Source: Hormiphora californensis (lineage: Eukaryota > Animalia > Ctenophora). From it: a DNA stretch of 64,000 nt. The stretch lies in NCBI GenBank assembly GCA_020137815.1, contig CM035357.1, positions 3,534,001-3,598,000 of the forward strand, read 5' to 3'. The notes under the pieces were generated by a model. That model was given only the letters and a program-made list of their open reading frames with translations. It was not told where the DNA came from and ran no database searches. The first letter of the stretch is position 1; each line of letters starts with the position of its first letter. Below are positions 1-64,000 of the stretch, piece after piece. Position numbers and translations under genes: made by a program.

Positions 1-420
1 CACATTCCGGTAGACCAACACCATCTATTTTCGATCTGTCTGGGCCGGTATCAACTGGCTGTGCGACCTTTTCCACGGCTTTCTGGATCTTTTTCGATGC
101 AAACGCAGTCTTACAATTCTGTGTGACGACTGCAGAGAAAGTACGCAAATCTTTCTGTACCGTCTCGGTAACCGATTCAGTTGCTCGCCCTGAAGCTCAA
201 TAACCTGCTCTTGTAACTTGACAGTTCTTCTCAAAAGATCATCACACTCCACTTTCAACTTCTCCTCCTGCTCCTGCAACCGAGAGATTTTCTCAACAGT
301 TCATCTCGCTCCTCTTTGAGTTCATCTTGCTCCTCTTTGAGTATCATCTCAGGATTTCTCGGCAAAGATATGACGCTCAAAGTGTTTTAGAACAATAAAC
401 GTTGCAAAGCTCATTTCTTC
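1..420 (-). pseudogene. Degenerate non-LTR retrotransposon (CR1/L2-like) ORF1 fragment, coiled-coil, frameshifted
   Basis: Coiled-coil ORF 25-279. A shifted frame reads ...VVTQNCKTAFASKKIQKAVEKVAQPVDTGPDRSK..GLPE, resembling the DR.KN(L/I).(V/I).GL.E stretch of LINE ORF1 proteins. Confidence 0.4.
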
Positions 421-759
421 CAATCAGTTGCTTTAGCTCATATTTCGTGTGTACAGAGTTGATTTTAACTGATGAGGTATTTCAGCATCGTTGAAATCTG
501 GACTGCTCCTCACTTTTTTAAGACATGCCAGCGACAGAGCTCTCTCCACTTTTGGCCAGCGTCAGAATCCTCTTACAGCAAAGTCCATTCTCGTTGTTCG
601 TCTCCATTATCTTACGTTCTGCCCTTTGGGGCCGTTACATCGCCATGTTGCTGAAACTCAAATTAATTTGTTTAAAGTAGTGTTGAAAAGTTTGAAGCGC
701 GGGATAAGGCAGTGCTTTTCAACACAAACAACCAAAACTTGCCGTTTTGTGAAAATTCA

Positions 760-980
760 CGGGCGCGATTATAATCTGGGTGCCTTGCAGCCTGTTTACA
801 GGTGCGCGCTACCAAAAGAGTACACTTAGTACGACTTTTTTCAAACGGCTATAGCCACGCAACCACATGGCCAATTTGAGTAAACTAAACGTTGTCTGTT
901 AGAGAATCGATAGCCCTAAACGATAACCCCAACGGATAGCCCTAACCCGTCGCGCGTGCTAAAACTACGAATTGTTAGCC
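760..980. repeat. Dispersed non-autonomous element, AAGGCACCCAGATT-end family
   Basis: Close reverse-complement copy of ~44650-44897. End fragments of the family also occur at ~11108-11145 and ~24212-24250. Confidence 0.75.
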
Positions 981-2533
981 AGGGACGTCGCTGGGCCTTC
1001 GGCCCAGCGCGTACCTGTGCGTCCAGGGGCCTTGGGCGGTAGCCCGGGTCAGGGGGAGTGGGGGGTGACCCCCCCACAGCAGGGTCCAGGCGCAGCCCCG
1101 GCGGGGGTGTAGGGGGCAAGCCCCCGTAAGCAGGGTCCAGGGGCTGCAAGCCCCGGTGGGGGTCGAGGGGGCGAAGCCCCCGGAAAATTTTGACTTTTTT
1201 CGCGATGATTTTAACAATCAAGAGCGGTAGAAAAGTGGAAACAAGAAAGCACAACAGAAAGACGAAACGTGAAACAAAGCGTTTTTTGCAAACCGAATGA
1301 ACATGAACAACGCGCAAACTTTAAAGAATATTGCGCGGTTGTTGTTTAGCGCGTGAACTGCGCGTCACAATCTCGCGCGAAGACCCCTGTTTCAAGTAAA
1401 AAGGAGGACCGCGCCTGAACGGATTTGCAGTGAACAGCGGGCCGATGTGACAACATTTCACTTCTCGTTCTTTACTTGCTGTGATGTTGTCTGTCTTGCA
1501 TTGTGTGACCCTATCTCCCCACGCCATCTCGGTCACGCTAGGATTGTTTCTAATGACAATGAGTCATAAACCAGCAATTATAACACATTGTGCTGCCTGT
1601 TCACGAGATTTATTTAAATTAGTTAACAACTTTTAACAACCCGTTAACCAACTAATCTGCTTCAGTAGCTGCGACTTGATATGTTCTCCATTCTCCGTTC
1701 TCTTGTCCAGAATAATTGCCCACTAGCTGTTCCCGACCTCATGCTTCATCACAGATGGCAAGATTGGGGAACCTTTGATCCGAAATCCGCCGCTGCTATT
1801 CCTTGATCCTCTACAGTAGCTCTCACAACAGACAAATTATTTCAAGGTACAGTTGAAGCTAAATAACTAACATACCATCAACTGCGGTAGTTCATGATTA
1901 TACATTTACATCCAATAACTTTCCCCCAAAGTTTTACTAAATCCTATTTCAATTCAGGTAAACATTGCGACGCCTGTTATACTGGAATGTTTCACCGTGT
2001 GTGATGCCATGATCCCGATCGAGCACTGTTGGTGGAACGTGAACAAGTCCTGTGGATAAAGAACGTTATAAAGATCATTATTAGATCACAGAGGAGAGTT
2101 CTTTCCTAGCCTCGCAAGTGGCAAGCCCGATCTGAACCCCCTCACATATCTCTGTATACTTCCTAGCAGTCCATCACTTTCATTTTCCAACTCTAACTGA
2201 ATAAGAACAATTGACTGTGTCTCGATGAGGTGTTTTATTGATTAAAGAATGATCTTGTGTAATTATTTTCAAATGTAATGAATTGCTGTGTTTACATCAA
2301 TTAAAAAGGACATATTCCAGGCATGACTTTCTTAATTCTTTCCCACTATAAGTAACTCTTCCCTGCTTCCCAAATCCCATATTTCTCTGTTCCCTATCTC
2401 ACTGTTCCCTATCTTTTTCGATTGCTCGCTATCTCCCTGTCTCTCCCCCTCTCTCCATCTCTCTCCCCTTTCTTATCGCCTTGAATATGTCCTTAACGTG
2501 TTAAACATAACGGTATATTAGTGATATGCTTTA

Positions 2534-4418
2534 CCGGCTCCTTTGCACATCTATGAGCATTATAGATGAGTGCGCGCAAGCTTGTAGCAATCCTACGCGC
2601 AGTGGCCACAAGCACTGCGGGAAGGTGACTGGAGAGGTGGCACCGCGCGTTACAGCAATGCGGGGTACGATAGTGTGTCATTTGCCAAATGTGTGGTAAA
2701 CTGAGTTGGGCACCGTGACATAATGAAAGTTGATTTTACCTCTCAGTGGAGACTGCGAACTAACACTGTCCCCTATTCTCTAGGTTTTGAAAAGATTTCC
2801 CACCACTGGAGTGACTGAATGCTACGTCTGCTATTCCTAGTTCCGCCATCTTCAAGAGACAATCTGCAGAATTAGGGGATTGTAATAATATCAAATAGGT
2901 TGTACGAGAGACTGAAGGAGGTGTGGGAGGGAATTTTGTTGTGTTGGAGTTCTATTTGATAATTTCACCACCTCATACACGTGTCATTATAACGACACAC
3001 GTAACTACCCGGGGGAATCAGGAATGGGCGGGTAGTTACGTGTTTCTCGAGCGTTGCTACAGGGCTTGTTGGGTACGGAGGAACTCACCGGATGTATTGT
3101 AGAAATGTGTGGTAGTCAGATAGATCCATGAGAGTAATTCGTGTTGTGATCCACCAACTGGATATCATCGTAGTATCATCTGAAAGATGGCAGGAGGACC
3201 ACCCTGCTCAGACATATCAGCCAATGCAATGTCGTGGCTACGGGCCTCTAACAGCCGAGGTTATGGCAGGGCAGGTCACGGCTATTTCTACGTTTAGACT
3301 ACGGGATTTCCCGTATTACACTATGCGATCGTAACCTCGGCTGTGAGAGGTTGGCACAAGGACTAATGATAGTCCCCCCGTAGTTGGTTAGTTGGTAGAG
3401 GGTGAAAGAGATGTACAAGGAAACACATAGAAAGAGATATATATATATATATTGAAAAGAGTGAGACTGGCGGTTGAGGGAAGGATGGGACAGTAATAGA
3501 GGTTTAAAGAGGTAGGATATAGGTGGCAGAATATGTTTGTCTTGCCTGTTACAGCCGGGTGTGGATGATATTCTCTCTCGACTGTCTCTCTGTAGTCTGT
3601 ATACACACAACAGCCAGTGGTCCAGAATGCCCGCTTACAGTTAGTTGCAGTTCCCTAGGAGAACGTGGGGGTTAGGGGTGGGCTATTGAATTCTACGCCC
3701 AAAAAAAAATATATATACAGTGTGTCAATGTATTGTAAATTTAATACGCAGATCAATTTTGGAGGGATGAGGGGTATCAATTCAGCGGAGCAGCACAACA
3801 CAACTCTTTGACAAACTTACAGTTGCTATGTGCTTGGGTGCCATGGTCCGTTGTTTTATATGTGTTCTATTTGATATGTTGTTTGTGTGTTTCGGTGTTG
3901 ACATGATGTTGTAGATCAGTAATGCTATGAGCGTAATGGAAGTGATGTGTTAAATGGTGGGATTAACGTTAAATGGTCCTGGTAATGGGGGTACAGTCGG
4001 ACCCCGATTTAACAGCACCCTCGGAGGAAATGGTTTTGTCTGCTAAATGGGGGTGTCCGCCAAATCGGTGTCTGTCAAATAGGGTCCGAATGTATTGGGT
4101 TTGACAAATGTAAATACACGGGGAGACTTAAAATGCATGGGTATATAAAGATTGTTAAAAATATAGTGTTTGATGGAATGTAGGTCGGATGGGGGAGGGC
4201 TACAGACATCTCTGATGTGTTTGTAGTGGGGTCCTGTGATTGTAACACCAGAAAGACAGAAACTATACCATGCACTGGTACCCCGCAACACGTTATACCT
4301 CCACTGAAAGCAGGCCACTCATTCAGCTAGCTGCCACCAACTAGAGGTAACCTTGCAGTGCGTCTGGAGATAGGGGGCCAGCCATCAACACGAGGAGTAG
4401 AGGATCGGGGGGGGGGGG
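2534..4418 (+). repeat. Left terminal inverted repeat arm (~1.9 kb)
   Basis: Reverse complement of 21398-23552. The outer ~400 bp and inner ~1 kb match closely by eye; the middle part is diverged. Confidence 0.9.
3994..4092. mobile_element. Tc1/mariner-type MITE (TA|CAGTCGGACCCC family) in the left arm
   Basis: TIR CAGTCGGACCC...GGGTCCGAATG flanked by TA. Mirror copy at 21729-21828. Confidence 0.8.
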
Positions 4419-4968
4419 TGCTAGGAAGTGCTGCCCGATGCTTTAGTGAACTGAGGGAGATAGATAGGCCGTGTTAGGGTATTGCAGATTACTCCATCAA
4501 ATCACTGTTTCATACAGTTAATTTAATGCTGTGTATCACACACATACAGGTACAACCGCCTGGCGTTATAAAAAATACCCCCCAAGTCTACTTTAGTTCC
4601 AGATATCGCGGAGTGCTAAAATTCAGTACAGTTAAAGACAAATAAAAACTTGATCAGAATTTTTCCAGCACGGCAATAATTCACAGTTGCTATGGTAACT
4701 GAAGTGGTAACTATCCGGACTGACTGGTTAAAATTCATTCGAAAATACGAACATACTTCCACCTTAAAGCAAGAGTGGAACGCCGTGTTTTCTCACAAAA
4801 GAAGATAATGGATAAACGTTGAGTATTATCAAGACCATTGCTATGGTATCGAACATTTATAAGTCTGTATCGTTCATTAGTTATAATGATGTAAAAACTA
4901 ATATGTTCATTATTGTAACTTCATCCAAATTAATCTGCAGAGGTTGCAAAATCATGAAAACTACACAC

Positions 4969-7900
4969 CTGAAGAAGGACCGAGAATTATCATCGTCATC
5001 ATCATTATTGTTCTATCGATCGCCACGTTGGTAGTGGACTGTGGTACTAGGTCTTGTTGCTGGAATAATGGAAAGCGTGGAAGAGTATGCGATCTGTTAA
5101 TTGATTATACCACCCGTGCTGGGATCGTCTTTGCTTACCCAGTTCCTCTCTCACGCAGGGCCATGCGCTTAGTGTGGTGCATGATAATTTTAACCCACTT
5201 TGGCTCTTTCTAGATGAGCTAGTACGATTAACTATAGTGCTGAGAAACTTCACATAGACCCCTATTACATACAGACATTGAGAATGGCAAGTAGCTAGCT
5301 CATTCTTATTTAATTTTTTATGATGCCAACAACATACCTTAAAGAACCATTCAGTCATGTGAGTATACCACTTCGACACTGCTATTCCAGCCTCCGTTAG
5401 TCCCCCTTTGGCATAGGCAACCTTTGCCAACTTTAGAACACCCTTAACTGAAGATGGAAATTTACAAATCAGATTCTCTGGAAACTTGGTGATCAGTAGC
5501 AGTGGTCACTGGTCATCCGACATAATTGCCATATCTCGACGTGAATTCTCGTGGCATTCGACAAGAATTAGCAGGCGTTCAGATGCTGTGCTATGTTACA
5601 ACATGTGAAAGCCTGCCAGCACCCAAGATGCACGTGCATCTGAACGCCTGCTAATTCTTGTCAAATTCCACGAGAATTCACGTCGAGATATGGCAATTAT
5701 GTCGGATGACCACTGTAAGTAATTGCCAAATGGACATTATGGTCGAGCTATTCACAACTGTATAGTAAAAAGGATTGGAATTGGATCCAAAACAAATCAT
5801 AAAAATGTTTGTGAACTCAAGACAGTTTAGACGTTCTAGTTGTGAGTAGTGCGGCGGCAGATCTCCAAAAAATGTTTAATACTCCCCTGCCAAGAAGGGA
5901 CGCAGAGTGTACATAGTGCACCCTACGAAGTACGCTGTGTTTAGATTGTATTGCGTGAATAATATGAATGTATATATACATATATACACGTATATAACTT
6001 ACACATCAGCATCTGGTTAGCTTGGATTTCATTGGCCTTGTTCATTTCGTCTACCACCTCTTCTGAAAAATTCCAATATCATAATAATGATATGTGTCCT
6101 ATACATATCTACATTTAACCCTTTGGAGACGATAAGCCCCCTGTCGACAGAATTCTCTAAAACTTTCTGGAGACACTCACTTTGAACCTACTTGAACGCA
6201 GGAAAAAGAATTTTGGTTCTACCACCTGTATTTCTATTGGGTCACCTGTGACCCAATCGTCCCCTAACGCTAAAATAGGAATTGAGATTTTGCCGCTATT
6301 TTGCCCCATAACTCGAAAACCGTTCAATTTAGACCCTATGTTTGTTCATAACACTTATATAAACCCGGCCATTCTGCACAGTTTGCACACCCTATGGGCC
6401 TCTCTATCTCATCTGTAGCCGATTTTAGAATTTCAAAATTGGCCGAGATGAAAAATTTTCTGAAGGAGCACGGATCTCAAAATTTTTTTCATCGACTCCC
6501 TAAGATGTTGAGATAACAATGATGGAGTCGGTTAGTCGCTAGCAAATGTTTAAAAAATGCCGTTTTAGACTTTTATCGGGGGCCATTCCTTTAGAAATGC
6601 TCGTAAAATGCAAATTCCTGTTTTAGCATTAGGGGACGATTGGGTCACAGGTGACCCAGCACTTTGAAGGCCTCTGAGAGGCACAAAATTTGGAATATCA
6701 CCCTGAAACTTTACCCCGGGGTAAAATACACACTTTTCTTGCATTTTCCAAGTCCATTTTAAGTATACTCGTACCAATTTTGAGATATGGCCATTAAACT
6801 ACCCATTTTGCCTACCAAATGCACTGTTTTAGCCCTGTTTTCCAAAGTCGACAACTTCAGAGGCTCAAAACGACCTCAAAATGCTAGAAAAATGTATGTT
6901 TCAACCCTGGAAACGATTTAAAACTTTCAAGTATGGTCTAGAAAGACGCTATACGGGTTCAAAGTTGTGGGTCACCTATGACCCAATCGTCTCCAAAGGG
7001 TTAAAGATAACTGTGACCGTTATTAGTGGCTTACCTCTTATATCCCACATCTTCTTCTTGGATGCGTTTATTAGCTCCCGCACCGTTGCAGAGGTCCATC
7101 GTTGCTCTGAAATAAATTATGCAATGAAGAAATTGTAGTATTGAAAGGGAGAGTATGTCGGTCTTCTTTTCACCCAGAAGTTTAATTTCAGTCACTCTCA
7201 TATTTCGGCCCATTATTTATATTGGGACTCATTAATCATTTGAGCAATCCAAAGTATACGACCTCAGGGAAAAAAATTTCCCACCCGAATGAACGTTGAA
7301 TGAACGCAAAAACGGGGCTGATGGCTGATACTCGATGTATTACTATATTATATTCCAACTAGCGCACCCATTGGGTGCGCCTCAAGTAAGGGCTTTTTGA
7401 TAACCCACCCGGCTTCGCCGGGTGGTTCTTTTTGCCCCTTTCAACGGTTGCCATGGCAACTGAATTGGTAACTATGGGGAATGGCCTGTTAAAAGTCATT
7501 CGAAATATTAAGAAACTTCCACTGGAACTTCAGAAAGTGTGAATAACAGCTTTACAGCTTTCGTCATATGAAGTGTTTTATGAAGGAGCACTGTCGCTTA
7601 GATACCGCTGAACGAACGGCCACCACTTCGACGTTCATCTCCAAATTATAATAGAGATTCCCTTACACACAGTTGTGTGCAAATTGTACACATATCCACG
7701 CGTTAAAATTGGGAGGATGTTACGATTGATGGGCAAGGTTATTGTTGTGTGGTGTGTTCCTGCTTAGTCGGTGCTATAGTGATCTACTAATGAACTGCAC
7801 GTGGACATGGAACGAGGTTGAACTTGAATGAAGTGAACGAAGCCAGTCGAAATATCATGCCGTAGGTCATAATAAGTACATACCAATAGGCAGGTTTACT

Positions 7901-8791
7901 TCTTTACGTTTGTTCTTCTTCTGTTGTTTTTTGGGTGGCTCTGCTGCCTCCAAATCGTCCTCGCTGCTCCTGGCCCTATCCACCTCATTTTCCCGATCCC
8001 GAGTGTTCCTATCCATATTGACCTGGAAGAATGAATTATAAAATGTTGTGGTCGAGTCTGAAAGGGTTGCGCTTCTGGGTTATATGGCATTGGTAGTTAA
8101 CGCAACATTTCTAGATAGGCGTAAATGTAATTGTGAGAGTACCCACCGAGCTATTGCCAGCAATGCCAGTTCTCCTTTGGATGCCAAATTTCTCCTTCAC
8201 CTCCATCTCCCACATTGTCCAACCTAAGTTTGTCCCAGATCCACTAGGTTTGTTCTACAAATGGGGTCATAGTTGTAGGTGAATATGTCATAGCACTGGC
8301 AAGTGCCCCGGGCCCAAAAGGCGGGTGCGGTGGCGCAGCCCCATCCTTAAACAGGGGGTGTGGGGGCAGAGCCCCCACCTTAGAAATGCCTTCATTTACT
8401 GACGAATGCACTTATTACTAATCCAAATATTACTAATATTAGTTAATAGGTACAGTCGGACCCCGATTTACCGGGATGCTCGGGGAAAAGGGGTTTGCCC
8501 TGTAAATCGGGGTGCCCGGTATATCGGGGCAAAATATCGTCAATTTCTTATATCGGGGTAAGTTTATCCTCCCGGTAAATCGAGGTTCCGGTAAATCGGG
8601 GCCCGGTAAATCGGGGTCCGACTGTACATACATTGATCGCCTTTTGCAACACCATCAGGAAAGAAGATAGGGCCCTCAAATCCTCTATGGTGACGATGTG
8701 CCCTGACCCTCTACAGAGGTCTCGCCAGAAAGTCATGACGGTCTTCCTCCATACTTCGAGCTCCTCCTTTGAAGGTGTCTGACACCAACTC
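4969..8791 (-). CDS. Transposon-encoded protein with two MADF/Myb-SANT-like domains (spliced; 5' exons probably extend to ~9780; 3' end uncertain)
   Basis: Phase-compatible GT-AG exons 8791-8632, 8254-8147, 8022-7884, 7106-7035, 6062-6003, 5447-5338, 5209-5139, 5093-4969. Motifs: KPSGSGTNLGWTMWEM, QRWTSATVRELINASKKKMWDIR, RERGTGSHTLPRFPLF. Confidence 0.7.
5510..5712. mobile_element. Hairpin MITE in an intron
   Basis: ~77-bp near-perfect inverted arms at 5510-5586 and 5636-5712. Confidence 0.75.
6119..7000. mobile_element. Non-autonomous piggyBac-type element
   Basis: TTAA duplication (6115-6118, 7001-7004), 15-bp TIR CCCTTTGGAGACGAT, internal GGGTCACCT(G/A)TGACCCAATCGTC repeats. Intronic. 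Confidence 0.88.
7359..7425 (-). mobile_element. Helitron-like 3' end signature
   Basis: Minus strand shows GC-rich hairpins (CCACCCGGCGAAGCCGGGTGG, GCGCACCCAATGGGTGCGC) ending in CTAG|T. Adjacent 7445-7520 resembles 4685-4762. Confidence 0.4.
8453..8624. mobile_element. Tc1/mariner-type MITE (CAGTCGGACCCC family)
   Basis: Perfect TIR CAGTCGGACCCCGATTTACCGGG, TA duplication. Confidence 0.88.
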
Positions 8792-9481
8792 CTGAAACAA
8801 TGTTCTCTTTTATATCTGTAGGACTTAATTGTTGCTCTATTGGATACCCATCATCACAATTGTTACTGGTTAGATCAGGCATATCTTTTGGAAAATCGTT
8901 CTCAAATATTACGCGAAGGGTCGGAATGGGTGCATGTGTCTCCCTCTCGCGTATTTCTTTCTCTTAATCCTCTTCATCACTTAGCCCTCTACGACAACTC
9001 CCTATTATGCTACTCTCTAGCTTGCAAATCCATAAAACATTATTTACATACAAACATTTATAATGCTCCTGCTCAAACGATATGGCTATAAATTACAGAC
9101 ACCCCCTAGAGCGATTGAGATTGTTAGACCCATATACCATAGCATTTTCCCGGATCGCCCAACCACCAACGTCAGCTGGCAGTCGAAGGGTACGAGCAGC
9201 CCCTGTGTATATTACTTACAGATCGTAGGACTCCCTAGAGAGGTCTTCGAGCCATCCCTGCTCCGTAATCCTCTTAACTCGGGCCAATGTGGTTCTTGGT
9301 ATCTTTTTGAGGCCAGGGAGACCCACATCAAATACCTACAACCGATTTCATGTGTCAAATACAGTATTTTTTTTGTAGTCTCTACAAACTAGATTGTGAA
9401 GAGGTTGGTTGGTTGTCCTACCTCGTTCTCGTTCAGATAGTCATCCAGTTCGCCTATCTGCTTATCACCCAATTGGCTAAT

Positions 9482-9840
9482 CTGCAAAGGATTCCATACG
9501 TCAAATAAAGTAAATGAATAATCATGTTTTTTGTAATACTCGGTACAAACTAGATCATGCAGATGTTGGTTGGTTATCTTACATCAGTTTGTTCGTTGTT
9601 CGGCTGGCTGTCACTGTCCACTTCGCTCGGCTGCAAAGGATTCCATACGTCAAATAAAGTAAATAAATGATCATGTTTTTTGTAATACTCGGTACAAACT
9701 AGATCATGCAGATGTTGGTTGGTTATCTTACATCAGTTTGTTCGTTGTTCGGCTGGCTGTCACTGTCCATTTCGCTCGGCTGCAAAGGATTGCATACGTC
9801 AAATGAGGTAATTAAATTTTCAATTTTTTGTACTACTCGG
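9482..9840. repeat. 149-bp tandem repeat, each full unit containing an intron plus a mini-exon
   Basis: Units start at 9482, 9631 and 9780; a diverged unit lies at ~9335-9481. Confidence 0.85.
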
Positions 9841-11323
9841 CACATTTTACGCACAATTTATCACATAACAAGGTCACACAAATAAAATATAACTTTGTCC
9901 CGCTTTTAAGCTGAGAGGTGTGAAAGTATACACAGTTCACATCATCGGTTTCTTAAAGCGGTATAAACAATACTTTGAGATAGTGACATAACGTCCATAG
10001 CATTCGATGCACAGAAACGAGGAAACTAGACCATACAGAGGTTGGTCGGTTGGTCCCGGTGGCACAATGTGAGGAATCTAGGAATGGCATTCCTTCCGGC
10101 AAGTCAGCTCTGTTGACCTAAATTTCGGCAAGATTTTAGCCGGCGACCATGTTTAAATTTCAGGATAGAAACAATCCTTGTGTTTCAGTACACATTCGTA
10201 TTTTTCACAATTGTGCGAAGTTTTGGGGACACATGCCTCCATTTGGTCCTTTTAAATTAAAAATGTGGATGAAATCACCAGAGATCAGTTCTAACTTCAT
10301 TGAATCTGTATTTTAAAAAATCGGCATGCCGATTTTTCTTCCTCGAATATTCCTTAGGAATGGGGAGGGAAAGTTGACGATTTCCTGCCGGAAAATACAA
10401 AAGTTGAAATTTTCTAAATTAATCAAGTTTTAGCACTAACCCCACTAATTTTGGGACGCTGAATCACGTGAGCTACTTTTTAATCACCTCAGAGGTCAAT
10501 TAAGTGTGCTAATTGGCATAATTAACCGGTAATTAGCAACTTTTTAGAATGGGCTATTACTCATGTCATTGCCCACTATCCCCACTAATTTTTATACGCT
10601 GAATCACATGAGTTACTTTTCGAAGTTCTCCGGGGTCAATTAAAGGAGCTAATTGGTATAATTGGTCGGTAATTGGTAAAATTTAACAAGGATTGTTACA
10701 ATCGTGAAATTGAAAAATCGGCAACTTTTTTGTTATTCTCTGGCCATTCCCGGCAGCTTCAAATTGGCGTGCCACCGGGCGGTTGGTTATCTTACCTCAA
10801 AGTCGTAATCGTTCTCGCTGGTTTGCTCCTGCTCGACAGCCGATTGGCTTGTCGCCGGGCTTGAGAAACTGAATTTGTCAAAAAAGGATTGTCTCATTTT
10901 GTGAATAGAGTTGGTTGATTAAAAGTTGCAAGAATAGCGATTTTTTGAAGTTTTTAATTTTCACGAGCTGTGATATATGTTATGTGAATGTGGAAATATA
11001 AATATTTTCGAGCGCGCGGCGTAAAAAATGCAGCGCTCGGAATATACAAAAAGTTGAATTGGCCGGCCGCTCCAGAGGAAAAAAATCAATCTGGGTGTGT
11101 TTAGCGTGGGCGCGATTATAAAATTATAATCTGGGTGCCTTGAGGCCCTGCTCTCAAATGTGTGGAGAATTGGAAACAAACTAAACCGGCAAACAACGAT
11201 CCAGTTGGTTCACACTCTCGTCCATTCTCGCCTAGACTTACTGGACTCTGGAGCAACCCTCGACAAAAAGATATGAACCAGAGGGTCTGGACAGTGAGCC
11301 GATGTTGTATATTATGTATGTAA

Positions 11324-11501
11324 GGGGCGATTCAAAAAGGACGTCCAAGAATTTTGGTCATTTTCTACCCCCTCCCCCTTCTTCCCCCAGTCCAGGGCTG
11401 TCCGAATCTGGCAGACACCCTCCCTCCCCTGTCCGAGTTTCGTCCACCTATATCTCTAAAATTCAGTAAAATTTTTCTTCAAAACCTTTTTGAATCGCCC
11501 C
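11324..11501. mobile_element. Tourist-like (PIF/Harbinger) MITE
   Basis: TIR GGGGCGATTCAAAAAGG, TAA duplication (11321-11323, 11502-11504). Confidence 0.82.
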
Positions 11502-11612
11502 TAAGGGTGAATTGAAGTTGAGAGATATTTAAAGGCGAGCATTGAGAGATATTTAAAGGCGAGAAGTGCCCTACATACCAAGACATTTAAGAGTGACTTA
11601 TTTGTTTATTAA

Positions 11613-12914
11613 GGGTACACCTGGCGTTTTTCATCATCGAGTGCCCAACCAAATGACTTCACCAGGGTTTAGGCCATACAAAATGGACCTCAAATATGCA
11701 ATTTTAGCCCTAAAGTCGAATTCATATTTTTGCTACAGCCTATTTTCAAAGTGGCGTTTTTTCAATTTTTGGTGGAATTTTTAACCTCAGGACCACTTTT
11801 TTGAGATAGAAACATTAAATTCTTGGAATTTGAAGAGAATATAAAGGTAAATAAGCCCAAAGAAGGATTTTTGAAATGGAGCTAATTTATGGCCATGAGA
11901 ACGGTTTACTTTTTTGCTTCTTTGACACGCTGGCTGAGAATGTTCCCATGCTTCATTAGAGATGAAAATCGGGAAATAGTTGCTCAAAACGATTATCTAT
12001 GTGGCCCAAAAATTTTGGAACTTTCCCGTCAAAGATGTGGTGTACAGAGCTTGTTTTGTGAAACCCATCTTTTTGAAAAAGAGGGAAATTCCCTGTATCT
12101 CAAAAACGGATGATCGTAGAGACCTGCGACCAAGCTTAATCGATTCAGAAGGTCCGATTTTGGGGGGGTCTTCTGAGAGACATTTTGCTCCTACTCCAAC
12201 CGTTTTTGCTGTAATTGCGAAAAAGCTATCAGCAAGTAAGGGGGAAATCAGCCCGAAGCAGGCTACTGGAATTTAGTTGTTCCCCCTTTTCATAGAATTG
12301 GTTTTTTGCAAGTACAGCAAAAACGGTTGGAGTAGGAGCAAAATGTCTCTCAGAAGACCCCCCCAAAATCGGACCTTCTGAATCGATTAAGCTTGGTCGC
12401 AGGTCTCTACGATCATCCGTTTTTGAGATACAGGGAATCTCCCTCTTTTTCAAAAAGATGGGTTTCACAAAACAAGCTCTGTACACCACATCTTTGGTGG
12501 GAAAGTTCCAAAATTTTTGGGCCACATAGATAATCGTTTTGAGCAACTATTTCCAGATTTTCATCTCTAATGAAGCATGGGAACATTCTCAGCCAGCGTG
12601 TCAAAGAAGCAAAAAAGTAAACCGTTCTCATGGCCATAAATTAGCTCCATTTCAAAAATCCTTCTTTGGGCTTATTTACCTTTATATTCTCTTCAAATTC
12701 CAAGAATTTAATGTTTCTATCTCAAAAAAAGTGGTCCTGAGGTTAAAAATTCCACCAAAAATTGAAAAAACGCCACTTTGAAAATAGGCTGTAGCAAAAA
12801 TATGAATTCAACTTTAGGGCTAAAATTGCATATTTGAGGTCCATTTTGTATGGCCTAAACCCTGGTGAAGTCATTTGGTTGGGCACTCGATGATGAAAAA
12901 CGCCAGGTGTACCC
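11613..12914. mobile_element. Foldback element with TTAA duplication (Kolobok-like termini)
   Basis: ~610-bp near-identical inverted arms, ~80-bp spacer, TTAA|GGGTACACC...GGTGTACCC|TTAA. Confidence 0.88.
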
Positions 12915-13165
12915 TTAATGTATTATATATCGCCAGGGACGTGCGTGGTGTACCAGGAGTGGTGAATTATGCAGCCATTCTCATTGTGTCGCTCTCCCAT
13001 TATCTCCGTGTCCTAACACAATGGTTATGGTATACCCGCACACGTGTTCCCTATATTTTGTTATCCCAGCCAGATGCGTATTTCAATGTAATCGCTTCCA
13101 TTGACATCAACACTTTTTTCTACAAGTTACTCCAATTTACTAGTATCAATAGTTATCAATCTCTC

Positions 13166-16835
<3,670 letters not shown>

Positions 16836-16838
<3 letters not shown>

Positions 16839-16997
16839 TCGGACCCCAATTTACCGGGCCCCGATTTGCCGGAACCCCGATTTACCGGGAGCATAAAGTT
16901 CCCCCTATATGAAAAAATAACCGTAATTAAACCCGATATACCGGGCAAAAACACTTTCCCCCAGCCTCCCGACTCCCGGTACATCGGGGTCCGACTG
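16836..16997. mobile_element. Tc1/mariner-type MITE (CAGTCGGACCCC family)
   Basis: TAGTCGGACCCC...GGGGTCCGACTG|TA. Confidence 0.8.
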
Positions 16998-17052
16998 TAT
17001 CGTCAAATGGTGTATGGTGGAGCTTAGTCTACCCTGTATTTCGGCCTCTACC

Positions 17053-17280
<228 letters not shown>

Positions 17281-18393
17281 CCTCTCCCTTGTGGTCGGTG
17301 TTGTTTAGTTATATTTAATAGTATACGTACTAGTTAAGGATATTACAATGCAACATCTTCTGATTGCATGTGTCACAGTGGGAGAACTGTGGTCAGAGCA
17401 TTGGCCTGGAAGGTTTGCATTCAATTACCTATTTATATTTGTAGATGATGAGGAAAAGAACTGAGGTAACATATATATGGGCAGTTATTTTGGTCTATTT
17501 TGCTTTTTATTACCGGCTGAATTAAATCAATCAATTAAAGTAGCAGACAACTTCTGGTTCATCTTCCTGTAGTTTTCGAAACTTTAATGCTGATCTGTTT
17601 ATAAGGAATTGCTTTTTCTTACTGGCTGAATTAAATTAATCAATGGCCTTCTAAGCACTGAAGACCCGACAACACACCGCCGTCTCAACCTATGCCGTTT
17701 TGTTATCGGTTATACCCGGAAATTCGCCAGTTCCAGCCCCACCAGCGCACTAAACTACTACATTCTCCCCAGGATACAGAATGAGGAAGGAGAGGAAATG
17801 GTCCGCTCTATAACAGGATGATAGAAGCATACTAGCCCTGTTAGATGACAAGGGGGTTACTAGAGACATGGTTGCAGTGTATCCCGGCTGAGGAGAAAGT
17901 TAGTCTGTGGTGTAGGGTCTCCTCCCAACTCCCTTTATTTCTCTTCATAACATGATGGAGGAACAACATTGTGACAATTATATATTATAATTATTATGTG
18001 CGACTAATTAGCAGTGAGTTGTCATGGTGGCATGTGTGTGGTATTACATCTAGAAATTTATTTATTCCAACCTGTTATTGTGAACATATTATAGTTTGTT
18101 TTGTTCAAACCGGGGAGGGAGGGAGGGTCGAACAAGGCAACCAATTTCTACCTTATTACCTAAATATTTCGCAGCCGATAGTTAATATGTAATACAAAAA
18201 TTAAGAAACCTAAAATGTATTATATAAATAATATTATTTGGTGACCAGATAAACATTGGAATATAATGACGAAAAAATTATGAAATTCATAAAAATTTCT
18301 CCGATATTCTTAATTTTAGGCTACGAAATTTTTAGGTAAAAAGGCACAAAGTAATACTATATATATATTTATAATAGATATTGACTGTTCAGC

Positions 18394-21389
<2,996 letters not shown>

Positions 21390-21397
21390 GCGCCGGA

Positions 21398-23552
21398 CCC
21401 CCCCCCCCCCCCGATCCTCTACTCCTCGTGTTGATGGCTGGCCCCCTATCTCCAGACTGCACTGCAAGGTTACCTCTAGTTGGTGGCAGCAGCTGATTGA
21501 GAGTGGCCTGCTTTCAGTGGAGGTATAAACGTGTTGCGGGGGTACCAGTGATGGTATAGTTTCTGTCTTTCTGGGGTTACAATCACAGGACCCCACTACA
21601 AACACATCAGAGATGTCTGTAGCCCTCCCCCATCCGACCTACATTCCATCAAACACTATATTTTTAACATCTTTTATATACCATGCATTTTAAGTCTCCC
21701 CGTGTATTTACATTTGTCAAACCCAATACATTCGGACCCCTATTTGACAGACACCGATTTGGCGGACACCCCCATTTAGCAGACAAAACCATTTCCTCCG
21801 AGGGTGCTGTTAAATCGGGGTCCGACTGTACCCCCATTACCAGGACCATTTAACGTTAATCCCACCATTTAACACATCACTTCCATTACGCTCATAGCAT
21901 GTACTATGAACCACAACATCATGTTTTAACCACTGAAGACCAACACATATAATGAACACATATAACAACACACTGGACCATGGCACGCCAAGCATCCATA
22001 GCAACTGTAAGTTGTCAAAGAGTTGTGTTGTGTGCTCCGCTGATTGATACCCCTCATCCCTCCCAAAATTGATCTGCTGTATTAAATTTACATACATTGA
22101 CACACCTGTATATTATTTTTTTGGGCGTAGAATTCAAATAGCCCACCCCTAACCCCACGTTCTCCTAGTGAACTGCAACTAACTGTAAGCGGCATTTTTG
22201 GACCACTGGCGTTGTTGTGTTATACAGACTACAGAGAGACAGTCGAGAGAAAATATCATCCACCCGGCGTTGTAACAGGCAAGACAAACATATTCTGCCA
22301 TCTATATCTACTCTTAACTCTTTACTGTCCCTCCTTCCCTCACGCCAGTCTCCCTTTTCATTATATTATTTCTCTTTTCTCTTGTTTCCTTGTACATCTT
22401 TCACCCTCTACCCATACCACGGGGGGGCTATCTAGTCTTGTGCCAGCGCATGACCTCCCGCACGCGATAGAACGGATGGTATATCTTAGGGGCCTATCGC
22501 TAGTATTTCCTGAGCCTCTCTCGCTTAATTGAGGCATCTTCTGACTCCTCTTCATCACTCGGGTTAGCCAGCCCGTTGCTGGCAATTGTGCTGCCCTAAT
22601 GAAATAGCATACTTGGGCATCAAAGCAATTATCACTTTTCTGATCCACACATATTCTACATATACTTCTTGTGTTCATGTTCTGTTTCCTGTGTGTCATC
22701 CTCTGTAGCCCCTCTACCAACAAACCACACTACGGGCCTGCTATCTAGTCCTTCGCTGCCCCTCTCACACCCAGTTACGCGCATAGTTGCTACGAACCCC
22801 ATCCGTCACCCGTCTCATCTAGATTTAGCCCTCGCCATCACCCTCCCTCCATAACCTCACTGTTCGAGCCCGAGCCTCTTGACCTGCCCTTGAAGCTGAT
22901 TTCTGGAGTGGACACCCTGCCTCTTTCGATGACTATCCCCGCATGATCCTTATCAACACGGATTTCATCACACATCGACCACTAGCTTTCAACACGTGGT
23001 CCTCCTACAAAGCCCTGCTAGCAACGCGAGGGACAGAAACCTCTACCCGTCCACTACGCGCACTTGTTCCTTGACTTCCCTCCCGACTAGTACAGTATGT
23101 GTGATTCACGCTGTGAACCGTAATTAACATAGACCAACACAACACAACCTTCCCCCTCCCACCCCTCCTTCAGTCTCTCGTACAACCTATTTGATATTAT
23201 ACAATCCCCTAATTCTGCAGATTGTCTCTTGAAGATGGGGCGGAACTAGGAATAGCAGACGTTAGCATTCACGTCACGTAGTGTGGGAAATCTTTTCAAA
23301 ACCTAGAGAATAGGGGACAGTGTTAGTTCGCAGTCTCCACGAGAGGTAAATCAACTTTATTATGTCACGGTGCCCAACTCAGTTTACCACACATTTGGCA
23401 AATGACACACATGTACCCCGTATTGACTGCCGATCGCCTAGCGGGTGCCACTTCCAGTCACCTTCCCGCAGTGCTTGTGGCCACTGCGCGTAGGATTGCT
23501 ACAAGCTTGCGCGCACTCATCTATAATGCTCATAGATGTGCAAAGGAGCCGG
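21398..23552 (-). repeat. Right terminal inverted repeat arm (~2.15 kb)
   Basis: Reverse complement of 2534-4418. Inner boundary is the C-run 21398-21412, matching the G-run 4407-4418. Confidence 0.9.
21729..21828. mobile_element. Tc1/mariner-type MITE in the right arm
   Basis: Mirror image of 3994-4092. Confidence 0.8.
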
Positions 23553-24763
23553 TTAGCAAGTAACCATTTACAAACTCGTTGGTTGAATGGAACAAAGCCA
23601 CAAGGTCCCGGGTTCGAATACCGCAGCTCACAACATTTTGCCCGGTCCATTTAATAATAGATATGCCCATTTCATTGTCTCGTGGATCATTATGCAGATC
23701 ATGGTGAGCATATACCATGTTCTCTCTGATTATTGACCCCGGGTACGCTTGCCAGCGCTGTGATACCTCAGATTTCAAATCTGAGCATCACATCTCATTG
23801 AGCATGTCTTAATTAGCTAAATCACGAAGTTTCATCCCGATCGGGTGAAAGGAAGGGGGTTAACCGGGTTGAGCGTCCTGGACGCACGGGCCCTTGGTAA
23901 GTGTGTGTAAAGCGTGCGCGCCGCCACGCTGACATTGGGGTGGTTATCGTGGGGCTCTGCGTCCAGTACGCACACGGACGCGGGGTACTCTCTCCTACCC
24001 TTTACACCAGTTCTGGGTTGCTTGCGGAGTAAACACAATAATCTACAGCGCGCGCGGTGTGCGCGGCCCATAATTGCGTAGAAAAACGAAAGTTTTGGCG
24101 TGCGCGAGCTCAGTTTGTACAAAACGCTGCAGCGCGCTGAATTTAAAAATTTTTCAGTTTCACGGAAAAAAATTGAGCGTCCATGGACGCTTGGACGCAC
24201 GGTCAGCGACAATGTTAGCAATGAAAGGCACCCAGATTTTAACGTTTTCCAAAATTCACACCCCGCGCCTGACGACGATTTTTTGAAACTGCAAGAAAAA
24301 TTAACGCGCGCGCTGTGAGGACGCGCAAAGTTTGTGCCGCGCAGTCTGTTAGAAATCCCAGTTGTCAGCAGCTATTCCCGCAGCGCGAGCGGAATAACAG
24401 CAGAATGGCTGTCGATCGATGACAGCGAATCTGATTCGCACCGACCCGATCTCAGTTATTATCAACACGGGGTCGGTTCGGACTCAGAAGAGTGATTCAC
24501 CCAATCAGATTCTCCTTTTACCGATTAACAAATTAAAACAATTTAGTTTATTGAACCCACGACCAAATAAACGAAGAACAAATAAATTAAATCGTGCTTT
24601 CTACAAAAGATGAAGATGATTTTAAAACAGAAAAGCGTCCCATAAACATTTAAATAAACACACACAGCACTGTCCCACTACTCAAGACAGTCCCAGTGTC
24701 CACGAGTCTGAAGACCCAGGGTGTTTATCCAGATCTGGGAGGGTGATCATAAATCCCGCAAAG

Positions 24764-25886
24764 TTATTCGTAGATATGGGGGCTCATGGTCTGTTTGTAC
24801 TCCTGAACCTCGTTTTTGTCGAACCACAGAGCGATCTCCTTCTCGGCACTCTCCACACTGTCAGATCCGTGGCAGATGTTCCTTCCAAGGTCGACACAGT
24901 AGTCTCCTCGGATGGAGCCAGGCTTGGAGGCCAGGGGGTTGGTCTCTCCCCAGCATGCTTCGGCCTGAAATCAGAATGTTAGAGACAACAATTAGAGGGA
25001 GATAGCGACTGGGGGAATGTTTCTCAGGGTTTAGGGAGTTTCAATGTTTGCGTGAGGTCTCATAGGTGTTTAAGGTTCTCATCAGGGGGCAGACGAACGA
25101 GACTAAATTATAATCATAGACCCACACACTAAAAAACCCTTCCGAAAGGAATGGAATCAGGAAGATAAATTCTTTTTGCCCTAAATCCCAATTTCACTGA
25201 GATTTCACTGACCTTGTTTGACAACATCGAGTCCACCCCACACCATACAGACAACAGGTCCACTAGTCATGAACTCAACAAGTCCAGGAAAGAACTTCTT
25301 GGTCTTGAGGTCTCCGTAGTGCTCCTCCAGGAGCTCCTTGGATGGTGTGGTTATCTTCATTGCCAACAGCTGGTATCCCCTCTGTTCGAACCTGTGAGAG
25401 AAAGGGAAGTTTGGTGTTATCTCTGCTCGAAAACTAAAGTCGAATTTTTTAATCAAGGGACAGGGGGCCGCGCATTCAAAGAGGTCGCGCGGCGTTGTAT
25501 TTGCGCGTGACAATCGAGATCAAGTTCCTGGCAATCTTAAGACTTGAACCCGGAAGTGTTGGAAAGATAATTTTAAGACCTTTTCAACGCAACCAAGATC
25601 AAGTCTTTATCTTATCAGGAAGAGGAGGTATGAGCGAAAACATTTAGCACACGCAAAAAGACTTGGTTAATGCGCAGCCCCCTGTCCCTTGATTAAAAAA
25701 TTCGACTATAAATTTCCCTTGTTTTTCCTCAATTGCGGTGAAAATATCCCCCGGCAGAATATTCTCGATCGCGCTGAAAATCTCCAACCCCTCTCTGTTT
25801 TACCTCTTGATGATGTCTCCGATGAGTCCTCGCTGGACGCCATCAGGCTTGATCATGATGTAAGATCGCTCGGATGAGGGTGCCAT
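24764..25886 (-). CDS. NME: Nucleoside diphosphate kinase (group I NME), 3 exons
   Basis: Exons 25886-25804, 25391-25213, 24964-24764. Motifs [34 protein letters not shown] with the active-site His. Confidence 0.96.
25052..25125 (-). ncRNA. Putative box C/D snoRNA, copy 1 (NME intron 2)
   Basis: Terminal stem GTGGGTCT/AGACCTCAC, C box ATGATTA, guide GTCTCGTTCG, C' box TGATGA, D box ATGA. Confidence 0.75.
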
Positions 25887-26096
25887 GCTTGATGTGGGCT
25901 ATTACAGAGAGAGCGGGGTTAGATTAGAATATTGGGTTAGGGGGGTGTGGTTTGTCGAAAAATGGGGGAGAATGGGGTTGAGCAAGGAAGTGGTTTGTAG
26001 GACGGAGCAGTTCAAACAGAGCAGTTTATAGACGAAACAAGAAAGGGTGTCGTTTTGTATGTTTAAAAACAGTAAACAACAGAAACAGTTATTAAT

Positions 26097-26689
<593 letters not shown>

Positions 26690-26854
26690 TTAGGAATCAC
26701 AGTATATAACAGTCAAACTCTAAATTCATTGAACAGACACAGAAAAAATAAAGTGAAATCACAACACATAACAAACATAATTATATTTTACAAATCAGAA
26801 AATGCATACACAAGAAGAATAAAAACTCTTAAAACAAGCCCCGATATATCTTAA

Positions 26855-29800
26855 TTAGTCATTTGAAAAGCGTTCCTGCGGAGCCGGATCCTCCTGGGAT
26901 AACTGGAGGGAGATAAAAAGGGTTAGAGAGCTGAGAATCTGAACCAGGTAGACGGAGGACAAGGTGAAGGGTGCTCTCCTTCTGGATGTCTGAACCAGGT
27001 AGGAAAACGGAAGCAAATCTTATAGAGTTCCGGTGTTTGTGTGAGGTCTCATAGGTGTTTAAGGTTCTCATCAGGGGGCAGACGAACGAGACTAAATTAT
27101 AATCATAGACCCACAAATAATGTCACTAATCCCTTACTAGAGGAATGAAATCAGGAAGATAAACTCCTATTATCCTACCTACAATACAATGTTGCTATCT
27201 AATAACTAACCGTTCGTCTAGATCGTATTCGGGCACATTTAGGGCACGTTCCAGTGAAGCAAGCCTTGTGGAAACAAGTCCAGCACATTTGACATTGAAA
27301 CACTGTATTCAGCTGGAACGGGTATATCACTTCTTTCTGAAAAATTAATCGTTACAGTCGGACCCCGATTTACCGGCATGCTCGTGGGAAAGGGCTTGCC
27401 TGGTAAATCGGGGCCCGACTGTATTTCCCTGAAGTGGGGTATCGAGAGGAGGTTTAGAGGCGATCTCAGTTCTATTTTTCTTCCAATTCCGTGAAAATTG
27501 AAAGGACAAGATATAATAATCTAAGGGAGAAAAAAAATTAAACTGCCATGTTCACCTACCCTTTCGCAAAGCTCACATATGAAGCCTTTACCCCTGCACA
27601 ACCCACAGTTATCAACGTGCTGCAGCCAGCCGGTCACAATGGGCCTCAGGGATTCAATCATAGTCCTATCCTTCACATTACACAGATCCTGCAGGAAATG
27701 AAAGAGTGAGATCATGGGGATTGAAATTATGAGATATGGAGAGTTAATATCAGGAACCGACCGAAACAAGTAAACTACCCATCAGAACTCGTGATTTAGG
27801 TCACGTGACTGGTTATCAGCCAATCAGGGACCATTATTTCCTGATTCGGTCGGTTCTTGGTTAATATTTACTGTTTGTGAGTTCTCATAGATGTTTAAGG
27901 TTCTCATCAGGGGGCAGACGAACGAGACTAAATTATAATCATAGACCCACACAAACAATTGGACAAGTCTGGGAGTAGGACGGTTTATCCGGACTTGAAA
28001 ATCATAAACCGTCCGTTTCCTACCCGGGAGGGAGTGCCACAAGACAAGATGTGGGACTCCCTAGTAGGGAGGTGGTGCCACAAGACAAGATGTGGGATCC
28101 CAGGAGCTAGGAAGCAGGAACCGACCGAATCAAGTAAACAACCAATCAGAACTCGTTATTTAGGTCACGTGACTGGTTATCAGCCAATCAGGGACCAATA
28201 TTTCCTGATTCGGTCGGTTCCTGCTAGGTGGTTTCTTACCTCGAGTGAAAAGAGTTCCGGATCATTGTAGATGTGGCCTCTAATGGTAACACTACCTAAC
28301 AGGTCCTTCCCATTCTTACATGCCCTGAAATACAGTGGTATTGTTGGACAAGGAAGGAACAGAACTGGAGGGGGGGGGGGATCATGGAGGTAGTAAGCGA
28401 CACTATCATGTTATGTACTAAAGATGAGTATGATACCACGCTAGTGTCTCCTTCTGGGGCAACTAACCTTAAATATTCGTTGAGAAAGAACAGCTGGTAT
28501 CGTAGTGCTCGAGTGTATTTTAGCTCACTGACACTCTTATACAATGCGCTGTTGATATCCTGGACACTGTACAGCGGTTCAAACATCATCTTATCTGAGG
28601 AGGGGGTGAGGATTATATAACACTGGAGCTCTTCTCAAGCATTGATTGGAAAGATTGGGAGTTTTGTGGAGGGTCTCATAGGTGTTTAAGGTTCTCATCA
28701 GGGGGCAGACGAACGAGACTAAATTATAATCATATGACCCACACAAACATATATCATTCTAACTAATTCAACTTACCTAGTAGCTCGGCAGCAAAGTTAC
28801 TGACTCTTTGCTTCCTAAAATCCCACTTGTGTAGGATTCTTGCAGGGATGAAGGCCGACTGTTCGTGATGACATGAATGGCAGAAATATTTTCCTGGAGG
28901 GAGTGTAGAGGTGTGTTAGAAATAGGAGTGCTATAATAGCCAAGCAAGAGGGAGTAGAGGTGTCATAGAGTCATGCGAGGGATAGGAGTAGGGTAGAATT
29001 AGATACAGATGGGGAGAGGTTTCGAAAGGGTAAAATCAGGTGAAAAGGAGGATACCAACTATGAATTCCATGGTTTCACTACGACAAACTAACCCAGTAC
29101 ATGCCAGTAGACACACTACACTAACCTAAATAAGCGCAATACCGGAAGGTCCCCGCGAGACTTGGTGCAATTTTCATTCCACACCCGGCACATCTAAACC
29201 CGCATCTCTCCATCAATTTCTTTCTTGTGGTAGGAGGGTGGAGATGACATATAATCTGGGCCCGGGGAGGAGCCCACTCCATTGTGCCGCGGAGTTTTAG
29301 TCCCAGATCGGACTGTGACCGGGGCATTGATTGTGTTCGTGTTTTCTCCGAGACCAACCAGTCAAGTTCGGCACTTTCCTGAAAAATAGCTGTTTTAGGG
29401 TCAAAAAAGGACATACATAATGTACATGCAATCTGTTGTGAGGCACTGTCTGTAATATCGAGCACGCAGCTTCGGAGAGTCCAGTCTTTTATGACACAAC
29501 AATTCTCACCCCACAAAGATGAAATTCAATCGTTTTTGTCCAATCTTACCTCGGCTGAAAATGTAAAAGCTGCGTAGATGTGCCTTGCAATAACCTGTGG
29601 ACTATTTTTATCTCCATTCTGGGTCCTTGCAAACTTCTCTAACACAGTAGTGAAACTGAGAGAATCTCGTTCTGTGGCGCCTCGTCCAGGGAGGGTGGCT
29701 GGCATGTCGGTATCTGCCACACTGACCCAGTCAGACAGGTCACCCGCTGATTCTGTTCTAGGGAGTGGGAGGTGGTTAGACAAGTCACCCGCTGATTCTG

Positions 29801-31145
29801 TTCTAAGGGAGGGAGGTGGTTAGATAGGTCACCTGCTGATTCTGTCCTAGGGGGAGGGAGGTGGTAGTGGTCAGACAAGTTTGGGGTAGGTATTGAAGAT
29901 CCCTTGAAGATTCGGGGAGAGAGAACAGTCCTAGATATCAACTTACCTAACTTTACTTTTCCTCACAATAGCGGGTGAAATAGGAGAGCTATTGGTAGTA
30001 ACAGTTGCAGTTGGACTGGTCAGACTCATTGCGTAATCTCTCATCTCCAGTGAGGGAAACTCTTCTTCTTCGCTCTCAATATCACTGTCGTCTCGGGTGG
30101 ATGAGAGTTGCTCCAGGGCCTCTAGAAGACCTTCTGCTACCTAACAGGAAGGGTTAATGGTTATTTATAGTTGGATTAGGGGGTTAGATTAACGTAATCA
30201 ATTGAACTTTAACGGTTAGATTTGTTAACTAACTGCTTGTGGAGGGTCTCATAGGTGTTTGAAGTTCTCATCAGGGGGCAGACGAACGAGACTAAATTAT
30301 AATCATAGACCCACACAAACTATAACACACACTCTCCTCTCTCACCGGGGGGGTTCCCATGGTATACTTTGGTATACTTTGGTATACTTTGGCATATGGA
30401 AAATTCCAAAAAAATATGTGGAAGGTACCAAAGTATACCAAAGTATACCATATCTTTTTAATATCTTTACGTACTTTAAAGTGTTAATTTACAATAATTA
30501 AGGCTTTAAAAAAGTTTGTATAAACGTTCTTAACTCATAAACTTGAGGTTAACTAGGCTAAATTGGCTAATTTCATAGAATCGAGGAAACTTATTTTGCC
30601 TATGAAATGATGAGTCACAAAACTGGGGTTTGACACATTGGGACTCATTTGAGTGCGATAAAAAACTTTTTAAAAAGTCAAGAAAAAGTTCAAATAGTAT
30701 TTGGTAAAGTCTCTAAAAATTTTTCAAAAATTGCCTCAACCGGGAATTGAACCCCTGGCCACTGAGTGGCCAGCCTTGAGCACTAGCCGGGTGATGTAAC
30801 ATACGTAAAAATCAGTTTAATAAGCTTTATATTACCAATTTAGAACGAAATAAGGATGTAGTTTTACAAATTTAGTCAATTATTTTATCTTATCGCTTAA
30901 ATTTTACCTTTTTCAAAATTTTTATGGTATACTTTGGTATACCTTGGTATATTTTGGTATACTTTGGTATACTTTGGTATATGGAAAATCGCTGAAAAAG
31001 TTGTGGAAAGTGCCAAAGTATACCAAAGTATGCCATGGGAACCCCCCCCTCTCACCGTAAAGTGTGCATTCTCTCGTTCCAGTTCAGACACTGCATCACA
31101 CCCCGCAGCGGTAACAGCTCTCAACCAAATAGGTTCCTCTCCCAT
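26855..31145 (-). CDS. RUBCN: Rubicon/Pacer-family autophagy regulator (RH zinc-binding domain), multi-exon
   Basis: ELERENAHF, EWAPPRAQII, CAGCG...FRYCAYLGKYFCHSCH, IPARILHKWDF, HVDNCGLCRGKGFICELC, CFHKACF..CPKCAR. Confidence 0.85.
27041..27114 (-). ncRNA. Putative box C/D snoRNA, copy 2 (last intron of the Rubicon-like gene)
   Basis: Identical to copy 1. Confidence 0.75.
27355..27421. mobile_element. Short Tc1/mariner-type MITE (CAGTCGGACCCC family)
   Basis: TIR plus TA duplication. Confidence 0.78.
27751..27859. mobile_element. hAT-type MITE (CAGGAACCGACCGAA family)
   Basis: 8-bp duplication GTTAATAT on both sides and a ~15-bp TIR. Confidence 0.85.
27877..27950 (-). ncRNA. Putative box C/D snoRNA, copy 3
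   Basis: Two substitutions versus copy 1; boxes and D' guide intact. Confidence 0.7.
28115..28223. mobile_element. hAT-type MITE (CAGGAACCGACCGAA family)
   Basis: Perfect TIR CAGGAACCGACCGAATCA; imperfect 8-bp duplication CTAGGAAG/CTAGGTGG. Confidence 0.82.
28669..28742 (-). ncRNA. Putative box C/D snoRNA, copy 4
   Basis: Core identical to copy 1; intronic. Confidence 0.72.
29720..29880. repeat. ~45-bp tandem repeat spanning a splice acceptor
   Basis: Three units of minus-strand (C/T)TAG(A/G)ACAGAATCAGC(G/A)GGTGAC... Confidence 0.8.
30241..30314 (-). ncRNA. Putative box C/D snoRNA, copy 5
   Basis: Two substitutions in the segment upstream of box D; D' guide intact. Confidence 0.7.
30347..31048. 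mobile_element. Non-autonomous TIR element with G7 termini and an 8-bp duplication
   Basis: TIR GGGGGGGTTCCCATGG(T/C)ATACTTTGGTATACTTTGG, 10-bp GGTATACTTT subterminal repeats, duplication CTCTCACC (30339-30346, 31049-31056). Confidence 0.85.
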
Positions 31146-31247
31146 AATCTTCTTGTAGACCCCCTTCGATTATCTGCGGAGGGCGAGGGGTTATTAGGGG
31201 GGTGAAGGGGTTCGTAGGAATGGCAGCTGTGTGTTAACTAACTGTTT

Positions 31248-31321
31248 GTGAGGTCTCATAGGTGTTTAAGGTTCTCATCAGGGGGCAGACGAACGAGACT
31301 AAATTATAATCATAGACCCAC
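31248..31321 (-). ncRNA. Putative box C/D snoRNA, copy 6 (5'UTR intron of the Rubicon-like gene)
   Basis: Identical to copy 1; lies inside GT-AG intron 31364-31174. Confidence 0.75.
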
Positions 31322-31920
31322 ACATAACAATATTAATGTAATAAACCATTTCTTGAATTCTTACCATAAAATGTTCATTTCTATCAGACATTGCATCATG
31401 TCATGATCCGTTGATGAGCCATTAATGCTATTAGGGAAATATCAATGGTTAATTGGATGTATAAAATCAAAGGAACTCTCATAATTATGCAAATATGGAA
31501 TAATTGACAACATTATTCCCACGACGGTTGAAGACTTGGCTGATCTGTGCGCGCGCGCGTAAAAAGCCAACCCCGTGCTCTCAAGCGGGTACTCTACACA
31601 ACGTTAGATGCGCGTGTCCCACTGCATTCTGAAGGGGCGCGGGGAAACTGTGACCTGTGGGCGAGTGTACCTTGGCACACACATCTCCCACCAAACATGC
31701 ACATGTGTATACACATATCCTGTAAAATAGGTTCATCTAGGAGAGGTGTAAGCGACGGGTAAAGGTTCAGATAAAAAAGAAGGGAGAATAGGGAGAAAAA
31801 CTTGCACACGATTGGAGTGAAATTTGTCGCTGAAATAAAATGGGAAATCAATTATATAACATTTAACATACAAAACATAAATACACATATTTATCAATCT
31901 GGGGCGTCCCAGTTTCTCTC

Positions 31921-34900
31921 TCAATCTGACTTCTCGACTCCACAAAACTTCAATTTACTAGCCACATCCGTGGGTAGGGTCGGTAAATGTCGCTCTAACA
32001 AAGTCTTAAACTCATCTCCAACAAACACATACTTGATAAAGTACATGAAATCAACGAACAGATCAGGATTGCTTGCGGAGTTCTCACTCAACAAACTGAA
32101 CATGACTTGATAGAGGGAGTAGAGGATTTGTTTCCGTGTGTTTGTGTTGCGATCCCAGTGCCGAAGGAAGGGAGAGAATAGTTTGAAGACATAAACAACC
32201 TGGCACTCCGTTTGAAGGTGAGTCGAGTTTTGGGTTATAAACTCGGGGATATAATCGACACAATCGTTCTTGCAGTGTTGTAGGAATGAGTGAGTTAAGG
32301 AGTAGGAGGCTCTGAGCTGTACTGGACCATGTTGTACCATTGTAGAAACTGTGTTGAATCAGGCTAACAAATCAGCAATCCTTGCAAAGACAGCTTTGGA
32401 GAAGGAGAAAGGGAGAGCTGAGAAGACAAGGGAGACCGTGTTATACATTTCTGGGTTTCGTGATGTCATGGCTGTTTCGACAAGTTTGTGGCCGATAGCG
32501 AGCCGGTGGGCGGTGAGAGGATCACCATGTTGTGGTGGGGTGGGTGGAGGAGGCATGGCTAACAGCTCAATACTAGTCAGATACAACATCAGACAGGCCG
32601 GGTTAGTAAACTCGTTGAATCTCCAATTAACGTGCCCTAAAATGTCCGCTCCTTCTTTTAAGCGCATCATTCATCTTCTTTAACAGCTTCAGTGTAGTAC
32701 GTTCTAGATACCTCCCACCTTCCCTCCTCTGAGGTGACATAACTGACAAGTTGAGGTGTCATGACGTCTAGAGGTTTATAGGGCTGGACCTCGAGGAAAC
32801 ACCGAATTAGGACTCTCTTTTCCAACTCTCGCTCAGGGGTAGAGAGAATGGAGTCGTAGAGAATTAGGGTGTCGTGAAGGTATCTAATTGGAGTATCATG
32901 GAATGCGAATAACCCGGAATATGTCTTTAAAATCAGGATTAACCACTCCCGATTGTTCTTTGGTTTCAACTCGATCAACCGGTGCAGGACTAAATCTAAC
33001 ACCGGTATAAATCTCAAACACAGGTTAGTGTAGTAGACAGGGAGGTAGTTACACCCGCCCTGGTTAGACCCGGGGAAATCAGACTTCACAAAGTATTGAT
33101 GCTCTGGATACTTCTGGTGGTAGTCAATATGGGTAGCAGTCCAATCTCTAATCTTCCAGAACTCTGGTGATGCACGCGATAGGAACCTTTCAACTCTCTC
33201 CTTCAGGTGTCCCCGTTTCACCAACAGATGGAACACCAGGTAGAATGCTATGATGGCATCTTGTTCGGTGTATTTCCGGAGCATGATAACCAGGATCAGG
33301 GTATCAAAAGGTACAATGTGATAGTTAAAGACGAAATTAGTAAGGATCTGACTGATCTTACTGAAGAGTATCACACTACCCTTACTGTTGGTTATCTCGA
33401 TCACAATGAAATCCACAAGGTTCCGGAGTTGCTGTTTCATTGTTCCAGCGTCCCAGGATGACGTCACTTTAGCTGCATATGCCGGCATGATTTCAACCTC
33501 AATATTCTTCCGGAGCATCAGACACAGGAAGATGTTATTGTTGTCCTTCTCCCGGAAGTGTTTCGCCAGATCTTGTTTCATGCCGTGCTGGTTAACTCTG
33601 TTAGCTTCCTCTGTTACCAAGTAAGGAAGGTTAACCGGTGGTTGTGATTGAGGGGCGGGAGGGTAACCGGGCTGTTGTTGCTGTTGGGGGTTGTTTTGGG
33701 GGTGGTAGGTGATGTAATTAGCGATGAATGGTGGGAAGTGTTTAGAGGTCATTGGACTCCATTCGACCCAACCAGGGGTATGGTGGGTCATGAAGTCGAA
33801 GAAGGATTTGCCGAGTTGAGTGTTCCTGTTTCCGGAGACTATGGCTTCCCTGGCGAGGGATAGGAGGAAGATCTTGTTGATTTCTTCCGATGATGTGGAT
33901 AGGATTTTCAGGTTCTGAGAGAGGGGAAGAGGAGGGTTGGGAATCGGGAGAGTTTACTGTTTCAGTTTTTCTCAAGAAGGCTTTTATTTTCTAAAAACAA
34001 GAAGAAGAAAGAGAGATAGGGAGAGATAGTGTAGTGGGGAGAATGAGAGGGACAGTGAGAGAGAGAGAAAGTGAGAGAGAGACAGAGACACAAAGAGTGA
34101 CAGATTGCTTAACTCTACCTATATGGGTATTCGTGGGAGTTGAAAGAGGGAGAGAAGGATTAAAGAGAGGGCTGAGGGAGGGTTAGATGGGGAAAAAAAG
34201 ATTGCTTAACTCTACCTATATATATACCTGTGTGGAAGAGCTGATTCTCTGATGATCATGGTTACTGAACAGTTGCATCAGTCTCACAATATAACTCTCG
34301 GAGAGATACAGTAGTTGAGGTTGGTGTCCCACACGTTGTTGACTGTTTTGGGAGAGCGTCTGGAGGTGTGTTAACATGGTTACACGGATACCAGTCTGGT
34401 GCATGTATTGTAACCTGGCGGGGATAGAGAGAGGAGGTGAGATAAAGAGAGAGTTATAATGTTACGAATGATTAATTCATGTTACTAACTAGACTACTTA
34501 CCATGGTGGGACCATGGTCCACTAATTACTCTAACTATCCACTAATTATGCTCCACTAATGATATATTACCCACTAATTATGCTCCATTAATTACTAACT
34601 ACCCACTAATTACACTGACCTGTGTATGAACATCTCTGTTAACCCCGCCAAGATAGGGTAAGCATTAGCGTTCATCATCGCATTATACATGTTCATGTAC
34701 ATCTTATTCAAACAGAAACAATCCACTTCAGGGAAGGGCAGTAACCGACCATAAGTCTCCAACAGAGCGGGGGTAAGACAAGATGAAACCGGTTCAGTGT
34801 TTTGTGGATTCGCTACTCTCATGATGTGGTTTGTTATAAACACGTTCAAGTTCATTTTAGTGTGCGATGTTAACATTTCCAAACTCGACATAGCAATAGG

Positions 34901-37199
34901 GACCTGGGCCGCTAGGACGGTCACATTTCCGGGGAGCAGGAGTGTGTTCGAGCTACTGCAGATCATGTCTATCAGATGCCGGAGGGGACGGGAGGTAGAA
35001 TCGGGTGAGCTAGCAAAGTTTATCAGGAAGTTATGGACGTGGTTGAGGGCCGCACAGACAGTGAAATCATTAGGGAAGGTGTGGTGAGGAGCCAGTAGGA
35101 AGGAGATGTGATCGAACAGAGCCACTGGGGCAGGTTCTTGTAGTCCTGGGTTATCAAAAGACCGGGTAGCCAACATTGTCCATACAGAGGCAGCTGCCAG
35201 GGTTAGCACACCACCTGGGGAGGGTTCTGGAAGGGGCAGCGGTGAGGGGTCCGGGTAGAGTAGTTTAATTACCTCACAGAGGAAGAAGAAGTTCTTCTTT
35301 TGCAGTTTGAACATTCGGAGATAGAGGCCAAGAGAGCTGTTGATGGTCCACATCAGATAGTCTCTGTGTGGGGTGAGAGATGCAAGGAGAGTTGAGGATG
35401 GCCGCTTCATTTCCGCGTATAACGTCTCCCACACATGCTTCAAGTCTATGGTCCTGTTGACAAACAGAGACCCAATTTCACCGGCCGTGTTCCGAAGGAT
35501 TCTCAGTCTGCCGCTGCTGTTAACCCCTCCCTCTCCTCCTACCCCTACTGCATCTTTTATCAGTTGAATATAGACCTTGTCTAGTGGGGGACAAACAGTT
35601 CCCTTTCCAGATCGGAGATTCAGCATTGTGTTTGTAACAAAGTCCCTACATGATGGCTGCTTTAGGGTATATTTCATGAGATCGAGTTGGGGTTGAGCGT
35701 AGGGACCTTGGAAGCGGAGGATAAAGAAGTTAGGATCAGCGGTGTGGAATCGAAGGGTGCTTTGGTCTAATTTCCAGGCAGTTGGCGTGTTGTAGGAGTG
35801 ACCAATCACAGGACGGAGATACTCTGTGTTTTCAACAGTCATCAGGTGGATCAGGGAGTCAAACGTGCCAAGATATCTGGGGAGATGGGGGTATTAAGCT
35901 AGCTTACAAAGTTACAACAAAATCACCCGGTCCTGATCTCATCAGACATTAATATGGCGCTCGAATTACTACTATATATTCCTGAGATCTAAAGCGTAGA
36001 ATATTCAAAACGCTAACCTGTTGAACATTTCGTTGACAGACCAGTGTGGATAATGATCCGGTTTGGAGTACTCTATCATGAGAGAGCAGTAGGAGCACAG
36101 AGGTGGCATCACAAGGGTGTCTCTGTCCAGGAGCTTCCGAATCATTCCCGTTAATCTGGCAGCAAGACGGTGGTGGGAACCTGGGAAGGAGAATGAGATT
36201 AGATTGGAAAACGGGAAGACGGACGTGTAGCTGTGTAAAAATTTAAATAAGACTAGGATTGTTTGCTAACCCCGGGTAGAGGGGTTGCAATGGTGACAAA
36301 TGGTGATGGTGTGGGAAGAGGGGATCGAGTAAGGGATCGAGACAGTACCTGTGAGTGTATTTGGTAGTTTATCAATCTGTTGGAAGCACACAGTAAATAT
36401 CTCCTGACACGTTTTATGATCCTTGTGTCCGATCAGCCCATCATACAAAGTCAACAGTTCCATAGTTAGATTCTCTCCATTCAGTTGGAATAGCTCCTTC
36501 AGTGCCTCGCAAACCTCCATACCACCTAGCAGACCATCCCTTACAGCAGCACCTAGCTCTCCTAATAACAGCCTGATTCTAAGTGGATTGTTCATCACTT
36601 CAGGAGCTTGGACAGTGGCGGAGATCTGGCTGACAGCCAACTTTTTGTTGGTTCCCACTTTTTCGGAGATACCCTCCCTGATTAGGTTGGAAACGTTGGT
36701 TTTGATGTCGTCCATGGAGAGATGGGAGAAGGACATTATTACAGGGTCATCAGCACCTGAGAGAGAGGAGTCGGGTTAGTGGAGCAGAGGGGAGGGGAGT
36801 ATTAGAGGGGAACTGAGAGGAGTGGGTTAGAGGAACAGAGAGGGCAATTATAGTGGGATTAGTGGGACAAAGTGGAGAATGAGAGGGGCCCCGGGGATTG
36901 GGAGTATCATCCCATGGTAGGTGGGGACTGGTGAATCTAAATGGTAGGTGGAAATCTACAAACAGCGAAACAGCTACATGACACTTACCAAGACAAGAAA
37001 GAAGTTTATCCTTCAGATTATCTGGACTGGTTGTTGGTATTATAGGGGTAGGTGGGGGTAGTTGGTTTGGAGGTCCGGGTGGGAGGCCCACCATCGGTCC
37101 ATGTGGGTGTACGTGGGGTCCTGGTGGGGGTGGTGGGCCGCCCCCCGGTGCTGGCGCCATGCCAGGATGCATCCCTTGGAACTGGTGTATGGGGAACAT
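31921..37199 (-). CDS. MED23: Mediator subunit 23, multi-exon, with apparent assembly frameshift and stop near 32.36-32.68 kb
   Basis: AWKLDQSTLRF...PQLDLMKYTLKQPSCRDFV, RDYLMW, LTPALLETYGRLL, SEEINKIFLLSLAR, LPVYYTNLCLRFIPVLDLVLHRLIEL, WRFNEFTNPA. Confidence 0.9.
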
Positions 37200-37469
37200 T
37201 GTATTGGGACAAGAGATGTATCTCAGATATATCAGGTGCTTTCAGGAACTTATCGGGATTCAAGGTTCTCGGTTTCAAGATTCAGAGTTCGTGGTAATTC
37301 CGAGCAAAGTGTACAGAGCTACATCGCTAATTAAGAGAGAAAGTGGTTAGTAATGAAACAGAGAAAACCAGAAAATAATACCTTATTTTGCTACTATCTG
37401 ACGTTGAAACATATTGGAAATGAAATATATTAAAAATGAATATTTTACAAAAAACAATTTAATATTCAT

Positions 37470-39643
37470 TTACAGTCTGACACGTTTCTTTTTTCTGGCA
37501 ATCAGCTCATTACTTTCATTCTCCTTCCCTTGTCGTTTCCGTAACCCATGCCGAGTTTCCGGTATGGCTAACAATTGTCTCGAAGCTAGATCCATATCAT
37601 ATGGCACCTTGTTTTTGTTCCTTTTCCTACTCCGTGTAACTGGAACTATAGGTCGTTCAGGGGATGGTAGTGACTGAGTTGTCACGATCTGACCATCACC
37701 AACAACACGGACTAGACCCTGCACAAATGTATCACCATCTTCTCTGATGACGTCAGTAACAGTACTACCATCCTCTCTGATGACGTCAGTAACAGTATCA
37801 ACATCTTCTCTGATCTGTTTATTATTTGGTGTCTTGATAGCCCGCTCCAAACCAACAGTTTCTAAAACGTGTACAGACGTATCAGGGGACTCCTCCTCTC
37901 GTTCAGGGGTCTGGAATACTACAACATGAGAGGTTTCAGGTGTTGCAACAGGAGAGGTTTCAGGTGTTGCGTAGATATCTTCTGAGGATTTCTGGCTATC
38001 AAACCGCTGACGAGGATCATCCTTTAATTCTGGTGTTGAGGTATTAGGTGAATCTCCAATCACAACGACTTCCGCTTCTTGAGGCTCCTGAGTATCGATG
38101 AAAATCAGCTCAAGATTCGTCTCAGCATCACCTTGTTGCTGGGATAGGACGTCAATAACTGCAGTGTCAGCTTTCTCCTGCTGTGTTTGTGAGAAGACGT
38201 CAATTATTTCTGGTATGGGAGTCTTTTCGGGAGCCTCCTCTGTCAGTAGTTCAGGAGTCTTTTCAGTCACTAACTGGGGAGCTGGAGTCTTTTCAATCAC
38301 TAACTGGGGAGCTGGAGTCTTTTCAATCACTAGCTGGGGAGACTTCTCAATCACCAATTCACCATTCTCGTCTACTGGCTGGGATAAAACCATAACGACG
38401 TCAATCGTCTCCCTCGGATTCTCATTCTCTTCCTCTGGAGGGTTTGGTGGGGAACCTTTAACCTCTAAACAAGGAGTGGGTTCAATAGATTCGGATAGGA
38501 TATTTTCCTCCTGGGTCTCAGATAAAATGACCTTTTCGGGTTCCCCATCCTCCTCGAGAGACATTAACACCTCGTCCGCTAGCATGTCAAGGTTGAGAAT
38601 TGAATCCTCCGAATCCTCCTGGTGTTCCTGATTCTCAGAATCCTGGTGTTCCTGATTCTCCGTGTTCTCACATTCTTGCTGTTCCTGATTCTCAACAGGC
38701 AGATCTTGAGAATGTTCATTCTGCTGTTCAGGAATTGCTACATCTGGTGATCCGGTTGAAACCTCCTCAGGTTCTTTCTGTGATCCAACCTCATATGGTT
38801 GTTGATTAGTTGCTGATTCCTCCTCTTGATTAGTTGCTGATTCCTCTCCATTGGGTTGTTGATTAGCTTCGCCTGCTAATTCCTTTTCTGGTTGATTAGT
38901 TGCTGATTCAGGTTGTTGATTAGTTGTTGATTCAGGGGGTGTTTCCTCAATTGAAGAGCAGGTCAGGTCTGCTAGGTTCTCTTTAACCCCAGCCCTTCTA
39001 AGAACACTCTCAAGTGAGACTCGTGATGATGGTCGATGTGGCCCTAAGTTAATCTCACCTTCCTCGATCACAGAGTTCTTAGATCCTACATTCTGTTTAC
39101 CTCCTGCTGCTGCTTCTCTGACTGGTGGATTTTGTGTTGACGTAGCGATGGGACAGTCTAAGAAAACCTCTGTATGTGAAACTGGAACAATTGAGGTTCT
39201 GCTACTCCTGGATAGGCTTGTTGTTGATGATTTTTGTTCCCCTAGATGGACCGCTATCCAAGATATCATCAATATCCTCCTTTGACAACCCATATTTAAC
39301 CCTCAACTCTTCCACATACTCTCTCACCTCCTCGCTATGCAATAAACCCTTCTTTCTCTTCCGTTTTGAAGGATCAGTTTGTGTTGTGCTATCCTTAACC
39401 CTCAAATTCCGGGACACTTGAAGTTTGAATTCCCGGCCACTCCCGTTAGTTAATGGGATGACACGGAACCGCTGTCCCTCGTGGCAGATGGGGAATGGGA
39501 CTCGCGGCGATGGTCGTTGGATCTCAACTAGGAATTGTTCTACGGCTACATCGACCAGTTGGAGGGGTAGATCAGAGGGTAGGAGGGTTGTAAAGGATAG
39601 GGCTGTGTTGGACCGGAACTAGCTTGGTGTAATGGGTCTGCAT
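37470..39643 (-). CDS. Unknown acidic, disordered protein (~720 aa after repairing two single-base insertions)
   Basis: 607-aa E/Q/P-rich ORF plus upstream frames. Acceptor at ~39658, ATG at 39643, DSTTQTD motif, basic NLS-like clusters. Confidence 0.65.
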
Positions 39644-39983
39644 TGTAGCAGGGAAACCTGGGAGGGAGGGAGTGTTATACAGGGCTTGGAAATGGAAGGA
39701 AGCTGCCGTAATGGTGCCAGGTGATAAATTGAGGGTAATCAGTAATGGAGTGAAAAAAAAGGTTGTCTTTTACTTACAGTTTAGTTAGTCAAGGGATAGT
39801 CACAAACGCCTCATTAATCAGAAGAAGCCCCTTCACAAAAGTATCACATAGCTAGAAGAGAGAGATGAAAGTTAGTTTGGAACATGTTTACCTGTTAGAT
39901 ATATTAGTTGTACACGTGACACAGTAAAGAAAATTGTCTGGGATGGGTTAAAATAAAAAATAAATACACCCACACAGAAGTAT

Positions 39984-40691
39984 TTATCGGTTAGATTTGG
40001 CAACTCGCTCCAGCTCAGTCCTTCTTCTTGATCGGCGTAACTGTTCGATGATCCCTTGGCGGCGTTCACAAGCTCATCAGCGAGGCACTCAGGCGATCGT
40101 TTTTACGTTCCTGAAAGCGGCTTCTCGGGCACCGGTGCACAGCAGCCAGATAGCCTGGTTGACTCTCCTCATAGGGGAGACATCGACGGCCTGTCGTCGG
40201 ACGGTACCAGCTCGTCCAATCCTGGTGGAGTCCTCCCGGGGTCCGGAGTTGATGATGGCATCAACCAAGATCTGGAGGGGGTTCTCCTGGGTCATCAGGT
40301 GGATAATCTCAAAGGCGTGCTTCATGATCCTCATTGAGAGCAGTTTCTTTCCGTTGTTCCTTCCGTGCATCATCATGGAGCAGATGATCCTCTCAACGAT
40401 GGGGCACTGCGCCTTCCTGAACCTCTTCTTGGCGTACCGTCCAGCGGTATGGGGCAGGTAGACAGCATACTTGTCCTTGATTCCAATGTAGTCTGTCAGG
40501 GAGATGTCCTTCATTTGGACCTCACTGGGGTTCCATTTGCCGAACACAAAGATATCTGGCATGTCAGATTCGACCTCATCAGCGATGTTGTCACCCCATT
40601 CTCCGACATCAACACCGTCATCAGCGGGAGCATCACCCCATCCAGCGTCGGCATCAGCCACAGGGTCCTCAGTAGCCCAATCTTCAGACAT
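39984..40691 (-). CDS. RPS5: 40S ribosomal protein S5 (uS7)
   Basis: [49 protein letters not shown]. The C-terminus [34 protein letters not shown] is recovered after removing three inserted bases. Confidence 0.96.
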
Positions 40692-41145
40692 ATTGGTCTT
40701 GCTGCTACAAGGAAGGAAGATCGGGTGTTAGAGTTGTGCACTGTGCAGCTGCTAAGATACGGGTTGGGGTTAGAGTCGGGGCAGTGGATTGCGGCGGATT
40801 TGGGTATTTGTTTTGGGTACTGACGATAAGGATTACAACGGGCATTACAACTCAGAAAGGAAAATCTATAACAGGGGAGGTGGTGGGGGGGGAGGAAGTT
40901 CAGGAAAAAAACAGCAAATCTTTTTGGAATTATCTGGATTACATTTTGAAACTCACACAAACAGCAGTGAGTGTGGGTTTATGGGTGAATTGTACACAAC
41001 AAAAGATCTATACACAGAAAATGGAGCAGATTGTCTCTCTCGCTCAAAAATATATCATATTGCACGCTTTTTTCCGCACTTGCAGACTCTTACAATGTCT
41101 TTTTAGCTAAGAGTTCTACAAGATTTTTACCAACCTGAACAAGTT

Positions 41146-42960
41146 TTAACCACGCCGGGCACCTCCAGTAAGTGAAATTGTCGTCCCTTTTTTCTTCTTT
41201 TTCTTGCCACCACCACCGCCAGTTTGAGGTTTCACCGCTGCAGTCTCCTGGTGTTCCTCCCCTCGACCCAGATTAGCAAACGCAACATTCAGACTCGCAC
41301 TGAACGATTTCTGGTAGGACGGAGCACCCTCAACACTTATATCTGAACTGGTAGAATTGATCCTCTCTCTGTCATTGTGAGCCAGTCTCACCCAGGGTGT
41401 TCCACTACTCGCCCCTGCACGGAGTTTCTCAGCAAATGATGAGGGTGGAGGTTGGTGGTAGGATGAGGGGAGAGAGGACAAGGCATCATTGTATGTTTGG
41501 GCTGTCTTGTAAAGCTCTGTAGGGACACAGGAAACCTCACTGTACCTGGGTAAATATTCACTACACCGGTAATTAACCTCTTTTTCAGCCATCTTTTTGG
41601 AGAGCCTATTCGTGTACGCTGCCTCCTTCTTCTCCTTTTTCTCCCTCGCATTAGATCTCCTCTCGATCGTCTCTTGAAACTGCAGGTACGTCTCCTCACT
41701 TACAAGTGGTTTAACATCAAACTCACAGAATGTCACAGTAGCCCCGAGGGGAAGGTGAGAGAAATACCGGTATCGGGATCGCAGTTCAGGAGACTGAGTA
41801 TGTTGTTCTACTGCTGTGATCGTGGCTGTTATCTCAGGAAATGCTGCCTCTATTGAACCACATTCGTGAATAATACACCGTGTTACAACTGGGTGCACAA
41901 AGAGGGATTGCCCATCGGAGGATTGGTAGAAGTACACCCTCGGCTCATCTGACTTCTCGTTCTGTCTCTTCTCCGGCGAAGACTTCTTTTTCTCTTCCAT
42001 TTTACTGTAACACTCTCCCTTCCTCTCCTCAACCTGTTCCAAACACCTCAGAACATACGGAACTAACTCCTCATCTCTATCATCTAGTTGAGCCCGCAGT
42101 TCCCCCTCCTGCGACATGTAAACCTCACTGAGAATCTGTGCTGGATCACCAGCCAGAACAGAGCTAAACTGGACACTCCAAGGGGAGGAGAGTTTAGGGA
42201 TGGTAGATCGGGGTGGAGGGCTCTCCCCCGCAGGGACGACAAATCTACCGCTCTTCCGACGGGATACAAGCTTGAATGTCACCTCATCACCAACAGAATA
42301 ACTCGGTTTGGGGGAGTATTTTAGAGGTCTGAACTCTGCTAAAATGAGTGGTTTGTGACAGATAGGGCAGTCTCCTCCTGGGCAGTTATCAGCGAATCTG
42401 AGGGCACAAGCGTAACACATGGCATGCCCACAAACAGGGCTCATTGGGCAAGATGGAGGGTAGAGACAGATGGGGCAGGCAGCAGGTTCTTCTGTAGTCC
42501 TAACTTGAACCACGTCAACCCAACTAGCAAAGTTATCAATGGTTGTCAAGTCACCTGTCACAACATCATCTGGAAGAAGGAACTGACACGACACATTCAC
42601 ATAGTCCTCTTTAACAAAATCAGCTACATGCTTTCTCGAACTCCGGTGTTCGCCAGGGGAGGTAGCAGTTGGTCGGTAGAGTCGGAAATTAGCTAGATCG
42701 TTCACAACAACTCCCCTGCTGTTTTTCTTCCCGCTCTTCCTGTTGCTTCTCTGTTGCTCATCTTGTTCCTCGTTTACACCACCATTTCCTCGCCCCTTCT
42801 CTCGGGATCTAGTCTGGTTATTATTATTGGTCGTTTTCCTACCATTTCCACCCCTCCCGCTAGCGCCCCTCCATCCTCCACCTCCCCTTCCTCCATTTCC
42901 ATCGTACTTCTGTTGTTGTGCTGAGTTCTGCATGTTCACCACCGCTGGGCTGTCGGACAT
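41146..42960 (-). CDS. RNF10: RING finger protein 10 (Mag2-like E3 ligase)
   Basis: C3HC4 RING CPICLYPP..CGHAMCYAC..CPIC, YFYQSSDGQSLFVHP, RYRYFSHLPLG, poly-Lys C-terminus. Confidence 0.9.
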   Translation of the reverse strand: MSDSPAVVNMQNSAQQQKYDGNGGRGGGGWRGASGRGGNGRKTTNNNNQTRSREKGRGNGGVNEEQDEQQRSNRKSGKKNSRGVVVNDLANFRLYRPTATSPGEHRSSRKHVADFVKEDYVNVSCQFLLPDDVVTGDLTTIDNFASWVDVVQVRTTEEPAACPICLYPPSCPMSPVCGHAMCYACALRFADNCPGGDCPICHKPLILAEFRPLKYSPKPSYSVGDEVTFKLVSRRKSGRFVVPAGESPPPRSTIPKLSSPWSVQFSSVLAGDPAQILSEVYMSQEGELRAQLDDRDEELVPYVLRCLEQVEERKGECYSKMEEKKKSSPEKRQNEKSDEPRVYFYQSSDGQSLFVHPVVTRCIIHECGSIEAAFPEITATITAVEQHTQSPELRSRYRYFSHLPLGATVTFCEFDVKPLVSEETYLQFQETIERRSNAREKKEKKEAAYTNRLSKKMAEKEVNYRCSEYLPRYSEVSCVPTELYKTAQTYNDALSSLPSSYHQPPPSSFAEKLRAGASSGTPWVRLAHNDRERINSTSSDISVEGAPSYQKSFSASLNVAFANLGRGEEHQETAAVKPQTGGGGGKKKKKKGTTISLTGGARRG

Positions 42961-43258
42961 TGCTTGGTTGCAATTGTAATGATGTATCCGAACTGTTCAT
43001 TTTATAGAGTTTTAACAGGCCATGATGTCTTTCTTCCAAAATGTAATCGTGTTTCGTATTCGTTGTAATGATAGTGTTCTGGATAGCGCTAAATGGAGGA
43101 GGAGTCGGGTGTTAGAGGTCTGGTGGCAAATATAGAAATGGTTTAAATTGATTATTAAATTGGGAAAATAAATGGAAACAAACAATAAAACACAAACAAT
43201 CTATTTACAAAACCACACACCGGGAAATGTTCATTGATTCTAAACTGATCTGACGCCA

Positions 43259-44194
43259 CTACGAACTACTTTTAAACACTTTCTGTTTCAACATTGCAGT
43301 CATAACCCCGCTCAGAGCCTCAATTGCAGTCTTTGTTCCGTCAGTGGAGATTTTGGAACAATCGTCCCGAGTTGTTGGCATCTGTTGACACTTGCTCAGT
43401 TTACAAGACATATCATTCACTTGATTAGAGATATAGTTCTGATTACTTGAGTCGACATTGCTTGACAGTGCATTGATCCTATACTGCTTCCAGAGAGAGT
43501 TTAACAGTTTCTCGTCGAACGAAGAACGGAAATAAGACACATCAAGCGGGTAGTAATGCTTGCAGTGGACACCAAAGTCTTCGATTTTGTGGAGTGGGAT
43601 ACTTTGATACCTACTTGGACCTCCCTCCGTTATCTTATGATTTTCAGAGTACGTCCGGAACGCTCCCAGATCGACCTTCCCTGACGACAACGTCCTGATG
43701 GGATCCACAACTATGGCAATGAAAGGGTCCTGGTATTTCTGGTTGTTCATCTGGGTAGTAACATCAATCCCTGACAACCAGCACCCATATCCGGGGTGAG
43801 AATGATACCAACCAACCACGTTCTCCTCCCGTCCGACTTCCTTAGCACTGCTCTGGAAGTTAACCATGTACTCATAGGCAGCTAGATTGGCATTAACACG
43901 CGTCTCAGTGCCTTCCACCGGCAAAGCAAACACGTCCATCACAATAATTGAGTTACCGTCAGTTTTACCGACCATCAATCCCATCACCTCGATATTTCCA
44001 CCTGACTGGGCGTGCATAACCATCTTTAGAAGTGCAAGGGCAGAAATTTTGGTGGATTTGAAGTAGTGAACGTCGTCCTTCCATGGCTGACTTTGAATCA
44101 CACGCTGATGTTCCTCGGCGTCAAACGTAAAGTGACCATCCCCGATCGTTTGGATGTTATTTTCAGCGATAAACGCATCTAGGGACGCTGACAT
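43259..44194 (-). CDS. COPS5: COP9 signalosome subunit 5 (JAMM metalloprotease)
   Basis: [59 protein letters not shown]. Confidence 0.97.
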
Positions 44195-45490
44195 ATTTCA
44201 CTAGACAAGGGCGATCTACGTTTTTAAACCCAGGTCGGTGGGATTCTTCCGCTAAAAAGTTTAGGGGTCTCTGTGCTAGCGCGAACGAACTTCTCTCACC
44301 ACGGAAAAGGGGACAAAGACAAAAGTTTAGGGTCGGCCGTCGGTTTCGACAAGATAAGTTTCAAAATTTCATGTCAAAATAACGCCGCGCGTAGTTCGAC
44401 GCAGACTTTTTTCGCGCGTTACTGTTTTTGTCAATTATTGCAGCGCATTTTTCTTAATTTCGTACTGAAATTTAAAACTTGGAACCTTTTTTCGCGGATT
44501 TTCGAGCATTTTCCCCAAACTTTGGAATGCGCTGCAGCCCCCTCATGCGCGCACCCCCGCAACGAGGGGACTGAAGGGAATGCCGCGCGCGCGTTTGGCC
44601 TGAGCTCAGGACGGGCCCGGCTGGGAAAACGTTAAAATCTGGGTGCCTTTCATTGCTAACAATTCGTAGTTTTGGCGCGCGCGACGGGTTAGGGCTATCC
44701 GTTAGGGTCTGGTTAGGGTTTGGTTTGGGGTTACCGGTTAGGGCTATCGATTCTCTAACTGATACCGTTTAGTTTACACAAATCGGCCATGTGGTTCCAT
44801 GGCTATAGCCGTTTGAAAAAAGTCGGTCTAAGTATACTCTTTTGGCAGCGCGCACCTGTAAACAGGCTGCAAGGCACCCAGATTATAATCGCGCCCGCCC
44901 GGCTGGGTCGAAGATAACTTTGCGAGCGAAAAAACGGCGGTGCTTATAACTTTGGCCCCTGAAGTCCGTTTGACTTGATTCTTTCACTAGCTGTTAGATC
45001 TGACAATTATCTACCTTGCTGTTTATGAGAGGAGTTAATTGGACTTCAGGAGGCCGAGCAATAACCGTTCAAAGATGGGTTGTTTTCAAAAAGTGACGTC
45101 ACAGATCCCTGCAGGGACACTTTGTTTCAAATTTGAATTAAAATCTCGAATTTTTTTATTTTACCGCACTCGATTTTGCGGAGTTTGGTTCATATCTCCT
45201 GTTCCTGATAAGATAGAGACCTGAAACCGGTTGCATTTGAAAGCTGTTATCTTCCTCTTTCCAACGCTACCAAAACGATTTCTGTACCTTATCTGGAACC
45301 GGAGATATGATTGATTATGTATTCCCCCCCAGCGCGGTATTCCCTCCAGGCCCCTTATATTATATTATAAGGGGCCTGCAACGTATGCCAACCCCAAACT
45401 TTTCGCCTTTGCTGCAGTTTTTGAACCTTTTCACGCTTCCTTTTAAGGCACAGAACTTTACCGCAGCTTGTTAACAGACCTACAAAATTT
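44195..45490. promoter_or_regulatory. Probable divergent promoter region between COPS5 and ITFG1
   Basis: Head-to-head genes and a CGCG-rich island at 44270-44630. Positional inference only. Confidence 0.5.
44625..44897. repeat. AAGGCACCCAGATT-end family element with internal GTTAGGG repeats
   Basis: Inverted AATCTGGGTGCCTT / AAGGCACCCAGATT near both ends; homologous to 760-980. Confidence 0.75.
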
Positions 45491-45529
45491 CAGGAAGTGA
45501 AATGTGAAAATACAAGCAGAAAAAATGTC

Positions 45530-48038
45530 ATGACATTTGGTTGCGGCCCACTTTTCTCCATCTTCCTCGCTTCCCTGCTGAGTGTATGTGCTGGGCACCT
45601 CTATTACCAGTACTCCCTGGGCCTTAATGAGGTCAGCACTGGCTACCAACTTAGCTCATTCACCAACCTCCGTTCTAAGAGCAAATATGTGGACATTGTT
45701 CTAGTGGGGGACTGATCACAAATCCATTCTTACGGAATCTTATGGTCTGAACAATAGCACTTTCTACGCACCAAAAGAGTATCAATACTCATTTCAATTT
45801 AACACCAATCTCACTGATTACTCTATTATCGGCACACTACCGGCCGACTTTCAATAATGATAAAACTACCTGATATTATGGTGGTTTTCGGCAACTCCGA
45901 CTCGACAACATTCCTCTTGGCCATCCTATGGAATAGGGAAGATCGATTCTACTCTGTGACATACATCAGCACAGAGTTTTCCTCTACTCCGTCCCTGATG
46001 GATTATAACGGTGATACGTTTGCAGATTTCCTTGGTTCCGAGGGGTCCGACCGGTACTTTTACATCAACGACCCAGCGAACCCAGGAACATTTTCAAAGA
46101 TTAAAATAGAAGAATCATCACTCCCTGTTAAAGCGGGGACAACTAAAATCGCTTTTGGAGATTTAAACGGTGACTGCAGGGCTGACATGGTTGGTATCTC
46201 CAAACTCGATAACGGCAGTACTATCATTGAGTACTGGCAGGCAGCAGGCATGGTTATGAAGCTTACATGGCAGCGAACCCTACCACCAACCATGAACAGT
46301 GACTCATACAGTTCCCCAATCATCGCTGACATGGACTCTAACGGAAAGTTGGATTTGGTGATAGCAGGATGTTCCTCGGTCCATCGGGGAATGTGCCAGG
46401 AGAGCAGGATCTACATAATGTATAATGACCCATGTTTTAGTTCCAAGCTAAAAGGATGTTCCCTCGTAACCACCATGTGTGAAGAGTACGGTTTTGAGTT
46501 ATCAGACACCGTCAACGTGTTTAACAAGTTTACAAATGAAAAGGAGACTTGGGGATTCTTGGCATCGAGTGGGGATCCGTTTAGCAGTGATTATTTGGTA
46601 AGACCCACTGATATTGATAATGATGGTCATGTTGATCTGGTGACGGTCTTGAAATATGACAACTCCCAAGTTCCTGTTATCTTCTTCAATACTCCTGATG
46701 ACTGTAAGTAGCTGCTAATCGTATTGTATAACAATACCCCCCCCCTTTTTGAGGTGAATCTGTTATTATTTACCCTCTTTTATTGTTTTGAGACAAATGC
46801 TGTTATTCAATAACAAATCTTAATCTCCACCCCCCCTTTTTCCCAGCTGCTTTGGGCGGAAGAACCTTCACAGCGACCTGGAGGGATGACCTGGCTCTCC
46901 CAGAGAATCTCTCCAACTACTCTCCCTCAATCCTTGCCAGCGCGGATGTAACCGGTATTGGTGTCGACCAGATGTTTGTTGTGGGACGGGATGGGGACAA
47001 GTTTGCCCTGGGGTACTACTCCTCAAAAGATCCCCTGGATACTTACTTCCTGAAAATAACTGTGTTGTGTCCCCGGTATGTGACAAAATATGAACAATTC
47101 TCCTTCTCCTTATATCATGAAAACTTTTAAAGATTATTTCCTTTTTTCCTTGTGATCGTCGCAAACAGGAAAGTTTGGATTAGATATAGTTAGAGGTGCC
47201 AGCTAGTCACTAATTCTGGTGTGGAAGTGTTAAACTCACCTTCTCTCCCTCTCCCAGCTGTCTAGAGGAAAGTGTTACAATAGTGGGGGCTAGCACCTAC
47301 TACAAAACCACAGGATACACAGGGAACACAGAGGTCGGGTTTGGGGCTCAGAACTCTATGCTCAGTGTTGGATCCCTTCAGAGGCCCTATACCCTCTTTG
47401 GCCTTGGTCAGCAGGCTAATTATATTGAAGAAATTGCGGTGAGTTGAATCGATATAATCCCTTTTTGATACAGTAGTTTTCTCTTCATTTTCTGATCAAT
47501 TTAAATACTTGAAAAACAATTGAAACACTTTTGTCTTTATTGAAAAACATGCCTAACTTGATGAAGAAATTCAGGGTTTTAATCTTTAATTTTCTTCCTT
47601 CAGACGGCGTACAGGGTGGACGAAAAAACAAATAAGTTTACATTTGACTCTCTCGTGCCGAACTCACAGGTACGAAATTGTAGGAAGTATCTTACTACGT
47701 ATTTATATTCGAAATCTAAGCAAGAACTACTGAACTGAACTCCCCACCAACAGTACTCAATCAGGATCCCGAGATCCAAATCACTGAACTTCACCCTTCC
47801 ACATTGAATTAACCTCCCCCTCCCCTAGGTGTATGCCATCCCACTCCAAGGCAATGAGGACTGGAAGCTGATCATGCTGGTTATCCCTGGTAAATCTCTC
47901 TGGTCCACCCTAATAGTTCTGGGAGCTTGCTGTCTAGTTTGCCTTGTAATCATTGTGGGCCTCCACATCAAGGAGAGAAAGGAAGATGAACGGGAGAAGA
48001 GGAAGTTTAACGCGAAATTCAATTTCGATGCCATGTGA
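45530..48038 (+). CDS. ITFG1: T-cell immunomodulatory protein / LINKIN (FG-GAP repeats, single transmembrane helix)
   Basis: Signal peptide, repeats DYNGDTFAD, DLNGDCRAD, DMDSNGKLD, DIDNDGHVD, LQRPYTLFGLG, TM helix and C-terminal ERKEDEREKRKFNAKFNFDAM. Three single-base insertions in exon 1. Confidence 0.92.
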
Positions 48039-48445
48039 GGTGTGTTGTTAACATGTGTGTTGACATGTTCGATTAGTTTTTGTGATTATAATTCGCACTG
48101 AATCACCTCACATGATCACAGTTGATCACGTGATGCCCAAATATGGTGCTGTGATCAGTTGAGAGAATCGGAGTTGAGACAAGAACTTCAAAAACGATGA
48201 TGAGATATATTTTTTGAGTAATATTTGGAGTAGTTTGATCCTCCAAGTGTGTGTAAATAGTAGCTAGTACACGTGTTTGTATCACGTGATGCCCATATAT
48301 GGTATTGTGTATGATGCCCATATATGGAGTTGTGTGTATCTATTTGATCAATTGTTTGTGTGACGTATATCATTATTCATGGCGGAGAGTATCACAATGT
48401 TCCTATATTTGTTGTCCCTTTGTTTGTCTTCCTCCCATCCTTCTA

Positions 48446-48588
48446 CAGTCGGACCCCGATTTACCGGAACCCCGATTTACCGGAGGGATAAACTTCCCCC
48501 GATATAATAAGAAATTAACGGTATTTAACCCCGATTAACCGGGCAATAACCTTTCCTCCGAGCATCCCGGTAAATAGGGGTCCGATAG
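48446..48588. mobile_element. Tc1/mariner-type MITE (CAGTCGGACCCC family)
   Basis: Left TIR intact, right TIR degenerate. Confidence 0.75.
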
Positions 48589-48800
48589 ATATGAAGATGT
48601 TCCTAGTGGATCTAGGTTTATTATTGTGTGAGTTTTGTTTTCGATTGTTGAGTATATACGATCCTAAAATGATAATACCAATCGTGTTTTTCTAACCCTC
48701 TGAAATCTTTGGTATGGTGGTACAGTTGTAAGGATGACTGCGTCACCAACTGAAATCCCTGGTAAAGCATATCTAACTTGCCTCATGGCTCCCCGCTCCT

Positions 48801-50138
48801 CACGGCGTGCCTGGTGAAATTTTAACACGACCTAGCATGCGACGGGAAACCACCACTTGTACGTGGTAGCTGAGGGTCTACAGAATGGCGCTACGGTGCG
48901 GGAAAAAACATTCCATTCCCTAAAATCTTTTTTTTTTACTTTTATTTGATTTGGGTCAAAATTGGCTATATTAAACGTGGTCCCGAAAAATCCATAATGA
49001 CTTAGCACACGAAATATGTCACCCCCACCTATTTTTGCACGTAGAATCGATTGCCGTTGAAGTCGAATCTCTAAAATGACTTTAAAATGGTCAAAAGTTG
49101 ATTTTTACCATTTTTTGGAGGTTTTTGGCCCCTAAACCATTGAAAACGTTGAGATAGGGATTTGAAACTAGTGCCAATCGTTAAAATGGTCATTTTTCTA
49201 CCAAGAACCAAGTTTTCGTGTATATCCGATTTATGGTTAGATTTGGGCAAATTGTTGAAATCTGCCAACTAGGAGAACCGTAACTTGATTTTCTTGTTTT
49301 TTGGATTTTGGCATTTTTGACAAACTTCTGATTGAAATGGTCAATCGGGACCATGCTTAAGTTGTTTATGGGACAATTTTCGACTAAAATCCAAGATTTC
49401 ATACCAATCCAATAACAGATCGTTGATTTATAGAAAATTTAAGTAGGCAAAACGGTCAAAATGACAACTTTTCTTGCTTATTTTCACCGTTTTGCCTACT
49501 TAAATTTTCTATAAATCAATCTGTTATTGGATTGGTATGAAATCTTGGATTTTAGTCGAAAATTGTCCCATAAACAACTTAAGCATGGTCCCGATTGACC
49601 ATTTCAATCAGAAGTTTGTCAAAAATGCCAAAATCCAAAAAACAAGAAAATCAAGTTACGGTTCTCCTAGTTGGCAGATTTCAACAATTTGCCCAAATCT
49701 AACCATAAATCGGATATACACGAAAACTTGGTTCTTGGTAGAAAAATGACCATTTTAACGATTGGCACTAGTTTCAAATCCCTATCTCAACGTTTTCAAT
49801 GGTTTAGGGGCCAAAACCCTCCAAAAATGGTAAAAAATCAACTTTTGACCATTTTACAGTCATTTTAGAGATTTGACTTCAACGGCAATCGATTCTACGT
49901 GCAAAAATAGGTGGGGGTGACATATTTCGTGTGCTAAGTCATTATGGATTTTTCGGGACCACGTTTAATATAGCCAATTTTGACCCAAATCAAATAAAAG
50001 TAAAAAAAAAAGATTTTAGGGAATGGAATGTTTTTTCCCGCACCGTAGCGCCATTCTGTAGACCCTCAGCTACCACGTACAAGTGGTGGTTTCCCGTCGC
50101 ATGCTAGGTTGTGTTAAAATTTCACCAGGCACGCCGTA
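48801..50138. mobile_element. Foldback element with CACGG terminus and a 4-bp duplication (Chapaev-like)
   Basis: ~655-bp near-identical arms; TCCT|CACGGCGTG...CACGCCGTA|TCCT. Confidence 0.85.
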
Positions 50139-50174
50139 TCCTCCCTTCTCGAAGAGAGTAAAGGGGAACAAAGT

Positions 50175-51307
50175 GGCAGGTGAGTAGAACTTCGCTCCTA
50201 ATAAAAGGCTGCAATAAAAGGCTGCAGAAAAAGGCTGCAATAAAAGGCTGCAGAAAAAGGCTGCAATAAAAGGCTGCAATAAAAGGCTGCAATGGATCAC
50301 ATATCCAACTGGACTAAAGCACTAAAGCAGGAGATAGACCGAATCGTCCTCCCCTAATAGTGTTTTGTTTCACGTATCGGTTTCTACCATAAGCGGTAGA
50401 GAGACCGAATCACCCGCCCCTAATTATAGTGATTCGTGCCTGGTATCCAACTAAACCATAGGCGGTAGATAGACGGAGATAGAGAGTTAGAGAGGTGAGA
50501 GTGAGAGATCCGAATCATGGACGACTAATCAAGTATTGTATCACGTTTCATGATATCCTCTAATTAATTAAATGAAAGGCGGTTACCTATAATTTGACCT
50601 AATCGGTGCCAATACGTGATTACTGATTTTCTACCGTTATTCGCCAATAGTCTTTATGTACACAATTCAGTAGATCGGAATCACACATAATACTATGATA
50701 GGTGAACTAAGTGGTTGGGTGGTTCACCTGTGATTGTGCTACACGCTCAATCAATAGATCTACCCTACCTCACTAGACCAACACTCTCAGTAGTTACTGA
50801 CTACCTCTACTGAATCGTGGATCGATACGGAAAGACTAATGGAGAATACATAGCGGTAGAGAATCACGTATCGGGACCGATGAGGTCTCATTGTCAATTG
50901 GTAACCGCTTTCCATTAGAGGATACCATGGTACGTGATACCATACCGTGATTCTGATTTTTCACACTCTCAGTTCTCACTCGTACTCGCTCTATATCTCG
51001 GTCTCTCTCTATTGCCTATGGTCTAGTTGGATACGTGACACGAATCACTATAATTAGGGGAGGGTGATTCGGTCTCACTACAGCCGATACGTGATACGAA
51101 ACACTATTAGGGGAGGACGATTCGGTCTATCCCCCGCTTTAGTCTGGTTGGATACGTGATCCCTTGCAGCCTTTTATTGCAGCCTTTTATTGCAGCCTTT
51201 TTCTGCAGCCTTTTATTGCAGCCTTTTATTGCAGCCTTTTTCTGCAGCCTTTTATTGCAGCCTTTTATTGCAGCCTTTTATTAGGAGCGAAGTTCTACTC
51301 ACCTGCC
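50175..51307. mobile_element. Non-autonomous element with GG..CC ends and an 8-bp duplication (Merlin-like)
   Basis: Duplication AACAAAGT (50167-50174, 51308-51315), TIR GGCAGGTGAGTAGAACTTCGCTCCTAAT, 13-bp AAAAGGCTGCA(AT/GA) subterminal arrays. Confidence 0.85.
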
Positions 51308-51460
51308 AACAAAGTTTTAGCCGCAATAATCTATCCTCATAATGATGATACCCCACCACCTAACCTAATACATAAGTCAGCATATTAACCCCTAACCTAC
51401 ATAATTCTGCTTATTTACCCCTAACCTAACAAAAACATATCTTCCATATCTAGCTAGACA

Positions 51461-59369
<7,909 letters not shown>

Positions 59370-59630
59370 GGAGATATTGGTTAATATTCTGCATGGAGTG
59401 GGGGATAACGAACATTATATTATGTGAAACTAGTCGTTTTCGAAAGAGGGATATTATTATATGAACATTTTTCAAGATATGTATTTGGGTACCCTTCAAG
59501 AAGAAAAAGTGTACATGCGTCATGTTTTTTGAGAGAGGAATGTTATGTTAATTGCTCGTGATTTGTGTGAATGTTTATTTCAAAAAGACACATAGCTCTC
59601 TCTCTGCCACCTAGCCGACCTTTTTCTTAA

Positions 59631-59724
59631 AATTCACCGAGAGAGTGAATCGTGATATAGCTCTAATTCACCGAGAGAGTGAATCGTGATTTAGCTCTAA
59701 TTCACCGAGAGAGTGAATCGTGAT
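59631..59724. repeat. 34-bp tandem repeat
   Basis: Three copies of AATTCACCGAGAGAGTGAATCGTGAT. Confidence 0.85.
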
Positions 59725-60189
59725 TCGAGATAGATGTAAGACCCTCTGTGATTCATTCACTTGAGAGTCTTACATTCGATTTAGCTCTAGAACAAAAAAG
59801 ATGAGAAGAGACCGTCGTACTAGTCTTCTGATAGAGCCGAGCTGAGTCCGAGTTAAAATTTCTGGTCGGCCATGTGGTGTGAAGCTGTGTGTCAAGGATT
59901 CCTCCACCCCTTATATCCGTGTTTTTCATTTTGTTATCTCCTCTTTATCACTATCTTTCTCTCTATCTTTCTCTGAGAGAGAGAGTCTCTCAATCTCTAC
60001 TTCTATATCTCTTTGTATGCAACAGCACAAATATCTCTCCCTCTCCTCGAATGTACAGTAGAATTCCAGCAGGTGTGTGTTGCATGTGAATTGTTCAATA
60101 GAGCCTTGACGTGCATCATATACTAGACCCAGAGACCATTCATCCCCCTCCTCATACCGTCTATCTCTCTCTCTCTGGTATCCTAGACC

Positions 60190-60460
<271 letters not shown>

Positions 60461-61014
60461 GATATATCTTTAACTACCCAGTATCGGTGGCGGCGCGAGA
60501 GAGTCTGAGCAAGCTCCCTTTCTTTCTCACTATTACATTAATTCTCGATGATCAATCTCTTTATTACTTTTAGATCGCACTGCACAAAAGTGACGACGAG
60601 TACCCCCTCGTTCTGTCTGCCTCCTGGTCCTAAAGTAGCGTGTTAGGTGTTACATCATTTACATATTAGGTCACCATTGGCACTATCTCGCTTGATTTGG
60701 GAATAATGGCATCATCATAGTAACATGACATACATGATTATGTGAGCTACTCCAGATTCTTCACTATCTACATCATATAAAGTAGAGCAGAAAGCTCTCT
60801 CTCTCTCTCCTCTCTTGATCGCCCCCTCTCTTTATCTCCCCTCTATCTCTATCTCTCTCTCTCTCCCTCCCTCTATCTCTCTTCTCTATCTATCTCCCTC
60901 TCTTTATCTCCCCCCTCTATCTCTCTCTCTCCCTCCCTCTATCTCTCTTCTCCATCTCTCTCCCTCTCTTCATCTCTCCCTCTATCTCTCTATCTCCCTT
61001 TCTATCTCTCCCAG

Positions 61015-61060
<46 letters not shown>

Positions 61061-61400
61061 GTGTTTTCATTGTGGTTGCTTGTTTCAACTGCTCCTAACA
61101 AGCACAGTGCGAGTGTATTCAGCCGCAATCACGCCACTAATATACTACTTGAACTTGTCACTCTGTGGCCGTGTGACACTAACTGAGTCATAACTATATT
61201 CTATACGTAACTGATTAGTGAGTCATCTATATCATGTTGTATTTTCATGACGTCGCACTGTTTGAGAATCAAAACGGGGTCAGCGCCACCAGACAGGAGA
61301 TTGCCAAGTTTAATTAAAATTGTATTTTGTTGCCATGAAGTTGTGAACTATCTATAGTTTTGTTTTTGTACAAAAAGGTATGGAAAGCACAAAAAGTCAG

Positions 61401-61468
61401 TGCGATGGCCGGGAATTGAACCCGGATTTGCAAAAAGTCAGTGCGATGGCCGGGAATTGAACCTGGAT
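61401..61468 (-). pseudogene. Two tandem tRNA-Gly 3' fragments
   Basis: T-arm, acceptor 3' strand and trailer only, with a ~41-bp period. Confidence 0.8.
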
Positions 61469-61482
61469 TTGCCAAAAGTCAG

Positions 61483-61554
61483 TGCGATGGCCGGGAATCG
61501 AACCCGGATCAACTGCTTGGAAGGCAACTATGCTGACCATTACACCACCATCGC
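61483..61554 (-). tRNA. tRNA-Gly(TCC)
   Basis: 72 nt, GCGATGG/CCATCGC acceptor stem, anticodon loop CTTCCAA, GGTTCGATTCC T-arm, downstream T-run. Confidence 0.95.
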
Positions 61555-61634
61555 TCTTATCTACCTCCTTCCCTATATTGGATTTATATGGGTTTACTTT
61601 TAGAAAAATGTGGAGAATATTTGCCAAAAGTCAG

Positions 61635-61706
61635 TGCGATGGCCGGGAATCGAACCCGGATCAATTGCTTGGAAGGCAACTATGCTGACCATTACACCAC
61701 CATCGC
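61635..61706 (-). tRNA. tRNA-Gly(TCC)
   Basis: Same as the first copy with one substitution in the anticodon stem. Confidence 0.93.
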
Positions 61707-61796
61707 TCTTATCTTCCTCCTTCCTTATATTGCGTTTATATGGGTTTATATGGGTTTATTTATATAAAAATGTGGAAAATATTTGCAAAAAGTCAG

Positions 61797-61868
61797 TGCG
61801 ATGGCCGGGAATCGAACCCGGATCAACTGCTTGGAAGGCAACTATGCTGACCATTACACCACCATCGC
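61797..61868 (-). tRNA. tRNA-Gly(TCC)
   Basis: Identical to the first copy. Confidence 0.95.
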
Positions 61869-62344
61869 TGTTATAAAATCTGCTATTGCGCGTTACATAA
61901 TCCTTAACATTGCCCTGTTTGTGTGTAAAACCTACCGAATTATGTTATTTTTAGCGAAATATGCGAGCCCCAAAGATAGTGATATCCAAGGGTTATGATA
62001 ACAACGAGGAAAATTACCCATCATCATCGTCAGGTTTGGCATCTTGCCCAATATCCTCAAAATTACAGGGGATTGGACAGGAAACTGGATATAATTATAT
62101 CCATACAATTACTTGCCTGGCTAGACTGTGTTTCGGGCGCCCGCGCCCGAAACACCTTTACAAATGTAAAGGGAGGGTTAGAACGTAACAAACAATTACA
62201 TACACTTCCCCTTTCTTCCCCTTCCTTCCCCTTTTTGTCGACCAAAAGACGATAAAAACGCCTTCAAATGCACCCTTTTTTAACGAGTTAGTGTCGTCAT
62301 CAGGTGAGTTGAGCCCCATTTTGGCACCCCCAGGCTGCGATAAC

Positions 62345-63916
62345 ATGATGCTTGATATGGCTGTTAGCGCTGACAAGGGACCCTTTATCAGCGCCACTAA
62401 GGCTAATAAGAGCCTGCAAAGAGCACTTGGCAGGTTCCTGGTTTACCATGAGAAGGAGAGGAAGGTAGGATAATGGTTTTTATCTCGGCATGATCTGAAT
62501 TTATGTTTTAAACTCTTTCTATATCTCCCTAGTCCCTCTAGATCAGGAACCGACACCGGATTAAGTAAACAACCAATCAGAACTCGTTATTTAGGTCACG
62601 TGACTGGTTATCAGCCAATCAGGGACCAGTATTTCCTGATTCTGTCGGTTCTTGCTGATCTAGATAATATCTTGCTCCCTCCACTTCCAGATAATATCTC
62701 GGCAACTGGATCTAGAGAGACGTGTGTACAGAAAGAAGGTGAACCGTTGCTCCACCGCAGTACCGGGAGGCAGGAAGACACGTACAGCCTTCACTACCAC
62801 AACCGAGGATCGGAATGACGAGGTAAGGGGCCAACTTACAAAAAGAGTTATAGAATTCTCACAAGCTAGTAGTAGTACAGTCGATCCCCGATTTACCGGG
62901 ATGCTCGGGGGAAAGGGTTTTGCCCGGTATATCGGCCATCGGGGTCAAATTTAATTTCCTAGCTAAATCAGAGTAGGTTTATCCTCCCGGTAAATCGGAG
63001 TCCGACTGTATTTGGGGTAAACATGAATAATTTAGATACAGTCACCACGTCGTGCACCCCCCGGGAGGTTCTTGAGGCCATTAGCTCATGGTGCCCGTGG
63101 AAGTCTCGATACCGCCCTGACTCATACAGATCTGGGTCGCATCCTAAAAATGGTCGATTCTTCGGTGGGGGTAAGGGTAGATAGCCTTGTGGTTCATTGT
63201 GGTTTATTGTGAGGCATCGAGGACGAGTTGTTGAATGAACATGATCTATCAATGAAATCTCACACCCGCCACCGTGGCCCAAATTCACCCAAGATGAATG
63301 AATGGAAGCCGAAAACCCGATGCAAAACACTACCAGCAGCCTTCATAAAACATTTCATAAAACTTTAAATTGCTTTTAATTCTTTCTTCATTGATTATGC
63401 GATCATTCTTCCCGTTGAAATTGTATTTATACTACAACTTGCTATTCAGCAAACTTGACGACATTACAAGCAACTATATCATGCCAGTTTAATCTAAATT
63501 CTCAATTGTTCAGGATGCAGACGGAGATGGAAGGTGGGCTATAACCAAGAAAACCAACCTAAACACTCCCACACCTCGACGTCCCAAAACCGCGGGAGAA
63601 CCATCGAGTAGGGTTAGTTAATAAGCTGTCACGGGTAACCATGGTAGCTGGTTAGTTACTATGTTATCCCTTCCATTTCCATGGTTTTGGTAACCATGGT
63701 AACCATGCAGTAGGGTACCACCCATGTTATTTTCCCCTGATTCCCAGCTACCATATCCAGGTACCAAGGATAGCACTCCGAGATCCGGCGATTGAGGATG
63801 ACACACTTGAGATGACGTACACCTTTAATTCCTTATTTGGCGATGTACAGAGACATGTGATTCCCACTGGATCAGACCCCCTGGACAGCCCTGTGGATCC
63901 CCTAGCTAGTGCGAAG
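62345..63916 (+). CDS. Unknown spliced gene that runs off the window
   Basis: Phase-0 GT-AG exons at ~62345-62464, 62690-62823, 63042-63170, 63514-63612, 63761-63916 stay open (MAVSADKGPF..., IISRQLDLERR..., RRPKTAGE). No family recognised. Confidence 0.55.
62544..62657. mobile_element. hAT-type MITE (CAGGAACCGAC family)
   Basis: Homologous to 28115-28223. Confidence 0.8.
62878..63008. mobile_element. Tc1/mariner-type MITE (CAGTCG family)
   Basis: TIR plus TA duplication. Confidence 0.8.
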
Positions 63917-64000
63917 GTATAAGAGGGTTTCATACGGGCTAGAACTTCTAGTAGAAGCTGAACAAATAAATTGGTTTAGGATGTTTTTGAGTGTGATCAA

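Follow-up and report, generated by a model that had tools for sequence, protein, structure and literature searches.

A probable ~21-kb PIF/Harbinger transposon with 1.9-kb inverted ends and an intron-rich transposase gene

Results

A probable large PIF/Harbinger element

The window, that is, the whole 64,000-nucleotide stretch of DNA analysed here, probably contains a ~21-kb, low-copy, cut-and-paste PIF/Harbinger transposon, which comprises 1.9-kb TTA-flanked inverted ends, an intron-rich transposase gene, two predicted genes (A and C) and a Nup93 fragment (Table 1). That the element is one mobile unit, as claimed by an earlier sequence-only reading, is supported by the TTA on both sides, a third flank starting with TAA, a bridged inner junction and a Harbinger-type DDE core, but neither an empty site nor a whole second copy was seen among the public contigs listed, which were compared over 21320-24980. 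The element is likely an oversized variant of a known superfamily, and a three-component lineage remains unproven.

Table 1 Features of the element, in window coordinates
Feature	Position	Strand	Basis or remark
Left TTA, putative target-site duplication	2531-2533	+	Same TTA at right end
Left TIR, 1,885 bp, terminus CCGGCTCC	2534-4418	+	Public contigs over right arm follow left-arm version
TA-flanked MITE in left TIR (presumably Tc1/mariner-type ends)	3994-4092		Same insertion at 21728-21828 in right TIR
Gene A, predicted, 13 modelled exons, ~400 aa	5135-10868	-	Phase-compatible GT-AG chain picked by eye
Gene A exons 1-7	10868-10796, 9779-9732, 9630-9583, 9481-9422, 9335-9220, 8988-8848, 8791-8632	-	Splice model
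Gene A exons 8-13	8254-8147, 8022-7884, 7106-7035, 6062-6003, 5447-5338, 5209-5135	-	Splice model
Foldback MITE in gene A intron	5500-5715		Sequence
TTAA-flanked element, CCC..GGG ends (presumably piggyBac-like)	6119-7000		Sequence
TA-flanked MITE	8453-8624		Sequence
Element with 11-bp TIRs and 8-bp duplication (which we take to be hAT-like)	10055-10779		Sequence
TAA-flanked MITE, GGGGC ends, Tourist/Harbinger-like	11324-11501		Sequence
1.3-kb TTAA-flanked foldback	11613-12914		96% self-inverted; 15/15 terminal match
PIF/Harbinger transposase	13166-16826	+	Pfam; splice model; 31-33% identity over 328-341 aligned residues to P0071, P0073, P0001
Transposase exons 1-8	13166-13260, 13379-13477, 13916-14044, 14173-14254, 14468-14588, 14811-15064, 15578-15614, 15880-15967	+	GT-AG, in frame
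TA-flanked MITE in transposase intron 5	14648-14744		Sequence
Foldback in transposase intron 8	15972-16135		Sequence
Transposase exon 9, broken at glutamate motif	~16441-16635	+	Frame reading
Transposase probable exon 10	16739-16826	+	Gene model
TA-flanked MITE	16836-16997		Sequence
Decayed host Nup93/Nic96 fragment, likely captured	17630-17818	+	Pfam Nic96, PDB matches
Gene C, predicted, 234 aa, no stop	18394-21100	+	Splice model; exons 18394-18520, 18700-18894, 19210-19289, 19463-19625, 20962-21100
Right TIR	21398-23552	-	Middle ~22310-23150 garbled; true length likely ~1.89 kb
Right TTA, putative target-site duplication	23553-23555	+	Sequence

Inverted ends and target sites

The inverted arms of ~2 kb described earlier are both real, and their homology stops at TTA followed by CCGGCTCC and at GGAGCCGG followed by TTA, just as had been proposed. 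The left arm measures 1,885 bp. The 2,155 bp seen for the right arm are due to its garbled middle, in which left-arm 3320-3400 is rendered twice. A self-comparison of the window gave inverted matches of 92% (2533-2947/23553-23134) and 90% (3352-4418/22445-21401), and gaps account for most of the differences (24 gap columns against 4 substitutions in the first block, 80 against 12 in the second). All 11 arm indels among the rows listed convert the right arm to the left-arm version in public contigs; 35 further indel rows lay beyond the listing. Since these contigs agree with the left arm where the right arm differs, the TIRs are likely near-identical and ~1.89 kb long. The window as a whole resembles error-rich long-read sequence, garbled at 19900-20660 and 22310-23150.

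The same MITE occupies the same position in both arms. It is thus likely that, once the MITE had inserted, copying from one end to the other produced the long TIR or keeps its two arms alike. Members of this MITE family also lie at 8453, 14648, 16836, 27345 and elsewhere in the window. The terminal 8-mer occurs in the window at 2534, 23545 and two unrelated sites only; the inner arm ends have neither this 8-mer nor, in the window, a TWA duplication. The left TTA is preceded by T rather than C, and a homopolymer error is possible there. The termini begin with C, which counts against a PIF/Harbinger element in that the first TIR base of this superfamily is usually A or G, a usual rather than obligatory feature, as is a short TIR (Han 2015, PMC4482050).

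Public contigs and read depth

The contig comparison covered four runs (X3, X4 and X7 were left out) and 21320-24980, which is the right end of the element only. One contig (X1 contig 4) leads from the terminus at 23553 into at least 255 letters that begin TAA when read with the terminal T, and the first 12 letters of this flank are absent from both strands of the window, implying another insertion site. TWA thus stands at 3/3 observed terminus flanks, against a background of 3.6% per site. A further contig (X5 contig 21) has 29 unaligned letters beyond 23553. Among the contigs listed, none spans the outer right junction of the window itself, and the depth of X1 and X2 in bin 23534-23656 equals the amount that the arm alone gives. 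Sample S1, to which runs X1 and X2 belong, may be the source of the window itself, so that neither run provides independent evidence.

The inner right junction at 21398 is bridged, by 78 + 35 letters, in X5 contig 17, which belongs to a short-read-type assembly of a second sample from a second study. The arm contigs listed begin at 21398-21403 in all four runs, as expected for an arm joined to two different interiors. A long-read chimera or fold-back could be suspected of having produced the inversion of the arms or fused pieces that do not belong together, given the garbled stretches and the indel-dominated arm differences. However, the bridging contig and the breaks at the inner junction argue against such an assembly artefact, as do the non-palindromic interior and the TTA at both ends, and we regard it as highly improbable.

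It is also conceivable that the window holds a single rearranged copy, namely a Harbinger with ordinary short TIRs, one end of which was swapped in a single event for the mirror of the other, with no family transposing with 1.9-kb TIRs. The shared MITE does mean that, at some point, one arm served as the template for the other, and most PIF/Harbinger TIRs are shorter than 60 bp (Han 2015, PMC4482050). Against this, the third flank, which starts with TAA, exists; contigs of the whole arm, and the inner junction too, turn up across two samples from two studies that show substitutions of their own; and the presence of the duplication on both sides implies that integration postdates arm formation. 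We regard a single rearranged copy as very unlikely.

The 13100-19600 stretch is present in 6/7 listed public runs, from two studies, and no RNA run among those listed holds it. The arm/interior depth ratio is 2.1-2.4 from the X2 contigs (~2 for S1), a weak hint for a two-armed unit, as depth is no copy number. The ratio of 2.5-5.4 in S2 allows extra arm-only or deleted copies. All four runs have no cover at 22427-23041, a hole that proves nothing.

Transposase gene

The Harbinger DDE transposase gene recognized by the sequence-only reading was confirmed by a DDE_Tnp_4 exon at 14807-15070 (E 2.2e-6) and by the in-frame splicing of exons 1-8 into 301 aa with both catalytic aspartate motifs. In exon 9 the glutamate motif cannot be read, owing to an in-frame stop or to frames that are offset, although the length and the G/L/W positions are kept. 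Lacking a readable catalytic glutamate, the window copy is probably non-autonomous, unless this is a read error. The transposase is 31-36% identical to Harbinger/HARBI1-like proteins, with PF13359 in 9/9 first matches, and its closest proteins sit on 1.5-2.3-kb Logan contigs. Together with P0001, P0071 and P0073 it forms a clade of 4 rows, with SH-aLRT support of 99, in a quick tree of 63 rows built from search matches only. Judged by these comparisons, the DDE core is Harbinger-type and falls in a distinct clade.

Two other assignments were rejected: ISL2EU (the flanks are TTA, not AT, and no THAP or YqaJ match was found in the ORF stretches scanned) and Pangu/NuwaI/NuwaII, whose targets are ANT, CWG or C-TNA-G (here the flanks are TTA and T precedes the left TTA).

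Predicted genes A and C and a Nup93 fragment

The two accessory genes proposed earlier could be modelled as spliced genes in the proposed orientations, but their domain labels gained weak, mostly non-significant support. The gene A model has acidic repeated micro-exons at its N-terminus and one internal stop in exon 6, and its start was not found. Donor motifs number 18 on the minus strand vs 6 on the plus strand, in a test of little power: for the transposase gene, the counts were 8 vs 6. No MADF or Myb Pfam match was found in 135/170 ORF stretches or 18 exon pieces scanned, so that neither the label "MADFx2" for gene A nor "Myb-like" for gene C could be upheld. Against a local MADF HMM, the best domain of gene A scored -1.6 bits, below shuffles; with hhalign the shuffle counts were 1/60 for residues 155-250 and 39/60 for residues 290-385. 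Self-similarity does not support the "x2" either, because 490/500 shuffles match the internal-repeat score of the supposed MADF pair. A homologue search with gene A exon 7 scored 0/5 candidates, and 31 Harbinger loci drawn from part of the metagenome data showed no similarity to genes A and C or to the window DNA. Harbinger partner proteins are known to diverge strongly (PMC9179366). From its position and motif resemblance, predicted gene A likely encodes a DNA-binding partner.

Gene C exons 2-3 show a weak MADF-like pattern. The gene scored 4.8 bits with the local MADF HMM, above 300/300 shuffles, but only 0.6 bits with a second HMM, and hhalign against MADF gave 6/60 shuffles at best. An extra exon at 18576-18621 was dropped for breaking the frame, and an ESM Atlas search with exons 2 and 4 returned nothing usable. 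The garbled 19900-20660 may conceal additional exons.

The Nup93 fragment had been overlooked by the earlier reading. It matches Pfam Nic96 with E 1.2e-6 and 27.7 bits, below the whole-protein cut-off of 34.2, and human Nup93 chains in the PDB with E 1.5e-5. Gene C could be captured cargo as well.

Size and unity of the element

Taking out 12 listed nested elements leaves 16,686 bp, in agreement with the ~17 kb estimated before. The modelled coding sequence amounts to only ~3.1 kb of the 21-kb element and nested elements to at least 4.3 kb; the size would thus be owed to introns, nested elements, cargo and long TIRs, and little to extra coding sequence. All six listed insertions in the gene A and transposase spans fall in modelled introns (~0.09 by chance, with exons chosen by eye), which is a weak hint for a unit. 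The terminal 20-mer had 0 matches in metagenome contigs, and an Rfam search gave no match inside or adjoining the element.

The arms might instead be termini from another repeat or deletion family that happens to bracket a dead or domesticated Harbinger gene pair and host DNA (gene C and the Nup93 piece), in which case the 21 kb would not move as a unit. The lack of a second full copy, the S2 depth ratio, the host-derived Nup93 fragment and the host-like introns of genes A and C, with no homologue among the 31 loci, all fit this explanation. Yet inner arm ends without the terminal 8-mer or a TWA duplication, outer ends that have TTA in common, a transposase class that fits a TWA target, the S1 depth ratio and the junction bridged in the second sample speak against it, and we consider it unlikely.

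Discussion

We then propose a model for the mobility of the 21-kb transposon. The spliced DDE transposase would make its cuts at the CCGG termini, probably with help from the product of gene A. The analogy is with Harbinger3_DR-type elements, in which the partner binds the TIRs and the transposase, and the transposase excises (PMC9179366). Insertion would take place at TWA sites with a 3-bp duplication.

It is tempting to go further and speculate that a distinct Harbinger lineage, comprising the window transposase, P0001, P0071 and P0073, gave rise to mobile units of 17-21 kb that depend on two different, degenerate partners of MADF type, with host-like intron-rich genes under selection and 1.9-kb TIRs kept identical by end-to-end copying. 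We hold this to be possible but doubtful. The claim of a three-component lineage was not borne out, as the accessory domain labels failed or barely passed their tests and neither homologues nor a relative with the same layout were found.

If the transposon is what it appears to be, the PIF/Harbinger size ceiling documented in Han 2015 (PMC4482050) would be about doubled and the TIR ceiling nearly doubled. PIF/Harbinger machinery could then mobilise ends 21 kb apart and, in an animal-type genome, carry along both nested elements and pieces of host DNA. Annotation easily mistakes such elements for ordinary host genes, because their genes are intron-rich and their TIRs collapse in short-read assemblies. 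The MITE common to both arms offers a direct test of whether TIRs lengthen by end copying, and if both accessory genes proved conserved and required, they would represent a novel way of partnering the transposase in a two-component system.

Like canonical PIF/Harbinger elements (PMC4482050), the element has TWA flanks and a DDE_Tnp_4 transposase that shows the Harbinger motifs, and its second gene runs in the opposite direction. In Han 2015 (PMC4482050), 214 PIF/Harbinger families average ~4.1 kb, with TIRs of 5-1,042 bp and a longest element of 10,107 bp in the text of Table S1; the present element differs in its 21 kb, its ~1.89-kb TIRs and its C-starting termini, and also in its ~10 transposase exons, third predicted gene and unconfirmed partner domain. 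No Harbinger of ~21 kb was found in the literature, where Repbase, Dfam and most subscription papers lay beyond the search and an earlier entry is possible; neither "Harbinger" nor "PIF" occurs anywhere in a review of giant transposons (PMC6431247).

Three-protein Harbingers are not new in print, since HarbingerS (SET domain) and PHISTA (TET/JBP plus a third protein), Harbinger-group elements with proteins beyond the transposase, have been published (PMC12730594). These are oomycete and rust-fungal lineages, and PHISTA makes TA duplications, in contrast to TTA here (PMC12730594). Membership was rejected given the TTA flanks and the lack of a SET or TET/JBP match in the ORF stretches and exon pieces scanned, which exclude any exons hidden in 19900-20660.

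In size, the element resembles the giant cut-and-paste DDE elements of other superfamilies, which span 10-30 kb, namely the KDZ, EnSpm and Sola-1 elements in Ectocarpus (PMC12477816) and the 16-20-kb En/Spm of Chondrus (PMC6431247). In structure, it is like Turmoil-1 of C. elegans, a 5,024-bp Harbinger with 760-bp TIRs and captured host gene fragments (PMC2572040), in that both have long TIRs with the same foreign insert in both arms and both carry host fragments, in the present case probably captured. Compared with Turmoil-1, the TIRs here have 2.5 times the length, the insert found in both arms is a MITE, and the Nup93 piece lies in the interior, whereas Turmoil-1 captures inside its TIRs.

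Results

Self-comparison of the window bore out that the two arms are inverted copies ending at TTA on both sides, with 92% identity in an outer block of 430 columns and 90% in an inner block of 1,093. The outer homology limits are TTA followed by CCGGCTCC at the left and GGAGCCGG followed by TTA at the right; the inner limit is a G run (4418/21398). As read in the window, the arm middles are ~65% alike, and the right arm exceeds the left by 270 bp. The differences in the alignable parts are dominated by gaps (24 gap columns versus 4 substitutions; 80 versus 12), and left-arm 3320-3400 appears twice, garbled, in the right-arm middle. We aligned public-run contigs to 21320-24980, the right end of the element. 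Contigs of X1 and X2, two runs of sample S1, diverge from the right arm at 23154 into sequence matching the left arm at 2946, and an X1 contig does so at 22308 into sequence matching 3499; among the indels listed, 11 of 11 arm indels change the right-arm version into the left-arm version. These observations indicate that the mid-arm divergence and the extra 270 bp are likely read error, and that the true terminal inverted repeat (TIR) is likely ~1.89 kb with near-identical arms. Of the ~2-kb TIRs in the sequence-only reading, the long inverted arms thus stand, while the right arm's 2,155 bp is likely inflated by garble. One TA-flanked MITE lies at the matching position in both arms, which argues that, once the MITE had inserted, one end served as the template for the other.

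Features of the element and its surroundings
Feature	Position	Strand	Remarks
Element	2534-23552		
Left arm	2534-4418		
Gene A (predicted)	5135-10868	minus	
Repeated units in gene A	9366-9844, 10780-10870		Tandem intron plus micro-exon units of ~150 bp; acidic blocks of 16-24 aa
Foldback element	11613-12914		1.3 kb, near-perfect; TTAA flanks, GGG..CCC ends; presumably Kolobok-like by end pattern
Transposase exons 1-8	13166-15967		
Short near-copies	17511, 17620		Just ahead of the Nup93 fragment; that at 17511 starts TTA-CCGGCT, resembling the left terminus; possibly a relic end, or a chance match (~0.16 expected)
Gene C (predicted)	18394-21100	plus	
Garbled stretch	19900-20660		Homopolymer-run garble following a long ACAG microsatellite
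Right arm	21398-23552		
Right flank	23555-24400		Repetitive in public contigs; tRNA-like B-box near 23610
Host genes	24700-26690	minus	NDK gene and a ubiquitin-ribosomal protein fusion gene, at a distance of 1.2 kb from the element; MITE inside NDK
Two short interspersed repeat families	25045-25128, 27034-27120, 27749-27959, 28115-28225, 28664-28762, 30223-30327, 31232-31341		Intronic; we take them to resemble repeats of pleurobrachiid ctenophore assemblies
Dense host genes	27500-59000		Rubicon, Med23, ribosomal S7/S5, RING protein, JAB/CSN5, ITFG1, coatomer gamma
Three tRNA genes	61483-61868		Within tandem repeats

The window is eukaryotic and its right part gene-dense, with NDK, ubiquitin, Rubicon, Med23 and others (80 of 245 ORF stretches scanned). 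The right flank (23555-24400) gave no Rfam match.

X1 contig 4 runs past the terminus for 255+ letters and, with the terminal T, its flank starts with TAA; since the first 12 letters of this flank are absent from the window, it is a third terminus flank. TWA (TTA or TAA, the PIF/Harbinger target-site duplication) is present at 3 of 3 observed flanks versus a background of 3.6% per site, and a single mirrored rearrangement appears quite improbable. The inner right junction is bridged by contig 17 of X5, from a second sample (S2) and second study, with 78 and 35 letters on either side; we regard an assembly artefact as the remotest reading. Among the contigs listed, arm contigs of all four runs start at 21398-21403. 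Arm-to-interior depth is 2.1-2.4 in X2, with the interior at about four haplotype-equivalents, and 2.5-5.4 in S2; because depth does not equate to copy number and the window may itself derive from S1, these ratios serve as hints. That the arms are separate units around immobile genes seems unlikely. The proposed single mobile unit draws on the TTA flanks, the third TAA flank and the bridged junction; against it, neither the suggested empty site nor a whole second copy was seen in public contigs over 21320-24980. Together, our results describe a real and likely mobile element, an oversized PIF/Harbinger variant.

The Harbinger DDE transposase gene was confirmed: exons 1-8 have GT-AG ends, join in frame into 301 aa without a stop, carry both aspartate motifs and have homologues. 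Exon 9 matches its homologues in length and at the G, L and W positions; it contains an in-frame stop and has no glutamate at the catalytic position, for which mutation or read error is alike possible. An exon-6 query retrieved 2,615 cluster representatives with E-values of 0.001 or less. The proposed phylogeny took the form of a quick 63-row tree without ISL2EU, Pangu and Nuwa reference proteins, in which the model groups with three Logan proteins of intact glutamate motif (P0001, P0071, P0073; SH-aLRT 99; 31-33% identity). The closest fragment found, P0083 (ENA, 100 aa; 67% identity over 43 aa to exon 6), may point to a related family present in a related host.

The element totals 21,019 bp. 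Subtracting 12 listed nested elements (4,333 bp) leaves 16,686 bp, in agreement with the roughly 17 kb claimed; ~3.1 kb of this is modelled coding and ~4 kb TIR, and what remains consists of introns, microsatellites and spacers.

Gene A was modelled with 13 exons (~400 aa, one internal stop, no start found) and gene C with 5 exons (234 aa, spanning the garbled stretch), both as phase-compatible GT-AG chains chosen by eye. Donor motifs on the modelled versus opposite strand number 18 versus 6 and 8 versus 3, respectively, a weak discriminator given 8 versus 6 on the transposase itself. No Pfam match to MADF or Myb was found in the 135 of 170 ORF stretches scanned or in 18 exon pieces. We built a MADF profile of 51 sequences from a Harbinger-linked MADF ORF and its homologues; a scan of 74 of the 83 candidate ORFs had given 7 MADF hits. 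Gene A scored under its shuffles. Gene C reached 4.8 bits, topping all 300 shuffles (best 3.2), and fell to 0.6 bits without six partial pieces, 5 of which score 11.5-25.3 against the reduced profile when held out. In hhalign tests with 60 shuffles each, 1 equalled or exceeded gene A 155-250 and 6 equalled or exceeded gene C 50-135; for the remaining two segments, 39 and 41 did so. Gene A's two supposed MADF domains showed no mutual similarity. The labels 'MADFx2' (gene A) and 'Myb-like' (gene C) were therefore not upheld and remain eye-level resemblances. Harbinger partner proteins are described as diverging widely (PMC9179366).

The garble at 19900-20660 is likely unpolished long-read sequence, and a GT donor at ~20666 suggests a candidate gene C exon buried there. 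A decayed Nup93 fragment between the transposase and gene C indicates that the element likely takes up host DNA; gene C may thereby be captured cargo.

Discussion

We propose a model based on the observed ends, flanks, spliceable transposase, third flank and inner junction in a second sample, from which the steps are inferred. A family transposase would excise and insert the element by cut-and-paste, aided by a DNA-binding partner, likely the gene A product. Insertion would create the TWA duplication, end copying would lengthen or homogenise the TIRs, and the present copy would be non-autonomous. As a joint explanation, we consider this probable. A three-component Harbinger lineage, as first read, is doubtful: two further spliced genes were modelled, but their domain labels were not upheld and the lineage is unproven.

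In metagenome Harbinger loci (L012, L013, L016, L019, L023, L027), MADF ORFs occur in both divergent and convergent orientation to the transposase. Locus L012 carries two within 6 kb (169-552, 5385-5975), flanking the transposase match on either side. DDE and MADF functions can act in trans (PMC13668399).

Harbingers catalogued by Han et al. 2015 are flanked by TWA duplications and have two ORFs; their TIRs span 5-1,042 bp and their mean length is ~4,124 bp (PMC4482050). At 21,019 bp versus 10,107 bp for the longest in Table S1, and with a TIR of ~1.89 kb versus at most 1,042 bp, the element lies above that catalogue in the portions checked. The excerpted texts of PMC9710019 and PMC10027918 add nothing further on Harbinger size, and our literature search found no Harbinger of comparable size; Repbase/Dfam lie outside that search, and larger families may be recorded in supplements. 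In Turmoil-1 the TIRs measure 760 bp and both arms contain captured fragments (PMC2572040), HarbingerS and PHISTA encode extra proteins (PMC12730594), and giant elements are known in other superfamilies (PMC6431247, PMC12477816), the excerpted text of PMC6431247 making no mention of Harbinger. Thus long TIRs, cargo, a third protein and giant DDE elements each have their own precedent.
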